The notes under the pieces: model-generated
Databases searched by the model: none
Told to the model about the DNA's origin: nothing
The model's input: the letters and a program-made list of their open reading frames with translations, nothing else
In this document: positions 1-64,000 of the stretch, piece by piece
How the letters are laid out: each line of letters opens with the position of its first letter
Numbering within the stretch: the stretch's first letter is position 1
Source: Rickettsiales bacterium
GTDB lineage: Bacteria > Pseudomonadota > Alphaproteobacteria > Rickettsiales > SXRF01
Length of the DNA stretch: 64,000 nucleotides
Reading direction: 5' to 3'
NCBI GenBank assembly: GCA_021299465.1
Contig: JAJTHB010000012.1
Coordinates: 16,173 to 80,172, forward strand
Program-made: the position numbers and the translations under genes

Positions 1-1
1 G

Positions 2-592
2 CTGATATCAGGGACGCGCAGCGGCAAGTTTTTTCATAGCTACCTGAACCCCGAGCGCGATATGCCGGAAGAAGCTTATCGCGTGCATGGGCTGTCGTTT
101 GAATTTTTGCTTGAACACCCGACCTTTGCCGAAAAAGTGGATGAGTTTCTGGATTTTATCGCAGACTCGCCACTGGTGATCCACAATGCTGCCTTTGATA
201 TGAAATTCATCAATGCCGAGCTAACACGGTGCGGTTTTGCGCCGGTTGCTATGAGCAGGGCGATTGACACCGTTCTCATGGCGAGAAAAAAATTTCCTGG
301 CTCTCCGGCAAGTCTGGATGCGCTGTGTAAACGATTTGGTATCGATAGCTCGCATCGCACTAAACACGGCGCGCTGCTCGATGCTGAATTGCTCTCCGAA
401 GTTTATATTGAGCTGATGGGCGGCAAACAGGTTGTGCTGAGCCTTGAGGCTGGCGCATCAGGTGCTTTGACGTCAGTGGTGGGCGAAGCAAACCAATCGC
501 GCGCCGCGCGAGACTTCCCGCCCAGCGAAGAGGAGAGGATGCACCATGAGGAGATGCTTAAAAAAATCAAAAACCCAATCTGGGCCGCCTGA
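2..592 (+). CDS. dnaQ: DNA polymerase III epsilon subunit (3'-5' exonuclease), 5'-partial at window edge
   Basis: The frame is open from nt 2 (LISGTRSGKFFHSYLNPERDMPEEAYRVHG...). It carries the DEDDh exonuclease motifs HNAAFDMKFIN and HGALLDAELLSEVY. Confidence 0.85.
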   Translation: MISGTRSGKFFHSYLNPERDMPEEAYRVHGLSFEFLLEHPTFAEKVDEFLDFIADSPLVIHNAAFDMKFINAELTRCGFAPVAMSRAIDTVLMARKKFPGSPASLDALCKRFGIDSSHRTKHGALLDAELLSEVYIELMGGKQVVLSLEAGASGALTSVVGEANQSRAARDFPPSEEERMHHEEMLKKIKNPIWAA

Positions 593-624
593 GATCTTTT
601 TGCGATCTTTGCGAATAGCGGCAT

Positions 625-653
625 AAAAAAAGGGCTCCCGAAGGAGCCCTTTT
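625..653. terminator. Bidirectional rho-independent terminator between convergent dnaQ and the ompA-like gene
   Basis: Stem GGGCTCC (632-638), loop CGAA, stem GGAGCCC (643-649). It is flanked by an A-run upstream and TTTT downstream. Confidence 0.6.
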
Positions 654-674
654 CATTTCATTTAGAATCGAGAG

Positions 675-1244
675 TTACTTAACAAAGTTGAACTCGATTT
701 CTGCACGACGATCTTCCGCCAAGCAAGCAATCTGCTCTTTGCGGTTCGCGTTGTTGCAATTGGTCACAGGCTTGCTTTCGCCCAGTGCTTCGAGACGCAC
801 TTTGCGGGTTTTCAGGCCTTTAGACGCGAGGTAAGCGCGAACGGTTTCAGCGCGGCGCTGAGACAGGCGCTTGTTGTAGCCGGTGTCGCCGATTTGATCA
901 GCAAAACCAACGATATCAACGCTTTCAACGTCTTTAGCTTCTTTGATCAGTTTGCCGAGAGCATCGAGCTTCGCTTTTTCTTTCGCGTTCAGGGTCGAAC
1001 GATTGAAATCGAAGTAAACGGTGCGATGTTCTTTTGCAAGTTTACGGAGGTTTGCAGGCTGGCCCGCGCACTCGTTATTTGCAGCATCCCATTTGGTCAG
1101 CACGCAGTTATTGTGGCTGTTCATCCACACGGTGCCGTTTTTGTCTTTCACTACATCCTGGAAAGCACCGGCAAAAGCAGCCGGAGAAAGCATGACGCTA
1201 GCGGTAGCAGCCAGGCAAGCAAGTTTGAATTTGTTCATGAGCAT
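675..1244 (-). CDS. OmpA-family peptidoglycan-binding protein with signal peptide
   Basis: N-terminal signal peptide (ACLAATASVMLSPAAFA). The C-terminal OmpA_C domain reads VYFDFNRSTL...GFADQIGDTGYNKRLSQRRAETVRAYL. Confidence 0.8.
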   Translation of the reverse strand: MLMNKFKLACLAATASVMLSPAAFAGAFQDVVKDKNGTVWMNSHNNCVLTKWDAANNECAGQPANLRKLAKEHRTVYFDFNRSTLNAKEKAKLDALGKLIKEAKDVESVDIVGFADQIGDTGYNKRLSQRRAETVRAYLASKGLKTRKVRLEALGESKPVTNCNNANRKEQIACLAEDRRAEIEFNFVK

Positions 1245-1475
1245 GTTCCTTTGAGTTTTTTAGTTACAGTTAAGCATTGGGAATAACTATATGAATCGGG
1301 AAACTAAAACAAAAGCCCCTCAAAGGCAACGGCTATTTTCCCCATGCCGCCACACCTGCATAGTTAGTCATTACATAGGAAAAACAATTGGTTGCGCCAT
1401 ATTAATGCCGCCGCGAACGCCGGAAAACCCAATAAATGTCAACAACTGATGCAGTCTTGCCACAGCAAACAGTGA

Positions 1476-1928
1476 CTATGCCACACCTGCCTTGCTGCGC
1501 TCACGGTTTTGAAGGTAAAGTGAATGAAAATCAATAGGATCAAGCATAAGCGGTGGGAAACCGCCATCACGAGTGACATCGGCAATCACACGGCGAGCAA
1601 ACGGAAACAACACAAATGGGCAGTCAATCATGATTAGTGGTTCAATCCGCTCTTCAGGCACGTTGGCCACCTGAAAAATACCGGCATAAGCAAGCTCAAT
1701 CAAAAATAACGTGCTGCCCTCCGCCGATGCTTTGGCACTTAGAAACATCGTCATCTCATAAAATTCTTCCTGAAGTTTCTGCGCCTTCAAATCGACATTC
1801 ACATCGATGTTAGGTCTCGTATTGGTAGCAGACAGGCTTTGCGGCGCATGCGGATTTTCAAATGACAGATCTTTAATATACTGGCCTTTGACAGAAAAAC
1901 TGGGCGCATTGGTAGTTGCCGTGTTCAT
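1476..1928 (-). CDS. secB: Protein-export chaperone SecB
   Basis: 150 aa. Full-length SecB-like sequence (FSVKGQYIKDLSFENPHAP...LFPFARRVIADVTRDGGFPPLML). Confidence 0.9.
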   Translation of the reverse strand: MNTATTNAPSFSVKGQYIKDLSFENPHAPQSLSATNTRPNIDVNVDLKAQKLQEEFYEMTMFLSAKASAEGSTLFLIELAYAGIFQVANVPEERIEPLIMIDCPFVLFPFARRVIADVTRDGGFPPLMLDPIDFHSLYLQNRERSKAGVA

Positions 1929-2005
1929 TATTTATTTCCTTCATGCGAAAAATTATCTATGCTCGTCTTCTTAACCAAAACCACCAGCAAGGTCACGAAT
2001 TATTT

Positions 2006-2686
2006 ATGTCTGAAGGAATTCCTTACGCCGATATTATTATCCTGGCGCTGATCGCCGGCTTTATCCTGCTTCGCCTGCGAAGCGTGCTCGGCCAGAATGT
2101 CGGGCATGAAAACCCTGATTTTTTCAAAAAAATGCAAGCCCCAGATCAGGACGCTGAGCAAGAGCCGATCATCAAGCTTGCTGAAAAAATGGCAAAAACC
2201 AAAGAGCCAGAACAAGACGAGTATCTTCAGTCACTTAAAGATGAAAGCATCAAAACTACGCTTGCTGATATTCGCGCTAAAGATCCCGAATTTAATGCAA
2301 GTGGATTTCTTTCAGGTGCTAAAATGGCGTTTGAAATGATCTTTGACGGGTTTGCCAAAGGCGACAAAGCGCCGCTGAAAATGCTGCTCTCGCCAGAACT
2401 TTTTTCCCAGTTTGAAAAAGAAATCGACGAACGCGCCGTGCGTGATACCAAAACAGAAACCACGCTTGTATCGGTTGTGGCAAAAGAAATTATTCGCGCA
2501 ACCCTGTCTGGCAGCACAGCGCGCCTGACGGTTAGCTTCTCAAGTGAACAGGTAAGTGTCGTGCGTGACAAAGATGGCAAGATCACCGAAGGCAATCCTT
2601 CCGATGTCGATCAGGTGATCGATGAATGGACCTTTGAGCGCGATATTACATCGCGCAGCCCGAACTGGACGATCATTGATACCTAA
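2006..2686 (+). CDS. Tim44-like domain protein
   Basis: An N-terminal TM segment (IIILALIAGFILLRL) is followed by a C-terminal Tim44-like domain. It is divergent from secB, as is typical in alphaproteobacteria. The start was moved to the internal ATG at 2006, because the 1916 start overlaps secB. Confidence 0.75.
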   Translation: MSEGIPYADIIILALIAGFILLRLRSVLGQNVGHENPDFFKKMQAPDQDAEQEPIIKLAEKMAKTKEPEQDEYLQSLKDESIKTTLADIRAKDPEFNASGFLSGAKMAFEMIFDGFAKGDKAPLKMLLSPELFSQFEKEIDERAVRDTKTETTLVSVVAKEIIRATLSGSTARLTVSFSSEQVSVVRDKDGKITEGNPSDVDQVIDEWTFERDITSRSPNWTIIDT

Positions 2687-2804
2687 TTCTATTTTGGCTT
2701 CAAATCTGCTTGCGACAGAGTCTCCCGAAAAAACTCATGTACTTGTGTGTGCACTCGTTTTCCCATACTCTATCGCTGCGCGCTTTTTTGTCAAAGCGAG
2801 TTAG

Positions 2805-3944
2805 ATGCGACATGGAAAATTGATGATGAAAAAACTCCTTGCCCTTTCTCTGCTCCTCCTTTCTGCCTGCACGCAGGCGGATCATTTTGAGGCGCGCCAG
2901 ATTACCTTTGCTGAGTTGGATGGCTGGGCACGGGATAATCATCAGCAAGCGGTCGAAACTTTCCTGCCTAGCTGCAACGTCTTTGCGCGGAAGTCACGAA
3001 AAGAATCCGAAGGCAGCGGCCTTAAGATCGACGAAAAAACCTGGCAGTCGCTTTGCCATGAGGCCGAGTGGGCAAAAACCAACCCGCTGCAAGCCAAGCA
3101 ATTTTTTGAGGATCGCTTCATCCCGTTTCGCGTGAGCAATAATAACAAGGAGCAAGGCCTCTTTACCGGTTATTATGAGCCAATTCTTTATGGCTCACTT
3201 AAGAAAAAAGGTGATTTCAAATATCCGCTGCACGCTGCGCCGCCAGAGCTGAAAGATAGCAAGCCTTTCTATACCCACGCCGAAATCAATAAGGGAGCAC
3301 TCAAAACAAGAAAGCTGGAATTGGTATGGGTCGATGATCCGGTAATGAAGTTTTTCATGCAGATTCAAGGCAGCGGGCGCGTGCGCCTGACCGATGGGCG
3401 CGAGCTCTTCATTGGTTATGCGGATGGCAACGGCCAGCCCTATGTGAGTTTGGGCAAGGTGATGCGCGATCAGGGCTTGCTTGCGTCGGATAAGATCAAT
3501 TTCTTCACCATCCGCCAGTGGCTTTACGATAATCCGGCGCGTGCCTTTGATCTTATGGAAGAAAATCCATCCTACATCTTTTTCAAAATCAGGAATGAGC
3601 CGGCGGTGGGCGCTGCCGGTGTCCAGCTGACACCGCGCCGATCAATTGCTATCGATAGCCGGTATATCCCTTATGGCCTGCCACTTTACCTGGAGGTTGA
3701 GCTGCCACCGCTACCAAACCAGCAACCGGCGGCATTCAACCGTTTGATGATTGCGCAGGATACTGGCGGGGCGATTCGTGGGCCGGTGCGCGGCGATATT
3801 TTCTTTGGCCCGGGAGATGAGGCGGAATTTCTCGCCGGCTACATGAAAAATCGCGGCGTCTATACGTTGCTCGTGCCCAAAGAAGCTGCCGGTCAGCTCA
3901 CCTCCGTCATATCTCTGAGTCGTTTGCCAAGCCTTTCGTGGTAG
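2805..3944 (+). CDS. mltA: Membrane-bound lytic murein transglycosylase A (lipoprotein)
   Basis: Lipobox LLLLSAC. MltA-specific and 3D-domain sequence (FTGYYEP..., IAIDSRYIPYGLPLYL, QDTGGAIRGPVRGDIFFG). The start could instead be 2823 or 2826. Confidence 0.85.
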   Translation: MRHGKLMMKKLLALSLLLLSACTQADHFEARQITFAELDGWARDNHQQAVETFLPSCNVFARKSRKESEGSGLKIDEKTWQSLCHEAEWAKTNPLQAKQFFEDRFIPFRVSNNNKEQGLFTGYYEPILYGSLKKKGDFKYPLHAAPPELKDSKPFYTHAEINKGALKTRKLELVWVDDPVMKFFMQIQGSGRVRLTDGRELFIGYADGNGQPYVSLGKVMRDQGLLASDKINFFTIRQWLYDNPARAFDLMEENPSYIFFKIRNEPAVGAAGVQLTPRRSIAIDSRYIPYGLPLYLEVELPPLPNQQPAAFNRLMIAQDTGGAIRGPVRGDIFFGPGDEAEFLAGYMKNRGVYTLLVPKEAAGQLTSVISLSRLPSLSW

Positions 3945-3947
3945 CTC

Positions 3948-4487
3948 ATGAGCCCGCCGCGCAAACTAACGCCGGAAGAAAAAAAACTCTGGAAGCTTGT
4001 GACTAAGCAGACCCAGCCCTTGCACGCGCAAAACGAAGAAGCGCAAGAAGAAGAAAAATCTGCTACTAAACCCAAAATGGCCACAAAAAAAATAATGGCC
4101 CATAAAGTTCGCCCCAGAGTGGATATGCCAGCGCCAGTCAAAGAAGCGCTGAAAACCGGAAACATCAATGCGCTCGATAAAAATAATGGCGAGCGTTTCC
4201 GCAAAGGTGAAATGGCGATCGAGGCGATGCTTGATTTACATGGTCTCACTTACAGCAAGGCCGAGGCAGCGCTTAAACGTTTTATCGAACATAGCTACCG
4301 CTGCCAGAAGCGCAGCCTGCTTGTCATCACCGGCAAGGGCTCACGCGGTGAGGGAGTCCTTAGGCAAGCCTTACCGGTATGGCTGAATCACGAAGATCTA
4401 AGGCCGATGATTCTGGCCATCAGCCTCGCCAAAGCAAAACATGGCGGCAGCGGGGCATATTATGTACTACTTAAACGAAAACGCTGA
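3948..4487 (+). CDS. Smr domain protein
   Basis: C-terminal Smr domain (LDLHGLTYSKAEAALKRFI...LLVITGKGSRGEGVLRQALPVWL). Confidence 0.8.
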   Translation: MSPPRKLTPEEKKLWKLVTKQTQPLHAQNEEAQEEEKSATKPKMATKKIMAHKVRPRVDMPAPVKEALKTGNINALDKNNGERFRKGEMAIEAMLDLHGLTYSKAEAALKRFIEHSYRCQKRSLLVITGKGSRGEGVLRQALPVWLNHEDLRPMILAISLAKAKHGGSGAYYVLLKRKR

Positions 4488-4494
4488 GCGCGCC

Positions 4495-5181
4495 ATGCAT
4501 GATGACAAACCACATATCCTGATTGTTGATGATGATGATCGTCTGCGCATATTGCTCAGAAAATTTCTGAATGAGCAGGGCTTTATGGTTTCGGTTGCCG
4601 CCAATGCGGATGAGGCGCGCGCGCAGCTGGGCTGGTTTGCCTTTGATCTCATCATCCTCGATGTGATGATGCCGGGCGAAACCGGTCTTGAGTTTCTCTC
4701 CTATCTTCGCAAAACCCCTACGGCAGTACTTATGCTTTCAGCGATGGGCGAAGCCGATGATCGCATCAAAGGCCTTGAGGGCGGAGCCGAAGATTATCTC
4801 ACCAAACCGTTTGAACCCAAAGAGCTGGTGCTAAGACTGCGCACGATTCTCAAGCGTCGTGCAAACAAACCCATCCAAACATTGCTCGTTGGGTTTGGCG
4901 AATTTGTGTTTGATGCGAACACCAGCCAGCTTAAAAAAGCTGGCGAGCAGGTGGCGCTCACATCCGGCGAGGCGGCGATTTTAAAGTTGCTAGCCAAGGA
5001 ATTGGGAGCGCCGGTATCGCGGGAACAGCTGGCGGCAGTGCTTCCAGGCAGTGCAGGTGAGCGAAGCATTGATGTTCAGATCACACGTCTGCGTAAAAAA
5101 ATCGAAGAAAGCGAAGGAAGACCCGTGCATTTACAAACAGTGCGTGGCGCAGGCTATGTGCTTTACGGAAAATTGCTATGA
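4495..5181 (+). CDS. OmpR-family response regulator
   Basis: Receiver domain (ILIVDDDDRLR..., LIILDVMMPGETG, KP) plus a winged-helix output domain (IDVQITRLRKKIE...TVRGAGYVL). The start was moved to the ATG at 4495. Its stop overlaps the kinase start (ATGA). Confidence 0.85.
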   Translation: MHDDKPHILIVDDDDRLRILLRKFLNEQGFMVSVAANADEARAQLGWFAFDLIILDVMMPGETGLEFLSYLRKTPTAVLMLSAMGEADDRIKGLEGGAEDYLTKPFEPKELVLRLRTILKRRANKPIQTLLVGFGEFVFDANTSQLKKAGEQVALTSGEAAILKLLAKELGAPVSREQLAAVLPGSAGERSIDVQITRLRKKIEESEGRPVHLQTVRGAGYVLYGKLL

Positions 5182-6473
5182 TCGGTAAACGCTATTTGCC
5201 CAAAAGCCTCTTTGGCCGCACGCTGCTGATTGTGGTGCTGCCCACGGTGCTGATCCAGCTGGTAATGGCCTATGCGTTTTTTGATCGCCACTGGGATTCG
5301 GTGACGCGACAGATGTCCAAGACACTTGCGGGCGATGCCGCCTTTCTTGTCAGCCAGCTTAAGCGTTCATCCACCAAAGCTGAATGGCATGTCATCAACG
5401 ATTTTGAGCATGCCACCGGTCTGCGTGTGGCGCTTAACGATGGTGCTAAATTTAAACCTGGATCCACCAGCGATGATTTCATCGAGCTGCGCCAGCAGCT
5501 TGGCGAGCGTATCGAAGAGCCCTTTACCATCCACCGTCTTGCTGATGGCGATAACCTTGAAATCCGCATCCTGATGGATGACCAGATGCTGTCCATGCAA
5601 GCGAGCCTGAAGCGCATCGAAAGCCGTACCACGCTGGCATTTCTGGCGTGGATGCTTGGCGCATCCGCGCTTTTTCTGATCATTGCGGTCTTGTTCCTGC
5701 GCAACCAGATTCGCCCGATCCACCAGCTCGCCGAGGCAGCGGATGATTTTGGTCGCGGCGTCGATACGGCAGATTTCAGGCCGCACGGCGCGAGTGAAGT
5801 GCGCAAAGCTGCCAAGGCGTTTATTGTGATGCGCGAGCGCTTAAAGCGCCAGATCCGCACACGCACCGATATGCTGTCGGGTATCTCTCATGATCTGCGC
5901 ACGCCGCTGACGCGCATGAAGCTACAGCTCGCGATGATGCCCCGCGATGACGCTATACGTGAACTTGAGGATGATGTCGTGCAGATGGAGCATATGATTG
6001 CCGAATATCTCGATTTTGCGCGAGGCGAGGGGCGCGAAATTGCCATTAAAACCAACCTTAAACGATTGCTCGAAGAAACCGTCTCCGATTACCAGCGCGC
6101 CGCTCATCCTGTGGCATTGCGGCATATGGATGATGCTGAGCTGGATTTACGCGCAAGCAGTATCCGCCGCATGCTAACGAACATCATCGATAATGCGCTT
6201 CGTTATGGCAAGCGCGCTGAATTGTCGTTACACACCAGCGCCCACTATGCCGAAATCTGGGTGGATGACGAGGGAACCGGCATCGATGCACGCGATCATG
6301 AAGAGGTCTTTAAACCGTTTTTCCGCCTGGAGACATCGCGTAACGAAAAAACCGGCGGGGTGGGGCTGGGACTTACCATCGCGCGTGACATCGCTCTTGC
6401 CCATGGCGGCCAGATCACGCTTGCGACTTCCCCTTCCAGCGGACTTCGTGTAATAATCAAATTACCGCTTTAG
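5178..6473 (+). CDS. EnvZ-like sensor histidine kinase
   Basis: Two TM segments, a HAMP domain, an H-box (ISHDLRTPLTRM), and N/G boxes (NALRYG, DDEGTGI, GGVGLGLTIARDI). Confidence 0.85.
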   Translation: MIGKRYLPKSLFGRTLLIVVLPTVLIQLVMAYAFFDRHWDSVTRQMSKTLAGDAAFLVSQLKRSSTKAEWHVINDFEHATGLRVALNDGAKFKPGSTSDDFIELRQQLGERIEEPFTIHRLADGDNLEIRILMDDQMLSMQASLKRIESRTTLAFLAWMLGASALFLIIAVLFLRNQIRPIHQLAEAADDFGRGVDTADFRPHGASEVRKAAKAFIVMRERLKRQIRTRTDMLSGISHDLRTPLTRMKLQLAMMPRDDAIRELEDDVVQMEHMIAEYLDFARGEGREIAIKTNLKRLLEETVSDYQRAAHPVALRHMDDAELDLRASSIRRMLTNIIDNALRYGKRAELSLHTSAHYAEIWVDDEGTGIDARDHEEVFKPFFRLETSRNEKTGGVGLGLTIARDIALAHGGQITLATSPSSGLRVIIKLPL

Positions 6474-6481
6474 GGGGTGTA

Positions 6482-6754
6482 ATGAGCTTGTTTTTATTTC
6501 GTTTCTGGCCGGTACTGATTCCGCTGATTGTTTATCTGCTATGGCATTGGCTGGCCGTGAAGCGCGCAAAAAAACAAGGCGAAGCGCCGCCACGCTTTCG
6601 TGATGGGCCGTGGTACTGGGCGGTGCTTGCAAGCCTACTGATTGCTATGGCTTGTTTCCTTTTTCTTGGCCTGACCCATGATGCGCAGAAAGGCCAATAT
6701 GTGCCGCCGAGATTGGAAGATGGCCGCGTTGTACCCGGCCATATTGAACGATGA
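6482..6754 (+). CDS. Small membrane protein, function unknown
   Basis: 90 aa with two predicted TM helices. It overlaps the next gene by ATGA. No family was recognised. Confidence 0.4.
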   Translation: MSLFLFRFWPVLIPLIVYLLWHWLAVKRAKKQGEAPPRFRDGPWYWAVLASLLIAMACFLFLGLTHDAQKGQYVPPRLEDGRVVPGHIER

Positions 6755-7971
6755 AACTGCATCCTGAGTGGCTTTCATGGCCAGAAACCAAAACACTCAT
6801 TGCGGCTTTTGCGGAATATCCGGATAGTTTGCGATTTGTTGGCGGCGCAGTGCGCGATAGTTTGCTTGGCCGCGAAGTAAAAGAAGTCGATGCGGCAACC
6901 ACGCGCTACCCGGGCGAGACGCAGTCGCTCGCTATCCGCCATGGCCTGCGCGCCATTCCCACCGGCCTTGAACATGGTACGATCACCATCGTCATCGGCG
7001 AAAAATCGTTCGAGGTTACAACGCTGCGTAAAGACATTAAAACCGATGGCCGCCACGCCGAAGTCACCTTCACCGATAATTGGCAGGAAGATGCCGCGCG
7101 CCGTGATTTTACCATGAATGCGCTCTATCTATCGCCAGACGGCGAGATGTTTGATTATTTCGGAGGCGAAACAGATGCCAGAAGCGGCAATGTTGCATTC
7201 ATTGGCAATCCCGAAGAGCGGATTAAGGAAGATTATTTGCGTATCCTGCGCTTCTTTCGATTTTATGCTCATTACGGCAAGATACAGCCCGATGCTAAAG
7301 CGCTTAACGCGTGCAAGGCAAATGCGGAAAAGCTGAAGACTTTGCCTGTCGAGCGAATCTGGCAGGAATTATCAAAGCTGCTGACGGCATCTCGTACTGC
7401 TGATGCCTTGCAACTCATGCATAAGCATGGCGCGCTTTCTTTTGTGCTGGGCGCTAATCCCAATAATACAGACATGGTTAGGCGCGCAGAAGAAATTGCT
7501 GCACTGAGCAGCGTAGCGATTTCGGTAGAGACTAAATTGGTTGCGCTTATGGAAAGCGTATCACCGGCCATTAAGGCGGCAGCGCTTGCTGCTCACCTCA
7601 AATCTTCGCTGGCGACCCGAAAAAACATGGAATTGCTACAAGCGAATTACCCAAGCCTAATGACTGATCTTACCCTAGTAAAACAAAAAAAACTGGTGCG
7701 AGCTTTGGGGCAAGAGCTTGCTGTGCAAGCGCTAATACTAGCGTGGGCAATCTCAGATGAGAAAGCAATAAACACACATTCTTACCATGAAGCGCTTGTT
7801 TTTATGCGCTCATGGCAGCCGCCGAAATTCCCTGTTTCTGGCAGCGACTTAATGGCACTCGGTAAACCCGCCGGCAAGGAGCTTGGCGACGCGCTCGCAA
7901 AACTCGAAGCGCTTTGGGAAGCAAGTGATTATCACCTGACTAAGGCCGAGCTTTTAGGAAAACTTGCGTGA
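6751..7971 (+). CDS. cca: CCA-adding tRNA nucleotidyltransferase (class II, no HD domain)
   Basis: Motif A is GGAVRDSLLGREVKEVDAATT, motif B is RRDFTMNA, and motif D is EDYLRILRFFRF. Confidence 0.8.
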   Translation: MKLHPEWLSWPETKTLIAAFAEYPDSLRFVGGAVRDSLLGREVKEVDAATTRYPGETQSLAIRHGLRAIPTGLEHGTITIVIGEKSFEVTTLRKDIKTDGRHAEVTFTDNWQEDAARRDFTMNALYLSPDGEMFDYFGGETDARSGNVAFIGNPEERIKEDYLRILRFFRFYAHYGKIQPDAKALNACKANAEKLKTLPVERIWQELSKLLTASRTADALQLMHKHGALSFVLGANPNNTDMVRRAEEIAALSSVAISVETKLVALMESVSPAIKAAALAAHLKSSLATRKNMELLQANYPSLMTDLTLVKQKKLVRALGQELAVQALILAWAISDEKAINTHSYHEALVFMRSWQPPKFPVSGSDLMALGKPAGKELGDALAKLEALWEASDYHLTKAELLGKLA

Positions 7972-9026
7972 CAGCGCAGCATACAAAGCTGGCCTGGCTT
8001 TCGCGCCCCAGTGTTAAGAAAATGCAGGCGTTATTTGGCAGCGATCCTTACTGCTTTGTCGGCGGCTGTGTGCGCGATGGGCTGATTGGAAAAACGCCGC
8101 GTGATTACGACCTAGCAACTGCGCTTCCTGCGGCAGAAATATTAGAGCGTATCAAGCAGCCGGGCATACGCTGGATTGTTGGCCACAAAAATTTCCCCAT
8201 AACCAAAATTAAAATAGAAGGCGATATTTTTGACATTTGCTCGCTGCCGCAGGTCAAATATATCAAGCCGGTGGAAAATTTTGAAGGTTGGGTAAAAAGC
8301 TATCTGACTACATATGATTTTACCATCAATGCGCTGGCTTTATTTCCAGATGGTAGATTAGCAGATGATTTTGGTGCAACCCACGACATAGCAAAAAAAC
8401 AAATAAATTTCATGGATGCAGAAAATCAAATTTCTGAAGTTTTGAAGCGTTCTCCCAATCGTATCATTCGCTATTTTCGTTTTGCAGTAACCCACGGTGA
8501 AGGGCGTTTTGACCCGGCTATTGTTGAGCTTCTTCATGTGAGCGCGCCGCTCCTAAAGAAAGAATATCCCGAGTATCTTTATAAGCAGATGATGAGACTG
8601 CTGGGTGTGAACAATCCGTTTGATGCTTTAAGCCTCATGTGGCATCAGGATATATTGTTCCATGTGCTGGGCTTTCAGTTGGACTCACTTTCGGCGCTGG
8701 AGAAGCTTCGGTGTATTGAGCAGTCGGTTGGCAAAGCTTCGCATACCAATGTTCGGCTGCTCGCTTTACTCATGCAGGCTGCACTGCCGCTTGATGCTGC
8801 GCTAGGTCATCTCGCGGAGCGCTGGAAAATACCACAGAAAAGACAAAGAGAACTTCACGCCACCGTCGATTGTAGTGTTGCATTTGACCCCACGCTTGAG
8901 CTTGAAAGCATGAGCCAATTACAAAAGCATGTGGGCGAGAAACTATTCAAGCAGGTTGCGATGCTGAGGCTTCTGATGGAAGATAAACCATTAGCCGTAC
9001 TTGCTGATTACCAGCCACACCTGTAA
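7968..9026 (+). CDS. Divergent class II nucleotidyltransferase (poly(A) polymerase/CCA family paralogue)
   Basis: Motif A is intact (VGGCVRDGLIGKTPRDYDLATA). Motif B is degenerate (TYDFTINAL, no RRD). The EDxxR template motif is replaced by SPNRIIRYFRF. The GTG start overlaps the cca stop (GTGA). Confidence 0.65.
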   Translation: MTAQHTKLAWLSRPSVKKMQALFGSDPYCFVGGCVRDGLIGKTPRDYDLATALPAAEILERIKQPGIRWIVGHKNFPITKIKIEGDIFDICSLPQVKYIKPVENFEGWVKSYLTTYDFTINALALFPDGRLADDFGATHDIAKKQINFMDAENQISEVLKRSPNRIIRYFRFAVTHGEGRFDPAIVELLHVSAPLLKKEYPEYLYKQMMRLLGVNNPFDALSLMWHQDILFHVLGFQLDSLSALEKLRCIEQSVGKASHTNVRLLALLMQAALPLDAALGHLAERWKIPQKRQRELHATVDCSVAFDPTLELESMSQLQKHVGEKLFKQVAMLRLLMEDKPLAVLADYQPHL

Positions 9027-9038
9027 CAGCGGGCAGAG

Positions 9039-9764
9039 TTATTTCGCATCCTCATCGGCGAATTTTTCGCCGGTGGGGTTATCTTCCAGCGCATAGCCAG
9101 CTGAACGCACAGTGCGGATGAGATCGGGCTGCTTGCCATCATAATCAAGGCCTTTGCGCAGGCGGCGTACATGCACATCCACTGTGCGCAGCTCGACATA
9201 AATATCATGCCCCCACACGGCGTCGAGCAGCTGTTCGCGCGAGAACACGCGGTTTGGATGTTCAAGCAAATAACGAAGCAGCGAAAATTCGGTCGGACTT
9301 AGATGCACATCCTGCCCGTTGCGCGTGACCTTATGGCCGGAGACATCCATGGTGATGCCGGCAAAGGAAAGCGTTTTTTCGGAAAGAGCAGGGCGGAAAC
9401 GCCGGAAAATAGCACGGATACGCGCGATCAATTCAGCAGGCGAGAATGGCTTGGTCAAATAATCATCGGCGCCTGAATCCAGCCCGCGAATGCGGTCACC
9501 TTCTTCGCCGCGCGCCGACAGCATAATGATCGGAATCGATTTGGTCTCCGGGCTCCAGCGCAGTTGCTTGCACACATCCACGCCCGACATCGAAGGCAGC
9601 ATCCAGTCGAGCACAATCACATCCGGCTTATATTCCTTCACCATGGTGATCGCTTCTTCGCCATCACCGGTGGAGTAGACGCGAAAACCTTCACGCTCGA
9701 GGTTATAGCGCAGCAGGGTGACGATGGCGACTTCATCTTCAACGATTAAAACCGAGGTTTCCAA
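9039..9764 (-). CDS. phoB: PhoB-like OmpR-family response regulator
   Basis: Receiver domain (VLIVEDEVAI..., VIVLDWMLPSMSGVDVCKQLR, TKP) plus a winged-helix domain (VDVHVRRLRKGL...RTVRSAGYAL). The symbol is tentative because no pst or phoU gene lies in the neighbourhood. Confidence 0.7.
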   Translation of the reverse strand: METSVLIVEDEVAIVTLLRYNLEREGFRVYSTGDGEEAITMVKEYKPDVIVLDWMLPSMSGVDVCKQLRWSPETKSIPIIMLSARGEEGDRIRGLDSGADDYLTKPFSPAELIARIRAIFRRFRPALSEKTLSFAGITMDVSGHKVTRNGQDVHLSPTEFSLLRYLLEHPNRVFSREQLLDAVWGHDIYVELRTVDVHVRRLRKGLDYDGKQPDLIRTVRSAGYALEDNPTGEKFADEDAK

Positions 9765-9859
9765 TGCGTTAGTCCTTTTATTTTTGTGCGAGCGAGTCTA
9801 GCATAGCTTGGGTTAAAGGCAATAATCTCTATGAAAAACCTTAAGAAAGCGTTGAAACC

Positions 9860-10411
9860 ATGAATCCCAAACTCAAATTCGTCCTTGATTTGGGGCCGCT
9901 ACTCGTCTTTTTTTTGGCTTACCGTACCAGTAATTTACTGACAGCCACTGCCGCTCTCATCGTGTTTACGTTAGTGTCGCTTGCCATCACCTATTATTAT
10001 GAAAAGAAAGTGGCCGTGATGCCGCTGGTCTCGGCGATTGCCGTCACGTTCTTCGGCGGCATGACCCTTCTTTTGCAGGATGAGCTGTTCATCAAAATGA
10101 AGCCGACCATCGTGAACTTACTCTTTTCAGCGATTTTACTCGGCGGGCTGTATTTCAAAAAACCGATGCTGAAATACCTGCTCGCCGAAGCGATCAGCCT
10201 CACCGAAATCGGCTGGAACAAACTCTCGCGCAACTGGGGGCTGTATTTTATTTTTCTTGCAGTGCTCAATGAAATTATCTGGCGGAATTTCTCAACCGAT
10301 TTCTGGGTGAATTTTAAAGTGTTCGGCATGTTCACCTGCACCCTGCTTTTCACCGCCAGCCAGATCCCGCTGATGAAGAGGGAGTGGGTGGAGGAAGAAA
10401 CCAAGACATAA
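9860..10411 (+). CDS. yciB: Intracellular septation protein A (YciB/IspZ family)
   Basis: 183 aa, five TM segments, typical N-terminus (KLKFVLDLGPLLVFFLAY). Confidence 0.85.
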   Translation: MNPKLKFVLDLGPLLVFFLAYRTSNLLTATAALIVFTLVSLAITYYYEKKVAVMPLVSAIAVTFFGGMTLLLQDELFIKMKPTIVNLLFSAILLGGLYFKKPMLKYLLAEAISLTEIGWNKLSRNWGLYFIFLAVLNEIIWRNFSTDFWVNFKVFGMFTCTLLFTASQIPLMKREWVEEETKT

Positions 10412-11677
10412 TCAGCTGAGCGCCCTAAAGCCAATATCCCTGCGGCAGAAACCTTCCGGCCAATCGATGAGATCCACTGCGCGGTAAGCGAGCGCCTGTG
10501 CTTCTTTGATGGATCCTGCGACTGCCGTGACGCCCAGAACGCGACCGCCGGTGGCGATGATGCTGCCGTCCTTTCGAGCCGTACCGGCATGGAAGATTTT
10601 CACGCCAGCAAGCGCCCCTGCCTTATCAAGCCCACGAATCACCGAGCCTTTGTCATACGCGCCAGGATAACCTTTCGCCGCCATGACGACGCAGATGGCG
10701 TGTTGTCCTTTATCTTTTTGCGCGGGCAGGGTTTCGAGCTTACCTTCCGCGCAGCTTCTCAGCAGCTCAAACAAATCCCCCTCATAAAGCCGCATCAGGC
10801 TCTGGGTTTCAGGGTCGCCGAAGCGCACATTATATTCAAGGAGTTTGGGACCGCTTTTCGTGAGCATCAACCCGGCAAAGAGCACGCCAGAAAATGGCGC
10901 GCCTTCTTCATTCATGCCATGCAGCGTCGGGGTGATAATCTCGCTCATGACCTGAGTAATGAGCGCATCATCCGCCATGCGAAGCGGGCTGTAGGTGCCC
11001 ATGCCGCCGGTATTGGGGCCGTTATCGCCGTCATAGGCGCGCTTATGATCCTGCGCCGCGCCGAAATAAACGGCCTGCTTGCCATCACACAGCGCAAAGA
11101 AGCTTAGCTCCTCGCCTTCCAGAAATTCTTCGATCACCACTTGCGAGCCACCGGAGATTTTCCCGGAGAACATATCCTCCAGCGCCGCGAGCGCTTCTTT
11201 TTCAGTGCTCGCAATCACGACCCCTTTGCCAGCGGCAAGCCCATCCGCTTTCACCACCAGCGGATAGGATTTTCCGGTAAGGAATTGTTTCGCTTCCGAA
11301 ATATTGTCAAAAAATCCGTAAGCCGCAGTGGGGATGTGATACTTGCGGCAAAGCTCTTTCATGAAGCCTTTAGAGGCCTCTAGCTTTGCGGCCTTGGCCG
11401 AAGGGCCGAACACGTTGATCCCATGGGCGCGAAGGTGATCGGCAAGTCCGTCCACCAGCGGCTGCTCTGGCCCGATCACTACCAGCGCAATAGCTTCTTT
11501 CTTGCAAAACGCCGTGATCTCATCGAAGCTGCCAAGTGCGACGCAGGGTACATCCTCTGCAATTCCCGCATTACCGGGCGAGCAGAAGACACTCGCCACG
11601 CTGGGGGATTGTTTGAGCCGCCAGCAGAGCGCATGTTCGCGCCCGCCAGAGCCGATGATGAGAATGGAATGTGACAT
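10412..11677 (-). CDS. purD: Phosphoribosylamine-glycine ligase
   Basis: ILIIGSGGREHAL, an ATP-grasp core, and GPNTGGMGTYSP. The start was set at MSHSILIIG (ATG complement 11675-11677). The longer ORF to 11785 merely translates an intergenic repeat. Confidence 0.9.
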   Translation of the reverse strand: MSHSILIIGSGGREHALCWRLKQSPSVASVFCSPGNAGIAEDVPCVALGSFDEITAFCKKEAIALVVIGPEQPLVDGLADHLRAHGINVFGPSAKAAKLEASKGFMKELCRKYHIPTAAYGFFDNISEAKQFLTGKSYPLVVKADGLAAGKGVVIASTEKEALAALEDMFSGKISGGSQVVIEEFLEGEELSFFALCDGKQAVYFGAAQDHKRAYDGDNGPNTGGMGTYSPLRMADDALITQVMSEIITPTLHGMNEEGAPFSGVLFAGLMLTKSGPKLLEYNVRFGDPETQSLMRLYEGDLFELLRSCAEGKLETLPAQKDKGQHAICVVMAAKGYPGAYDKGSVIRGLDKAGALAGVKIFHAGTARKDGSIIATGGRVLGVTAVAGSIKEAQALAYRAVDLIDWPEGFCRRDIGFRALS

Positions 11678-11688
11678 AAGGTCTCGAA

Positions 11689-11759
11689 GGTTGCGTAGGT
11701 TTCGCAGGTTGCGTATGCTTAACGTCCGAAACCTACGCAACTTATAAAACCTACGCAAC
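11689..11759. repeat. Four copies of a 13-14 nt motif (2 direct + 2 inverted) filling the purD/xseA divergent intergenic region
   Basis: GGTTGCGTAGGTTT at 11689-11702 and GGTTGCGTA at 11707-11715. The reverse complement AAACCTACGCAAC occurs at 11729-11741 and 11747-11759. The copies can form nested hairpins. Confidence 0.7.
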
Positions 11760-13103
11760 ATGGATCTACAGCACAACCAGCCCATCTATACCGTCAGCGA
11801 AGTATCGCAGGCGATAAAGCGCACGGTGGAAGATCATTTCGGGCTGATCCAGCTGCGCGGGGAAATTTCCGGTTTTAAGCTCCATAGCTCGGGTCATGCC
11901 TATTTCACACTGAAAGATGACGAGGCGGTCATCGACGCCGTGTGTTGGCGCGGAAGTGTCTCCAAGCTAAAATTTAAGGCAGAAGACGGCCTCGAAGTGA
12001 TCGCGACCGGCAAAGTCACCACCTATCCCGGCCGTTCGAAATACCAGATCGTGGTCGATCGCATGGAGCCGGCGGGTGCCGGCGCGCTGATGGCGCTGCT
12101 CGAAAAACGCAAAAAACAGCTAGAGAGCGAAGGGCTATTTGACCCGAAGCGCAAAAAGCAGCTGCCCTACCTGCCGCAGGTGATTGGTGTTATCACCTCG
12201 CCCACCGGCGCGGTGATCCGGGATATCCTGCACCGCTTATCTGATCGTTTCCCGCTACATGTCATCGTCTGGCCGGTCGCAGTGCAGGGCGAGGGCGCGG
12301 CAGAGCAGGTTGCAGAGGCAATTGCGGGTTTTAATGCGCTAAATGAATCATCCATCCCTAAGCCAGATCTTCTTATCGTCGCGCGCGGCGGTGGTTCGAT
12401 CGAGGATTTATGGGCATTTAACGAAGAGATCGTGGTGCGCGCAGCGGCGGATTCTCAGATTCCGCTCATTTCCGCCGTTGGCCATGAAACGGACACCACG
12501 TTGATTGATTATGCTTCTGACCGCCGCGCGCCTACGCCGACCGCCGCTGCTGAGATGGCGGTGCCGGTAAGAAGTGAGCTGATGATGACGCTCGCGCAGC
12601 TGCAGCTACGCATGAGTCAGGGGCAGCAGCAGCGGTTTCACCGGCTTTCGGACAAGCTTGAGGGATTATCGCGCGGTCTGCCAAAGCCGCAGGCGCTGCT
12701 TGAGCAGAAAACCCAGCGCCTCGACGATTGGGCGGAGCGTCTACTGCTGGCGCTGCCACAACTCATCAAGCGCAAGCAGGATACGCTTCATCTACTCGCC
12801 AGCCGACTTCAACCAAGGCTGTTGTTACAGGAAATCGTTTCGGTATCAAAACAAATTTCCGATCTGCATCAGCGAAGCGGTCTTGCCGTCATGCGGTCTT
12901 TGGAAAGGCGCAGCCAAACCTTATCAAGCATTGATAGCCTGCTGGAAGCGCTGAACTACCAGCGTGTGCTGGAGCGCGGCTTTGTTCTTGTGAAATCAGA
13001 AAGCGGCAAGCTCATCACAAAAAGCAAAGAAGCCAGCGGAGAGAAAACGCTTACATTACAATTCTCTGACGGCGATATTACCGCAAGCCCCACGCCTCTT
13101 TAG
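11760..13103 (+). CDS. xseA: Exodeoxyribonuclease VII large subunit
   Basis: N-terminal OB fold (VSEVSQAIKRTVEDHFGLIQLRGEISGF), a catalytic core (ARGGGSIEDLWAFNEE, GHETDTTL) and a C-terminal coiled coil. Confidence 0.9.
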   Translation: MDLQHNQPIYTVSEVSQAIKRTVEDHFGLIQLRGEISGFKLHSSGHAYFTLKDDEAVIDAVCWRGSVSKLKFKAEDGLEVIATGKVTTYPGRSKYQIVVDRMEPAGAGALMALLEKRKKQLESEGLFDPKRKKQLPYLPQVIGVITSPTGAVIRDILHRLSDRFPLHVIVWPVAVQGEGAAEQVAEAIAGFNALNESSIPKPDLLIVARGGGSIEDLWAFNEEIVVRAAADSQIPLISAVGHETDTTLIDYASDRRAPTPTAAAEMAVPVRSELMMTLAQLQLRMSQGQQQRFHRLSDKLEGLSRGLPKPQALLEQKTQRLDDWAERLLLALPQLIKRKQDTLHLLASRLQPRLLLQEIVSVSKQISDLHQRSGLAVMRSLERRSQTLSSIDSLLEALNYQRVLERGFVLVKSESGKLITKSKEASGEKTLTLQFSDGDITASPTPL

Positions 13104-13959
13104 GCCAGCGTTTATGTACCCAGAACCATTGCTCGGGATGCTCGCGAATCCAGCCCTCAACCATGCGGTTGATCGCCAGCATGATCGTGCGCACATCTTT
13201 CTCTTTATCGCCCGTTTTCTCAAAATTAAGCGGTGCGCTAACGATCCCCTTAAAGTGAGCGCCTTTGGTACGCACAACGTGGGCAGGGATAATCGGCAGA
13301 TCAAAACGAAGCGCAAGCTCAGCAATCGCCGTTGCGGTCATGGCGTTATGGCCAAAGAAAGGTAGTGCGATGCCATCATTCATTTTCTGGTCAATCAGCA
13401 TGGCAATGGACTGCTTCGCCCGCAGCGCCCGCATCAAGCCTGCACCGCCCTTCGGGCCTTTGGCAAACTGATCATTGCATTGGCTGGAGCGAAGTGAGCG
13501 AATCATCTCATCGACATAAGGATTATTTGCGTGGCGATAAATCACCGCCAGATTCACCCCATGCCTGAATGCCATTGGCGCGTTAAGCTCCCAGTTAGCC
13601 AGATGCGCTGAGAAAAAAAGCGCTGGTTTTCCGTCTTTTGGGATATGCTCAAGCCCGCTCATCTCCACGCGTGAAAAGAGGCCGCCTGGCAGGTGGGCAA
13701 GCTCGGCAGCCGTACGCCCAAGATTGTCCCACATGGCCGAAAGCAATTTAAATTCTTCATCCCGGGAAAGTTTTGGATAAGCAAGCCTGAGATTTTTTTT
13801 TGCCGTTTGATGCGCCGATAAAAATGGACCGATCGAGCGTGCGATGGTGCCACCGGTAAACGATGCAAGATCAAGCGACATCGTGCGAAACGCGCTGAAC
13901 ACACACTTAAGCAGCAAAGCTTCGATAAAATGTTTGGCATTCATAGCGATGATAGCCAC
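13078..13959 (-). CDS. lpxL: Lipid A biosynthesis late acyltransferase (LpxL/HtrB family)
   Basis: LPLAT fold with HLANWEL (HX4E-type motif). It is the last gene of the lipid A/Kdo operon and overlaps lpxK. Confidence 0.7.
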   Translation of the reverse strand: MAIIAMNAKHFIEALLLKCVFSAFRTMSLDLASFTGGTIARSIGPFLSAHQTAKKNLRLAYPKLSRDEEFKLLSAMWDNLGRTAAELAHLPGGLFSRVEMSGLEHIPKDGKPALFFSAHLANWELNAPMAFRHGVNLAVIYRHANNPYVDEMIRSLRSSQCNDQFAKGPKGGAGLMRALRAKQSIAMLIDQKMNDGIALPFFGHNAMTATAIAELALRFDLPIIPAHVVRTKGAHFKGIVSAPLNFEKTGDKEKDVRTIMLAINRMVEGWIREHPEQWFWVHKRWPKEAWGLR

Positions 13960-14915
13960 TCCTCAAACGCTTGTTTCTCGCCAAGCACTAACTCAATCGA
14001 AAGCACTGAAATCCCTTCGCGATGCGCCTGCGGCAGGCGCACAAAATCTTTGGCGGTGGTAATCAGCTGCGCGCCGTGGGCATCGGCCATGCGCTTCAGG
14101 CTGGCAATATCTTCTGGTGTGTAAGGATAGTGATCGGCAAAGCTGCGTGTGGCCATCACATGACCGCCGAGATTATGCAGGGTGCCGAAGAATTTATGCG
14201 GATAAGCAAGCCCACAAAATGCAACCCAGCGTTTATTGTGTACGAAGCTACTTTCTACTGGTTGGCTGATGGCGGTGAAGATGGGCTTAGTATTTTGTGC
14301 TTCGTGCTTTGGAAGTGAGAAGTTTTCGGTAGGATTCACGATAAATAATGCATCGACTTTACCTAGTGTTTCCTTAACCGGCGCGCGCAAAGGGCCAGCG
14401 GGAATCAAAAAGCCATTGCCAAATCCGACACTGCCATCGATGACCAGAATCGATCTTGTTTTGGAGAGGCCTGGATTATGAAGCCCGTCGTCCATGATGA
14501 TCAGTTCTGCGCCCTGTGAAACAGCAAGCTCAGCACCGGCTTTTCGATCAGCAGCCACAATTGTGGGCAGCACAAGAGCGAGCATGAGCGGCTCATCCCC
14601 GACATCAGACGCGGTATGTTTTGACGGATTGACGATGGTTGGCTCTTTGGCGCCCCCTCCATAACCGCGGCTTAAGAAAAATGCTTTTTTGCCACGGTTT
14701 TTCATCCACTCGCCAATGTAAAGCGCAAGCGGCGTTTTACCAGCGCCACCAGCGGTAATGCCGCCGATGCACAGCACCGGTACCGGCGCCTGATAGCTTC
14801 TTACTACATGCTTGTTCTTAAAACGGCGCGCTGTGTCATAAAGCCATGCAAAAGGAAGCAGCGCATAAGCTTGCCAGCCACGTTCACCCCAGAAGTTTGG
14901 TGTGCTAAAACTCAT
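13941..14915 (-). CDS. lpxK: Tetraacyldisaccharide 4'-kinase
   Basis: P-loop (VLCIGGITAGGAGKTP), RGYGG and GDEP motifs. Confidence 0.85.
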   Translation of the reverse strand: MSFSTPNFWGERGWQAYALLPFAWLYDTARRFKNKHVVRSYQAPVPVLCIGGITAGGAGKTPLALYIGEWMKNRGKKAFFLSRGYGGGAKEPTIVNPSKHTASDVGDEPLMLALVLPTIVAADRKAGAELAVSQGAELIIMDDGLHNPGLSKTRSILVIDGSVGFGNGFLIPAGPLRAPVKETLGKVDALFIVNPTENFSLPKHEAQNTKPIFTAISQPVESSFVHNKRWVAFCGLAYPHKFFGTLHNLGGHVMATRSFADHYPYTPEDIASLKRMADAHGAQLITTAKDFVRLPQAHREGISVLSIELVLGEKQAFEEWLSSL

Positions 14916-16210
14916 GCGGCCAGCACTCCCAGAACCGGTAGCAAGCGATCGACATGCGCCTGTGCACTGCCGGCATGATCTTCAACATAATATTTGGCAT
15001 TTCGCCCGAGCTGCGCGCGCTTGCCGCTGTCGCGAAGCAAGCCATCAACGCAGGCAGCAAGTTCTGTGCCCGAGCTGATCATCAGGCAGGCCTGATGATC
15101 GGCAAGCTCACGGTAAATATCCGTGAAATTATGCACATGCGGTCCGCTGATAATCGCACATGTTAGCCGTGCCGGTTCCAGCGGGTTTTGACCGCCATGC
15201 TGGGCGATGGAGCCACCCATAAACACCAGTTCGCTTAAACGATAAAACAGGCCAAGCTCGCCCATCGTATCTGCAAGGTAGAAATTCGTATCACCAGTAA
15301 TGGCCTCTTTTTTTGAACGCTGGGCAGCTTTGCCATGACGGCGCAGAAGTGAACATAGCTCTGCGCCACGTGTGGCATGGCGCGGCACGATGATCGTGAG
15401 CAGGTTCGGGCGCGTCGCGGCAAGCAGCTTATGCGTTTTGATGATATGCTCTTCTTCGCCAGAATGTGTGCTTGCGGCAAGCCAGACGGGCCGGCTGCCA
15501 ATCTGGTTTCGCATAACGGCAAGCTCCGCTTCATCGCAGCCAAGCTCCAGCGCATCATATTTGAGATTGCCTAGCTCCAGCACCCGCTTTGCGCCCAGCT
15601 GCTTGTAGCGCGCCGCATCATCCTTACTGCCTGCGAATACGACATTAAAGCAATGCATCAGCTCGCGGATCATTGCCGGCTTTTTGTTCCATGACCGGAA
15701 TGAATTATCAGACATTCGTCCGTTCAGAATACCAAGAAAACAGCTGTAGCGATCAGCAGCGATAATCAGATTTGGCCAGAGTTCTGATTCCACAAAAAAT
15801 GCGGCTTCCGGTTTCCAATGGCGTATGAAGCGCGCGGTGATATCCGGCGTATCGAGCGGTGCGTATTGATGAATCACGTCCTCTGGCAGCCTGCTTTTCA
15901 TCAGCTCGGCAGAACTCACCGTGCCGGTGGTCATGAGTAAATTCGCAGCAGGTAGTTGCTCGCGCAGCAGCCGCATCAAAAGCAAAACCGAATTTGCTTC
16001 GCCAACACTCGCCGCATGTATCCAGATCAATAAGCCGCTTGGCCGTTTCTGTGACGCATAACCAAAGCGCTCTTTAAGGCGTACGGGATCTTCCTTGCCG
16101 CGCAGTTGGCGAAATTTGATCCACAAAATAATGAGTGGTTCAGCCAGATCGGTGATCATACGGTATGTACTAAGCGGCAAAGACGCCATCGGCTCCATCC
16201 ACCAGTTCAT
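14912..16210 (-). CDS. waaA: 3-deoxy-D-manno-octulosonic acid (Kdo) transferase
   Basis: WIHAASVGE motif and a GT30 C-terminal domain (GGSIAQHGGQNPLEPA). The true start may be an internal Met (around 16189), because the longest ORF overlaps the upstream gene by 41 nt. Confidence 0.85.
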   Translation of the reverse strand: MNWWMEPMASLPLSTYRMITDLAEPLIILWIKFRQLRGKEDPVRLKERFGYASQKRPSGLLIWIHAASVGEANSVLLLMRLLREQLPAANLLMTTGTVSSAELMKSRLPEDVIHQYAPLDTPDITARFIRHWKPEAAFFVESELWPNLIIAADRYSCFLGILNGRMSDNSFRSWNKKPAMIRELMHCFNVVFAGSKDDAARYKQLGAKRVLELGNLKYDALELGCDEAELAVMRNQIGSRPVWLAASTHSGEEEHIIKTHKLLAATRPNLLTIIVPRHATRGAELCSLLRRHGKAAQRSKKEAITGDTNFYLADTMGELGLFYRLSELVFMGGSIAQHGGQNPLEPARLTCAIISGPHVHNFTDIYRELADHQACLMISSGTELAACVDGLLRDSGKRAQLGRNAKYYVEDHAGSAQAHVDRLLPVLGVLAA

Positions 16211-16832
16211 TCATCGCGCGCTCGATTTGCTGGCGAGCCGCCTCTTCATCGCCCTGTTCTACCATGATCGGCGCGCCAACGCAAAACGCAATCCGCCCAA
16301 ACGGTAGTGCCAGCATGAAGCGATCCCAGCTTTTCAGGCGCTTCACATGATCGGAAGAAAAGGTCACCGGCAAGACCGGCTTTTTCGAAAGCCGCGCGAT
16401 GGTGACCACGCCCATCGCCGCTTCCTGAAAGGGACCGCGCGGACCATCCGGTGTGATCGAAATGTTATCGCCTGCTTTGATTGCGCGCAGGATGACCTTG
16501 ACCGCCTCAGAGCCGCCTTTACTCGATGAGCCGACAATCGTGTCTTGATTGAAATGCTTAATAACCGATGAAATGAGCTTGCCGTCGCGATGCTCGGAAA
16601 TAAGCACATGCATCGCTCGCCCAGGCGGACAGATGGTAGGACACAGCATCATGCGGCCATGCCAGAAGGCAAAAATCGCATTGCGCTCCCCGCGCATGTA
16701 GGGCAGGGCGAGATTATCATAAATAAATTTTTTACGGCTCGTGACAAAAACGAAACGAATATAAGAAGCAAAAAACCATGCCAGCAGCGCTTGGGTAAAT
16801 GGATGTTTGACCAGACGTTTATCAAGGCGCAT
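16170..16832 (-). CDS. DUF374-type lysophospholipid acyltransferase-like protein
   Basis: FAFWHGRM...SEHRDG...ITPDGPRGP. This is the conserved position between msbA and waaA. Confidence 0.75.
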   Translation of the reverse strand: MRLDKRLVKHPFTQALLAWFFASYIRFVFVTSRKKFIYDNLALPYMRGERNAIFAFWHGRMMLCPTICPPGRAMHVLISEHRDGKLISSVIKHFNQDTIVGSSSKGGSEAVKVILRAIKAGDNISITPDGPRGPFQEAAMGVVTIARLSKKPVLPVTFSSDHVKRLKSWDRFMLALPFGRIAFCVGAPIMVEQGDEEAARQQIERAMNELVDGADGVFAA

Positions 16833-18583
16833 TAGCTTGCTGCCTTCGTAAATTGTTCGCCATAAAGCTGGTAATATTTACCTTTACCCGCCAGTAAGCT
16901 TGCATGGCTGCCGCTTTCCAGAATGCGGCCATGCTCGAGCACATAAATCAGATCGGCGCTAACGATCGTCGATAGGCGATGTGCGATGACGAGCGTGGTG
17001 CGACCTTTCATGAGGCTACCCAGCGCATCTTGAATCGCTCGCTCGGATTCATTATCAAGCGACGAAGTTGCTTCATCGAGCAGTAGAATAGGTGCGTTCT
17101 TGAGTATGGCGCGCGCAATCGCAAGGCGCTGGCGCTGGCCGCCGGAAAGCCGTACGCCGTGCGAACCGATCATGGTGCCATAGCCCTCTGGCAGGCTCAT
17201 GATGAAGTCATGCGCGCTTGCGTGTTTTGCGGCGCTTATAATCTCTTCTTCCGTTGCACCCTCTCGCCCATAAGCGATGTTCGCACGTACCGTATCGTCA
17301 AAGAGCATCGATTCCTGAGGCACCAGGGCGATGGCCTCGCGCAGGCTATGGAGTGTGACAGAGCGAATATCCTCGCCATCAATGGTGATGCGACCTGCAT
17401 CAACATCATAAAAACGAAGCAGCAGATTCACGAGCGTTGATTTGCCGCCGCCGGAAAGCCCAACGAGCGCCACGGTTTTTCCGGCTGGCACATGAAGGTT
17501 GATGTCATGCACACCATGCCCGCCGCTATAGGCAAACGACACATGTTTGAAGCAGACCTCGCCGCCGTTAATCGCAAGTGGTTTCGCATCCTTCGCATCG
17601 GTAATGGCTGGCGGCGTATCCAGCACCGCAAACAGGCGGCTCGCCGCAGCGAGACCTTCCTGCATCACGGCATTAAGGCCGGTCATGGCGCGCACCGGCC
17701 GGTAGGCCATGAGAAAGGCGGCGATGAAGGAAAAAAATGCGCCCGGAGTAATGACCCCATCCATGACTTGACGTCCGCCATACCAGATCACAAGCGCAAT
17801 CGATGCTCCGCTGATCATCTCCATCATTGGCGTCGAAAACGCACCGCGCCTGGCAGCCTTGTAATAGAGCTTAAACAGCGATTCGATGATGCCGCCAGCG
17901 CGGCTGGTTTCAAAGGACTCGCGGTTATACGACTTTACGGTGCGCACGCCGGAAAAAATTTCCTCGAGTGTTGCGGTAAACTCGCCCAGTTCAGCCTGGG
18001 TCTTATCTGATATTTTACGAAGCGATTTACCAAGCTTGATAATGGGCAGCACCGCTATCAGGAAAATTGGCATAGCGACCAGCGCGAGGGTAGCATTTTG
18101 GTAAACCATCACGCCCACCAGAAAAATAAGGCATACGCTTTCTTTCACCAGCGAGGTCAGCGCGGTGGTAAAGGCGCTGCGCATCATGTTGATATCGTTG
18201 GTGAAGCGCGAAATAAGCCGGCCAGCGGATTCGTGATGAAAGAGGCTTAAGTCCGCGCGCATCAAATGGCTAAACAGCCGCGTCTGGATATCTGCGACCA
18301 GGCGCTGCCCAACATAGCGCATGGTGACGAGATTTCCGTAGTTTGCTGCCGCTCCCATCACACCCACGCAAAAGACTGCCAGCGGAATGATGAGGAGCAT
18401 ATCGCGGTTTTTGGCGATGAAAATTTGATCCAGCGCTGGTTGCATCATCCAGGCGTTAGTCGCTGTTGCACCAGCAACGACCAGCATGCACAGCATCGCA
18501 AACACAACCTTGCCGCGGTAAGGCTTGATATGCTCACCAAGCAGGCGACGGATGAGGGACGAGCTTTTGGTGGGCAAACTCAT
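16832..18583 (-). CDS. msbA: Lipid A export ABC transporter (fused permease/ATPase), MsbA-like
   Basis: Six-TM ABC exporter domain, Walker A (GLSGGGKST), signature (LSGGQRQR) and Walker B (ILLLDEATS). The lipid A operon context supports the call. Confidence 0.8.
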   Translation of the reverse strand: MSLPTKSSSLIRRLLGEHIKPYRGKVVFAMLCMLVVAGATATNAWMMQPALDQIFIAKNRDMLLIIPLAVFCVGVMGAAANYGNLVTMRYVGQRLVADIQTRLFSHLMRADLSLFHHESAGRLISRFTNDINMMRSAFTTALTSLVKESVCLIFLVGVMVYQNATLALVAMPIFLIAVLPIIKLGKSLRKISDKTQAELGEFTATLEEIFSGVRTVKSYNRESFETSRAGGIIESLFKLYYKAARRGAFSTPMMEMISGASIALVIWYGGRQVMDGVITPGAFFSFIAAFLMAYRPVRAMTGLNAVMQEGLAAASRLFAVLDTPPAITDAKDAKPLAINGGEVCFKHVSFAYSGGHGVHDINLHVPAGKTVALVGLSGGGKSTLVNLLLRFYDVDAGRITIDGEDIRSVTLHSLREAIALVPQESMLFDDTVRANIAYGREGATEEEIISAAKHASAHDFIMSLPEGYGTMIGSHGVRLSGGQRQRLAIARAILKNAPILLLDEATSSLDNESERAIQDALGSLMKGRTTLVIAHRLSTIVSADLIYVLEHGRILESGSHASLLAGKGKYYQLYGEQFTKAAS

Positions 18584-19926
18584 GCTCCGGCAATCGTCAT
18601 ACGGGGGATGAAAAAGGTTGGCGCGTTGGTGGCGTAGCGAAACGCCAGATCATTTGCGGGCGAAAGACCCATCAGCATATCCTGCAGCCTTCCGGCAATC
18701 GTGATCTCGGAAACCGGATAGGCAATTTCGCCGCGCTCAATCCAAAACCCCGCCGCGCCCTGACTATAATCGCCGGTCACCAGATTCACCCCCATACCGA
18801 AAGTTTCGGTTAGGTACAGCCCGCTTTGAATATCAGCTATTAATTCCGCAGGTGAAATGGTCCCGTTTTCCATGTATAGGTTGGTGGAAGAAGGCGAGGG
18901 GGCCGACGCGATGCCGCGCGAGGCATGGCCGGTTGTTTTCATCTCCAACTTACTTGCGCTCCTGATATCAAGCAGCCAGCTGGCAAGCACGCCATTTTGT
19001 ACCAGCGCCAGCTTCTTGCCAGCCACGGCTTCACCATCAAACGGTTTGGAACCAAGGCCGCGCGGAAGGTGGGGGTCATCGATGATACTTATGTTTTTAC
19101 TTGCGATCACCTTGCCTAAACTATCTTTCAGAAAACTTGCCCCACGCACAACCGATGCGCCAGAAGCGGCGCTCGCAAGAATCCCAACGAGCTGCTTGCC
19201 CACACGCGGATCAAACACCACCGGCACTTCGCAGGTGGTTACTTTACGGGGATTAAGACGCCTTACCGCCCGCTCACCGGCTTCTTTGCCGATGGCCTGA
19301 GGAAGCGATAGATCTGCTCGGTGGCGTGTACTGCTATAGTCGTAATCACGCTCCATCTCGGTGCCACTGCCGGCCAGTACAGAAACTGATAATGACAGGT
19401 GGCTGGATGGATAGCTCTGCGCGAAATCAAGATCACTTTCTTTGGCAATGGCAAGGCTGATACGGCTGGCATTATAATGCGCCTCGGCGCCTTCAGAATT
19501 CATCACGCCAGTTATGCCCAGTGCTGCATCTTCGGCTTCTTTACAACGCTCAATAAACCAGTTCGCTGCCGGTTCCTCTGCGTCATAGAGATCAAGCGAG
19601 GGTATCGCTTTCGGATAAAGTGAGGGATCAGCAAGCCCTGCATCGGGATCGGCCGGGGCAAGCTTTGCCATGGCAACCGCGCGCTCCGCAGCTTCGCCAA
19701 GTGCCGCTGGCGATAAATCGGTGGTAGAGACAATGGCCTGCTGCATGCCGACAAAAGCGCGAAGCCCGAGCGCTTTGCTTTCTGAGCGTTCCAAGCCCTC
19801 CGGCTTTCCCAGACGGCAGGAATGGCTGATATCCGTGCTTTCAAACAGCACAGCATCACAAGCCGTGGCGCCCAAGCGTTTAGCGGCGGCAAGCGCACTC
19901 GCCAGCGTATCAAGTGAAGAAGACAT
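18580..19926 (-). CDS. pmbA: TldD/PmbA-family metalloprotease
   Basis: 448 aa with full-length TldD/PmbA architecture (C-terminal GFWIERGEIAYPV motif). Its stop overlaps the msbA start. Confidence 0.75.
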   Translation of the reverse strand: MSSSLDTLASALAAAKRLGATACDAVLFESTDISHSCRLGKPEGLERSESKALGLRAFVGMQQAIVSTTDLSPAALGEAAERAVAMAKLAPADPDAGLADPSLYPKAIPSLDLYDAEEPAANWFIERCKEAEDAALGITGVMNSEGAEAHYNASRISLAIAKESDLDFAQSYPSSHLSLSVSVLAGSGTEMERDYDYSSTRHRADLSLPQAIGKEAGERAVRRLNPRKVTTCEVPVVFDPRVGKQLVGILASAASGASVVRGASFLKDSLGKVIASKNISIIDDPHLPRGLGSKPFDGEAVAGKKLALVQNGVLASWLLDIRSASKLEMKTTGHASRGIASAPSPSSTNLYMENGTISPAELIADIQSGLYLTETFGMGVNLVTGDYSQGAAGFWIERGEIAYPVSEITIAGRLQDMLMGLSPANDLAFRYATNAPTFFIPRMTIAGA

Positions 19927-20048
19927 CGCACTGCTCTAAAGGATATTATGCATTTTCGCAACGCTTCACAAAAAAGCATCTAAGAAAACCTGGTTTTTTT
20001 ATCATCATGTTGCGTAAATGCCGGAAGCTGACTACTATACCTTGCGTT

Positions 20049-20441
20049 ATGTCCAGCCAAGCCATCATGACCATGCCGTTGTCGCGCCCGAAGGTGCATC
20101 GTCCTCCTGTGTTTCGGGGTGACGCGCGCGGTAAAAGGCCTCTTGCCGTGTTTCTGGCGACAGGTTTGGCGGTGCTGCTGCTGGCCTCCTGGATGTCGAA
20201 CCAAAGACACGACTTTACTGAAATGAAAACGCAGATAGAGCCGGCGCAACGAGTGGAATCCACGCAACCTCAAATGGTTAAACAATCCGATACGATTGTG
20301 ATCAAAGAAGGCAATCAGGCGATTATTGGTCAGCTGGCAAGAATTCCTGTTCAAAATAAGGCTGCGCCAGAAGTTCAGACGGTGACCAGCCTTGACAAGG
20401 AAGATGGCAAAGAATTACTGTCCATCGTCAATAAATATTAA
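20049..20441 (+). CDS. Hypothetical membrane-anchored protein
   Basis: One TM segment (LAVFLATGLAVLLLASW). The start is uncertain (20007 or 20049), since the longest ORF overlaps the pmbA start. No family was recognised. Confidence 0.3.
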   Translation: MSSQAIMTMPLSRPKVHRPPVFRGDARGKRPLAVFLATGLAVLLLASWMSNQRHDFTEMKTQIEPAQRVESTQPQMVKQSDTIVIKEGNQAIIGQLARIPVQNKAAPEVQTVTSLDKEDGKELLSIVNKY

Positions 20442-20460
20442 TCAACTCCACAGGGGATCC

Positions 20461-21453
20461 ATGCGTTTCTGGCTTGCGCTTTTTATGGCGCTGACATGGC
20501 CGTTTGCCTTATTCGCAAGCGATGCGATTGGTATTGTTACCGGTCCTAGAACCGGTACGTATTATGCGTTCGGTAAGGATATTGCCGAGGCGCTCGCCAA
20601 AGATAAAATTGATGTCGATATCAAAGATTCCGAAGGCTCGATTGATAATATAAAGCGTATAAACAGTAATGAAAATGCTGCGCTTGGTATCGTGCAGTCA
20701 GATGTGCTCGGGTTTTTGTCGCGGTCACAAAACCCCGAATCAATTAAAATGGCAAGCAAGCTGCGTATTGTCTTTCCTTTTTACAACGAAGAAATCCATG
20801 TTCTTGCGAAGAAACCCAATCTGACCATTGCCGACCTGAATGGAAAAAAAGTGGCGATTGGTGAAGAAGGCAGCGGCAATATGCTCACCGCTATTAATCT
20901 CTTTGCGATCAGCGGCGTTGAACCGGCGGAAATGAAAAAAATGTCTCCTGCTGAGGGGGTGGTGGCGGTGCTGAAGGGTGAGCTGGATGCGGTCGTGTTT
21001 GTCGGTGGCAAACCAGTGCGCTTATTCAAAAACTTAGAAGATTTATCCAGACCCGAAAACCAGAAGTTTGCCAGCTTGATGAACGATGTTCATTTCCTGC
21101 CACTCGATAGCCCAAAGCTGCTCGAAGAATACAGACCTGCGACCCTTACCAACAATGATTACAGCTTTATCACCACACCGGTTCCGACCGTAGCGGTGCA
21201 GGCGGTGCTGATGAGTTTTGATCTGTCCACCAATAAAGCACGCTGTAAACAACTTGGTGAGTTTGCCAGATCGCTTCGCGAAAAACTGCCCGAACTTAAA
21301 GACAGAGGGCACATCAAATGGAAAGAGGTAAACCTCGAAGCATCGAGCGGTCTTTGGAAAAAAGACAGCTGCGCATGGAGCGAGACTCAGGCGAGGCCAG
21401 CACCGGTTGATGAAAAAAAAGAACTACTGAATATTTTAGAGAAACGCAGCTAG
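20461..21453 (+). CDS. TAXI-family TRAP-type solute-binding protein
   Basis: Signal peptide (MRFWLALFMALTWPFALFA), GTYYAFGKDIA, GIVQSDV and an NMT1/TAXI-like fold. No permease gene is adjacent. Confidence 0.7.
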   Translation: MRFWLALFMALTWPFALFASDAIGIVTGPRTGTYYAFGKDIAEALAKDKIDVDIKDSEGSIDNIKRINSNENAALGIVQSDVLGFLSRSQNPESIKMASKLRIVFPFYNEEIHVLAKKPNLTIADLNGKKVAIGEEGSGNMLTAINLFAISGVEPAEMKKMSPAEGVVAVLKGELDAVVFVGGKPVRLFKNLEDLSRPENQKFASLMNDVHFLPLDSPKLLEEYRPATLTNNDYSFITTPVPTVAVQAVLMSFDLSTNKARCKQLGEFARSLREKLPELKDRGHIKWKEVNLEASSGLWKKDSCAWSETQARPAPVDEKKELLNILEKRS

Positions 21454-22487
21454 AATAAATGCCCGGCTTTTTTGTTTTTGGCCTCAATATAGGCATGGTT
21501 GTGCTCGCCTGATGGGGCAATGACGGCGATGCGCTCGCTGACGCGGATGCCATAGCGTTCGATCAAGCCTAGTTTCGAAGGGTTATTGGTGAGCAATCTG
21601 ATTGTTTCATATCCGGAATATTTAAGCATGGCGCTTGCAATCGCAAAATCGCGCTCATCATCGTCATAACCAAGCAGCTGGTTGGCGGCATACGTATCCA
21701 CGCCCATCTCCTGCAGCTTATATGCGCGGATTTTATTGGTGATGCCAATGCCGCGCCCTTCCTGATGTAGATAGAGGAGCAGGCCCGCCCCTTCCTGTTT
21801 GATAGCGCTGAGCGCCATTTGCAGCTGATCGCCGCAATCGCAGCGCAGGCTGCCCAGAATATCACCGGTAATGCAGCTGGAATGCACGCGTGTGAGCGGT
21901 GCTTTCTCGGCGGCAACATCGCCAATCGATAAAAGTAAATGGGTACTGGTCGCGTGCAGCGCTCGAAAACTCTGGATACGTGCGTTCTCTGCACCGTTGA
22001 TGGGAAGCTTGGCGCTTGCTGTTTCGACCAGTGGCGGTAGCGGGGAATCAGCATAGGTCTTGAGATCATCATAATCAAGCACAGGCCAATCTGATTCTTC
22101 CTTGCCAGAAAATAGAAGCAATGCTGGCAGTAGCGAGGCATATTTGACCAGCCCAATCAGCCGTGCATCACCCGCCTCAAGCGACAAAGAAGGAAGCGGA
22201 TGTTGCGGCAGGGTAGGGTCAGCGATAGCCGCAATCTCAGCGTAGCTTAGCGATGCGGCAGGAAAAGTAACTGCGCTGAAAGCAGGGGTCAGCCCAAGGC
22301 TTTGTGCGCGAACCGTGGTGATGAGCAGTGAGGCTTGCGTGCGGATGGTAAGGTAGCGGGCTTCATCAAGGTACTCAGCAGGAAGCAATAGCTCGCGCTT
22401 GCCGCTCTTAATCATGACAATGCCAGAGCCGCGCCTGAGGGCATCGACGGCGCGCCCCACCCGCAAAATATGATCAAAACCTTGCAT
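21450..22487 (-). CDS. ribA: GTP cyclohydrolase II with N-terminal extension
   Basis: VHSSCITGDILGSLRCDCGDQL, LYLHQEGRGIG and TNNPSK motifs in the C-terminal 200 aa. The roughly 140-aa N-terminal region has no obvious catalytic motifs. Confidence 0.8.
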   Translation of the reverse strand: MQGFDHILRVGRAVDALRRGSGIVMIKSGKRELLLPAEYLDEARYLTIRTQASLLITTVRAQSLGLTPAFSAVTFPAASLSYAEIAAIADPTLPQHPLPSLSLEAGDARLIGLVKYASLLPALLLFSGKEESDWPVLDYDDLKTYADSPLPPLVETASAKLPINGAENARIQSFRALHATSTHLLLSIGDVAAEKAPLTRVHSSCITGDILGSLRCDCGDQLQMALSAIKQEGAGLLLYLHQEGRGIGITNKIRAYKLQEMGVDTYAANQLLGYDDDERDFAIASAMLKYSGYETIRLLTNNPSKLGLIERYGIRVSERIAVIAPSGEHNHAYIEAKNKKAGHLF

Positions 22488-22539
22488 AGCGGCAGGTTTT
22501 ATACTACCACCTCGGCAGAAAACCTAGGAAAAATATTGC

Positions 22540-23088
22540 ATGATCGTAGTGGCCAGCAAAGAGCAGCCTTTCGCCAAAGCAATCGCGCAGCAGCTGGTGC
22601 ATGAACTTGCTACGGCCTGCGATTGCACACGTTCCTGCGAGGAGGCCCTTGCGCTGCAACCATCGCTGATCATCACCGATGAAGCCATCTCTGATCACGG
22701 CGCGATACCCATAATCACCATCACGCCGCCAGTTAGGCTCGCAGAATTAATTCATAACATTCGAAGCCATCAGGCTCTAGGCGGAGAGCTTTACCCGCTT
22801 ATGGGCGGTGTGGTTTTTGATGTGCGTATGAAGCAACTATCAAAACCAGCTTCTCACGCCAGCATGGACCTGACCGATAAAGAAGCCAAGCTGCTGGAAG
22901 CGCTTCTTAAGGAAAAACAGCAAGCGGTGAGTCGTGAAAAATTATTACAGCAGGTTTGGGGCATTGACGCTCAGCTTAACACCCATACGCTCGAAACCCA
23001 CATTTACCGCTTACGCGGCAAGCTGAACGAATTTTGCGGTAAAGAATTCATAGCGGCCACCGATGGCGGTTACAGGCTATCCTTATGA
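22540..23088 (+). CDS. Winged-helix (OmpR/PhoB-type) regulator with short, degenerate receiver-like N-terminus
   Basis: The C-terminal trans_reg_C domain reads [13 protein letters not shown]...[15 protein letters not shown]...GGYRL. The N-terminal region is only about 75 aa and lacks the acidic pocket and conserved Lys. Confidence 0.6.
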
Positions 23089-24173
23089 CCAGCGAGAAAA
23101 TCCATATCATCGGCCTGACGCGAGAAGAACTTACAGAAAAACTCGCGGCTCATGGCTTTGAACCATTTCGTGCCAAGCAGATCTGGCAATGGGTCTATGT
23201 TAAGGGCGCGACCGATTTTGCGCAAATGACCAGCATCAATAAAGCCGGTCAGGCCAAACTTGCCGAGTATTTTTCAATCAAGCGCCCGGGTATCGCTAAA
23301 GATCTAACCTCGTTTGACAGCACGCGCAAATGGCTGCTCGAATTTAACGATAAGAACAAAATCGAAACGGTGTTCATACCCGAGGAAGATCGCGGCGCGC
23401 TGTGTGTCTCATCGCAGGTCGGCTGCACGTTATCTTGCAGCTTCTGTCACACCGGCACCATGAAGCTGGTGCGCAACCTGACCGCTGCCGAAATCATCGG
23501 CCAGGTACTGATCGCGCGTGACGGTCTAAAAGAGTGGAATAAAAAACGCGAAGACTGCCTCTTTACTAATATCGTGATGATGGGCATGGGCGAGCCGCTC
23601 TATAATTACGAGCAGGTGGCGAGGGCGCTGAAGATCATCATGGACGGCGAGGGAATTGCGATTTCCAAGCGGCGCATTACGCTATCGACTTCGGGCGTGG
23701 TGCCGATGATTAAACAGTGCGGCGACGAGCTGGGCGTGAATCTCGCCATTTCGCTGCATGCGGTGCGCGATGAGCTTCGCGACGAGCTGGTGCCGCTGAA
23801 TAAAAAATATCCGATTAAAGAACTCCTGCAGGCCTGCCGCGAATATCCGGCAGCGAGCAACACGCGGCGTATCACCTTTGAATATGTGATGCTAAAGGAT
23901 GTAAATGACAGCGATGCCGATGCGCGCGAGCTGGTGCGGCTCCTGAGGGGCATTCACGCGAAAGTGAATTTGATTCCGTGGAACCCGTGGCCGGGCGCAA
24001 AATACGAAACCTCATCGCGCAACCGCCAGCACGCCTTTGCCAAAATCGTGAACGATGCCGGATTTTCCAGCCCGATCCGCGCCACACGCGGGCAGGATAT
24101 CTTCGCCGCCTGCGGCCAGCTGAAATCTGATAGCGAGCGAAAAAAAGGAGAGAAGGTATGGCTGGGAGACTAG
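23085..24173 (+). CDS. rlmN: 23S rRNA/tRNA (adenine-C2)-methyltransferase, radical SAM
   Basis: [11 protein letters not shown], the radical-SAM cluster motif [12 protein letters not shown], and the C-terminal catalytic Cys (AACGQL). Confidence 0.9.
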
Positions 24174-24991
24174 ATCAAAAATCACCCCATGGCTTCACAC
24201 TGATAGAGCTATCGATAATATTGGTAATTATCGGATTATTGATTGCGGGGATATTAGTAGGGCGGGACTTGATTGAAGCGGCAAAGGTACGCAAGGCAAT
24301 ATCACAAGCGGAATCTTTTACATCAGTGCTCAATGTATTTCGCGTTAAATACAATGCGCTGCCTGGCGACATATCATCTGATAATGCGTATGATTTAGGC
24401 TTTGAGCCGCGCTCAGGGGAGAGGGGAAGCGGTGATAATAACGGGTTGATCGAGAACTGCAGTGATACAGGTTTTTCTCCAACGGTTGATTACATGGGTT
24501 GTGAGACATTGCTCATCTGGAGAGATTTATCGGATGCAAAACTCATAGCTAATTCTTTTAGCATGGGCGCTGATACGACTATTGTAAATCTGGGCACCGA
24601 TCAGGTTAGAAATTATTTCCCGGAAGTAAATGCATTCGAGAATACATTTGTCATGATTCAGGGCAAAGCAGAAGAGGTGGGCTTTCCCGGGCTTGAAGAT
24701 ATTGGCAACAAGAACATGATCGTATTTACTGGGCTTTCCGGCTCCTTTGCAGACGGTAGGGTAAATACTCACACTACCATTACTCCATTGCAGGCACACG
24801 CCATAGACCGGAAAACAGATGATGGCTTACCACTTTCTGGAAAAATCAGGAGTGTTACCTCTGGTGGTGGAGGCTTATTCAACATGGTACTACCGCCTAA
24901 TACTTGCTACTTTGTGAATGACATGAATGAATACCCGCTCGCGCCTCCCAAAAATAACCTGAAGCTGTGCAAGGTGTTTTTCATGTGGTGA
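24158..24991 (+). CDS. Prepilin-type N-terminal cleavage/methylation domain protein (type IV pilin/pseudopilin-like)
   Basis: The class III signal is ...SPHG|[23 protein letters not shown]. The large 240-aa C-terminal domain is unassigned. G+C is visibly lower than in the neighbours. Confidence 0.7.
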
Positions 24992-25272
24992 TGGATAAAT
25001 TGCAATCCCTCCCCAACATCGGGCCAGCAATGGAAAGCTGGCTCACGCAGGTGGGCATCCATACGCCAGCGCAGCTCGAAAAAGAAGGTGCTGTGGGTGC
25101 GTATCTCAAAATCCGCACGCTTCATTCAAACGCTGCCAACCTGATGGCGCTTTATGCGCTTTATGGTGCGTTGCACCAAGTTAACTGTTTACGCCTTGCG
25201 CCCGAGGTCAAGGTGATGCTAAGGGAGATGGTCAGCAGCACAGGTAAAGGCAGCACAGGGAGAAAAGCATGA
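24991..25272 (+). CDS. TfoX/Sxy C-terminal domain protein
   Basis: LQSLPNIGPAMESWLTQVGIHTPAQLEKEGAVGAYLKI resembles the helix-hairpin-helix TfoX_C domain. The ATG overlaps the pilin stop (TGATG). Confidence 0.55.
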   Translation: MDKLQSLPNIGPAMESWLTQVGIHTPAQLEKEGAVGAYLKIRTLHSNAANLMALYALYGALHQVNCLRLAPEVKVMLREMVSSTGKGSTGRKA

Positions 25273-26525
25273 AAAAAGTCGTCGTCTCGGGCATGATTGG
25301 CAACGGGCTGGAGTGGTATGATTACGCACTCTATGGCCAGCTGGCATGGCTGCTTTCCAAAAAATTCTTTCCCGAAAGCGAAGGCGCCGCGCAGCTGCTG
25401 CTTACCTTCAGCGTGTTTGCAGCCGGATTTCTCGTGCGTCCGCTGGGCGCGGTCTTTTTCGGCTGGCTCGGCGATAAATATGGCCGCAAGTTTGCGATGG
25501 TCGTCGCCATTTTGATGATGGCGATCCCGACTGGCCTGATCGGTGTGCTGCCGACCTATGAACAGATCGGTATTCTTGCGCCGATTGCGCTGACCATCAT
25601 CCGCCTGCTGCAGGGCATTTCACTCGGCGGTGAGTTTTCCGGCTCCATTACCTACATCGTTGAGCATGCACCGCCTCATAAGCGCGGCCTTGCTGGTTCG
25701 GCCTCGCTGGTTTCTCTGATGCTCGGCTTTATGCTCGGCATCGTCGTTGTGCGCGGCTTCATGTGGTATTTCGGTGAGCAGGCATTTGAAGAGTTCTGGT
25801 GGCGCGTGCCGTTTATTCTCGGCATCGTGATCGGCTTCGTCGGGTTTTACATCCGCCACCACTGCGATGAAAGCCCTGTTTATGAAGAAGCCAAAAAAGA
25901 AAATACGCTGTCAGCGACGCCGGTGCGTGAAGCGTTCAAAAAACACCCGTGGGAGATGCTCCAGGGGCTCGGTGCGTATATCACGGTGACCATGCCGTTT
26001 TACTTAACGACCATCTTTTTCATCACCTTCATGAAAAAACATCTCGGCACCAGCGCTGAGGACGCACTCGAGATCACCTTCCTCAACATGATCGCGATGC
26101 TGATCATGATCCCGATCTCGGCTTATGCGTCGGATTATATTGGCCGCCGGAAAATCATGATGGCTTCTGCTGCCTTGATGCTTGTTTCTGTGCATTTCCT
26201 GTTTGCCGTCTTTATTCCGGGCCAGGATACCGTAACGCTGGCGGTCGCACAGTTCCTGTTCTGCCTGGTTCTCGGGGCTTATATGGGGCCGGTCGCGGCG
26301 ATGCTCGTTGAACTGTTTCCCACCTCGGTGCGCTTTTCCGGCATGGCGATCTCCTACAACATGGCGGCGGCGATTTTTGGCGGCTCGGCACCGCTGGTAT
26401 GCGAATGGCTGATCTCGGTGACCGGCGATGACACCTCGATTGCGTGGTATGTCATGCTATGCAATGTCGTGTCGCTGATCGCGCTGTGGTTCTATAAAGA
26501 TCGCTACAAAGAGGCCTTACGTTAA
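25269..26525 (+). CDS. MFS transporter, metabolite:H+ symporter (ProP-like) family
   Basis: 12 TM segments, GNGLEWYDYALYG, and GDKYGRK in loop 2-3. Confidence 0.8.
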   Translation: MKKVVVSGMIGNGLEWYDYALYGQLAWLLSKKFFPESEGAAQLLLTFSVFAAGFLVRPLGAVFFGWLGDKYGRKFAMVVAILMMAIPTGLIGVLPTYEQIGILAPIALTIIRLLQGISLGGEFSGSITYIVEHAPPHKRGLAGSASLVSLMLGFMLGIVVVRGFMWYFGEQAFEEFWWRVPFILGIVIGFVGFYIRHHCDESPVYEEAKKENTLSATPVREAFKKHPWEMLQGLGAYITVTMPFYLTTIFFITFMKKHLGTSAEDALEITFLNMIAMLIMIPISAYASDYIGRRKIMMASAALMLVSVHFLFAVFIPGQDTVTLAVAQFLFCLVLGAYMGPVAAMLVELFPTSVRFSGMAISYNMAAAIFGGSAPLVCEWLISVTGDDTSIAWYVMLCNVVSLIALWFYKDRYKEALR

Positions 26526-26896
26526 TTCAGGTAATAGCCGCTCACACCCAGATACACCGCCTCAAATATCACAGCAGTGATCAGCATGCCGTTCATGTGC
26601 TCCTTGCGCTGGGCAAGAAAAAACAGGAAATATTTGATCAGGTGATAAACAAACATGATCAGATAAATGGGGTTGTTATCTAAAATCGCGGAATCGGAGC
26701 GAAACAGCGTCATCGCTGAGTAAAATGGTGAGCCATACACGGCGACATTGTAAAACAGCTCGGCCGCACCAGCGAAATAACTGCCGCCGACAACCAAAAG
26801 TTGCAACCCCGTGATTAATAACAATAAGAGCGAATACATGCCGCCCATGATAAGCGTGCTTGCGGCCAATATCAACCTTGACTTTGCAGGCTTCAT
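26522..26896 (-). CDS. Hypothetical 4-TM membrane protein
   Basis: 124 aa and hydrophobic throughout. No family was recognised. Confidence 0.4.
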   Translation of the reverse strand: MKPAKSRLILAASTLIMGGMYSLLLLLITGLQLLVVGGSYFAGAAELFYNVAVYGSPFYSAMTLFRSDSAILDNNPIYLIMFVYHLIKYFLFFLAQRKEHMNGMLITAVIFEAVYLGVSGYYLN

Positions 26897-26917
26897 ACTT
26901 TACGCAGGGCAGCCCGT

Positions 26918-27003
26918 GGAGGAGTGGCCGAGTGGTCAATGGCAGCAGACTGTAAATCTGCCCGCGCAAGCGTTCGCAGGTTCAAATCCTGCCTCCTCCA
27001 CCA
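26918..27003 (+). tRNA. tRNA-Tyr (anticodon GTA), long variable arm, CCA encoded
   Basis: Acceptor stem GGAGGAG/CTCCTCC. Anticodon stem GCAGA/TCTGC with loop CTGTAAA. T-arm GCAGG-TTCAAAT-CCTGC. Discriminator A followed by CCA. Confidence 0.9.
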
Positions 27004-27025
27004 TCTTCATATTTCTTTGATTTAA

Positions 27026-28099
27026 GTGACTGATTCGGCTAGTTGCATAGGGATGACTCATCACCCGATTCGTTATGCTCTCACCGGCGTTGGTCGCATT
27101 AGTACCAAACACCTCGATGCTGTGCGCGATTGCTCGCCAGCATTTGAGCTGGTGGCACTGTGTGACACCAATCCCAGCGCGCTTGCTGCTGTCGTTTTGC
27201 ATCCTGGCGTGAAAACGTATAATGATTTCAAAGCAATGCTTGCCGAGCAAAAGCCTGATATTGTAGCGCTTTGCACACCTAGCGGCCTGCATGCAGCGCA
27301 GGGGATGCTGGCTGCGAAAGCAGGCTCTCATGTGATCACAGAAAAGCCGATGGCAACGCGCTGGGAAGATGGTCTTATGCTGGAAGAAACATGCCGCAAA
27401 CATGGCGTGCAGCTGTTTGTGGTACTGCAAAATCGCTACAACCCGACCATTGAAGCGCTCAAGAAAGCGATCGACGCAGAGCGCTTCGGTAGGATTTATA
27501 TGATCACCGGCAATGTATTCTGGACACGGCCGCAAAGCTATTATGATCAAGCGCCGTGGCGCGGCACCTGGGCACTGGATGGCGGCGCTTTCATGAATCA
27601 GGCCAGCCACTATGTTGATATGATGGGCTATCTCGGCGGCGCGGTGAAAAAAGTGCACGCAAGCCTTGCAACCCTTGCCCGGCGCATCGAAGCAGAAGAT
27701 ACCGGATCGGTGGTGCTCACTTATGAGAGTGGCGCGATTGGTAATCTCAATGTCACGATGCTGACCTACCCCAAAAATCGTGAAGGCTCGATCACGGTGC
27801 TAGGCGAGCGTGGCTTTGTTCGTATTGGCGGCACAGCGATGAACGAGATTGAGGCCTGGGAATTTGATCAGCCACAGCCAGAAGATGAGGGTGTTGCAGG
27901 CGCCAGCTATGCAGCGGATTCCGTTTATGGCAATGGCCATAGTCGTTTTTATCGGGGCGTCGTCCAGGCGCTCACAGCACAAATAAAACCGGAAATAGAT
28001 GGCAAGGAAGGGCTCAAATCGCTCGAGCTGCTATCAGCTATTTATGCTTCCGCGCAGGATGAAAAAACCATCATGCTGCCGCTGGCTCGCTATGACTGA
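27026..28099 (+). CDS. Gfo/Idh/MocA-family sugar-nucleotide 3-dehydrogenase (WbpB/GnnA-like)
   Basis: N-terminal Rossmann fold (IRYALTGVGRISTKH), EKP motif (VITEKPMA) and C-terminal GFO_IDH_MocA domain. The start could be 27054. Confidence 0.8.
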   Translation: MTDSASCIGMTHHPIRYALTGVGRISTKHLDAVRDCSPAFELVALCDTNPSALAAVVLHPGVKTYNDFKAMLAEQKPDIVALCTPSGLHAAQGMLAAKAGSHVITEKPMATRWEDGLMLEETCRKHGVQLFVVLQNRYNPTIEALKKAIDAERFGRIYMITGNVFWTRPQSYYDQAPWRGTWALDGGAFMNQASHYVDMMGYLGGAVKKVHASLATLARRIEAEDTGSVVLTYESGAIGNLNVTMLTYPKNREGSITVLGERGFVRIGGTAMNEIEAWEFDQPQPEDEGVAGASYAADSVYGNGHSRFYRGVVQALTAQIKPEIDGKEGLKSLELLSAIYASAQDEKTIMLPLARYD

Positions 28100-28712
28100 A
28101 GCGCGCTATTTTCTTCACCCCAGCGCGATCCTACGCAAGGATCACCAGATCGGCTATGCCTGCGATATTGGCAACCAGCCGGAAGACGCTGCGCCGCTTC
28201 GAATCGGCGCGCGAGCGATTATCCGCTCACATAGCGTCATCTATAGCGGCTCTGTCATTGGGGATGATTTCGCAGCGGGTCATGGGGTGCTGATTCGAAA
28301 CGCTGCGCAAATCGGCGATCGCGTGAGTATTGGCAGCCACAGCGTGATCGAGCACCATGTTACTATTGAAGGCGGGGTACGCATTCATTCGAATGTTTTT
28401 ATTCCGGAATATACGCGTATCGGAGCCGAGGCATGGATTGGCCCTTCAGTCTGCATCACCAATGCCCGTTATCCTGCCGCGCCGCAAACCAAGGAAAAGC
28501 TTGAAGGCGTCACCATTGGCAGGCGAGCGCGTATCGGGGCGCAGGTCACGATCCTGCCCGGCGTCGTGATTGGCGATGACGCGCTGATTGGTGCCGGAAG
28601 CGTCGTCACCAAAGATGTTCCCTCAGGCAGCGTGATCGCTGGAAATCCAGCAAAAATACTTGGCAAGGTGGGCGAACTTCGTTACGAAGACGGTACCATC
28701 ATTTATCCATAG
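28092..28712 (+). CDS. Left-handed beta-helix (hexapeptide) N-acetyltransferase (WbpD-like)
   Basis: Repeated [LIV]G hexapeptides (IGDRVSIGSHSVIEHHVTIEGGVRIHSNV...). The ATG overlaps the upstream stop. Confidence 0.8.
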   Translation: MTEARYFLHPSAILRKDHQIGYACDIGNQPEDAAPLRIGARAIIRSHSVIYSGSVIGDDFAAGHGVLIRNAAQIGDRVSIGSHSVIEHHVTIEGGVRIHSNVFIPEYTRIGAEAWIGPSVCITNARYPAAPQTKEKLEGVTIGRRARIGAQVTILPGVVIGDDALIGAGSVVTKDVPSGSVIAGNPAKILGKVGELRYEDGTIIYP

Positions 28713-28719
28713 GCTGAGT

Positions 28720-29883
28720 ATGAAAGTTCCTTTTAACGATCTCGCAGCGCAGTATCAGACGATCAAGCCAGAGATCGATGAGGCGATCCGCCATGTGATC
28801 GACAGCACCGCGTTTATTAACGGTAGCGCTGTCGGTGCTTTTGAAGAGGCCTTTGCCGCTTATTGCGGCGACAATGTCTATTGCACCGGCTGCGGCAATG
28901 GTACCGATGCCATTATTCTGGCGCTGCGTGCACTTCGCATCAGCAAGGGTGATGAGGTGATTATTCCGGCGATGAGTTTTATCGCTACCGTAGAACCGCT
29001 GATTAATTTCGGTGTGAAGCCGGTGTTTGTGGATATTGAAGAAGGAACCTACACCATTGATGCGACGCAGATTGAGCGTGCCATCACTGATCGTACGCGT
29101 GCCATCATGCCGGTGCATCTGTATGGACATGTCGCCGATATGCAGGCCGTTCAGTCTATTGCTGATCATTACCGCCTGCATGTGATTGAAGATGCTGCGC
29201 AGGCGCATGGGGCGATGCAGGGTGCCAAGCGCGTTGGCAGTTTCGGTGATATCTCGACCTTCAGCTTTTATCCGGGCAAAAATCTTGGCGCATATGGCGA
29301 TGCTGGTGCCATCACTACGCGCGATGAGCATATGGCACTGGCGGTGGCAAGGCTTTCGAACCACGGGCGCGGCGAACCTCGCGGCAAGCGGTTTGAGAAA
29401 TATAAGCATTTCGCGATTGGCTATAACAGCAGGCTGGATACAATTCAGGCAGCGGTGCTCGGCGTTAAGCTTAACCATCTTGAGGCATGGACCAATCGCC
29501 GCCGCGAGATTGCGAAGCGCTATGATGAGGCGCTCGCAGGCAGCATAACCGTATCCAAACCAAGGCCGAATTCACGCTCGGTGTATCATCACTACATTGT
29601 CGAAGTACCAAATCGCGATCAGGTTTTGGATAAAATGAAAGAGCTCGGCGTGCAGTGTGGCATTCATTACCCGGATGCGCTCCACCAGCATAAGCCGGTG
29701 AAAGATGTGGTGGGCGATCTCGAAGGTAAGTTTCCCGTTGCCGAACGCGTGGCGCGCTCATCGATGTCTCTTCCTATTTACCCTGAGATGACGGATGAGA
29801 TGGTGGATTACGTCACGCAAACGCTGCTTGATGTCGCTTCCCAGCATTCGGGTAGAACCGTGAACCTGAAAAAGGTTAAATAG
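28720..29883 (+). CDS. DegT/DnrJ/EryC1/StrS-family sugar aminotransferase (WbpE/GnnB-like)
   Basis: MKVPFNDLAAQY start, GNGTDA, and FSFYPGKNLGAYGDAG, which contains the PLP-binding Lys. Confidence 0.85.
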   Translation: MKVPFNDLAAQYQTIKPEIDEAIRHVIDSTAFINGSAVGAFEEAFAAYCGDNVYCTGCGNGTDAIILALRALRISKGDEVIIPAMSFIATVEPLINFGVKPVFVDIEEGTYTIDATQIERAITDRTRAIMPVHLYGHVADMQAVQSIADHYRLHVIEDAAQAHGAMQGAKRVGSFGDISTFSFYPGKNLGAYGDAGAITTRDEHMALAVARLSNHGRGEPRGKRFEKYKHFAIGYNSRLDTIQAAVLGVKLNHLEAWTNRRREIAKRYDEALAGSITVSKPRPNSRSVYHHYIVEVPNRDQVLDKMKELGVQCGIHYPDALHQHKPVKDVVGDLEGKFPVAERVARSSMSLPIYPEMTDEMVDYVTQTLLDVASQHSGRTVNLKKVK

Positions 29884-29884
29884 C

Positions 29885-31024
29885 ATGATGAGCCTACAAG
29901 ATGCATCCGTACTGGTAACCGGCGGCGCCGGCCTGATCGGCTCACACCTGGTGGACGCGCTCGTTGACCGCGGCGCCAGGGTCACAATCCTTGATAATCT
30001 CGATGAACAAACGCACCCCAAAGGAAAGCCGGACTGGCTGAACCCAAAAGCAAAATTTATCCACGGCGACTGCCGCAGTCGCGATGATTGGAAAAAAGCG
30101 CTCACCGGTGTTGATCTGGTTTTTCATCAGGCGGCCTTTGGCGGGTTCACGCCGCAGCTTTCGCAGTATCTCGATAGCAATGCTTCCGGCACGGCGCTGA
30201 TGTTTGAAGTGATTCGCGATCACAAACTGCCAATCAAAAAAATTGTCGCTGCTTCCAGTCAGGCGGTGTACGGCGAAAGCGGCTATGAAACCAAAAATGG
30301 CCAGCGAATCTATCCAAAAACCTTAAGGCCGCTGACCCAGCTCAAGGCAGGGCGTTTTGAAACCGAGCACGCCGAAACCGGCGAGGTGATGAAGCCCATC
30401 CTTAATCCGGAAGATCGCCCGCTTCATACCGAAACGATTTATGGCATCTCCAAATTAGCCGAAGAAAAGCTCGTGATTGGGCTTGGAAGGCATCTGGGCA
30501 TTCCGACGGTCGCGCTGCGCTATGCTGTCACGTACGGCCCGCGCCAGTCGCTCTTTAATCCCTATACCGGCGTGGTGAGTATTTTTTCAACGCAGCTGCT
30601 GAACGATGTCGCACCGGTTGTATATGAGGATGGCGAGCAGACACGCGACTTCCTTTATGTCGCCGATAATGTCAGCGCGAATCTGCTCGTGATGGAAAAA
30701 AACGAAGCGGATTATCAGGTGTTTAATGTTGGGCGTGGTGAGCCGGTGAGCGTAAACCGGCTGGTGAACCTGCTCGCGCGCTACTACCAGAAGAATATCG
30801 CCCCAAAACTCACCGGTGAATTCCGCCCTGGTGATGTGCGTCACTTTGTACATGATGCATCAAAACTATGCGCGCTTGGTTGGAAACCTGCTGTTTCGCT
30901 CGAAGACGGCCTGAAGCATTATGTCCAGTGGATCACCACACAAGGTGATGTCGGCGAATATTTTTCTGCCGCCCGCGAGCGCATGCGCCAAAGTGGCATC
31001 GTGCATAGCAAAAGCGCCGCCTGA
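29885..31024 (+). CDS. NAD-dependent sugar-nucleotide epimerase/dehydratase (extended SDR)
   Basis: VTGGAGLIGSHL, a catalytic SS...YGISK triad, and 379 aa with an insertion relative to a minimal SDR. Confidence 0.8.
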   Translation: MMSLQDASVLVTGGAGLIGSHLVDALVDRGARVTILDNLDEQTHPKGKPDWLNPKAKFIHGDCRSRDDWKKALTGVDLVFHQAAFGGFTPQLSQYLDSNASGTALMFEVIRDHKLPIKKIVAASSQAVYGESGYETKNGQRIYPKTLRPLTQLKAGRFETEHAETGEVMKPILNPEDRPLHTETIYGISKLAEEKLVIGLGRHLGIPTVALRYAVTYGPRQSLFNPYTGVVSIFSTQLLNDVAPVVYEDGEQTRDFLYVADNVSANLLVMEKNEADYQVFNVGRGEPVSVNRLVNLLARYYQKNIAPKLTGEFRPGDVRHFVHDASKLCALGWKPAVSLEDGLKHYVQWITTQGDVGEYFSAARERMRQSGIVHSKSAA

Positions 31025-32835
31025 TGTGTGGCTTTGCCAGCATCTTCCATAGCGATGGCAAACCGATCGATTCAAAAGCCCTTGCCCGCATGGCTGCTAC
31101 CATGGTTCATCGCGGACCTGATGATGCTGGACTCGAAACGGTATCAACACAGGGAAGCAATCGCTCAGCTAATCTTGGCTTTGCTTTTCGGCGGCTTGCG
31201 ATTATCGACCTGTCATCCGCCGGTCATCAGCCGATGGCAAGCGACGACGGCGACATCATGCTGGTCTTTAACGGCGAAATTTATAATGCTCCGGTGCTTA
31301 GGCGTGAGCTTGAAAAAAGCGGCGCGCAATTTCGCGGCCACAGCGATACCGAAGTGATCCTGAGGCTCTATGAGCGCATCGGAACGCGCTGCTTTGCCGA
31401 GCTGAACGGTATGTTTGCGATCATGCTCTGGGACGGGCGAACACAAAAGCTGCATCTGGTGCGTGACCGCCTTGGCATCAAGCCACTTTATTATGCCCAC
31501 TACGGTGCAAGCCTGATTGCCGCGTCCGAGATTAAAGCAATCGTTTCGGTTCCGGAAGTAAAACGGGCATTTGATCCGGTTGGGGTTGCCGATTACATGC
31601 GCTTTCAGTTTTGCCTTGGTGAGGAAACATTATTTGACGGCATCAAGCTGCTATCACCTGGTACGATGCTCACCTACGATGCATCAAAACAAGGTCTGCA
31701 CTGGGTGCGTGAGCGTTTCTGGCAGTGGCGCAGCCGGCCTAACCATGCTCGCTCGCTCGCTGATACGGCGCATGAGCTGCGGCATACGATAGAAGAGGCG
31801 CTGCGGCGTCAGACACGCAGCGACGTGCCGGTTGGCACGTTCCTCAGCAGCGGCATGGATACCGGTGCCATCGCTGCGCTTGCAACCAGGCAAATACCAA
31901 ACCTGCATAGCTTTACCTGTGGCTTTGATACGGCAGGTATTGCAGGTGATGAAGTATTCAGCGATGAGCGAGGAGACAGCGAGCAACTGGCGAAGCGTCT
32001 TGGCACGATGCATCATGTGCTGACGCTTGGAGCATCAGCCATGCCCGATTACTTTACCCGCACGATCTGGCACATGGAATCCCCGCAGGTCGGCATCAGC
32101 TATCAGATTCTTGCGATGGCCGAAGCAATCAGGCCGCATGTCACGGTCGTACTTTCCGGCACCGGCGGCGATGAGCTTTTTGCTGGTTACCAGTGGCGCT
32201 ACCAGCCGCTTATCGCAGAAAAAGACATGCAGACGCTGGATAATAAACTTTATCAGCAGTGGTGCCGCTTGCTGAGTGACGATGCGTGCCATACGCTGCT
32301 TACGAAAGATTACAGCGTATCCTCTCGCGCCCGTTTTCAAGCACTTATGAGTGAATGCGACAGCGACGAGCCGCTGGATCGCATGCTGCATGTCGAGCGC
32401 CTTGGCTTTTTGCATGGATTGCTGCAGGTTGACGATAAGCTGAACATGGCCGCGAGTGTTGAATCACGCGTGCCGCTCCTTGATAACGAGGTGATAGATC
32501 TTGCCGAGACGATTCCTGCCTTCATGAAATATGATGGCCAAACCGGTAAAATCATTCTGAAAGAGGCCTTAAAAGGCTTGCTGCCGGATGAGGTTATTAA
32601 CCGCCGTAAGCAAGGTTTTACCCCGCCTGATGCCCATCACCTACGCGCCAGTAACCACCGCTGGGCAACCGAGCGCCTGACCAGTGAATCATTCCGCAGT
32701 ATGGGCATGTTTGAAGATGGCGCGGCAGAAAAAATCCTCGCCGAACATCGAAGCGGCGCGCAGAACCACCGCTTCCTTATCTGGGCGATGCTATGCTTGC
32801 ACGGGGTGCAAGAGTTGTATATGGAGAAGTTATGA
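31024..32835 (+). CDS. Asparagine synthetase B-like glutamine amidotransferase
   Basis: N-terminal nucleophile (MCGFASIF), a GATase-2 domain, and the PP-loop SSGMDTG. Confidence 0.85.
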   Translation: MCGFASIFHSDGKPIDSKALARMAATMVHRGPDDAGLETVSTQGSNRSANLGFAFRRLAIIDLSSAGHQPMASDDGDIMLVFNGEIYNAPVLRRELEKSGAQFRGHSDTEVILRLYERIGTRCFAELNGMFAIMLWDGRTQKLHLVRDRLGIKPLYYAHYGASLIAASEIKAIVSVPEVKRAFDPVGVADYMRFQFCLGEETLFDGIKLLSPGTMLTYDASKQGLHWVRERFWQWRSRPNHARSLADTAHELRHTIEEALRRQTRSDVPVGTFLSSGMDTGAIAALATRQIPNLHSFTCGFDTAGIAGDEVFSDERGDSEQLAKRLGTMHHVLTLGASAMPDYFTRTIWHMESPQVGISYQILAMAEAIRPHVTVVLSGTGGDELFAGYQWRYQPLIAEKDMQTLDNKLYQQWCRLLSDDACHTLLTKDYSVSSRARFQALMSECDSDEPLDRMLHVERLGFLHGLLQVDDKLNMAASVESRVPLLDNEVIDLAETIPAFMKYDGQTGKIILKEALKGLLPDEVINRRKQGFTPPDAHHLRASNHRWATERLTSESFRSMGMFEDGAAEKILAEHRSGAQNHRFLIWAMLCLHGVQELYMEKL

Positions 32836-33713
32836 CCAACACCGCGCAAAGTTTTAAAGATAAATGGGAAAAGAACCAGCAGCTGGCGTTTGCCGAAACC
32901 TCGCGCGTGGGCTCGGATACTTATCAATGGATACTCAAGCGCAATGGTTTTGCCGATGCCCAACAATTAAGCGAGTTTCTAATAAACAAGCACCGGATTT
33001 TGGATGCGGGGTGTGGTAATGGACGCGTCACCAACCTTCTTGCTCAACACGCAACGGCGAAGACACAGATTGTAGCCGTTGATCTGGTCGCGGCAGAGGT
33101 CGCCCGTGTCAATTTAAGTCATCGGCCGAATATTTCAGTGTCGTCAGCAGATTTACTTGGTTCGCTGGTTCATTTAGGCCTGTTTGATTTTATTTATTGT
33201 CAGGAGGTGCTTCATCATACCGATGATCCTAAACGTGCCTTCCTTAATCTATGCAAGCAGCTTGCGCCGGGCGGCGAGATCGCGATCTATGTGTACAAGA
33301 AAAAAGCGCCAGCGCGCGAGTTTGTGGATGATTATATCCGCGATCGCATTGCGCCACTACCCTATGACGAAGCGATTAAAACCGCACAACAGATTAGTGA
33401 GCTTGGCCGAGCGCTTGATGCACTCAATATTGAATTCGACGCTCCAGCAGTTGATGTGCTGGAGATTCCTGAAGGGCGTTATACCGTACAGCGGTTCTTC
33501 TATCATTTTTTTATGAAATGTTATTGGAACCACGGTCTTTCACGCGAGGAGAACGATGCGGTGAACTATGATTGGTATCATCCGCAAATAGCCACGCGCC
33601 ACACGCTGGACGAAGTATTGGGATGGTTTACCGAGGCTGGACTAGAAGTATCGCATCAGCTTCAGGATTTTTACGGCATCACCGTGCGCGGTGTGAACCT
33701 AAAACAAGGATAA
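32832..33713 (+). CDS. Class I SAM-dependent methyltransferase
   Basis: Motif I is ILDAGCGNGRV and the post-I acidic residue is VAVDL. The ATG overlaps the asnB-like stop (ATGA). Confidence 0.7.
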   Translation: MTNTAQSFKDKWEKNQQLAFAETSRVGSDTYQWILKRNGFADAQQLSEFLINKHRILDAGCGNGRVTNLLAQHATAKTQIVAVDLVAAEVARVNLSHRPNISVSSADLLGSLVHLGLFDFIYCQEVLHHTDDPKRAFLNLCKQLAPGGEIAIYVYKKKAPAREFVDDYIRDRIAPLPYDEAIKTAQQISELGRALDALNIEFDAPAVDVLEIPEGRYTVQRFFYHFFMKCYWNHGLSREENDAVNYDWYHPQIATRHTLDEVLGWFTEAGLEVSHQLQDFYGITVRGVNLKQG

Positions 33714-33717
33714 AGTC

Positions 33718-34680
33718 GTGCCGCGTTCTTTGATTTCAGTTGTCGTTCCGATCTATAACGAAGAAGCGAATATCCACAATTTTTACGAGCGGCTTACGGC
33801 AGCGGTAGATGGCCAGCCGTATGATGTGGAAATGATTCTGGTTAATGACGGCAGCCGCGACCGTAGCTTTGAGCTGCTGCGCGCTTTGGCCGAAAAAGAC
33901 CCGCGCGTGACGGCGGTCAATCTGTCGCGCAATTTCGGAAGCTACGCGGCGATTAATTGTGGATGGGAGATAGCAAGGGGCGATGCCATCATGTGTATCT
34001 CTGCCGATTTGCAGGACCCACCGGAAATCATCCGTGAGTTTTTTCCTGCATGGCAGCAGGGGCATCATGTGGTGTGGGGCGTGCGCGCTGGCCGCAAGGA
34101 CCCGTTCGTGAAATCGCTGCTGGCGAGATTTTTTTACTTCGTGCTACGCAAAGTAGCGCTGCCCGATTTTCCAAAAGATGGCATGGATATCGGGCTCTTT
34201 GATCGGCAGGTCGTGAATGAATATCTTAAATTAAAAGAAAAACACGGCGTGCCGTTTGTCACCATTTTCACCATGGGTTTCCGGCAAGCGCGTATTCCTT
34301 ATGTGCGCATGGAACGCACCGCTGGTGAAAGCGGATGGCCGTTCTGGAAAAGGGTGAAATTTGCGCTGGATGTGATTGTGGATCATTCCTACACGCCGAT
34401 CCGGCTGATGACGATGACCGGCTGCATCATTGCCGGTTTTGCTTTTGCTTATGCGCTGCTGCTTGTCTTTTTACGAGTATTCTTTGATCATGGCGGCGAC
34501 GGCTGGACATCGCTGGCGACGCTCATCGTTTTCCTTGGCGGCATCCAGATGATGTTCCTAGGCGTCATTGCCGAATATTTGTGGCGCACCAGCAGCCATG
34601 TCAATCACCGTCCGGCCTATTATGTGATGGACATTGTTTGCAGCGAAAAAAATCCTAATCGCAATTCGCAACCTTCGTAA
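33718..34680 (+). CDS. GT2 polyprenyl-phosphate glycosyltransferase (ArnC/GtrB/DPM1-like) with two C-terminal TM helices
   Basis: SVVVPIYNEEANI, LVNDGSRDRS, a DLQDPPE (DXD-type) motif, and two C-terminal TM helices. The start codon is GTG. Confidence 0.8.
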   Translation: MPRSLISVVVPIYNEEANIHNFYERLTAAVDGQPYDVEMILVNDGSRDRSFELLRALAEKDPRVTAVNLSRNFGSYAAINCGWEIARGDAIMCISADLQDPPEIIREFFPAWQQGHHVVWGVRAGRKDPFVKSLLARFFYFVLRKVALPDFPKDGMDIGLFDRQVVNEYLKLKEKHGVPFVTIFTMGFRQARIPYVRMERTAGESGWPFWKRVKFALDVIVDHSYTPIRLMTMTGCIIAGFAFAYALLLVFLRVFFDHGGDGWTSLATLIVFLGGIQMMFLGVIAEYLWRTSSHVNHRPAYYVMDIVCSEKNPNRNSQPS

Positions 34681-36298
34681 CCTCCAGCGCGGCGAGTGAG
34701 TAGAGCCAGTGGTCAATCGCTTTTTGCGATTCTCCGCCATAAGAATATAGCAGGTAGATCGCGCCTGCTGTCCATCGCTGTGCCGATTGCTTTGCTGGCG
34801 CAGGATCAAACCACACCTGACAGGCTGACTGATCATAATCCGGCAGCTTTCCTCGCCGGTCCATGAAATATTTACGCCACTCATTCCATAGTTCCTCTGT
34901 CATCGGCGGTTCGCTTAGCTTCACCCAATGGTCGCCATGTCCATACGCAGCACGCATCGGCCCAGCCCATTCATAGGGTCTGTAGGTTTCGCGGAAATAA
35001 AATTGTTTATTGCCAACAAATACGATGCGCGCACGCGCGAGCAGATCATTTTCCTTGATATGAAGTATCACGCCCCGATCAAAAGCTCCGCGAGCCTGCC
35101 AGATAAGATAGTCTTTGGAGAGCGTGATAAACGATAGTGTCACGAGCGCGATACCGATACGATGCCTCCAGATCTCGTTTCGAACCAGCAGGCCAAGGGC
35201 GCAAAACATGATGCTGCTTGCCAGAAAACCAACTGGCACCAGATGGCGCATCTCCCAGCCATAGGTGCTGGCCATGCGCTGAGCCAGCACGAAAGGCGCG
35301 CCGATTGCACCAAGCAGCAATAAAGCAACCGCCAGAAATATAGTATAATGCGCGAGCATTTTTTTGTCGGGGGATCGGCGCCAGATGAAGAAACCAGCAA
35401 CTGCAATAGCAGCCCATAACCCGATCAAGGCATCACGATGAAGTTTCCTGCTCGTTAGGTTTAAGATGTTTAGGTCAAGTGCAGAAAAAACATAGCCTAC
35501 ATAATGTTTAATCAACACCAGCGGTGAAAAGCTTATATTTCGGCTATGCGCATAGCCATCCTGAACCGGCATGAGGAACCAGATCGCTGCCATGAAGAAA
35601 ATCGCTGCCACCACAAAATCGCTGTAGCGTTGATAGCTGGATAGCAGGCCACGCCATGAAAGGGCTGGCCTTGATGAAATCCATACCAAAGCCGGCAGCA
35701 ATAGTCCGGCCACCACGTAGGCCTCGCTGATATAGGCAATCAGGAAGCAAATATGCGCCAGAAACCTCATTCCCAGAGCGCGCCCTTGATTCGAAAGCGC
35801 AAGCAGGAAAAGCAGGCCAGAGAAAAAGAAGGGCAGGGCAAGGATGTAGGTAAATGTTGTGACGGCCAGGTGAACCTGATAGGCCGGATAACTTGAGCCC
35901 AGTAGCGCAACCAGCAGGCACTCTTTTTTGCTAAGAGGACTATGGCGAAGCAGCAATGTATAGAAAAGCCATGATGATATGACGATGGCGGCCACAATCA
36001 CGACTTTGATTCCCAGCACCGGACCAAAATTAGAGCCAAGCCACCAATAAATCTGCCCGATCAGTACCCGGCCATTATCGCGCCATTCCTTTAAAATAAA
36101 ATCTTTGTTACCAGCCTCGAATTCGAACGTGTAATACCACGCGTCCCAATACGGTAAGTCATTGAAAAGCAGCAGAAGATGCGCGGCTAATGCATAAAAA
36201 CCAAGCAGGACGAATGCAGCGCGCTCCTGCTTGATAAATCGATAAATCGAGGCGATAAACATAACCTGCAGGGTTAATCCATCCGCCGAAACTAGCAA
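34655..36298 (-). CDS. Large polytopic membrane protein, candidate GT-C-type periplasmic glycosyltransferase
   Basis: 547 aa with about 11-13 TM segments. An acidic first loop (NDLPYWDAWYY) is followed later by a roughly 130-aa C-terminal soluble domain. It is convergent with and overlaps the GT2 gene. The family was not verified. Confidence 0.4.
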   Translation of the reverse strand: MLVSADGLTLQVMFIASIYRFIKQERAAFVLLGFYALAAHLLLLFNDLPYWDAWYYTFEFEAGNKDFILKEWRDNGRVLIGQIYWWLGSNFGPVLGIKVVIVAAIVISSWLFYTLLLRHSPLSKKECLLVALLGSSYPAYQVHLAVTTFTYILALPFFFSGLLFLLALSNQGRALGMRFLAHICFLIAYISEAYVVAGLLLPALVWISSRPALSWRGLLSSYQRYSDFVVAAIFFMAAIWFLMPVQDGYAHSRNISFSPLVLIKHYVGYVFSALDLNILNLTSRKLHRDALIGLWAAIAVAGFFIWRRSPDKKMLAHYTIFLAVALLLLGAIGAPFVLAQRMASTYGWEMRHLVPVGFLASSIMFCALGLLVRNEIWRHRIGIALVTLSFITLSKDYLIWQARGAFDRGVILHIKENDLLARARIVFVGNKQFYFRETYRPYEWAGPMRAAYGHGDHWVKLSEPPMTEELWNEWRKYFMDRRGKLPDYDQSACQVWFDPAPAKQSAQRWTAGAIYLLYSYGGESQKAIDHWLYSLAALEVTKVANCD

Positions 36299-36403
36299 TC
36301 ATTCTTTTTAAACGGTAGACAAAAGCCCGGCCGATGGCTAAGAGTGCCTACCCGTTTTTTAGAAACGGACATCGCTGGTTATAGTATTAACCATGGTTTA
36401 TGT

Positions 36404-36490
36404 GCCCAGGTGGCGGAATTGGTAGACGCACTAGCTTCAGGTGCTAGCGGCTTCACGGTCGTGGGGGTTCGAGTCCCTTCCTGGGCACCA
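36404..36490 (+). tRNA. tRNA-Leu (anticodon CAG), CCA encoded
   Basis: Acceptor stem GCCCAGG/CCTGGGC. Anticodon stem CTAGC/GCTAG with loop TTCAGGT. Long variable arm, T-loop TTCGAGT, discriminator A followed by CCA. Confidence 0.9.
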
Positions 36491-37991
36491 CTTCGGACTT
36501 AGTGTCCGAGAATTCTCTGAAAAGCGAGAAAGGGAGCGATAGAGCTGCGGTTCTATACCCCTCCTTTCGGTCATAGGCCAGAGGGCGTGCAAAAGTCGTT
36601 TTCAGCACCAATCTCTTGACCGATATATCGCCGGAAACCCAGCGGTGGTAAGGCTTTGCGAAGAATTGAAAGGCGGTTCTAGCCGTCTCCGTTACGGTGC
36701 TATCAAACTCCCCGCATTTCTGTATCCGCTCCTGCAAAACCAGCCGCTGCTCCTCCAAAGTTTTAATTTGGCGCTCATAGCTGGTGATAAGGATGGTGCT
36801 GTCTGCCGCCGCGATGCGGTCGAGAAACTGCTCCACCTTACGTTCAATCAGCAATATCTGGTTCTGGAGTTCCTTACGGCGCTCCACAATGTCACCCGAT
36901 TTGAGCTTCGACAGCTGATCCAGCATATTATCTACCATGCCCACCAGCGTGTCTGATGGTGTTAGCTCTTTCAGAAGCCTCACGAATTCATCCTCAAGGT
37001 AGTCGCGCTTGATGGACTTGCCGTATTGTTCGCAACCCTTGGTCTGGCACAGGTAATACGGGTATTTCCCGTTTCGCCCCTGCGTCCAGCAGGACTTCAT
37101 TGGCACGCCGCAGCAATCGCAGGTCACGAACCCGCGCAGCGGAAAGTCATGGCTTATGTCGTGCCGTGCTGGAACCTTGGCGCGGCCATGCAGCTTATCC
37201 TGAATCCGGCAAAAGGTTTCAAACGAGATAATTGGCTCATGATGCCCCTTGGTCAGGCCGATATTCCATTCCGGATAGTCAAAATAGCCGGAGTAAAGTT
37301 TCCGGTTCAGCATATCCAGCACACGCTGCATATGCACTTCTCCCTTCCGGTCTTTCGGAAAAACCGGCTGCTGCGCCAGAAAGTTTTTCACTTCAACCGG
37401 CGAGCTGAAGCGGTCGGAGGCAAAACCCTCCATCGCCTCTTGTATAACAGAAGCCAGCGGCTCATCCCGCACCAGCATTTTTCCATGCGTGCCGCGCTTC
37501 TCCATTTTATATCCGCGTGGTGGGCAGAGAATCCAATAGCCGCTCATCATCCGCGCACGCATCCGGTTCTTAACCTGCTCGGCGTTTTTCTGGCGCTGGT
37601 GCTGCGACACGCTGGCCAACAGGTTCTCGACAAGCTGGCTGTCTGAATCTTCCCCGAACTCGATAGAGGGCGATTGCAGCACGCCCCCGGCATCGCGAAT
37701 AGCGATGCGTAATTCCAGATGCGCCTTCACGCCTCGCGCCAAGCGGCTGATATCATCAATGATAACGACGATCTGCTCATGCTCGTGTTGCCGGAGATAA
37801 TCCAGCATCTGCGTCATGGCGGGGCGGTCAATCATGCTGCCGGAAATACCTTCCTCGGCAAAAACCTCTACCACCTCCAATTTTTTATGACGGGCGAACT
37901 CTCTGCACCGCGTTTCCTGTGAGGATAATCCGTGTCCGTTTTTCACCTGTTCCGGTGATGATACCCGGCAATAAATAACGGCTTTTTGCAT
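36453..37991 (-). CDS. Large serine recombinase (integrase)
   Basis: N-terminal resolvase domain ([12 protein letters not shown], with the catalytic Ser in YCRVSS). It is followed by a recombinase domain, a Cys-rich zinc ribbon (CDCCGVPM...YYLCQTKGC) and a coiled coil. The last 12 codons ([12 protein letters not shown]) are antisense to tRNA-Leu. Confidence 0.85.
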
Positions 37992-38011
37992 GGCTTCTTC
38001 CATAAAAGCCC

Positions 38012-38239
38012 TCACAATTCAATGTCTTGAGGGTCTTTCGGAAGGATAGCTAGGTGCAGCTCGGAATCAATGCTCTTTTGATGTCTTTTTTCCTTTAACG
38101 CCAGCTGGTTAATGCCTAGTTGCTGGTCGAAATAATTCTCCAGCGTTACCCATACCGCATTCACCAGTTCGAGCTTTTGCTCTTCGCTCAAATCGAACTT
38201 ATCGACATACTGCCGATACGGGGTCAGGTCGGTAATCAT
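38012..38239 (-). CDS. Hypothetical small protein
   Basis: 75 aa, acidic, co-oriented immediately upstream of the recombinase. No family was recognised. Confidence 0.35.
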   Translation of the reverse strand: MITDLTPYRQYVDKFDLSEEQKLELVNAVWVTLENYFDQQLGINQLALKEKRHQKSIDSELHLAILPKDPQDIEL

Positions 38240-38416
38240 CGCCAGCCCCCAACGCGCATGAACGCCGCCTGCGCGTATGCAGGTGCGTTTGATTCAAAAC
38301 GATGAAAAAATGGGCTTTGGGTGCTGTGGAGTGCTGATGGTCGCACGTCCCGCGATGATATGTGTACACATACCAAATTCTGTTCACTGTGTTTAGCGTT
38401 TTGTTGTTCGAACATC

Positions 38417-38824
38417 CTAACGCCCTCTCTGCTTGGCGTTGAGGCGCATGGCGATCTTCAAAAGCGCAATCGTCCACATCTGCCATGCCTTGGTGCGACC
38501 ACAGCCGATGCGATAGCAAATGGGTTTCCACGGAACCCGCGCCGCACGCAGCCAAATCAGGCGGCGCTCGGCTTCATCATCTAGGAAGAAAATCCACTGG
38601 ATGGTTTCTTCCATCCGCGCCACGGCTTCCGCCGACGGGGGACCAAGGCGCATCGGCAGGCGGTCTTCCGCCAGCTGCTCCGCGACGGTTCGCACGATGG
38701 CTGGCCATGTGCTGAAATAACCCTGCACGCGCACGGGTGGCAGGCGCTTCAGCGTATAGGCCGCATCTTCAAAACGCTCGGCAACGTCCGTCACAGTCCA
38801 TTTTTCGGGGGTTTTGTATCTCAT
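38417..38824 (-). CDS. Phage-associated hypothetical protein
   Basis: The start was set at MRYKTPEKW, whose ATG overlaps the upstream stop (ATGA). The C-terminus is basic and HTH-like. The family was not verified. Confidence 0.45.
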   Translation of the reverse strand: MRYKTPEKWTVTDVAERFEDAAYTLKRLPPVRVQGYFSTWPAIVRTVAEQLAEDRLPMRLGPPSAEAVARMEETIQWIFFLDDEAERRLIWLRAARVPWKPICYRIGCGRTKAWQMWTIALLKIAMRLNAKQRGR

Positions 38825-39942
38825 GCTTTGCCCTCCGTGATGAGTTTTACGGAGGTCACCGTCGCGCCGCCTTCGGTGGCCGTGCGCCACCAGCGCGTCA
38901 GGTCTGGCATGTAATGCTGGTTAATCCATTGGCAGGCAAAGGCGCTTGGGCAGCGGATGATGACGGTGTTATCCTGCAAATCGGTGACGACCGTGTTGGC
39001 CAGCCAGCTGCGGCATGAGGCTTTGCTGTGCTTCTGCTGGAAGGCATCCAGCACCGCATCCCACGCCTGCTGCAAGCCCGGCACATCGCAGGCCGGTGGT
39101 TTGGGTGGATGACTGCCACCGGAGAATCCGCCTTCCAGAATCTTTGCCACATGGTCAGAGGATTCGACCGCCCAGCCAAGGTCAATCGTCCAATCCTTGC
39201 CTGCCACTTTGCCAAGGCAGAAATCGCTGCTTCCGATGACTTCGCAGAAATACCGCCATGCCCGGATGTCCTGCTGGAAGTCCTGCTGCCACCGCTCCAG
39301 CATTTGCTGTCTGCGTTTGGGTGTAATTCTGGCGCTTTGCCCTTTGGTCAGTTTGTTCTGAACCTCTGCATTCCAGATTTGCAGCATCTGCTCTGCAATG
39401 TCGTCTGGCAGGGCTTTTGTTTTCTCCCTCTCGCGCTCTCCCTCTGCTCTCGCTCTTATTTTTTTATCTGAAATCTGTTTTTTCTGCGTTTCTGCATCTG
39501 AGTCTGCAATCTGTAATCTGCTATCTGTATCTGGTGCCTTTTTTGCTGTTTTTGCGTCACCGCGTGCCACGTTGCGTTTCACCGCGTCACTTGCTGTCAC
39601 ATCGCGTTTCTTCGTGTCACGATGTTTTTGCATCCGCTCGGTGGAGGTGGTGTGCTGGCGCTTATCCCAAGCGGTGAGCCGGTTTTGCTCATTGAGCATT
39701 CCCTTGGTGTACATGGCGGCGATGATGGCCTCCACCGCCGCCGTTTCCATGTCCTGCATGATAGCGATTTGTTCAGCATCCACTTCCACCGTGCCGCGTG
39801 ATTTGTGCTGGGATGCCGCATCGAGCAAGCACGTCCAGACCGCCACGACGTGAGCCATCTTCTGTTTGGCACGATGCGCGATCACCTTGAGCTTAGGGTC
39901 GTGTGGCATACCGTGATACATCCTGAACCATTCCATCGCCAT
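38821..39942 (-). CDS. Putative phage/plasmid replication organiser with C-terminal DnaA-N-like domain
   Basis: The N-terminus (EWFRMYHGMPHDPKLKVIA...) resembles replisome-organiser N-domains. A charged low-complexity linker follows. The C-terminus (LQQAWDAVLDAFQQKHSKASCRSWLANTVVTDLQDNTVIIRCPSAFACQWINQHY) matches the DnaA domain I pattern. Confidence 0.45.
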   Translation of the reverse strand: MAMEWFRMYHGMPHDPKLKVIAHRAKQKMAHVVAVWTCLLDAASQHKSRGTVEVDAEQIAIMQDMETAAVEAIIAAMYTKGMLNEQNRLTAWDKRQHTTSTERMQKHRDTKKRDVTASDAVKRNVARGDAKTAKKAPDTDSRLQIADSDAETQKKQISDKKIRARAEGEREREKTKALPDDIAEQMLQIWNAEVQNKLTKGQSARITPKRRQQMLERWQQDFQQDIRAWRYFCEVIGSSDFCLGKVAGKDWTIDLGWAVESSDHVAKILEGGFSGGSHPPKPPACDVPGLQQAWDAVLDAFQQKHSKASCRSWLANTVVTDLQDNTVIIRCPSAFACQWINQHYMPDLTRWWRTATEGGATVTSVKLITEGKA

Positions 39943-39950
39943 GAGCCGGA

Positions 39951-40190
39951 CTATTCATCAAGCAGGCTCTGCTGCCCGTCATCGGCCTGTTCGGGGATGG
40001 GTGCCTGATCTTCCTGTTTCAGGGAAAGCGCCAATTCGATGCAGCCCTTGGTGAGCTTGGCGCGGTCTAATTCTATGGCTGCTTGCTTCTTTAGCTGGAG
40101 CAAGGTTTCCAGTTCCATCTTCCGCATCGTGTCGATTGTCAAACGGCAAATTTCATCAAAGGTTGAGATAGGTTTCGATTGGTCGTTCAT
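39951..40190 (-). CDS. Hypothetical small coiled-coil protein
   Basis: 79 aa with an RBS GGAGG 7 nt upstream. No family was recognised. Confidence 0.35.
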   Translation of the reverse strand: MNDQSKPISTFDEICRLTIDTMRKMELETLLQLKKQAAIELDRAKLTKGCIELALSLKQEDQAPIPEQADDGQQSLLDE

Positions 40191-40285
40191 GTGTGCCTCC
40201 GTTGGTTAAAACGGTTCGTTGTTCGAACTGTTCGGACAAAGGCTGCACGACGATATGGGGAGGCCGAGCGGGGGTTGGGTAGCCG

Positions 40286-40417
40286 TTTAGTGGCAGTTTA
40301 GAGAGAGGTTGGTGAGCCGGTTTAGCCCCACTTTATTAATATAAAATCGCGGTTATTTTCGTATTACCATTAAGGAGGGCAACCGAGGGGCAGTTCGGGG
40401 GCGCTTTAGTGAGAGGT
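40286..40417. repeat. Iteron-like repeats flanking an AT-rich stretch (candidate origin or operator region of the element)
   Basis: TTTAG occurs at 40286, 40297, 40321 and 40405. The 13-mer TTTAG(A/T)GAGAGGT occurs at 40297-40309 and 40405-40417. An AT-rich block (CTTTATTAATATAAAAT) lies at 40331-40347. Confidence 0.3.
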
Positions 40418-40508
40418 CAGAGGGCCAGCTAAAAACGCCCATTGAAAAAACGAAACAAAACACCGCCAAAGCAGGAGGAAAGTCGAGCTATATTGGCTTT
40501 TTATCCTG

Positions 40509-41255
40509 CTAGGCGGCGTTCTGGCTTTTTATGGCGCTATTGGTTGGCTGATCCTGAAATTGTTTTAACGGCACGTTGAGCCGGTAGTACCCGCGCTCAT
40601 CAGATATAATCAGGTCGCGCCAATCCGCACGGTGCTTAAATACATCACGCAGCCGTGGCGCAGTAACGCCAGATTCATAGATCAATGTTTTGCCATGCAC
40701 CCACGGATTACGACTTTGCGAGGCATCATGCAGCATTTCAAGAATACGTGCTTGATTATCTCCCAAACGATATTCTTTGCCGCCTAAAGTGATGTGGCGA
40801 TAGTCATTGGAATGAGCAAATCCTTCATCTTCTACCGAAGATGCCGCATCCGGATCATTTAACCCCCACAATGCTTCAAATGCTTCTCTGTCTTTTTGTA
40901 ACACCACTAAATCGTTATAACGCACAGAAATAGTTGGCTGCGGCGGCTCATCGGAAAGACGCAACATCTGATCATCTTTGGCAATGGAATAAAAGCGGCG
41001 CAAACGCGCTCTACCTTTGCTAAAAACAGTGTGACAATCTTCTGGCCTTAATCCGACGAACCCTTCTATATGTTCGTGACGTTCATGTATGAATTGGCGG
41101 TTTTTAATAGTGCCTATTTCCATATATCGCAGCGGAAGCCAGATGCAGGTACGCAGCATTGAATCTTCTATTGCATAAAACATATCCTCCTGAGAAACTT
41201 GCCATTGCTTTTGCAGCACATAGAGTCTCTCGTATTTTTTAGTCGGAACGCGCAT
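40509..41255 (-). CDS. Hypothetical protein (possible C-terminal winged-helix)
   Basis: 248 aa. No family was recognised. It is the last co-oriented ORF of the phage-like block. Confidence 0.4.
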   Translation of the reverse strand: MRVPTKKYERLYVLQKQWQVSQEDMFYAIEDSMLRTCIWLPLRYMEIGTIKNRQFIHERHEHIEGFVGLRPEDCHTVFSKGRARLRRFYSIAKDDQMLRLSDEPPQPTISVRYNDLVVLQKDREAFEALWGLNDPDAASSVEDEGFAHSNDYRHITLGGKEYRLGDNQARILEMLHDASQSRNPWVHGKTLIYESGVTAPRLRDVFKHRADWRDLIISDERGYYRLNVPLKQFQDQPTNSAIKSQNAA

Positions 41256-41393
41256 ACAAGATCCTCCCCGTATTTCATTTTCTAAACGCCTTCCCTCTAG
41301 GGTTGTTGAATAAACACCTAAAACAACTGCTGCGATAATGAAAAAAGTTTGGGGTGCTCATAACTATTGTTATGAAGCCAGCAGCGCAGCGAC

Positions 41394-41811
41394 TTAGGAT
41401 GCTGTCACGCTATTTAATATAGCATCGCGAACAAAGCGATGCCGTGCGTGCTGCATGGAAAAGTTATTCCAAGCAAGATAAAGACGCAGTGGTGGAATAT
41501 GTATCGGCAGCATTATACGTCTGAGCGTGCCTGCAACAATTTCATTACGGATGATACTAAGAGGAATAAAACTGTAACCAGCTCCTTCAAGCAGTAAATC
41601 CTTCATCATGCGAAAGCTTACAACAGTAACACCTTGCCTGAAAACGCTGCGTCCCACGCCGATGAAACAGTGGCTTGCCAAGCTGTATTTCAAGCGCAGA
41701 GATTTGTTTGGAAATCGCTGGTTGAGTCATGCCGAGATACTCTGATGCCTTACTGTGTGAGCCACAGCGGTAAACAGCAACAAATGTTCGCAGGTAATTG
41801 AAGTAACTCAT
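41394..41811 (-). pseudogene. LysR-family regulator pseudogene (internal deletion plus frameshift)
   Basis: The HTH part (FNYLRTFVAVYRCGSHSKASEYLGMTQPAISKQISALEIQLGKPLFHR) is in one frame. Only the last 70 aa or so of an effector domain appear, in another frame. The total span is 418 nt versus about 900 nt for an intact gene. Confidence 0.7.
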
Positions 41812-41835
41812 GCATACGTCGCTACCTCCACCAGC

Positions 41836-42804
41836 CTAAAACTTATAACTCGTCCCGATCATCACCGATGGTTGGAAGTCCTTCTTCGTGAGTGGGCTAT
41901 CCGCTGCATCGCCGAGCAGCTGGTCAGCTTCCACCATCAGCGTTGCGTCGATGTTTTTGGTTACGCTATAGACAGCACCCACCTCTAGGCCGACCGATTT
42001 GATACCTGATGAGGCTTTGTAGCTGCTATATCCAGAGCGCCCAGACTGTGCGTTAGAAACACCGAAATAGGTATTCATGTGGTCTTCATTTGCCCATGTG
42101 GCACCGACTTTGCTCATAACCATGAGCCTATCGGTAACCTCGAACATTGTTCCCACATCTGCTTCTGCTGTCATGCCGTAATCACTATTTCCCTTGGTGA
42201 GTTTGCCGGAGATCTCAATGGGTCCGAACTCATATTCACCCATCAGGTTTGCGGTTGGCGACATATCAATGTCACCCATGCCGCGAAGATTTTTTCTATC
42301 GTCGCTTTCGTCACGCCCGAAATCTAAGCCTATCGCTGCACCCAGTTTATAGTCTTCCCCCTGGATAGGGTAGCTACCGATACCATCGTATGGATTGGCA
42401 AAAAATAAGCCATCTTCATAATCAACAGAAATATTGGGGAGCGCCTCCACTTCATGCTTGTCGGAACCTTCATAGGCTGGGCTGTACATTGCAACAGCAC
42501 CAACCTCAAAGTTCCATCCGTGTTTCTTCGGCTCTCCGTCAAAGTCATCATCCTCGCCAATCTGGGCAGATTTATTGATAGCTTGTTGCTGTTGTCGTGA
42601 AATATCTAATTGCGCATATTGTTGCGGCTGACCATATTGCACCGGATTTTGCACCGCGTATTCTGGCTTTGGGTTTTGTGCGGGGTAGTAGCGTTGTTCT
42701 GCATACCTGCTAGGGGGCAGGAGTTCTTCTGCATGTGCGCCACCGCTGGCAATGATTGCAAAAGAAGCGGCAAGAGGGATTAAGTGTAGGTGGCTTTTTT
42801 TCAT
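41836..42804 (-). CDS. mipA: MipA/OmpV-family outer membrane protein with Q/P-rich N-terminal extension
   Basis: Signal peptide, MYSPAYEGSDKHEVEALPNISVDY, beta-barrel periodicity, and a terminal aromatic residue (SYKF). Confidence 0.75.
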   Translation of the reverse strand: MKKSHLHLIPLAASFAIIASGGAHAEELLPPSRYAEQRYYPAQNPKPEYAVQNPVQYGQPQQYAQLDISRQQQQAINKSAQIGEDDDFDGEPKKHGWNFEVGAVAMYSPAYEGSDKHEVEALPNISVDYEDGLFFANPYDGIGSYPIQGEDYKLGAAIGLDFGRDESDDRKNLRGMGDIDMSPTANLMGEYEFGPIEISGKLTKGNSDYGMTAEADVGTMFEVTDRLMVMSKVGATWANEDHMNTYFGVSNAQSGRSGYSSYKASSGIKSVGLEVGAVYSVTKNIDATLMVEADQLLGDAADSPLTKKDFQPSVMIGTSYKF

Positions 42805-42859
42805 AAGAACTCCGTGGTTTGGTTGTTGTTGATGACCACCACCTTATGGGTTTTTTCTT

Positions 42860-42883
42860 GACCCGCATCGGCCTTAAGTCTGA
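42860..42883. promoter_or_regulatory. Left copy of a 24-nt inverted repeat (candidate operator) in the mipA/kinase divergent promoter region
   Basis: GACCCGCATCGGCCTTAAGTCTGA. The 15-nt core CGCATCGGCCTTAAG (42864-42878) is identical to the reverse complement of 45066-45080. Confidence 0.5.
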
Positions 42884-42953
42884 GAGACTGAAAATAATTG
42901 AAAATCCGACTTAAGGAGGATGATTCTTATGAGGAAACCTTTATAGTGCGAAC

Positions 42954-44396
42954 ATGAAAAAATGGCCTAAACATTGCCCCGCCTTTATGAAACGCCTGTG
43001 GTTTCAGCTTGCTGTAACCTATACAGTGCTGGCTATCTGCGCTTTCGCCACACTCGTTATGATTCTGTACGGCATTAGTGATTACCAAGATTTTCATGAA
43101 ACGCTCACCCTTAAAAATGTTGAAACGCAGATTCTTAGCGAGCAAATAGCCGTTGCCGAGGCGATTCGGGACAAGAGCCGTGCTGAGTGGCAAAAACGGG
43201 CACTAGATGATATTCGTGAAAAGTTGGTCAATCTTGAACAAAACGATAAAGAAATAGAAATTTACCGCATTACCAACTCCAGCCGCCCTGAAGTCTACAT
43301 GCGAGTTAGTGATGCCGCAGGGCAGCCATTAATTTCTGACCCGTCTCATTTCCCCCCCGCTGTGGCAGAGAGATTTACGTCACAACAACCTCCTATTACT
43401 GAAAACCGGATAGCATGGGTATCCGGAAATAGCGGTCCTATATGGGTAGATATGCCCATTACGGATGATGACGGTAATTTCAATGGCCGTTTGCAGATTT
43501 TGTATGTGGCCGAATTTGATTGGTGGGTACAGCTTAGCAGTATTATGAGCTTCCTGCTCCTTTCGTTCGATTGGCTGATTTATTGCTCCATTCCCATTGG
43601 TATCATTTGTGGCTTGGTGGCCTCCCGTTATGTGACAAAGCAATTGCTGAAAATGAACGAAGTGACGGAAAGCTGGCGGCAAGGAAATTTCGAGGCGCGG
43701 ATTGAGTTGCCCAATGACGATGTGCTCACCCGCCACAGCCAGCACCTCAACGATATGGCGCAGGATCTGGAGATGTATCTGAGCCTCAAACAGAATCTTG
43801 CCGTGAGTGATGAGCGCACGCGTTTAGCGCGGGAGCTGCATGATACGGTGAAACAAAAGCTGTTCGCGCTGGGTTTGCAGCTGGCAACCGCCAAAGCTGG
43901 CTTAGAACGCCCGAACGAGCATATCCTTGAAGCGGAGACTATCACCCGCGAAGCGCAACATGATGTGATGGAAATCATTACCCAATTGCGCCTTGCAGGA
44001 ACGAGCGAACTTTCGCTGCATGATCGCATTGCCATGATCGCAGATGATTTTAAGCGACGCTTCCATGTGGGTATTGACATCAGCCATTCCCATTCAGCAC
44101 GTTTTAATGCCCATACCGAACATCATGTGCTGCGGATTGTGCAAGAATCGCTGATGAATGCGGTGCGCCACGGCAAAGCGACCCATATTGTGATTATCAG
44201 CGGCATTGACCACGAAACCGCTACGCTCACCATCAGCGATAATGGTGGCGGTTTTGATACCGCCCAGAAAACGAACGGATTTGGCATTATCTCGATGCGT
44301 GACCGTGTGCGGGATTTGCCTCAAGGAAGATTCGATATGAAAAGCACGGCAGGTAGCGGAACTGAAATTACGATTACATGGAAAAACGAATCATGA
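42954..44396 (+). CDS. HisKA_3-type sensor histidine kinase (NarX/LiaS class)
   Basis: Two TM segments bracket a roughly 170-aa periplasmic domain. HAMP domain, H-box (RLARELHDTVKQKLFAL) and an HATPase_c domain (DNGGGFD, GFGIISMRDR). Confidence 0.8.
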   Translation: MKKWPKHCPAFMKRLWFQLAVTYTVLAICAFATLVMILYGISDYQDFHETLTLKNVETQILSEQIAVAEAIRDKSRAEWQKRALDDIREKLVNLEQNDKEIEIYRITNSSRPEVYMRVSDAAGQPLISDPSHFPPAVAERFTSQQPPITENRIAWVSGNSGPIWVDMPITDDDGNFNGRLQILYVAEFDWWVQLSSIMSFLLLSFDWLIYCSIPIGIICGLVASRYVTKQLLKMNEVTESWRQGNFEARIELPNDDVLTRHSQHLNDMAQDLEMYLSLKQNLAVSDERTRLARELHDTVKQKLFALGLQLATAKAGLERPNEHILEAETITREAQHDVMEIITQLRLAGTSELSLHDRIAMIADDFKRRFHVGIDISHSHSARFNAHTEHHVLRIVQESLMNAVRHGKATHIVIISGIDHETATLTISDNGGGFDTAQKTNGFGIISMRDRVRDLPQGRFDMKSTAGSGTEITITWKNES

Positions 44397-45052
44397 TCGA
44401 CAAAATCACGCTCATCCTCGCCGACGACCATGCAATGGTACGCAAGGGCTTAACCGCTTTCCTCGCTACGGCAAAAGATATTGAAGTAATGGCGGTGGCA
44501 AGCAACGGGGCGGAGGCAGTTGCCGCTGCCAAAAAACACGCGCCAGACGTGGTGCTGCTGGATTTATTCATGCCTGACCAGCCTGCGCTAGAAACCGTGC
44601 GTCAGATTAAAAAAGCCAGCCCGCGCAGCCAGATTGTCATGGTGACCTCGCATGAGGGTGATGAATATGTTGTGCCGATGACGCAAGCGGGCGCGATCTC
44701 CTACATCCTGAAAGATACCACACCGGAAGACTTAATCAGCACCGTGCGTAAGGCGGCGGCGGGTGAAAGCATCATCAGTCCGCGCATCGCCAAGGCACTG
44801 GTGGCGGTAGTCACGAAAGCGCGTGCGGCAAAAGCTGGTGACGACAATTTCCACGAGGATTTAACCGACCGTGAAATGGAAGTGCTGCACTGTATTGCGG
44901 AAGGCTTGTCGAATGCAGACATTGCGACAAGGCTCACCATCTCGGAAAAAACTGTCAAATCGCATGTGGGGAACATTCTAAGCAAGCTCTACCTCACCGA
45001 CCGCACCCAAGTGGCGGTGTATGCATGGCGCGAAGGTATCGTGAAAAAATAG
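44393..45052 (+). CDS. NarL/LuxR-family response regulator
   Basis: Receiver domain (LILADDHAMVRKG, VVLLDLFMPD, SYILKD) plus a LuxR HTH (LTDREMEVLHCIAEGLSNADIATRLTISEKTVKSHV). The ATG overlaps the kinase stop (ATGA). Confidence 0.85.
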   Translation: MIDKITLILADDHAMVRKGLTAFLATAKDIEVMAVASNGAEAVAAAKKHAPDVVLLDLFMPDQPALETVRQIKKASPRSQIVMVTSHEGDEYVVPMTQAGAISYILKDTTPEDLISTVRKAAAGESIISPRIAKALVAVVTKARAAKAGDDNFHEDLTDREMEVLHCIAEGLSNADIATRLTISEKTVKSHVGNILSKLYLTDRTQVAVYAWREGIVKK

Positions 45053-45060
45053 CATCCACG

Positions 45061-45084
45061 TCAGCCTTAAGGCCGATGCGTCAC
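45061..45084. promoter_or_regulatory. Right (inverted) copy of the 24-nt repeat, upstream of the efflux operon
   Basis: TCAGCCTTAAGGCCGATGCGTCAC. 20 of 24 positions match the reverse complement of 42860-42883. It contains the 10-bp palindrome GCCTTAAGGC. Confidence 0.5.
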
Positions 45085-45123
45085 AAAAATACTTCAATAA
45101 AATAGCGATATTGGAGTATTTTA

Positions 45124-46566
45124 ATGCGATTTCACTGGATGCCATCAGCAGCCTTGCTGCCTCTTATTTTAAGCGGATGTGCCGATTTTAAGGGCATGCC
45201 CTCACTTGACATGAAGCTGCCGGAGCTGTTCGCCGTGCAAGCCACTGAGGAGCCAATCACCCAGCCCGTTGCAAAACTTCAAACCAACTGGTGGACGCAT
45301 ACGGATGATAAAACGCTGATTGCCACCATCCGTGCGCTCGAAAAGCTAAACCTGTCGCTGGAGCAAGCGCAATTACGCCTCAATGCAGCGCGTATCGACA
45401 CAGGCGGATATGATTATCTGCCGAGCCTTACAGCAACGACCAGCGGCCAATTCGATAAGCTCATTAAGGGCGATATGGCGGTTAGCAATGTAGCCACAAA
45501 TTCTAGCAGCAAAAAAACCACCGGCTATTACAGCGCGAAGCTGGATGCATCGTGGGAGATTCCCATTTACGGGCAGCTCGGTGATACAAAAGATATTGCA
45601 AATGCCAATATTGCTTTTGCTGAGGCGGATGTTGAGGCCGTGCGTGCCAGCGTTATCAGTGAAGCGGTGCGACTTTATGCCGAAATGCGTTCTAAGCAGC
45701 AGGAAGCTCTGAAACGTGAAGCGATTGTCGCTGCTTCCAAGAAAATCGCTGACTATCAAGCAATCAAGCACAAGGCGGGGCTGATTACCGATAGCGAGCT
45801 GGGCTTCAGCCAGCAATCGCTACTGACCGCACAGAATGAGTTGAAGCGCACCGAGAATGAGAAAATCGCACGTCAGCAGCAGTTGGCCAAACTGCTCGGT
45901 GCGGTCACGCCCGATGATGCATGGAAAGCCCCTGCTACTATCCCGACATTTGATGTGCCTGCGTTCGACGATACGCCACTGGATGTGCTGCGTAACCGCC
46001 CGGATATTCGCAAGGCCGAAGCCTCAGTATTGGCGGCGGCGGGTGAGCTTGAACTCTCGAAAAGCGATATGTACCCCAAGCTAAGTCTGACGGGGAATTT
46101 ATCACAGCTTGGTAACATCACCGGCAATCCGCTGTCAGGGAATATAGTTCAGCTTTCGGGCGTTCCTTCGATTTCACTTCCTCTGTTTGATTGGGGCAAG
46201 CGCCTTGATGCGGCAAAAGTGAAGGATGAAAGACTCTCGGAAAAGGCCAGTGCCTACCGCGAAACCGTGATTAGTGCGATGAATGAGGTGGAGGAGTTCT
46301 GGTCATCCTACCGCACCGCGCAAGCGACAGAAAAATCCAATGCAGAGAATGCACAGATCGCCAGCAAAGCAAGCAAACATGCGGCGCTGCTGTTCAAGCA
46401 GGGCATCAATGACGGCATTGCGGCGGAAACTGCCGCAATTGATGCGGCGAATGCCGAGATTAGCGCATTGCAAGCCAAGGTGAACACCATCACCCAATTA
46501 ACCGCGCTCACCAAAGCGCTGGGCGGCACATCCGCCCCAACACTAAACGAGAAAAAAGATGATTAG
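45124..46566 (+). CDS. RND efflux outer-membrane factor lipoprotein (NodT family)
   Basis: Lipobox (LILSGC) and two OEP repeats with coiled-coil segments. 480 aa. Confidence 0.85.
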   Translation: MRFHWMPSAALLPLILSGCADFKGMPSLDMKLPELFAVQATEEPITQPVAKLQTNWWTHTDDKTLIATIRALEKLNLSLEQAQLRLNAARIDTGGYDYLPSLTATTSGQFDKLIKGDMAVSNVATNSSSKKTTGYYSAKLDASWEIPIYGQLGDTKDIANANIAFAEADVEAVRASVISEAVRLYAEMRSKQQEALKREAIVAASKKIADYQAIKHKAGLITDSELGFSQQSLLTAQNELKRTENEKIARQQQLAKLLGAVTPDDAWKAPATIPTFDVPAFDDTPLDVLRNRPDIRKAEASVLAAAGELELSKSDMYPKLSLTGNLSQLGNITGNPLSGNIVQLSGVPSISLPLFDWGKRLDAAKVKDERLSEKASAYRETVISAMNEVEEFWSSYRTAQATEKSNAENAQIASKASKHAALLFKQGINDGIAAETAAIDAANAEISALQAKVNTITQLTALTKALGGTSAPTLNEKKDD

Positions 46567-47596
46567 ACGCATTCTATTTTTAGCCCTTGGCTTAGGCCTG
46601 CTTTACGGCGCATTCACGTTACTCACGGATGAGGATGCACAAACGCAACCCGCAACAGCTTCACTCAGTGTTACGGTGGTTTCGCCGCAACAAGGCAGCA
46701 TTTCCCAAACCATTTCTGCCACTGGCATGACCATTCCACGCGAGGAACTACAAGTCATGACCGAGCTTGCGAGTGTGCGGGTACGTGAAGTGCTGGTCGA
46801 TGTCGGCGATAACGTAAAGAAAGGCCAGATATTAGCGGTACTGGATGGACAGTCGCAGCAACATCAGGTGGCGCAGCTTAAGAGCGATTTTGAACGCGCC
46901 CACGATGCATTTGCCCGTGTTGATGGCATTAAAGATACTGGTGCGGTGAGTAAACAACTGGTGACGGAAAAGCGCACCGCCATGCAATCGGCAAAAGCCT
47001 TACTGGAGGATGCGGAACTCAACCTGAAACGCAGCACCATTACTGCGCCGGAAGCTGGGGTGGTTTTCGAGCGCAAGACAACGATTGGTGGTTTGGTGAG
47101 CAATAGCGAGCCGCTTTTCCGCATCGCCCGTCGCAATGAAATTGAGATGGAAGCAATGGTGCCGGAATCTGCACTTTCTGCGCTTAAAGTTGGCCAGCCT
47201 GTTGTGGTGACGCTTACGGGCGATAGCGAGGCTATAGAAGGGAAAATCCGTCTTGTGACTCCACGCGTTAGCGATAGCACACGCATGGCAGCCATTCGCA
47301 TCCAGCTAAAAAGCACCAACCATATCCCCGTTGGCTTGTTTGCCGCCGCTCGAATTATGCAGAACGAACGCGCGGGCTTGTTGCTGCCAAAAACCGCCCT
47401 TCAGCAGGATAGTACGGGTGATTTTGTCTGGACACTCACCCCCGAAAACAAAGCTGAGCGATTGCCTGTCACGGTCACATTGCATGGTGACGAACAGGTG
47501 ATGGTAGACGGTGTCGCGCTGGATGCTCGCGTGGTCGCCCGTGCTGGGGCGTTCATTAAGGATGGTGATCACGTCAATGCAGTAGAGGCTAAGTAA
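46559..47596 (+). CDS. RND efflux periplasmic adaptor (membrane fusion protein)
   Basis: N-terminal TM segment, a lipoyl/hairpin/beta-barrel pattern (VRVREVLVDVGDNVKKGQILAVLD ... ITAPEAGVV). Confidence 0.85.
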   Translation: MIRRILFLALGLGLLYGAFTLLTDEDAQTQPATASLSVTVVSPQQGSISQTISATGMTIPREELQVMTELASVRVREVLVDVGDNVKKGQILAVLDGQSQQHQVAQLKSDFERAHDAFARVDGIKDTGAVSKQLVTEKRTAMQSAKALLEDAELNLKRSTITAPEAGVVFERKTTIGGLVSNSEPLFRIARRNEIEMEAMVPESALSALKVGQPVVVTLTGDSEAIEGKIRLVTPRVSDSTRMAAIRIQLKSTNHIPVGLFAAARIMQNERAGLLLPKTALQQDSTGDFVWTLTPENKAERLPVTVTLHGDEQVMVDGVALDARVVARAGAFIKDGDHVNAVEAK

Positions 47597-47601
47597 TCAC
47601 G

Positions 47602-48201
47602 ATGAAAACTATTCTCAATTTTCTAAAATCAATTTTACGAAGCCGAATCTTTCAGGTGAGTGCGGCGCTGTTTTTTTCATTTTGGCTTTATATAGGCGGC
47701 ACATATCTCAGCGGCAATTTCCGTGAGGTTATACCAAATGAATTCTACCGTTCGGGACAGCTAAAAAAAGGTGATATAGCGGAAATGTCCAACAATTATG
47801 GCATCAAAACCATACTGAATCTACGGGGAGAGAATACGGGTTCAGCTTGGTATGATAATGAAGTAGCTGATGCTAAGGCGAGTAATGTTAAGCACATTAA
47901 TTTCAAGATGAGTTCGAAACGCGAACTTACTTCCGATCAGATAAAGGAATTAATTACCATCATGCGTGATGCGCCAAAACCTCTGTTGGTTCACTGCGAA
48001 GGCGGCGTTGATAGAAGCGGGTTAGCATCAGCCTTGTATATGTTTGCAATCAAGAATTCTGAAGGATGGGAAGCCGCCAAACATCTTACATTACTTTACG
48101 GACGCCCACTTTATTTGGGCACAGATAAAATGCGCCTCACTTTTGAAGCCGCAAAAACGTTAAAGCCATGGCTTGAAATGGATATGGCGGAGGGCAACTA
48201 A
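47602..48201 (+). CDS. Membrane-anchored Cys-based (PTP/DSP-fold) phosphatase
   Basis: N-terminal TM segment (IFQVSAALFFSFWLYIGGTYL), NFREV...FYRSGQL, and the CX5R P-loop HCEGGVDRSG. It starts 5 nt after the adaptor stop, and its stop overlaps the pump ATG (TAATG). Confidence 0.7.
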   Translation: MKTILNFLKSILRSRIFQVSAALFFSFWLYIGGTYLSGNFREVIPNEFYRSGQLKKGDIAEMSNNYGIKTILNLRGENTGSAWYDNEVADAKASNVKHINFKMSSKRELTSDQIKELITIMRDAPKPLLVHCEGGVDRSGLASALYMFAIKNSEGWEAAKHLTLLYGRPLYLGTDKMRLTFEAAKTLKPWLEMDMAEGN

Positions 48202-51200
48202 TGTCCGACTATCACAGCAATAGCTTTTCCACCTGGGCCATCCGCAACCCTATCCCGCCGATTGTGCTGTTTCTGGTGCTGACGCTGGCAGGGCTAGTGG
48301 CTTACACGAAACTGCCGGTCAATAACATGCCCGCAGTCGTTATTCCGATTGTCAGCGTGACGATCAGCCAGCCCGGAGCTACGGCCACGGAAATGGAAAC
48401 GCAGATCACCCGCATCGTGGAAAGTGCGCTGGCGGGTATGCAAGGGGTAAAGCATATTCAGTCAACCGTTTCGGAAGGCTCATCGAGCAGCATCATCGAG
48501 TTTCAGTTGGAAACGGATGTTGACCGTGCGGTGAATGACTCGCGGGATGCAGTAGCGGGTATACGCGACCAGTTGCCCCGTTCTATTTTAGAGCCGCAGG
48601 TAAAGCGTGAGGATATTGATGGTGGCCCCATCCTGATTTATACGCTCGAAGCACCGGAAATGCGTGCCGAGGATGCAAGCTGGTTTATTGATGATTTTCT
48701 TAACCGTGAATTGATGGCGATTACGGGTGTAGCGGCTGTGGCGCGTCAGGGCGGTATCAACCACGAAATTACCTTCACGCTAGAGCCAGCCAAGCTGATG
48801 GCTCTAGGCATTTCCGCTGCCGATGTCAGCCACGCGCTGGCTAGGACCAATGTCGATTTACCGGGTGGGCGCATTACCCTTTCTGGCACGGAATATTCAC
48901 TCCGCACGCTGGGTAATGTCAAAACCGTGGAGCTATTAAGAGAAACGCGCATTGCGCTGGCAAACGGGCGTGAATTGCGGCTTGGTGATCTTGGCACCAT
49001 CACTGATGGCGGCGCAGAGCCACGCAACATCACCAAACTCGATGGTAAACCCGCGATCATTTTTCAAATTTCCCGTGCCAAGGGAACCAGTGATGTGGAC
49101 GTGGCACACAAGGTAGAAGCTAAACTCGCTGAGATTGATAAAGCCCGCGAGGATGTCAGCTTTCGCCAGATTTTTTCGACCGCTACCTTCACCGAAAACA
49201 GCTTCCATGCAACGATCACCAATCTGCTGGAAGGTGCGGCACTCACCATCTTCGTCGTATTTCTATTCCTGCGCGACAAGCGTGCCACGATGATTGCAGC
49301 GATTGCTATCCCGCTTTCGATTATCCCGACATTTCTCGCGATGCATCTGCTGGGTTTTTCGCTGAATACCGTCACTTTGCTTGGCATTTCGCTCGTCACC
49401 GGCGTATTGGTGGATGATGCGATTGTAGAAATCGAAAACATCCACCGGCATATGCGAGAAGGTAAAAAGCCTTATGATGCGGCCATGTTCGCCGCCGATG
49501 AAATTGGTCTGGCCGTCATCGCCACCACGCTCGTGATTTGTGCCGTATTCGTGCCGGTGAGTTTGATGCCGGGCATATCGGGCAAGTTCTTCATCCAGTT
49601 CGGGCTGACGGTTGCCATCGCCGCCTTCTTCTCGCTGATTGTGGCGCGGCTCTTAACCCCTATGCTTGCCGCCCATTTGCTCAAAGCCCCCAAGCACCAC
49701 GACACACAACCTCCCCGGTGGTTGCTGCGCTATCATCGCCTTGTCAATTGGACGCTTGATCACCGCCTGAAAACGATGGGCTTGGCGCTGCTCAGCATGG
49801 TGCTTTCCTTCGGCATGATTCCATTTCTTTCAGAAGGATTTATTCCTTACGAGGATATTTCCCAAGCACGCCTGACGCTGGAATTGCCGCGTGGCGCAAC
49901 GCTACAGCAAACGGATGCAGCGGCGCAAACAGTGGCGGCGATACTGAAGAAACAGCCGGAGGTGGAATATGTCCTCACCAGTATTGGCACGACTGCCGCC
50001 AGTCTGGGCGGTGATCCGGGTGAGAATCAGACCGCTGCTAACGGCGTTAACAAAGCAACGATTGATGTAAAGCTCGTGCCACCAGATAAACGCAGCCTTG
50101 AGCAACGCGCATGGGAAGCAAATGTTCTGCCAGAGCTAAAAAATCTGCCCGACATGCGGATTAACTTTGAAAATTCAGACGGCGAGAAAGATGTATCCAT
50201 CACGTTGGTGAGTGACAATAGCGATGCTTTGACCCGAACCGCCGAAGCGCTTGAGCGCGAAATGCGTTCGCTTTCTGAACTCAGCAGCCTCAGCTCCACC
50301 GCTGGCCTCAGCCAGCCGGAAATCACCATTACGCCCGATTTTGCCAAAGCCGCGCAGTTGGGCGTTTCCGTGCAGGCGATCAGCGATGCCGTCAATATCG
50401 GCACCATCGGTGATATTGAGACTAACCTCGCCAAGTTTAATTATGGCAATCGGCAAATCCCTATCCGCGTGCGTTTGCCGCAGGATGCAAACCAATCTAT
50501 CGACATGCTGAAAAACCTGAAATTGCCGACCGCCAGTGGCGGCAGCGTACCACTGTCAGCCATTGCAACCATCGCATTCGGCAGCGGCCCAACCATCATC
50601 CAGCGTTATGATCGCCAACGCCAGATTTCGCTGGAAGCGAATTTGAATGGCGACGCGCTTGGCGACGCACTCGATAGAGTGGAGGCACTTCCAACGCTAA
50701 AAAACCTTCCCGCTGACGTAAAAATGCAAAACTCTGGCGATGCAGAAATAATGGAGGAGCTATTCGGCGGATTTATGCAAGCCATCGGCGCAGGTTTGCT
50801 GATGGTCTATGCGATTCAGGTGTTACTCTACAAAGACTGGATTCAGCCCTTCACGCGCATGGCGGCACTACCGCTTTCCATTGGTGGTGCATTTGTATTT
50901 CTGCTGGTGACCGGCACGGAGTTTTCCATGCCCGCCATGATCGGTATTCTCATGCTGATGGGCATTGCCGACAAAAACTCCATCCTGCTGGTGGATTATA
51001 TGCTGGAACTCATGAAGCAAGGCCGCACACGCCGCGAAGCAATTGTGGAAGCCTGCATGGTGCGTGCGCGGCCTATCGTGATGACCTCGCTTGCCATGCT
51101 CGCGGGTATGTTGCCCATTGCGCTACAATTCGGGCTTGATACGGCCTTCCGCGCACCAATGGCCATTGCGGTAATGGGTGGCTTGATTTCTTCCACCGCC

Positions 51201-51287
51201 CTCAGCCTCATCTTCGTCCCCGTCATGTTCAGCTATGTGCGTGATTTTGAGGACTGGCTGAAACCGAAGCTTAAGAGGTTGTTATAG
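48201..51287 (+). CDS. RND inner-membrane efflux pump (AcrB/HAE1-like)
   Basis: 1028 aa with 12 TM segments and two large periplasmic loops. The TM4 motif reads [20 protein letters not shown]. Confidence 0.9.
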
Positions 51288-51364
51288 GACTGTTACTGCT
51301 TTGGCAGCTTTCTAACTGAACTCCTTGTTAAATTTGTTCATTGCTGTATTTTTGGTTAGTCAAA

Positions 51365-51385
51365 AATTAACAATTAACAATTAAC
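51365..51385. repeat. Heptanucleotide tandem repeat (AATTAAC)x3 15 nt upstream of the SIR2 start
   Basis: Perfect copies lie at 51365-51371, 51372-51378 and 51379-51385. They are followed by AAAACAAACAAC. Confidence 0.8.
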
Positions 51386-51400
51386 AAAACAAACAACGTC

Positions 51401-53194
51401 ATGGCGGCAGAACCTCCGGAAAGCGTCGATACTTTGGCAGAACCACTAGAGCTATCAGATGGTGATTTTATCGCACGCTACGTTCAGAGCGCCCCACAAA
51501 TTATGTGGTTTTTGGGCGCTGGAACTTCGCGCACCGCTGGTATGCCGACGGCTACGGATATTATTTGGGATTTGAAACGGAAATATTACTGCCGTGAGGA
51601 AAACCAAGACATCCAGCAGCACGATATCAATAACGAAAGCGTTAAGAGAAAAATCCAATCATATATGGATAGCAAGAGTTTCCCTGCGTTATGGAGCGCG
51701 GAGGAATACTCCTTCTATTTTGATTTAACCTTCAAAACGGATTACGCGGAGCAGCAAAAATATCTAACTGCCCAGCTATCAACGGATAAAATATCCCTGA
51801 ATATCGGCCACCGTGTTTTGGCTGCGCTGTTAGAAATGGGAAAGGCCAAGCTTGCATTCACAACAAATTTTGACACCGTGATTGAACGTGCGCACGCCGA
51901 AGTTACTGCAAAAGACCTGGCCACATATAACCTCGAAGGTTCTTATGCGGCGCTCGAAGCATTAAATGCTGAGAATTTCCCGATCTATGCCAAGTTGCAT
52001 GGAGATTTTCGTTACCAGAGCATTAAAAATCTGGCAGCAGATTTGGTCAGTAACGACGAGAAAATACAAAGCTGCTTTATGGCAGCGGCAACTCGCTATG
52101 GATTAGTCGTTTCGGGATATAGTGGCCGCGATCAAAACGTCATGACTATGTTTGATAAGGCCTTGGAGCAAAACAATCCATTCCCACAAGGTTTGTATTG
52201 GACAATTACCAAACCGAGCGATGTAACGGACTCAATAAAAGCCTTAATAATGAAGGCAAGAAGCAAAAACGTGAAGGCGTATGTCGTTATCGCCGGAACA
52301 TTTGACATCATGCTATCGAAGATATGGCGGCAAATATCGAATAAGCCTGATGCACTTGATAAAAAGGTCAGAACTGCGATTGCAAAGACGGTTTCCATTC
52401 CGCTGCCCGGAAAAAGCAGCAGCTTTCCTTTACTGCGTACCAATGCCCTTCTAATTACAAGTGTCCCCACAGAATGCGCTGCCATAAGCACTGTAACGGC
52501 TCCAGCATATCCTGCGTTTAAGGAAGCTATTAAGGCAATCTCGGACGTGGTTGCTGCGAAAACCGATAAGATATTACTCTGGGGAAATAGTGCCAATGCA
52601 TTAACTGCGTTGGCGGCGTTTACCCCCTCTCAACCGCAGAAACACCAGTTTGATGCACCTGAATCAGCAATTCAGCAAAGCACTCATATCAAGGCTTTTT
52701 ATGAAGAGGCGCTGGCAAATGCTTTGGTGAGCGGAAAACCTCTAAAATTACGGAAGGATAGGACGACTTTTTATGTGATTGTTGACCATGCACAAGTGAC
52801 AAACGCAGCTTTGAGTCCATTAAAAAATGCTGCCGGTTACCAAGGACGCGCTGGGGCAATATGTGGCTCTGTAAAGGCAGGTGTATTTTGGTCAGAGGCC
52901 GTAAGCCTACGCTTGGAAGAGCGGAATGGCGTTTTGTGGCTCTTATTGCGCCCCGATGTATGGATTTCTCCAATGGTGGAAAGACAGAATTGCTTGGATT
53001 TTGTTAAGGGGAGGAAGAAGTACCGCTACAATCAGAAAGCAAATGAATTTCTGGATGCGTGGGTGCAGGTACTATTGGGAGAATTAGGAGGAAAGGAAAT
53101 TGAAATTACTTATCTTCCTCAATCTGATTTCCCGGCAAAATTTACAATAAACACCCGTTCTGCATTCAGCGGTAAAGAGGTGCTCAATGGTTGA
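51401..53194 (+). CDS. SIR2-family NADase-like protein with about 300-aa C-terminal extension (SIR2-APAZ-like)
   Basis: SIR2 motifs are WFLGAGTSRTAGMPT, FTTNFDT and KLHGDF. The 597-aa size and the C-terminal extension match SIR2-APAZ architecture. A short-pAgo-like start is translationally coupled downstream. Confidence 0.6.
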   Translation: MAAEPPESVDTLAEPLELSDGDFIARYVQSAPQIMWFLGAGTSRTAGMPTATDIIWDLKRKYYCREENQDIQQHDINNESVKRKIQSYMDSKSFPALWSAEEYSFYFDLTFKTDYAEQQKYLTAQLSTDKISLNIGHRVLAALLEMGKAKLAFTTNFDTVIERAHAEVTAKDLATYNLEGSYAALEALNAENFPIYAKLHGDFRYQSIKNLAADLVSNDEKIQSCFMAAATRYGLVVSGYSGRDQNVMTMFDKALEQNNPFPQGLYWTITKPSDVTDSIKALIMKARSKNVKAYVVIAGTFDIMLSKIWRQISNKPDALDKKVRTAIAKTVSIPLPGKSSSFPLLRTNALLITSVPTECAAISTVTAPAYPAFKEAIKAISDVVAAKTDKILLWGNSANALTALAAFTPSQPQKHQFDAPESAIQQSTHIKAFYEEALANALVSGKPLKLRKDRTTFYVIVDHAQVTNAALSPLKNAAGYQGRAGAICGSVKAGVFWSEAVSLRLEERNGVLWLLLRPDVWISPMVERQNCLDFVKGRKKYRYNQKANEFLDAWVQVLLGELGGKEIEITYLPQSDFPAKFTINTRSAFSGKEVLNG

Positions 53195-53324
53195 AACTCG
53201 TAATCAACTATCTGCATATCGAGCCCTGCCAGAACCAGAGCTGATTTTCCATCAGCTTAAAAAAGACACGCACCCATTGAGAGGGTTGGTGAAACACGGT
53301 CCTTATGGGCAGTCACTTGGCTAG
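53187..53324 (+). pseudogene. 45-codon remnant of a short prokaryotic Argonaute gene (N-terminus only)
   Basis: MVETRNQLSAYRALPEPELIFHQLKKDTHPLRGLVKHGPYGQSLG*. The EPxLxF...(R/D)GLxxxGP pattern resembles short-pAgo N-termini. The ATG overlaps the SIR2 stop (ATGGTTGA). Confidence 0.45.
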
Positions 53325-54592
53325 CCACCTTAATTGCACAGATAGCATGTCATCAAAATGAACTGCCGCAAGGTAGTCCATGCTCACCAGTTATCACAAA
53401 TCTCATCACGCATATTCTCGATGTCCGCCTAACACAACGGGCAAAAAAATATGGCTGCACATACTCGCGCTATGCAGATGACATTACATTTTCCACGAAT
53501 CAGAAGGCATTCCCTGAAAAACTAGCTACGCCATCCGATAAGCCCAATCAATGGATGGTTAGCAGCGAAATCGAAGGCATTATCAAACACTCTGGTTTCA
53601 ATATAAATCCGGCGAAAACACGCCTCCAGTTTCGCCCATCCCGGCAGATGGTTACAGGCCTCGTCGTTAATAGAAAAGTGAACATTAAAAGCGAGTATTA
53701 CCGTTACGCACGCTCGATGTGTCATGCGCTATTTACGCTGGGTTCTTTCTTCCGTCCCGGCAGCGACAAACCCACATCTCTCAGGCAACTCGAAGGCATC
53801 TTGAGTCACATTCACTTCATTAAAGAATTCAGCCGCACTACAGATGAACTGACTCTCCGTAAAAAAGTGATGGAAAATGCAAAGGGCAAAGAACGGCCTA
53901 AACTGGATGCAGCAACAGAACTGTATTCTAAATTCCTCTATTTTCGCTATTTTGTGGCGCTGGAGCGGCCACTCATTTTATGCGAAGGCAAGACCGACAA
54001 TATCTACCTCAAAGCTGCCATCAAGCAGTTGGCGAAGAAGAATGTATTCACATTCCCACATGCAGTCGATTTCTTCCCATTTACGCGGCGAGTCAGCGAA
54101 GTAATGAGAATCCATGATGGAGCCCCGGCACTAAAAAACTTCATTGAACATTATACGAAAAGCACGACATTCAAATTTCAGACTCGATCACATCCCGTGA
54201 TTGTTCTGCTGGATAATGATGACGAAGCCAAAAAGGTGATAGACCTCCTGAGCAATAATTTCAAAAAAGATGGCGTTACATACGATCAAAATAGCAATTT
54301 CGTATATCACGTCATTTCTAATTTATACGTCATGCTATTGCCTAAGCCGACAGACACGGCGAAAAATAAAATTGAAGATTTCTTTAATCCATCGGTCATC
54401 GCAACTGTGCTGGAAGGTAAAACTTTCTCAGCGGAGAACGGCAAAAAATTCGATAACCAAAAGCATTACTCAAAACAGGTATTGGCAACAAAAATTGTGC
54501 GCCAGACGCAGGACAGCATAGATTTCAGCAATTTCAAGCCGGTGCTAGAACTGTTATCCAATACCATTCAGTCTTATACTGCTCCCAATTAG
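53325..54592 (+). pseudogene. 5'-truncated retron-type reverse transcriptase fused to a TOPRIM domain (retron Ec67/Eco2-like architecture)
   Basis: RT similarity starts at about 53325, with no start codon there. LPQGSPCSPVITNL, YSRYADDITFS (YADD) and QMVTGLVVNRKVN are retron-like. The C-terminal TOPRIM has ILCEGKTDNIYL and VIVLLDNDDEAKK. RT motifs 1-4 are absent. Confidence 0.7.
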
Positions 54593-54861
54593 GCCGCAGC
54601 TACACTTAGCGGTTCCCACTGGAAGGTTTTGCCATCCAGTTGCGGCGGGGACTTGTAAATCTCCACCCAGTCTTTTATAACCACCTGTAATTGCTCAACC
54701 CGGTTCGAGTTTAGTCCGCGGGGGAGCACCATCCGTGTTCGTTGATTTTTGCTTTGCAAAAATCTAGCTTCGACCAGATTAGGCGCAATCCAATCGATGG
54801 TGTAAGCGTACGAAGCGAATGCCTCGCCGTAGTCCGACAGGGCGAAAGCGGGCGAGTTCGA
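54589..54861 (-). pseudogene. Start-less 90-codon open frame, probable C-terminal gene remnant
   Basis: Open frame ...SDYGEAFASYAYTIDWIAPNLVEARFLQSKNQRTRMVLPRGLNSNRVEQLQVVIKDWVEIYKSPPQLDGKTFQWEPLSVAAA*. There is no plausible start or RBS at its 5' end, and the family is unknown. Confidence 0.25.
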
Positions 54862-54899
54862 TTATTCTCGACTGCCACCATACTTAAAAAACAAGCAGA

Positions 54900-56312
54900 C
54901 TAAATCTGAACCGCTTGCTCGCTGGCGGCGGTGTCGCGTCGCTCTATTTTTGCAGCCCAGCTATTTTTTTGCGATAGCGCGGTCATTTTTTCTCGCAGCG
55001 CCGCTTCAACTTGTGGCTGAGTTAAGCTCACATGCGCAAGGCCAGAGACATACGCCGCTGCTTCAGAAATGGCCTGCTCGCGCACCTCTTCCGGCTGCTT
55101 GACGAGCACATTTGCCGAGAGCAGCACCAGATCATTCATTATGCTTCGATCATCATCAGTTTCTTTGGGGCGTTTTGAGCCAGAAAGCCCAAACAAGCTA
55201 TGGGCGACGAGAAAGGAAGATGCGGTGAGCACATTCCATAAATAATCATGCTGCTTGGCCTGAGCATATTTTAATTCTGCAGCATTGCCATGCGCTCGTT
55301 TGATTGCATTTAACCCATCGACACGTTCTTTATTGGCGCCGATAAGATTGAGCACGTTGTTACTCATTGCCATCGGCATAGCAATCCATGCGCGCGGATT
55401 GCCGGTGATTTTATCCTTTAGCGTTTCTGGCGGCGGTTCCTTACCATCAATCACATTTCTGCTGCCATCCAATATTTTATGGCCACGCGGTTTTTCGAGT
55501 AAAAATGTTGATGCCCACGCGGTTGTAATCAACGCACCAGCGGCAACCTTATATACATTTCTGTTGTTGCTTGCGTGATCCAATTTCAATCCGGCGTGGA
55601 TCATAAAAAGGCCACCGGTCAGTTCCGTCAGGCATTTTACTTGCCCAATATGCTTATGCAGCCAATGGTGAGTGGCTTTAAGTGCACCGCTCTGATGAAG
55701 CGTATCAGGATTAAGGGGATCGACCTGCGAAAGAGCAACCCCTTTTTTATGCAAATGCTTTTTTAATCCCTGCGCTGCTGCCTGTAATTCTTCATCTCCC
55801 TTTTCGGTGCCATAAAAGGTCATTAAAGCGTCGCCAAGAGCAAATGCGCCGCCGGTCGCGATTTCTGACCAGTCGTTGTTACTCAGCTTTCCTGTTCGGT
55901 TATGACGTCCGCGCTGAACGCCCGATATCATTAAGGCAATATTGCCTAAATCATAAAAAAGTGCCGAAAAAAACAATGATTTGCCGCGCACACGTTCAGA
56001 AAATTTTTGTGGTGGCTGGTTGGTTTTGACCAGATCTTTTTCAACACCGTTATGCGCAAGATCGAGTTTTTCTAGATTTTCAATAAAAGACTTTTCATTT
56101 TTGAGACCGCGCACCTGAATAACATTGCGCCCATCCTTGGTATCCATAAGAGTCGAGTAACCACGAGCGCCCAGTTTATTTCTAAGATTTTCCAGTTGCT
56201 CGCCAGGTGCATCCGCTACAGCGATCATTTCTGCCTGCGTGACATTGCCGCGCACCGTCGTGATTTCAACACGATCAATCATGGTGGCGTTTTTGTAACG
56301 GTAAATGGTCAT
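54900..56312 (-). CDS. Hypothetical polytopic membrane protein with soluble N-terminal domain
   Basis: 470 aa. A soluble N-terminal region of about 110 aa is followed by about 6 weakly hydrophobic helices and a C-terminal helical tail. No family was recognised. Confidence 0.5.
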   Translation of the reverse strand: MTIYRYKNATMIDRVEITTVRGNVTQAEMIAVADAPGEQLENLRNKLGARGYSTLMDTKDGRNVIQVRGLKNEKSFIENLEKLDLAHNGVEKDLVKTNQPPQKFSERVRGKSLFFSALFYDLGNIALMISGVQRGRHNRTGKLSNNDWSEIATGGAFALGDALMTFYGTEKGDEELQAAAQGLKKHLHKKGVALSQVDPLNPDTLHQSGALKATHHWLHKHIGQVKCLTELTGGLFMIHAGLKLDHASNNRNVYKVAAGALITTAWASTFLLEKPRGHKILDGSRNVIDGKEPPPETLKDKITGNPRAWIAMPMAMSNNVLNLIGANKERVDGLNAIKRAHGNAAELKYAQAKQHDYLWNVLTASSFLVAHSLFGLSGSKRPKETDDDRSIMNDLVLLSANVLVKQPEEVREQAISEAAAYVSGLAHVSLTQPQVEAALREKMTALSQKNSWAAKIERRDTAASEQAVQI

Positions 56313-56379
56313 GCAACTTCAAAATTCCAAGATACAAGCCAAGATTAACATATATATCGCCATCTAATTGTGACGGTTT

Positions 56380-56397
56380 TGTAACAGTTTTGTTACA
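56380..56397. promoter_or_regulatory. Perfect 7-4-7 inverted repeat TGTAACA-GTTT-TGTTACA in a divergent promoter region
   Basis: Read directly at 56380-56397. A third half-site, GTTACAA, lies at 56403-56409. Confidence 0.5.
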
Positions 56398-56453
56398 GAC
56401 CCGTTACAATTCATTGTGCTTGCCATGGGCTGGCTCGCTAGTAGCATGCGGGC

Positions 56454-58181
56454 ATGGAACAGGCTTTTGAGAAACTGGGGCAGGCGCTTGGCTTGCACGC
56501 GGCAAACTGCCAGCCGGCAATGGAAGCGCATTTTGGCAAGAAGCCCAAATGGGTGGTGTTTCTTTCTGCATGCCGGGGCGTTGAGCGGGCGCATGTTGCT
56601 TGCGCAAGCGGAAACCAGCTCGAGACTGCTTTTAAGGCCGCCCTAGATAAACTCCGTAAGCTCACCAGCCAAGATCCCAGCCAGTGGCGCTGGATCAAGG
56701 CCGACCTAGTCACGAATATTGAGGCCATCTCGCCTGAGCAGGCGATGGATAGAATTCGAAAAACACGCTCAAATTTCTTTCGCCGTGGAATCGCGTTTGA
56801 TTCTTATTTTAATCAGGCGCTGCTTGAGCAGGAAATCAACGGTATCCAGACTTTTCCCAAGGATGAGGCAAATGAAGAAATCTCGCAGATCAAGCTAAGC
56901 CGCATCAGCATTTACCTTAAAAAAAACCGTAAGCTGCCGCCGCTACCGGAAAATCCTGAACGCATGAGCAACTGGTATCTGTTTGATACCACCGCGTATC
57001 TTTACGATCGGCAGCAACAAAAACTCGTCGCCCTAAGCAGCGGCGGTTATCATAACGGCACCCGCTCCACCGAAATTAATTCAGAAGGGGTCAAGCAGCT
57101 GGTATCACGAGCTGGCCACTGGCTGGCGGATCATATTCATGATGATGGCCGGTTCGATTATGGTTTCTTCGCCATCACCCATAAGCCGATTCCGACTTAT
57201 AACATCCTTCGCCATTGCAGCACGCTTTATGCCATGCTGGAGGCATGGGAATTAACGGGCGATGAGGCTATTTTTAAGCCGATTCCGCGCGCGCTGGATT
57301 ATGTCATAAACCATGCCATCCGGCGCGATGGCAATCAGGCTTTCTTGGTTGATCATGAGCAGGATCAAGAAATACGCCTCGGTGGTCAGGCGGCGCTCAT
57401 TCTGGCGCTGGTCAAACATATGAGCCTCACTAAAGACGAGCGTTACCTGGAGCTGGCACAGGCAGCGGCAGAAGCGATTGTTACCCGTTTCATCGATGCC
57501 GAAACAGGCTCGTTTATTCACGTGCTATCCGGCCGCGACCTGTCGGTGAAGGAGCGGTTTCGCATCGTCTATTATGATGGCGAAGCCGTACTGGCACTTC
57601 TGCGCCTGTATGGAATTGATCAGAACCCGCTATGGCTGGAGGCAGCCAGAAAAGCCTTTGAGCGATTTATTGAAACCGATCATTGGAAGCACCACGACCA
57701 CTGGCTCAGCTATGCGACCAACGAGCTGACAGCAATTTTTCCCGAAGATCGCTATTTTCTTTTCGGGCTTAAGAACGCATGCCCTGCGCTGGATTTTATC
57801 GAGTTTCGTGATACCGCCTACCCAACGTTTCTTGAGCTGCTGGTTGCTGCCTGCACCATGGTTAAGCGCATGATAGCACTAGGCAAAGATCCACTCTTGG
57901 CTGCCTTTGATATTGAGCGGTTATTTCGTGTTACTGATCAGCGCGCGCGTCATCAGTCCGCCAGCCATTTCTTTCCCGAAATGGCGATGTATATGGCAAA
58001 GCCTGCCGAGGTCGAGCGTGCTTTTTACACGCGCCACCATTCCTTTCGTGTGCGCATAGATGATATTGAGCATTTCATATCCGGCTACTGTCAATACCAT
58101 CACACGATTCTTGCCAGGCATAGTAGCGCAATTAATAGCTGGCGTGCAATCAAACCGTTGAGTCTAAATATTGTCAAATAA
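56454..58181 (+). CDS. Hypothetical protein, possible alpha/alpha-toroid fold
   Basis: 575 aa. Helical-hairpin-like motifs recur (YNILRHCSTLYAMLEAW, GGQAALILALVKH, YYDGEAVLALLRLY). The family was not verified and the start is uncertain. Confidence 0.5.
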   Translation: MEQAFEKLGQALGLHAANCQPAMEAHFGKKPKWVVFLSACRGVERAHVACASGNQLETAFKAALDKLRKLTSQDPSQWRWIKADLVTNIEAISPEQAMDRIRKTRSNFFRRGIAFDSYFNQALLEQEINGIQTFPKDEANEEISQIKLSRISIYLKKNRKLPPLPENPERMSNWYLFDTTAYLYDRQQQKLVALSSGGYHNGTRSTEINSEGVKQLVSRAGHWLADHIHDDGRFDYGFFAITHKPIPTYNILRHCSTLYAMLEAWELTGDEAIFKPIPRALDYVINHAIRRDGNQAFLVDHEQDQEIRLGGQAALILALVKHMSLTKDERYLELAQAAAEAIVTRFIDAETGSFIHVLSGRDLSVKERFRIVYYDGEAVLALLRLYGIDQNPLWLEAARKAFERFIETDHWKHHDHWLSYATNELTAIFPEDRYFLFGLKNACPALDFIEFRDTAYPTFLELLVAACTMVKRMIALGKDPLLAAFDIERLFRVTDQRARHQSASHFFPEMAMYMAKPAEVERAFYTRHHSFRVRIDDIEHFISGYCQYHHTILARHSSAINSWRAIKPLSLNIVK

Positions 58182-58253
58182 CTCTGCTTGATTCGGCAAA
58201 AAGTTTCTACTAATTTACGCTCTGTTTGAACTAAAATATCAAGTGTTTCAGCT

Positions 58254-59366
58254 ATGAATCAAAAAACCCCCCTTCACGCAGATCATCTAGCGCTTGCGGC
58301 AAAAATGTGCCCGTTTGCTGGCTATGATATGCCGATTCAGTATGCGCTCGGCGTGATCAAAGAGCACGAATGGACACGCGAGCATGCGGGTGTATTTGAT
58401 GTTTCGCATATGGGGCAGGCGTGGGTGAGGGGCGCGGGTTCGGCTGAATTTTTAGGGCGCATTACGCCGTCATCTTTTCTTAAAACGCCGCATAGCCGCG
58501 CGAAATATACGGTGCTGACGAATGACAAGGGCGGCATTATTGATGACCTCATCATCACCCGTGGTGGCGATGACAGTTTTTTTGTCGTGTTCAATGCTGG
58601 CCGCAAAGAGGTAGATATCGCGTGGTTCAAAAAGCAGCTACCGGCGGGAGTGAGTTTTGAGTTTCTGGACGAACAGGCGCTGATTGCGCTGCAGGGCCCG
58701 AAGGCAGAAGAAGTGCTGGTGCGCGAGATGGCCGATATCGGTCTGCGCTCGATGCCCTACATGACCATGAAGGAATCAAGCTGGAAGAGCACGCCCGTGA
58801 TCATCAGCCGCCTTGGCTATACCGGCGAAGACGGATTTGAAATCAGTATCCCGGCGAGTCAGGCGACCGCGCTGTGGCGTGCGCTGCTTACGCATAGCGA
58901 AGTAAAGCCGATTGGCCTCGCTGCGCGCGATTCGCTACGCATGGAGATGGGCTATCCGCTCTATGGCCATGATCTTGATGAATCAACGACGCCGATCGAA
59001 GCAAGTCTTGGCTGGGTGATGAGCAAGGGACATGGCGGCTTTATTGGCGAGACAAGTATCGGGGGCGCCCCCGCAAGAAAGCGCGTCGGCATCAAACTCA
59101 CCGAGCCTGGCATCGCCCGCGAAGGTGCAATAATTTATTCCGGAGAAGACATAATCGGCACGCTCACCAGCGGCGGCTTTTCGCCCACGCTGAAAATGGC
59201 CATCGGCCAGGGCTATGTCGCTGCCAGATATGCCCAGGAAGGAAAGCCGGTAGCAATTGAAGTGCGCGGCAAAAAAATCGCAGGCGAGATCACTCCGCTT
59301 GCTTTCCTCACCCCCAAAACCAAATCATCCGCAATCGATCCAGCGAAGGAAAAAAAATATGGCTAA
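58254..59366 (+). CDS. gcvT: Glycine cleavage system aminomethyltransferase (T protein)
   Basis: TPLHADHLALAAKMCPFAGYDMPIQY, FDVSHMG and GYTGEDGFEI. Confidence 0.9.
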   Translation: MNQKTPLHADHLALAAKMCPFAGYDMPIQYALGVIKEHEWTREHAGVFDVSHMGQAWVRGAGSAEFLGRITPSSFLKTPHSRAKYTVLTNDKGGIIDDLIITRGGDDSFFVVFNAGRKEVDIAWFKKQLPAGVSFEFLDEQALIALQGPKAEEVLVREMADIGLRSMPYMTMKESSWKSTPVIISRLGYTGEDGFEISIPASQATALWRALLTHSEVKPIGLAARDSLRMEMGYPLYGHDLDESTTPIEASLGWVMSKGHGGFIGETSIGGAPARKRVGIKLTEPGIAREGAIIYSGEDIIGTLTSGGFSPTLKMAIGQGYVAARYAQEGKPVAIEVRGKKIAGEITPLAFLTPKTKSSAIDPAKEKKYG

Positions 59367-59739
59367 CGTTCCCGCAAACCTTAAATATACCGAGCAACAT
59401 GAATGGCTCTCGCTGGAGGGCGATGTCGCAACCATGGGCATTACCGACTATGCGCAGGGCGCGCTTGGTGATGTGGTTTTCATTGAGCTGCCGGCCGTGG
59501 GGCGCAAGGTGAAGCAAGGTGAGTCATTTGTAGTGGTTGAGTCGGTCAAGGCGGCAAGCGATGTGTATGCGCCGGTTTCCGGCGAGGTGGTGGAAGTCAA
59601 TAGCACACTTTCTTCCGCCCCCGAAACGATTAACCAGCACCCTTACGAAGCTGGCTGGATTTGCAAAATTAAAATCAGCGACGCTGCAGAAACGGCAAAA
59701 TTACTAGAATCTGTGAACTATGAAAAGCTGGTGGCCTAA
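59359..59739 (+). CDS. gcvH: Glycine cleavage system H protein
   Basis: YTEQHEWL, and the lipoyl-lysine motif VVVESVKAASDVYAPVSGEV. The start was set at the internal ATG 59359. Confidence 0.9.
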   Translation: MANVPANLKYTEQHEWLSLEGDVATMGITDYAQGALGDVVFIELPAVGRKVKQGESFVVVESVKAASDVYAPVSGEVVEVNSTLSSAPETINQHPYEAGWICKIKISDAAETAKLLESVNYEKLVA

Positions 59740-59742
59740 CCC

Positions 59743-61053
59743 ATGAGATACCTCCCACTCACCCCCCACGACCGCGCCGAGATGCTGAAAGCCATCGGGG
59801 TGGATTCGGTGGATGCGTTTTATCAGAATGTGCCGCAGGCGGCGCGCAGAAAAGAGCTGCTTGGCCTGCCGCTGCATCAGGGCGAGATTGAAGTGGAAAA
59901 AGCCCTGAGTGCCATGGCGGCAAAAAACCATCCGGCGGCAAGCGGGCCGTTTTTCCTTGGCGCGGGCTGCTATTTCCACCATGTGCCGGCGACCGTGGAT
60001 CATATCATCCAGCGCTCGGAGTTCCTCACTTCCTACACGCCGTATCAGCCGGAAATTTCGCAAGGCACGCTGATGGCAGTGTTCCAGTTCCAGACGATGA
60101 TTGCGAACTTAACCGGCATGGATATCGCCAACGCCTCGATGTATGACGGCGCGACCGCCACCGCCGAGGCCGTGCTGATGGCGCGGCGCATTACGAGCCG
60201 CCCGAACATTCATATTCACGGCGCGCTGCACCCGGAATATCGTGAAGTCATCGAAACCTATATCCGCAACTATCCTGAGATGAAGGTGACGTCCGGCGCG
60301 CCCGATGCTAATTGCTCGTGCGTGATTGTGCAGACGCCGGATTTCCACGGCGTGCCGCAGCAGCTGGAAGCGCTTCGCAAACAGTGCAGCGAAACAGGTG
60401 CGCTGCTTATCGTGGTGGTGACGGAGATTTTATCGCTTGGGCTGCTACCTGCGCCGAGTGAAGCGGATATGGTGGTTGGTGAGGCACAGTCGATCGGTGT
60501 GGGCATGAGTTTTGGTGGCCCGCATCTTGGCTTCTTTGCATGCCGTAAGGATTTCCTGCGCCAGATGCCAGGCCGCCTGTGCGGTGAAACGGTTGATCGT
60601 GACGGAAGGCGCGGCTATGTGCTGACGCTATCGACGCGCGAGCAGCATATCCGCCGCGAAAAAGCGACCTCCAACATCTGCACCAATCAAGGCCTGTTTG
60701 CGCTGGCCTTCACTATTCATATGAGCCTGCTTGGCGAGATTGGATTTAAGCAGCTTGCGCGCCTCAACCATGAACGCGCCTGCATGCTGGCAGATAGGCT
60801 CTCAAAGGTGAAAAACCTACGCGTGAGCGACGCGCCGTTCTTTAATGAGTTTGTGGTCGAGCTTGCGGTTTCGGCGAAAGACACCGTGGATCAGCTTGCA
60901 TCGCGCGGCATCATCGCCGGCTATCCGCTGGAAGGCGGGAAGCTGCTGGTGGCTGCCACCGAAATGACCAGCGAGCAGGATATTGAGGTCTTTGCAGGTA
61001 GCTTGGAAGAAATTTGCAGCGCAGGCAAGGTGCGCCAGAAGGAGGTTGCATAA
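59743..61053 (+). CDS. gcvPA: Glycine dehydrogenase (decarboxylating) subunit 1
   Basis: TSYTPYQPEISQGTL, NASMYDGATA, and GPHLGFFACRK. Confidence 0.9.
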   Translation: MRYLPLTPHDRAEMLKAIGVDSVDAFYQNVPQAARRKELLGLPLHQGEIEVEKALSAMAAKNHPAASGPFFLGAGCYFHHVPATVDHIIQRSEFLTSYTPYQPEISQGTLMAVFQFQTMIANLTGMDIANASMYDGATATAEAVLMARRITSRPNIHIHGALHPEYREVIETYIRNYPEMKVTSGAPDANCSCVIVQTPDFHGVPQQLEALRKQCSETGALLIVVVTEILSLGLLPAPSEADMVVGEAQSIGVGMSFGGPHLGFFACRKDFLRQMPGRLCGETVDRDGRRGYVLTLSTREQHIRREKATSNICTNQGLFALAFTIHMSLLGEIGFKQLARLNHERACMLADRLSKVKNLRVSDAPFFNEFVVELAVSAKDTVDQLASRGIIAGYPLEGGKLLVAATEMTSEQDIEVFAGSLEEICSAGKVRQKEVA

Positions 61054-62534
61054 TGTCTGCCGAGTCGCTTTCGAAAGGCCGCGGCCTGAATGTCGAAGAA
61101 AACCTGCTCTACGAAAAAGGCACGCATGGCGCCTGCGGCGTCGATTTGCCGAAGCCCAAAGGCCTTGCGCTTCGCACCGGCCAGAAGCCGCGCGAGCATG
61201 TGGGGCTGCCGGAAGTGAGCGAGCCGCAGGTGGTGCGCCATTTTGTACGGCTTTCTAAAATGAATTACGCGATTGATATGGGGCTGTATCCGCTCGGCTC
61301 CTGCACCATGAAACACAACCCGCGCCTGAACGAAAAAATCGCGCGCCATCCGGGCTTTGCGAATATCCACCCGCTGCAGCCGCAGTCCACCGTGCAGGGC
61401 GCGCTGGAACTGATGCATACGCTGGAGCAGTGGCTGAAGGCCGTCTCCGGCTTGCCGTATGTGACGCTGAACCCCGCCGCCGGCGCGCATGGTGAATTTG
61501 CCGGTATCATGACCATTCGCCGCGCGCACGAAGCAAAAGGTCGGGCGCGCAAAATTGTGCTGGTGCCTGATAGCGCGCATGGCACCAACCCCGCAACGGC
61601 GGTTGCCTGCGGCTACGACACCAAAACCATTCCTTCCGGCAAGGACGGCACGGTGGATTTAGACGCCTTTAAAAATGCGATGAGTGATGAGGTGGCGGCG
61701 ATCATGCTCACCAACCCGAACACCTGCGGTGTGTTTGAGCCAAACGCCAAAGAAATCGCCGATATTCTGCACCAAGCAGGCGCATATTTTTACTGCGACG
61801 GCGCGAATTTCAACGCGCTGGTTGGCCGCGTGCGCCCGGCAGATTTCGGCGTGGATGTCATGCATTTCAACCTGCACAAAACCTTCTCTACGCCGCATGG
61901 CGGCGGCGGCCCCGGCTGCGGCCCGATTGCGGTATCCGCTGAACTTGGCCCATACCTGCCGGTGCCGAAAGTAGTGAAAGATAAGGATGGCTATCGCTTC
62001 GTGAAGGAAGACAGCCAAAGCATCGGCCGCCTGAAAGGCTTTAACGGCCAGTTCGGCATGATGGTGCGCGCGCTTTCCTACATGATGTCGCATGGCGCTG
62101 ATGGCCTCCGCCAGGTCGCGGAAGATGCGGTGCTGAACGCCAACTATGTGCTGAGCCAACTGAAGGATCTCTACCATGTTCCGTTCCCAGGAACGTGCAT
62201 GCATGAATGTTTGCTGTCGGATAAAATCCAGAAGGAAAAAGGCATCACCACCAATGAAATCGCCAAGACGCTGATTGAGCATGGCATCCATCCGATGACG
62301 GTCTATTTCCCGCTTGTCGTGCAGGGCGCAATGCTGATCGAGCCGACCGAAACCGAAACCAAGGCTTCGCTCGACCATTTCATCGCGGTGATGCGTGAAA
62401 TTGCCGAGAAAACGGCGAAAGGTGATGTGGAGGAGATGAAGCTAAACCCGGTCTCCGCTCCGCGCAAAAAGCTCGATGAGGTGCGCGCTGCGAAAAATCC
62501 GGTATTGAAATACACCGCGAGTGAGGCGGCATAG
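61053..62534 (+). CDS. gcvPB: Glycine dehydrogenase (decarboxylating) subunit 2
   Basis: GSCTMKHNP, and the PLP-lysine region HFNLHKTFSTPHGGGGPG. The ATG overlaps the gcvPA stop (TAATG). Confidence 0.9.
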   Translation: MSAESLSKGRGLNVEENLLYEKGTHGACGVDLPKPKGLALRTGQKPREHVGLPEVSEPQVVRHFVRLSKMNYAIDMGLYPLGSCTMKHNPRLNEKIARHPGFANIHPLQPQSTVQGALELMHTLEQWLKAVSGLPYVTLNPAAGAHGEFAGIMTIRRAHEAKGRARKIVLVPDSAHGTNPATAVACGYDTKTIPSGKDGTVDLDAFKNAMSDEVAAIMLTNPNTCGVFEPNAKEIADILHQAGAYFYCDGANFNALVGRVRPADFGVDVMHFNLHKTFSTPHGGGGPGCGPIAVSAELGPYLPVPKVVKDKDGYRFVKEDSQSIGRLKGFNGQFGMMVRALSYMMSHGADGLRQVAEDAVLNANYVLSQLKDLYHVPFPGTCMHECLLSDKIQKEKGITTNEIAKTLIEHGIHPMTVYFPLVVQGAMLIEPTETETKASLDHFIAVMREIAEKTAKGDVEEMKLNPVSAPRKKLDEVRAAKNPVLKYTASEAA

Positions 62535-62603
62535 GCATTAGCCAAAGCTTAACCATTGGATTGTACCCTTGGCGGATTATGCTCGCCTTGGTTGTGGTTG
62601 CCG

Positions 62604-64000
62604 ATGATTGATTCGCTTTTTCAGCGCTCGCTGGCGCGGCGCATGATTTCCTATTTTGTGGATCTCAATCTGCTGATCTTTTTTTTCTGCGGGATCGGCA
62701 TTTATTATTACATAGACCACCAGCTTCACCTTCAGATTGAAAAACGCTCCGCTAGCCTTATTTCTTCAATTAGCGCCAAGCTGAATATCAGCGATGATCA
62801 TGAGCAGTTTCAGCGAAGCATTTCACAGCTAGCGGAGGAAAGCGATATTCTTTATCTGCTGGTGGCTGAAGAAGACTCGCAGGGGATGCTAAGTGTTATC
62901 GCCGCCAGTAATGCGGCTTGGTACGGCAAACCCATCGATAGCGTGCCCATTGATGAGCACACCCGTGACGACATTACTCAGGCCTTTGGGCAAAATCGCG
63001 CTCTTTATCACCAACACGAAGAATTGCAGATCGTTGATACCACCCAGCCAGTGTATATCGAAAGCAAAGGCACCGACATACGCCGCCGCGCTGTGATTCA
63101 TGTCGCTATTGATTCATCGTTTCAGCACAATCAACTGCGCCGCGATATTATTATTATAAGCGCTGTGCTGTTTGGCGTTATTCTGAGCATACTGGTGATT
63201 ATCAGCCAGTTGATGAAACGCCAGATCTTTGAACCTATTCTGCACTTGCGTGATGTGATGCGCCGACGGTCTGAGGGCGATAAAACCGCATTTGCGACGA
63301 TAAAAACTAACGATGAAATTGGTGAGCTTGCTTACTCGCTCAATGAAATGATCGATAGCCTTGCCACCAGTGAAAATAAATTACGCGCTGTGATGAACAC
63401 CATCGCAGATGGCATCATCATTATCAATACGCGCGGTATCGTTCAGGGTTTTACGCCCGCAGCGGAGAAAATTTTCGGCTATCAGGCAAGTGAGGTGATC
63501 GGACAGAATGTCCGTATGCTCATGAATGAGAAGGATGCTGGGCGCCATGATGGCTACCTGGCTAACTACCAGCAAACAAAACAATCAGGGATCATTGGCG
63601 TTGGGCGGATGGTGATGGGCAGGCGAAGCGACGGCACACTCTTTCCAATGGATCTTACCATTAGCGAGACGGTTGTCGGTGGGGATAAAATCTTTGTTGG
63701 CATTGTGCGCGATGCAAGCGAACGCGAGCAGGCACAAAAAAAACTTTCTGATTTTGCTTCTGAGCTTGAGCTCAAAAATATCGAGCTGGCGATGGCCAGA
63801 AATGAAGCCGAGAAAGTCACTCGGCAAAAAAGCCAGTTTCTTGCAAATATGAGCCACGAGATCCGAACACCGATGAACGCGATTGTCGGCATGGGCCAAC
63901 TGCTTCAGGACACTCAATTAACCAGCGAACAAAAGCATTTTACAGAAACGATTCTGCGTTCATCACAGCATTTGCTGGAACTGATCAACGATATCCTTGA
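62604..64000 (+). CDS. Membrane sensor histidine kinase (HAMP-PAS-HisKA), 3'-partial at window edge
   Basis: The frame was translated by hand and is open from the ATG at 62604 to the window end. It shows two TM segments, HAMP (NDEIGELAYSLNEMIDSL), PAS (ADGIIIINTRGIVQGFTPAAEKIFGY) and an H-box (FLANMSHEIRTPMNAI). Confidence 0.75.
   Translation, partial: MIDSLFQRSLARRMISYFVDLNLLIFFFCGIGIYYYIDHQLHLQIEKRSASLISSISAKLNISDDHEQFQRSISQLAEESDILYLLVAEEDSQGMLSVIAASNAAWYGKPIDSVPIDEHTRDDITQAFGQNRALYHQHEELQIVDTTQPVYIESKGTDIRRRAVIHVAIDSSFQHNQLRRDIIIISAVLFGVILSILVIISQLMKRQIFEPILHLRDVMRRRSEGDKTAFATIKTNDEIGELAYSLNEMIDSLATSENKLRAVMNTIADGIIIINTRGIVQGFTPAAEKIFGYQASEVIGQNVRMLMNEKDAGRHDGYLANYQQTKQSGIIGVGRMVMGRRSDGTLFPMDLTISETVVGGDKIFVGIVRDASEREQAQKKLSDFASELELKNIELAMARNEAEKVTRQKSQFLANMSHEIRTPMNAIVGMGQLLQDTQLTSEQKHFTETILRSSQHLLELINDIL

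Follow-up and report, generated by a model that had tools for sequence, protein, structure and literature searches.

The window analyzed here, a stretch of 64,000 nucleotides taken as a whole, carries one full-length defense gene that is followed by the remnants of two others. The features of this locus are as follows.

51288 to 51432, plus strand: intergenic stretch between an RND efflux gene and the SIR2-APAZ cassette; genome specific; includes ATG 51401, the first codon of the 597-aa open reading frame (ORF)
51401 to 53194, plus strand: SIR2-APAZ gene, effector subunit of a SPARSA short-pAgo system; full-length, 597-aa ORF
53187 to 53324, plus strand: short pAgo gene remnant, codons 1 to 45 and then a TAG stop created by the junction; 45-aa ORF
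53322 to 53323, no strand: proposed deletion junction with 2-bp "TA" microhomology, placed by three-way DNA alignments with L008 (intact pAgo) and with L046 and L017 (intact reverse transcriptase [RT])
53324 to 54592, plus strand: 5'-truncated retron RT-Toprim gene, Ec67 family (type I-C); codons ~158 to 579/593, open frame without a start codon
53555 to 54592, plus strand: 345-aa ORF reported by gene callers, beginning at the earliest ATG of the truncated RT-Toprim frame
54593 to 54733, plus strand: conserved 3' flank of the retron lineage, about 141 bp, 95% identical to sequence 3' of RT-Toprim in L017, L051, and L052

The initial annotation proposed that the 597-aa ORF encodes a SIR2-APAZ protein, and profile and structure comparisons bear this out. 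The protein matched the PADLOC profile Aga_SIR2-PNTD1-PNTD2 (PDLC02419) end to end (E value of 4.5e-186, profile positions 3 to 556 of 558), the GsSir2 chains of PDB entries 8in8, 8jl0, and 8y7z aligned to residues 18 to 590 (E value of 5e-194), and Pfam SIR2_2 was also matched (E value of 4e-15). An APAZ (N-L1-L2-like) region is fused C-terminal to the SIR2 domain, as seen from the PADLOC match running to position 556 of 558 and the PDB alignment running to residue 590; assignment of the C-terminal half to DSR2, ThsA, or a HerA-associated SIR2 was rejected on these APAZ matches. Both the 597-aa ORF (51401 to 53194) and the 45-aa ORF (53187 to 53324) exist as annotated, and the GAGTS, TTNFD, and LHGD motifs can be read in the translation of the former. 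In a residue-level alignment to 8in8_B, N156 and H200 correspond to the catalytic GsSir2 residues N142 and H186, D244 corresponds to D230, the Asp that binds NAD (residue roles from PMC11452484 and bioRxiv 10.1101/2021.12.14.472599), and the autoinhibitory lid LWSAEEYSFYFD (residues 97 to 108) is kept.

Relatives place the SIR2-APAZ start at the equivalent of TTG 51434, and their DNA homology to the window sets in between 51433 and 51452; in the L050, L008, L015, and L016 cassettes, none precedes that point. A start at TTG 51434 fits the homologues, so the 597-aa ORF may begin with 11 untranslated codons. A simple consensus scan, which is not informative for this organism, found no sigma-70-like promoter upstream of the gene.

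The start of the 45-codon ORF overlaps the SIR2-APAZ stop (ATGGTTGA), the same arrangement that is found in intact operons. The idea that this peptide resembles a short-pAgo N terminus proved correct: it matched PADLOC pAgo_I (E value of 3.8e-11, profile positions 2 to 40 of 457) and is identical at 44 of 45 residues to the pAgo N termini of L008 and L050, close relatives with intact pAgo in which the protein continues with ...SLGYPNQVRPAFL. Homology of the stub DNA to full-length pAgo genes ends at the breakpoint. A full short pAgo (MID-PIWI, about 470 aa) directly downstream of SIR2-APAZ is absent here, where only codons 1 to 45 are left, and tblastn found no other piece of pAgo (residues 48 to 474) in the 64-kb window.

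Unrelated RT homology was also said to begin where the stub ends, and it does so at nucleotides 53321 to 53324. The frame that opens there is the 3' 73% of an Ec67-family RT-Toprim gene, which matched NCBIfam retron_Ec67_fus (NF038237) over profile positions 147 to 572 of 572 (E value of 9.8e-141) and PADLOC RT-Toprim_I-C over positions 151 to 553 of 568; E values of the Ec67-family profile matches ranged from about 1e-141 to 1e-145. Pfam RVT_1 covers only positions 111 to 194 of 205, and Pfam Toprim and OLD-like_TOPRIM gave weak matches at residues 238 to 340. The remnant is 97.45% identical in nucleotide sequence to intact L046 and 92.2% identical to intact L017 (both blastn alignments gap free), and its 423 C-terminal codons, which contain no stop or frameshift, are 95 to 96% identical in protein sequence to intact members of 579 to 593 aa. 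The 345-aa ORF within this frame shares a 90% cluster with full-length 579-aa RTs, and its reading as an independent gene family was rejected. A terminator-like hairpin at 54724 to 54740 closes the retron 3' flank.

The remnant shares with retron Ec67 type I-C (an RT-Toprim fusion with an msr-msd noncoding RNA [ncRNA] upstream) the RT motifs beginning with LPQG and YADD, the thumb, and the Toprim/OLD-like nuclease domain (LILCEGKTDN, LLDNDDE), which is still fused C-terminal to the RT. Unlike intact members, it has no ncRNA with a1/a2 repeats and no promoter, start codon, or RT residues 1 to 157. The RT domain is thus incomplete (a complete one having motifs 1 to 7 with the motif A Asp and YADD): motif A, which as LDLADFF sits upstream of the breakpoint position in L017, is gone along with everything before it, and RT residues 1 to 156 were not found elsewhere in the 64-kb window. 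An Rfam search for the retron msr returned no match even for intact relatives, and presence of the ncRNA was instead judged by the a1/a2 inverted repeat. Upstream of the intact retrons of L017 and L046 lies a conserved region that contains an a1/a2-type inverted repeat of 14 nt without mismatches; at our locus no such repeat is present, the sole match in the window (at position 7542, with 2 mismatches) being at chance level, and blastn with L017 and L046 found no retron upstream homology in the window. Judged from its sequence, the RT remnant cannot make msDNA, and its translation start is not evident.

The junction itself could be placed almost to the base. On the pAgo side the sequence is ...CACTTGGCTA|TCCAAAT, on the RT side it is ...CTGCGGTA|GCCACCTTAATT, and in the window it is ...CACTTGGCTAGCCACCTTAATT, which puts the breakpoint at 53321 to 53324, with RT homology opening exactly at the stub stop codon; by blastn, position 800 of L017 corresponds to 53324 and position 1189 of L046 corresponds to 53322. 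No direct or inverted repeats flank the junction, and no insertion sequence (IS) or integrase lies at or near it. An inversion or translocation was rejected, given that the window holds no other piece of pAgo or of the RT N terminus and the junction has no repeats. A read-through or frameshift fusion of the stub to the RT frame was likewise rejected, as the two frames are offset by -1 and no slippery heptamer precedes the TAG.

JGI and Logan assemblies supplied seven independent metagenome contigs that carry an identical junction; they are 99.7 to 100% identical to the window, so the junction is not an assembly artifact. The source is metagenomic, and short ORFs that overlap a stop codon commonly arise by chance, both of which could be cited for an assembly or binning chimera or for a 45-codon ORF that is an independent, conserved small gene. 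We give these explanations practically no credence: the contigs carry the junction at 100% identity, come from different samples, and were produced by two assembly pipelines, and 44 of the 45 stub residues are identical to the beginning of full-length pAgo, with DNA homology that ends at the breakpoint. The small gene was rejected also because no relative has a short ORF in that place.

Comparison with related genomes yielded the intact counterpart that the initial annotation had anticipated. In all 20 of the 20 related loci with enough sequence, a full pAgo of 473 to 474 aa adjoins SIR2-APAZ at the same overlapping start; among the closest relatives, intact pAgo follows SIR2-APAZ in L008 (95% amino acid identity), L050 (96%), and L015 and L016 (82%). 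The SIR2-APAZ/pAgo module is found beside GmrSD in L015 and L050, beside a type I restriction-modification system in L016, and beside other genes in L008, and the context of the retron differs among L017, L046, and L045. A metagenome scan, a protein search, and look-ups of cluster members found no contig on which a pAgo of this lineage immediately precedes a retron of this lineage. The nearest match to the L008 pAgo in the metagenome scan was 79% identical, and the nearest full-length pAgo in the protein collection was 88% identical to it; the L008 and L050 contigs stop inside pAgo, and the L017 contig opens 328 bp upstream of the RT. GC content is 41 to 48% between 51.2 and 56.2 kb versus 52 to 58% in the flanks. 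The neighboring 470-aa (minus strand) and 575-aa (plus strand) genes received no defense-family or firm Pfam assignment and are not evident partners.

We consider it highly probable that the locus is the scar of one deletion that joined two broken defense systems, both now dead, and that SIR2-APAZ is inert and owes its intactness to the recency of the event. An ancestral low-GC defense island would have carried a SPARSA operon (SIR2-APAZ and short pAgo) and then an Ec67-type retron (msr-msd ncRNA and RT-Toprim). Illegitimate recombination, most simply one deletion of at least about 2.1 kb, would have joined pAgo codon 45 to RT codon ~158 over the 2-bp microhomology. Lost with it would have been the MID-PIWI part of pAgo, which senses guide and target and serves as the oligomerization scaffold, along with the retron ncRNA and the first third of the RT protein, catalytic motif A among it; both systems would have been left dead. 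We infer both that the SPARSA operon and the retron were adjacent before the event and that the event was single.

An alternative hypothesis is that the junction formed by the joining of two molecules or stepwise, rather than by one deletion in situ. Incoming DNA with SIR2-APAZ and 45 pAgo codons may have integrated illegitimately into a resident retron RT gene, or a mobile element may have landed between the modules and later been lost along with flanking sequence. Such histories would account for the differing contexts in which the SIR2-APAZ/pAgo module and the retron each occur among relatives, for homology to other cassettes that opens exactly at the SIR2-APAZ start codon (51433), and for our failure to recover an ancestor with SPARSA and the retron side by side; in L051/L052, moreover, an IS3 transposase has cut a related RT-Toprim remnant. 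It is, however, normal for defense-island modules to have their boundaries at gene starts, the junction has no IS, integrase, or repeats at or near it, and one deletion between neighboring cassettes of a single low-GC island is the most parsimonious path. We therefore regard these histories as unlikely, and both systems would be dead under either of them.

Under the single-deletion model, the locus would show, to the base pair, how two neighboring abortive-infection systems can be disabled together by a single illegitimate deletion, in each of which the sensor or regulator half was lost and the effector half was left. It is ordinary recent defense-island decay, a relic of two known systems and not a new system. 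Defense-system finders working gene by gene would annotate both a SIR2-type system and a retron RT at this locus, though neither can work.

The locus resembles SPARSA (GsSir2-Ago; 8in8, 8jl0, and 8y7z to 8y82) in its full-length SIR2-APAZ, catalytic N/H/D residues, lid, APAZ region, and overlapping pAgo ATG. It differs in keeping only 45 of about 474 pAgo codons, with the MID and PIWI domains, the sensor loop, and the dimerization surfaces gone. As such, it should be unable to form the heterodimer that defines SPARSA, and the published activation by guide RNA and target DNA cannot be expected to operate without pAgo. SPARSA activation requires pAgo-mediated target binding and tetramerization, and N142 and H186 of GsSir2 become catalytically aligned only after pAgo-dependent tetramerization (PMC11452484); a D230A mutant of GsSir2 has also been described (bioRxiv 10.1101/2021.12.14.472599). 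The isolated SIR2 domain is inactive unless lid residues 83 to 94 are replaced (PMC10474274).

The initial annotation held that a toxic NADase effector had been retained without its sensor and asked how the cell tolerated the loss. The first part stands. The implied paradox is weaker than it appeared: because the SPARSA NADase needs pAgo and the SIR2 domain alone is autoinhibited, loss of pAgo is expected to silence the effector, not to unleash its toxicity (PMC11452484, PMC10474274). On this published mechanism, the orphan SIR2-APAZ is probably enzymatically silent. Without pAgo it would be unable to bind guide or target or to tetramerize, and the helical lid would keep the NADase pocket shut; the orphan protein should thus be both harmless and nonprotective. 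SPARTA has the same architecture and logic, an APAZ-fused NADase with a short pAgo sensor, but its effector is a TIR domain, and TIR-APAZ has been described as catalytically active without pAgo (PMC9097488), whereas the effector here is a SIR2 whose isolated domain is autoinhibited (PMC10474274). The worry about toxicity on partner loss thus seems better founded for TIR-APAZ than for SIR2-APAZ. A literature search turned up no experiment that directly tested full-length SIR2-APAZ in the absence of pAgo. Unlike TIR-APAZ, the SIR2 domain on its own appears from the structural papers to be autoinhibited, and the present locus bears on the full-length protein: it is a natural pAgo-less SIR2-APAZ allele with its catalytic residues intact, apparently fixed in an environmental alphaproteobacterial population, and useful for testing autoinhibition.

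The contigs that share the junction contain no single-nucleotide polymorphisms (SNPs) between 43246 and 58822 and many in the flanking gcvT/gcvP genes. All seven were retrieved by exact protein identity, and with zero SNPs across the island their identity is uninformative about selection. On the branch leading to the window, SIR2-APAZ accumulated 20 synonymous and 8 nonsynonymous changes (dN/dS of about 0.11), and the RT remnant accumulated 7 and 3 (about 0.12); these ratios come from small counts, and parsimony polarization left 70 ambiguous sites in SIR2-APAZ. Since the certainly dead RT remnant has the same low dN/dS and no decay, the low dN/dS signal predates the deletion. The deletion looks young, with almost no time apparently elapsed since truncation: the island is free of SNPs, and both the pAgo stub and the RT remnant lack stops and frameshifts. 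As it seems too young, and the dead RT is equally undecayed, retention of SIR2-APAZ needs no functional explanation; the gene would be intact because the event was recent, not because it is needed.

It is very improbable that the orphan SIR2-APAZ is instead functional and kept by selection, as a stand-alone NADase or one re-wired to another sensor, for which the candidates are a pAgo from another locus, the 45-aa peptide of pAgo, and the RT-thumb/Toprim remnant. The ORF is intact with its catalytic residues kept, the branch dN/dS is about 0.11, the protein is identical in 7 of 7 contigs, the stub is still translationally coupled to SIR2-APAZ, and low dN/dS is also seen in both of the RT-Toprim copies that were N-truncated independently, that of the window and that of L045/L047. 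Against these observations, the nonfunctional RT remnant matches SIR2-APAZ in dN/dS and absence of decay, contig identity carries no weight for the reasons given above, pAgo-like sequence is absent elsewhere in the 64-kb window, all 20 informative related loci pair SIR2-APAZ with an adjacent pAgo, the published activation mechanism requires pAgo, and the stub has neither a slippery site nor an in-frame route into the RT frame. A more specific proposal, which we find hardly credible, is that the deletion product is a selected two-effector arrangement in which SIR2-APAZ is cotranslated with the 45-aa pAgo peptide beside an RT-thumb/Toprim protein. If true, it would hint that halves of abortive-infection effectors are re-used without their original sensors.

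Other RT-Toprim remnants of the same retron lineage (L045/L047 to L049 and L051/L052) are likewise N-terminally truncated with the Toprim half kept. Their left partners differ from ours, being a DUF2141/MacB-efflux flank in one case and the IS3 transposase in L051/L052. The phylogeny, ((L045, L046 intact), window), shows that the truncations in the window and in L045/L047 are independent. The L045/L047 breakpoint lies only 22 bp from that of the window. The two-effector proposal draws on this independent recurrence of N-terminal RT-Toprim truncation within 22 bp in a related genome.

The SIR2-APAZ locus is a relic of two defense systems, SPARSA (a short pAgo system with a SIR2-APAZ effector) and a type I-C (Ec67) retron, and is a working member of neither. 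Both families are well described, but the locus is without the pAgo that defines a working SPARSA member and without the ncRNA and complete reverse transcriptase (RT) of an Ec67 retron. Three reading frames make up the locus.

Reading frames of the SIR2-APAZ locus
51401-53194, + strand: SIR2-APAZ ORF, 597 aa (ORF listing and raw sequence)
53187-53324, + strand: pAgo stub ORF, 45 aa, its ATG overlapping the SIR2-APAZ stop in ATGGTTGA (ORF listing and raw sequence)
53261-54592, frame +3: start-less open frame, with no start codon near its 5' end

The initial annotation read the 597-aa ORF as SIR2-APAZ from its motifs (GAGTS, TTNFD, and LHGD, all in the translation) and layout, and profile searches bear this out. 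The protein matched Pfam SIR2_2 and, almost end to end, the PADLOC SIR2-APAZ model Aga_SIR2-PNTD1-PNTD2 (PDLC02419; profile 3-556/558, E 4.5e-186), which identifies its C-terminal half as APAZ. Residues 18-590 can be aligned with the Sir2 subunit of Geobacter sulfurreducens SPARSA as seen in solved structures (8in8, 8jl0, 8y7z, and others; E 5e-194). N142, H186, and D230 of GsSir2 correspond in that alignment to N156, H200, and D244, all three conserved; N142 and H186 are catalytic (PMC11452484), and D230A abolishes function (bioRxiv 10.1101/2021.12.14.472599). The lid (Gs residues 83-94) is conserved as well, reading LWSAEEYSFYFD in the window protein versus QWSPEEYSFYFE in Gs.

The 45-codon ORF is a short-pAgo N-terminus, as had been proposed: it matched the first 40 positions of PADLOC pAgo_I (E 3.8e-11) and is identical at 44 of 45 residues to the pAgo N-termini of two related contigs, L008 and L050, where the protein runs on as ...SLGYPNQVRPAFL. 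L008, from a MAG labelled uncultured Rickettsiales, carries a SIR2-APAZ with 95% protein and 93% DNA identity (window 51452-53323) and an overlapping pAgo ORF of 329 codons up to the contig end; L050 (96% aa identity) likewise has an intact pAgo start. Two further relatives (L015 and L016; 82% aa) encode complete pAgos of 474 and 473 aa with the same 8-nt overlap. Every one of the 20 related loci whose sequence extends far enough has a full pAgo directly 3' of SIR2-APAZ. At a distant SPARSA locus (L021 3139-6326), the tblastn match to SIR2-APAZ covers residues 12-375 only, and an intact pAgo lies about 675 bp away, perhaps a case of the converse decay.

RT-Toprim homology begins at nt 53321, where the stub frame ends, in agreement with the initial reading. 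The start-less frame contains YSRYADDITFS and, further on, LILCEGKTDNIYL, and it matched NCBIfam retron_Ec67_fus (profile 147-572/572, E 9.8e-141) and PADLOC RT-Toprim_I-C (profile 151-553/568, E 3.6e-145). The 345-aa “gene” of gene callers merely starts at the first internal ATG of this frame, and the locus is a caveat for annotation. Contigs with intact RTs align gap-free with the window: L046 (593 aa) at 97.45% DNA identity over 53322-54576 and L017 (579 aa) at 92.2% over 53324-54733. The Toprim half retained here has no promoter, ncRNA, or start codon.

The junction was placed by three-way alignment of the pAgo side (...CACTTGGCTA/TCCAAAT, the slash marking the breakpoint), the RT side (...CTGCGGTA/GCCACCTTAATT), and the window (...CACTTGGCTAGCCACCTTAATT). 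It therefore falls at 53321-53324, where the two sides share a 2-bp microhomology (TA), and joining them itself produced the TAG that ends the stub. Lost were pAgo codons 46-474 (~1.29 kb), at least 328 bp of a conserved region 5' of the retron RT, and RT codons 1-157 (471 bp, including motif A, LDLADFF), a minimum of ~2.1 kb; any spacer once between the two systems is also gone. The conserved 5' region includes, in both L017 and L046, an a1/a2-type inverted repeat (14 nt, perfect, arms 112 nt apart) that ends ~25 nt before the RT start; the repeat is absent from the window locus. The missing pAgo and RT parts were found nowhere else in the 64-kb window, and no repeats flank the junction.

The junction is no assembly artifact: seven contigs, drawn from four JGI metagenomes plus three Logan assemblies, each carry the identical SIR2-APAZ protein alongside the stub and the RT remnant, and they match the window at 99.7-100% identity. 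The contigs show zero SNPs across 43246-58822, and SNPs are present in flanking gcvT/gcvP and in 41.8-43.2 kb. SNP clusters at 58823-59132 and 59864-61029, in gcvT and gcvP (28 in the population contig L004), suggest recombination tracts or strain mixing beside a monomorphic island.

The junction probably arose by one in situ deletion, the most parsimonious reading, with the former adjacency of both systems inferred. An inter-molecular or multi-step origin is unlikely, even though the SIR2-APAZ/pAgo module and the retron each occur in differing contexts across genomes and our searches recovered no contig with the window's pAgo lineage beside its retron lineage. GC content (41-48% in 51.2-56.2 kb versus 52-58% in the flanks) is consistent with a defense island that was horizontally acquired and is flanked by an RND efflux operon on one side and gcvTHP on the other.

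The deletion appears to be recent, with too little time elapsed for decay. Incapable of working as an RT, the RT remnant provided a neutral control from within the locus. Its 423 codons are free of stops and frameshifts, and on the window branch (polarized with L017) it shows 7 synonymous and 3 nonsynonymous changes (dN/dS ~0.12); SIR2-APAZ (polarized with L015 and L016) shows 20 and 8 (dN/dS ~0.11). A dead fragment as “selected” as SIR2-APAZ implies that these substitutions are older than the deletion, and the intactness of SIR2-APAZ is thus no evidence of function.

The initial annotation also proposed that a toxic NADase is kept without its partner. The gene is indeed retained; how its toxicity is tolerated is less of a puzzle than was implied, pAgo being needed for activation in the SPARSA literature. 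There, the pAgo subunit binds guide RNA and target ssDNA, after which the complex tetramerizes through pAgo-pAgo and Sir2-Sir2 contacts, bringing the H186 loop into position (PMC11452484); a construct consisting of the SIR2 domain alone shows activity only when a linker replaces lid residues 83-94 (PMC10474274, section 13). With pAgo cut to 45 residues, no part of this path would be left, and a conserved lid without pAgo would give a silent effector and a dead defense system. By analogy with these studied proteins, we expect the orphan SIR2-APAZ to be silent, so no special tolerance of pAgo loss would be needed. A caveat is the analogous TIR-APAZ, reported by Koopal et al. to be active without pAgo (PMC9097488); our literature search turned up no study that directly tests full-length SIR2-APAZ by itself. 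As a SIR2-APAZ allele naturally lacking pAgo, the locus has modest interest.

Other RT-Toprim copies are also truncated. A second N-truncated copy (at L045 10098 and L047 8424, corresponding to window 53346), from related alphaproteobacterial MAGs, is 97.2% identical to the window and joins a DUF2141/MacB-efflux flank; its breakpoint lies 22 bp from ours, a proximity with a chance of ~2-3%. The two truncations are independent, because intact L046 shares more identity with L045 (98.6%) than with the window (97.45%). A third remnant (L051 4758-6876 and L052 2-1550; 291 aa, 88% identical) has an IS3-family transposase right at its edge and another retron, made up of a PRTase plus an RT, as its neighbor. 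This retron lineage seems to decay frequently at the N-terminus.

Past the RT stop, ~141 bp (54593-54733) are 95% conserved 3' of RT-Toprim genes in L017, L051, and L052. A small ORF of 47-56 aa on the reverse strand overlaps this segment, at whose end lies a terminator-like hairpin; L017 has two copies (2069-2209 and 4001-4123, the second at 87%) that bracket a flavohemoglobin-Rrf2 pair. Between the retron remnant and gcvT, partly inside the low-GC segment, lie genes for a 470-aa protein (54900-56312, -) with no Pfam or PADLOC match and a 575-aa protein (56454-58181, +) whose sole, weak match is (alpha/alpha)6-barrel GH88-like (E 5e-5). Within the efflux operon, the MFP and RND genes are separated by a 199-aa protein-tyrosine-phosphatase-like gene (47602-48201; Pfam Y_phosphatase3/PTP; 42% GC). 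What appears to be an integrated mobile element occupies 36404-40293: directly after a tRNA-Leu (CAG) come a large serine recombinase (36453-38015, -), a DUF6362 protein, and a phage replisome-organizer/DnaA_N protein. L045 and L047 match the 37453-40293 stretch at 87-92% identity.

Follow-up and report, generated by a model that had tools for sequence, protein, structure and literature searches.

A 5'-truncated retron RT-Toprim gene joined to a truncated short pAgo gene in a Rickettsiales bacterium: a probable scar of defence-island decay

Two different defence systems have left joined remains in the DNA analysed here, a stretch of 64,000 nucleotides from a Rickettsiales bacterium that is called the window throughout. 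The beginning of a short pAgo gene, preceded by its SIR2-APAZ partner gene, runs directly into the 5'-truncated RT-Toprim gene of a retron of the Ec67/Eco2 family. This arrangement is very probably an inactive scar produced by one illegitimate recombination, which would have joined pAgo codon 44/45 to RT-Toprim codon 158. The feature is not a new kind of system; it is most likely a degenerate, non-functional member of two known families.

The retron and SIR2-APAZ/pAgo remnants

Positions 53324..54592 of the + strand encode part of a type I-C retron RT-Toprim protein (Ec67/Eco2 family), namely its last 422 residues, from codon 158 to the end (422 codons plus the stop). The first-pass annotation had recognised in this region a retron-type RT-Toprim fusion like that of Ec67/Eco2, and profile and structure matches bear this out. 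PADLOC RT-Toprim_I-C matches the remnant at 1.4e-144 (profile 152-553/568), and its score with NCBIfam NF038237 (retron_Ec67_fus; full name retron Ec67 family RNA-directed DNA polymerase/endonuclease), 468 bits, exceeds the cut-off of 450 (profile 148-572/572). The PDB structures of Eco2/Ec67, 9lm3 and 9i2f, align to it at 5.4e-75 over Eco2 residues 150-576, and Pfam RVT_1 covers it at profile positions 115-194/205 only. An affinity with group II intron or other non-retron RTs, which had been considered as the contrary outcome, was not found: TIGR04416 (group II intron) reaches 32 bits against a cut-off of 300, and Drt2 reaches 35 against 390.

The remnant keeps RT motifs 4-7, the thumb and a complete Toprim domain with EGxxD and DxD. 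Its translation from 53324 reads ATLIAQIACHQNELPQGSPCSP...YSRYADDITFS...QMVTGLVVN...CEGKTDN...LLDNDDE..., with the YADD motif at 53471-53482 and the VTG region of the RT at 53651-53659 (both +). The Toprim domain said to follow the RT part is located by EGKTD at 53984-53998 (+; motif IV, EGxxD), aligned to Eco2 E374 and D378, and by DND at 54212-54220 (+; motif V, DxD), aligned to Eco2 D460 and D462; these four residues and E515 are all conserved (motif definitions from PMC7736814, Eco2 residue roles from PMC12405507). RT motifs 1-4 had been reported as missing. Motifs 1-3, including the motif A Asp, are indeed absent, but motif 4/B (LPQGSPCSP) is retained; the lost N-terminal part, whose count had been proposed as a check, amounts to 157 codons. 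With respect to the definition of a type I-C retron, the family score lies above the curated cut-off and a Toprim domain with EGxxD and DxD is C-terminally fused to the RT; a whole RT domain (motifs 1-7, motif A Asp, YADD) is lacking, as motifs 1-3 are absent, and so is an adjacent upstream msr/msd with a1/a2 repeats in the window.

The reading frame is open back to 53261, immediately after a TAA at 53258-53260, and holds no ATG, GTG or TTG ahead of 53555, in agreement with the earlier description of an open frame with no start codon upstream. The longest ORF with a canonical start is 53555..54592 (+), of 345 aa, equivalent to Eco2 residues ~225-586. One public annotation lists the fragment as 53363-54592, with a product of 409 aa (P0283), which would place its start at a CTG (53363).

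The SIR2-APAZ gene of the short-pAgo (SPARSA-type) operon, at 51401..53194 (+), is of full length (597 codons as listed) and has lost its partner. It matches PADLOC Aga_SIR2-PNTD1-PNTD2 (4.5e-186, profile 3-556/558) and Pfam SIR2_2. Four intact SIR2-APAZ/pAgo operons were compared with it, L002 and L025 at 93% nucleotide identity and L019 and L020 at 76-77%. The SIR2-APAZ protein shares 95-97% identity with its counterparts in L002 and L025, and its alignment with those in L019 and L020 runs from end to end. A further junction at the 5' end of the gene was rejected, since L019 and L020 have the N-terminus of the window too; a TTG near 51431, as in these two loci, may be the native start. Directly 5' of the SIR2-APAZ start there is an AT-rich stretch with three tandem copies of TTAACAA (~51372-51392).

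The pAgo operons are collinear with the window from ~51433-51452 to ~53323-53327, where DNA homology to all four ends, and then continue into a pAgo of ~473 aa (473-474 aa in the intact relatives). In the window the short pAgo remnant (53187..53324, +) consists of 44 native codons followed by a TAG formed at the junction (45 codons as listed), and it matches PADLOC pAgo_I at 3.8e-11 over profile positions 2-40/457. About 429 of ~473 codons are gone, and tblastn gave no credible match to the remainder of pAgo anywhere in the 64-kb window.

The junction and the intact relatives

The recombination junction lies at 53322..53323 (+) and consists of a 2-nt TA microhomology, as deduced by comparing the window with L002 for pAgo and with L024 and L001 for the RT. 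Around it, the pAgo sequence is GCTATCCA, that of the RT GGTAGCCA and that of the window GCTAGCCA. Aligned at the breakpoint, the parents read ...TTGGCTA/TCCAAA (pAgo) and ...GCGGTA/GCCACC (RT), and the window reads ...TTGGCTAGCCACC. The shared TA sits in an 8-nt patch in which the parents agree at 6 of 8 positions, and the join contains no filler bases. Two defence systems had been described as broken and joined within about 10 nt (53320-53330); the crossover falls inside that interval, and the search for microhomology recommended for 53315-53335 yields these two nucleotides.

In L002 and L025, pAgo continues past the junction site as GGC TAT CCA. The join converts pAgo codon 45 from TAT to TAG, ending pAgo after 44 codons, and places RT codon 158 in another frame than pAgo; both genes share the same orientation. 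DNA homology to intact retrons begins exactly at 53322 (L024) and 53324 (L001). The RT part that was lost comprises 157 codons (471 nt), that is, the fingers and palm motifs 1-3, motif A among them. Besides these codons, the whole leader with its ncRNA gene and ~429 pAgo codons have gone.

An intact copy with its ncRNA had been proposed as a check, and such copies exist in relatives. Among intact retron proteins the closest is P0288 (593 aa, L024), whose DNA is 97.5% identical to window positions 53322-54576; a second intact retron, P0001 (L001), shows 92% nucleotide identity over 53324-54733. Motif A of P0288 reads YVLNLDLADFF and is absent from the remnant of the window. Loci L001, L009 and L010 have a perfect inverted repeat of 14-15 nt 5' of the RT, with its arms 112-121 nt apart and the second arm ending ~25 nt ahead of the RT start codon (ATG). 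The a1 repeat sequence is RGGCTTATGGAYA, and among the loci the repeat varies with compensatory changes (TGGGCTTATGGATA, TAGGCTTATGGATA and ATAGGCTTATGGACA, each with a matching partner). Such a covarying inverted repeat is the a1/a2 signature of an msr/msd gene.

The window had been said to lack any upstream msr/msd region, and both pattern search and BLAST agree. The a1/a2 motif occurs in the 64-kb window at chance frequency only, its best match having 2 mismatches, and the 5' part of the retron has no BLAST match there. An RT N-terminus hidden in another frame had been held out as a possible counter-finding, and tblastn with the 157 missing residues found nothing credible throughout the 64 kb. 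An Rfam scan finds two tRNAs only in the window and no retron family match in the intact retron leader. Megablast of the island against E. coli genomes gave no match.

The source is a metagenome-assembled contig and each half of the join has its own separate intact relatives; the junction could for these reasons be suspected of being an assembly chimera of two unrelated loci, an objection that had already been raised. The chance of this is negligible. A 701-nt junction probe is fully present in 7 runs from at least 5 freshwater/lake studies (2018-2025), and Logan contigs cross the junction without differences and with even depth on both sides. These contigs include one of 3.9 kb in run X1, an identical one in X2 that is maybe from the same data, and contigs independent of X1/X2 in X3 (2.3 kb), X8, X10 and X11. 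The same gene order, namely RND pump, SIR2-APAZ, 45-aa ORF, 345-aa ORF, 470-aa gene and 575-aa gene, is seen in five JGI metagenome contigs obtained from different samples. Four of the five are 100% identical over 6 kb, and the fifth (L030, sample 3300008105) has three base differences (equivalents of window 51581, 52867 and 55410) and a 165-nt deletion at 55795-55959, with the remnant unchanged. The junction is real, since contigs of at least five JGI samples, and Logan contigs of several independent studies, all contain identical sequence across it. Moreover, two shared nucleotides are too few to mislead an assembler. The intact pAgo body was not found in two carrier samples.

Origin and age of the join

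Positions 51300-54733 have a GC content of 40-47%, alike in the SIR2-APAZ, pAgo and RT segments, versus ~53% in both flanks. They lie between an RND efflux operon and a function-unknown gene, which is followed by gcvTHP. Housekeeping proteins encoded nearby cluster with proteins that bear the name 'Alphaproteobacteria bacterium' MAG. The segment is a small low-GC island that was acquired horizontally. Its right end, 54733, is where the match to the retron cassette of L001 and L021 stops: the 3' flank of the cassette (54593..54733, +) is 96% identical to L001 2069-2209 and 95% identical to L021 6877-7018, and a contig of run X6 with the retron 3' end diverges at the position equivalent to 54733. 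A terminator-like hairpin (54724-54740) straddles this end.

The 3' flank also contains, directly after the RT-Toprim stop, an element of ~95-140 nt (core 54626-54720) that resembles a dispersed repeat. L001 has a second copy of it at 4001-4123, so that the two L001 copies flank hmp-rrf2, and it was found in at least two further contexts among lake metagenomes. A small ORF overlapping it (54589-54759, -; 56 aa) was rejected as a gene, as it has 15 short, ragged homologue clusters, belongs to the dispersed repeat and has no Pfam match. A 470-aa ORF at 54900-56312 (-), without Pfam, PADLOC or NCBIfam match, adjoins the island.

A single deletion or recombination event inside a defence island had been suggested as the origin of the join. 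The filler-free 2-nt join agrees with this suggestion; the tandem ancestor that it implies was not found. The most economical origin would be a deletion of at least ~2 kb between adjacent systems in the horizontally acquired low-GC island. The ancestor would have been a tandem array of SIR2-APAZ, pAgo, msr/msd and RT-Toprim in the same orientation, and the deleted stretch would have comprised parts of pAgo (~1.29 kb) and RT (0.47 kb) and, between them, the retron leader (~0.24 kb). A single deletion fits because the two segments share orientation and GC content and meet at a 2-nt junction without filler, and we consider it plausible, with a chance of about one half or slightly above. A pAgo operon in tandem with an intact retron was found neither in the genome, JGI metagenome and viral contigs searched nor in the contexts of P0001, P0002, P0003, P0122, P0123, P0280 and P0288.

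Since no tandem ancestor was found, the join could also have arisen in two steps, a possibility that we regard as somewhat unlikely. During horizontal transfer, illegitimate or one-sided homologous recombination would have replaced part of a resident system with incoming DNA carrying the other one, and the two systems would never have been intact neighbours. The close pAgo operons and the close retrons were not found adjoining each other: L019, L020 and L025 are in restriction-modification/GmrSD islands (the L002 contig ends too soon), and the retrons of L001, L009, L010 and L024 stand alone in unrelated contexts. The retron cassette is, moreover, a compact module with a defined right end that occurs in at least five contexts. 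The remnant itself is a mosaic, L024-like (97.5%) to 54576 and L001-like over 54577-54733, and therefore retron cassettes do recombine; the L001-like tail comprises the last 5-6 codons and the 3' flank, where L024 and L023 have another C-terminus and a 75-aa ORF downstream. The site 5' of the 470-aa gene is also variable: one related contig has there, instead of the island, genes for a 535-aa protein and a GT2 glycosyltransferase. However, replacement in two steps requires more events than one deletion, the segments agree in their low GC and in orientation, and there is no second junction or mobile-element end at or near 53322.

Two other copies of this retron clade, with 87-97% nucleotide identity, proved to be truncated at the 5' end too, each independently. 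The first is in L023 (8001-9386; P0284, 461 aa), from a related alphaproteobacterial MAG; the dnaA of this MAG and window 39361-40293 share 92% identity. Its junction, at L023 8098, corresponds to window 53346, 22 nt further in. A new leader of 32 codons, beginning with ATG, reads through in frame to give P0284, and a gene for an AAA_15/AAA_21 ATPase lies downstream. The other remnant, P0010 (291 aa; L021 5654-7018, L022 328-1692), has its cut at codon 289, a point that coincides exactly with the end of an IS3-family element, and a PRTase-associated retron adjoins the remnant. Like the window, these copies have a complete Toprim and have lost the 5' part and the ncRNA; they differ from it in their breakpoints and in their partners. 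The presence of a full Toprim in 3/3 copies is no evidence of preferential retention, because the query was C-terminal.

The L021 island comes after cydAB and an HTH_17 gene, a neighbourhood which in L002 holds an intact SIR2-APAZ/pAgo operon. A more distant RT-Toprim, P0069 (L032 3682-5407, on a 630-kb long-read contig), is split into ORFs of 123 aa and 468 aa by a frameshift within motif A. It was rejected as a further truncation, being a frameshift split in a long-read assembly, and may be either a genuine pseudogene or the result of a sequencing error.

With respect to age, the remnant shows a dN/dS of 0.08 against intact L001. When changes were polarised with three close sequences, L001 being the outgroup, the lineages showed 7 synonymous and 3 non-synonymous changes in the remnant of the window, 8 and 2 in that of L023, and 5 and 1 in intact L024. 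The SIR2-APAZ branch of the window, with 14 synonymous and 7 non-synonymous changes, resembles those of intact relatives. The truncation is probably recent, because neither remnant has an excess of amino-acid change and the broken allele hardly varies between lakes or from year to year. In L030, an A>T change at the equivalent of 51581 turns SIR2-APAZ K61 into a stop codon (K61*), which is consistent with a loss of constraint, and the 470-aa gene carries the 165-nt deletion plus a substitution.

Expression, function and comparison with known systems

The recombination created the TAG that ends pAgo and removed both msr/msd and RT motifs 1-3. On the retron side the sensor would be dead, because without these parts no msDNA would be made. 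The retron of the window is accordingly predicted, from its missing parts, to be negative for msDNA production and phage defence. On the other side, the SIR2-APAZ NADase would be left without an Argonaute partner to activate it, and the system would not work.

In Eco2, the RT makes a branched msDNA, which brings the protein together as a trimer and keeps the active sites of Toprim caged; the phage nuclease DenB degrades the msDNA, the freed Toprim then cuts tRNA, and defence is lost in RT-dead and in Toprim-dead mutants (PMC12916289). Eco2 fragments consisting of Toprim alone (N267-, S300- and N337-S586) act as non-specific RNases and are toxic, while the full-length fusion is non-toxic (PMC12405507). 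A product initiated at 53555 would be such an uncaged nuclease, equivalent to Eco2 225-586. This ATG was rejected as a newly gained start, because intact P0288 has the equivalent Met.

Read-through transcripts from SIR2-APAZ probably extend over the RT-Toprim remnant, which would be translated little or not at all. Metatranscriptomes, all of them tiny, contained no part of the locus. Poor translation would be expected because no ribosome-binding site precedes the first in-frame canonical start (53555), which lies 231 nt into the fragment; scans with E. coli-type consensus sequences found neither a Shine-Dalgarno-like sequence nor a + strand promoter-like site before this start. Silence of the remnant would be expected to be tolerated and its expression selected against, because Eco2 Toprim fragments without the RT are toxic RNases.

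Against a dead scar it can be said that the remnant ORF is fully intact, retains all Toprim catalytic residues and has changed mostly at synonymous sites. An intact ORF and a synonymous bias are also expected under continued selection, and the remnant could have been kept as a Toprim nuclease devoid of RT and msDNA, acting as a toxin or stand-alone effector and possibly expressed on the SIR2-APAZ transcript. We consider this quite improbable. In its favour, the frame of 422 codons is open with every catalytic Toprim residue in place, three independent 5' truncations keep the whole Toprim, and that of L023 gained an in-frame ATG leader. In addition, the two remnant lineages pooled have 15 synonymous versus 5 non-synonymous changes (under neutrality, the probability of at most 5 non-synonymous changes among 20 is ~4e-6 to 4e-5), but these substitutions may be older than the truncations, as carriers of the junction differ at 3 bases, none of them in the remnant. 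Furthermore, sampling was biased, since a C-terminal query could find C-terminal fragments only, and the copy in the window has no start codon, ribosome-binding site or promoter by the E. coli-type consensus scans. The toxicity of Eco2 delta-RT fragments to their host (PMC12405507) and the existence of a nonsense allele of the neighbouring SIR2-APAZ gene (L030) also argue against it. The more general proposal, that RT-less Toprim remnants of type I-C repeatedly arise and persist because the freed nuclease is useful alone, is equally doubtful.

An inactive scar thus being the preferred reading, the window offers a base-resolved natural example of defence-island decay, in which one join at a 2-nt microhomology disables two systems. 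It leaves behind an orphan SIR2-APAZ gene and the gene of a potentially toxic, uncaged Toprim nuclease. No new mechanism is revealed, and the scar is of an ordinary kind for defence islands. It also calls for caution in annotation, as the fragment passes the NF038237 cut-off and pipelines may name it an intact retron RT. The three truncated copies form a small natural test set for the tolerance of RT-less Toprim proteins and for the rate at which orphaned defence genes are lost.

SPARSA systems need both of their subunits for defence. The window resembles them in having the SIR2-APAZ subunit, whose gene overlaps the pAgo start (ATGGTTGA) exactly as in L002, L019, L020 and L025. It differs from them in its pAgo, which is reduced to 44 of ~473 codons, without the MID or PIWI domain.

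The 345-aa ORF of the window can also be compared with the Eco2 delta-RT constructs (N267-S586 and shorter), being, like them, an RT-less Toprim fragment. In contrast to these constructs, it is natural, keeps more of the RT (the end of the palm and the thumb) and has no evident expression signals. With respect to complete Eco2 (Ec67, type I-C1), the gene of the window lacks RT residues 1-157, the a1/a2 ncRNA gene and a start codon, but shares with it YADD, the VTG region, the EGxxD and DxD motifs of Toprim and the equivalents of E374, D378, D460, D462 and E515.
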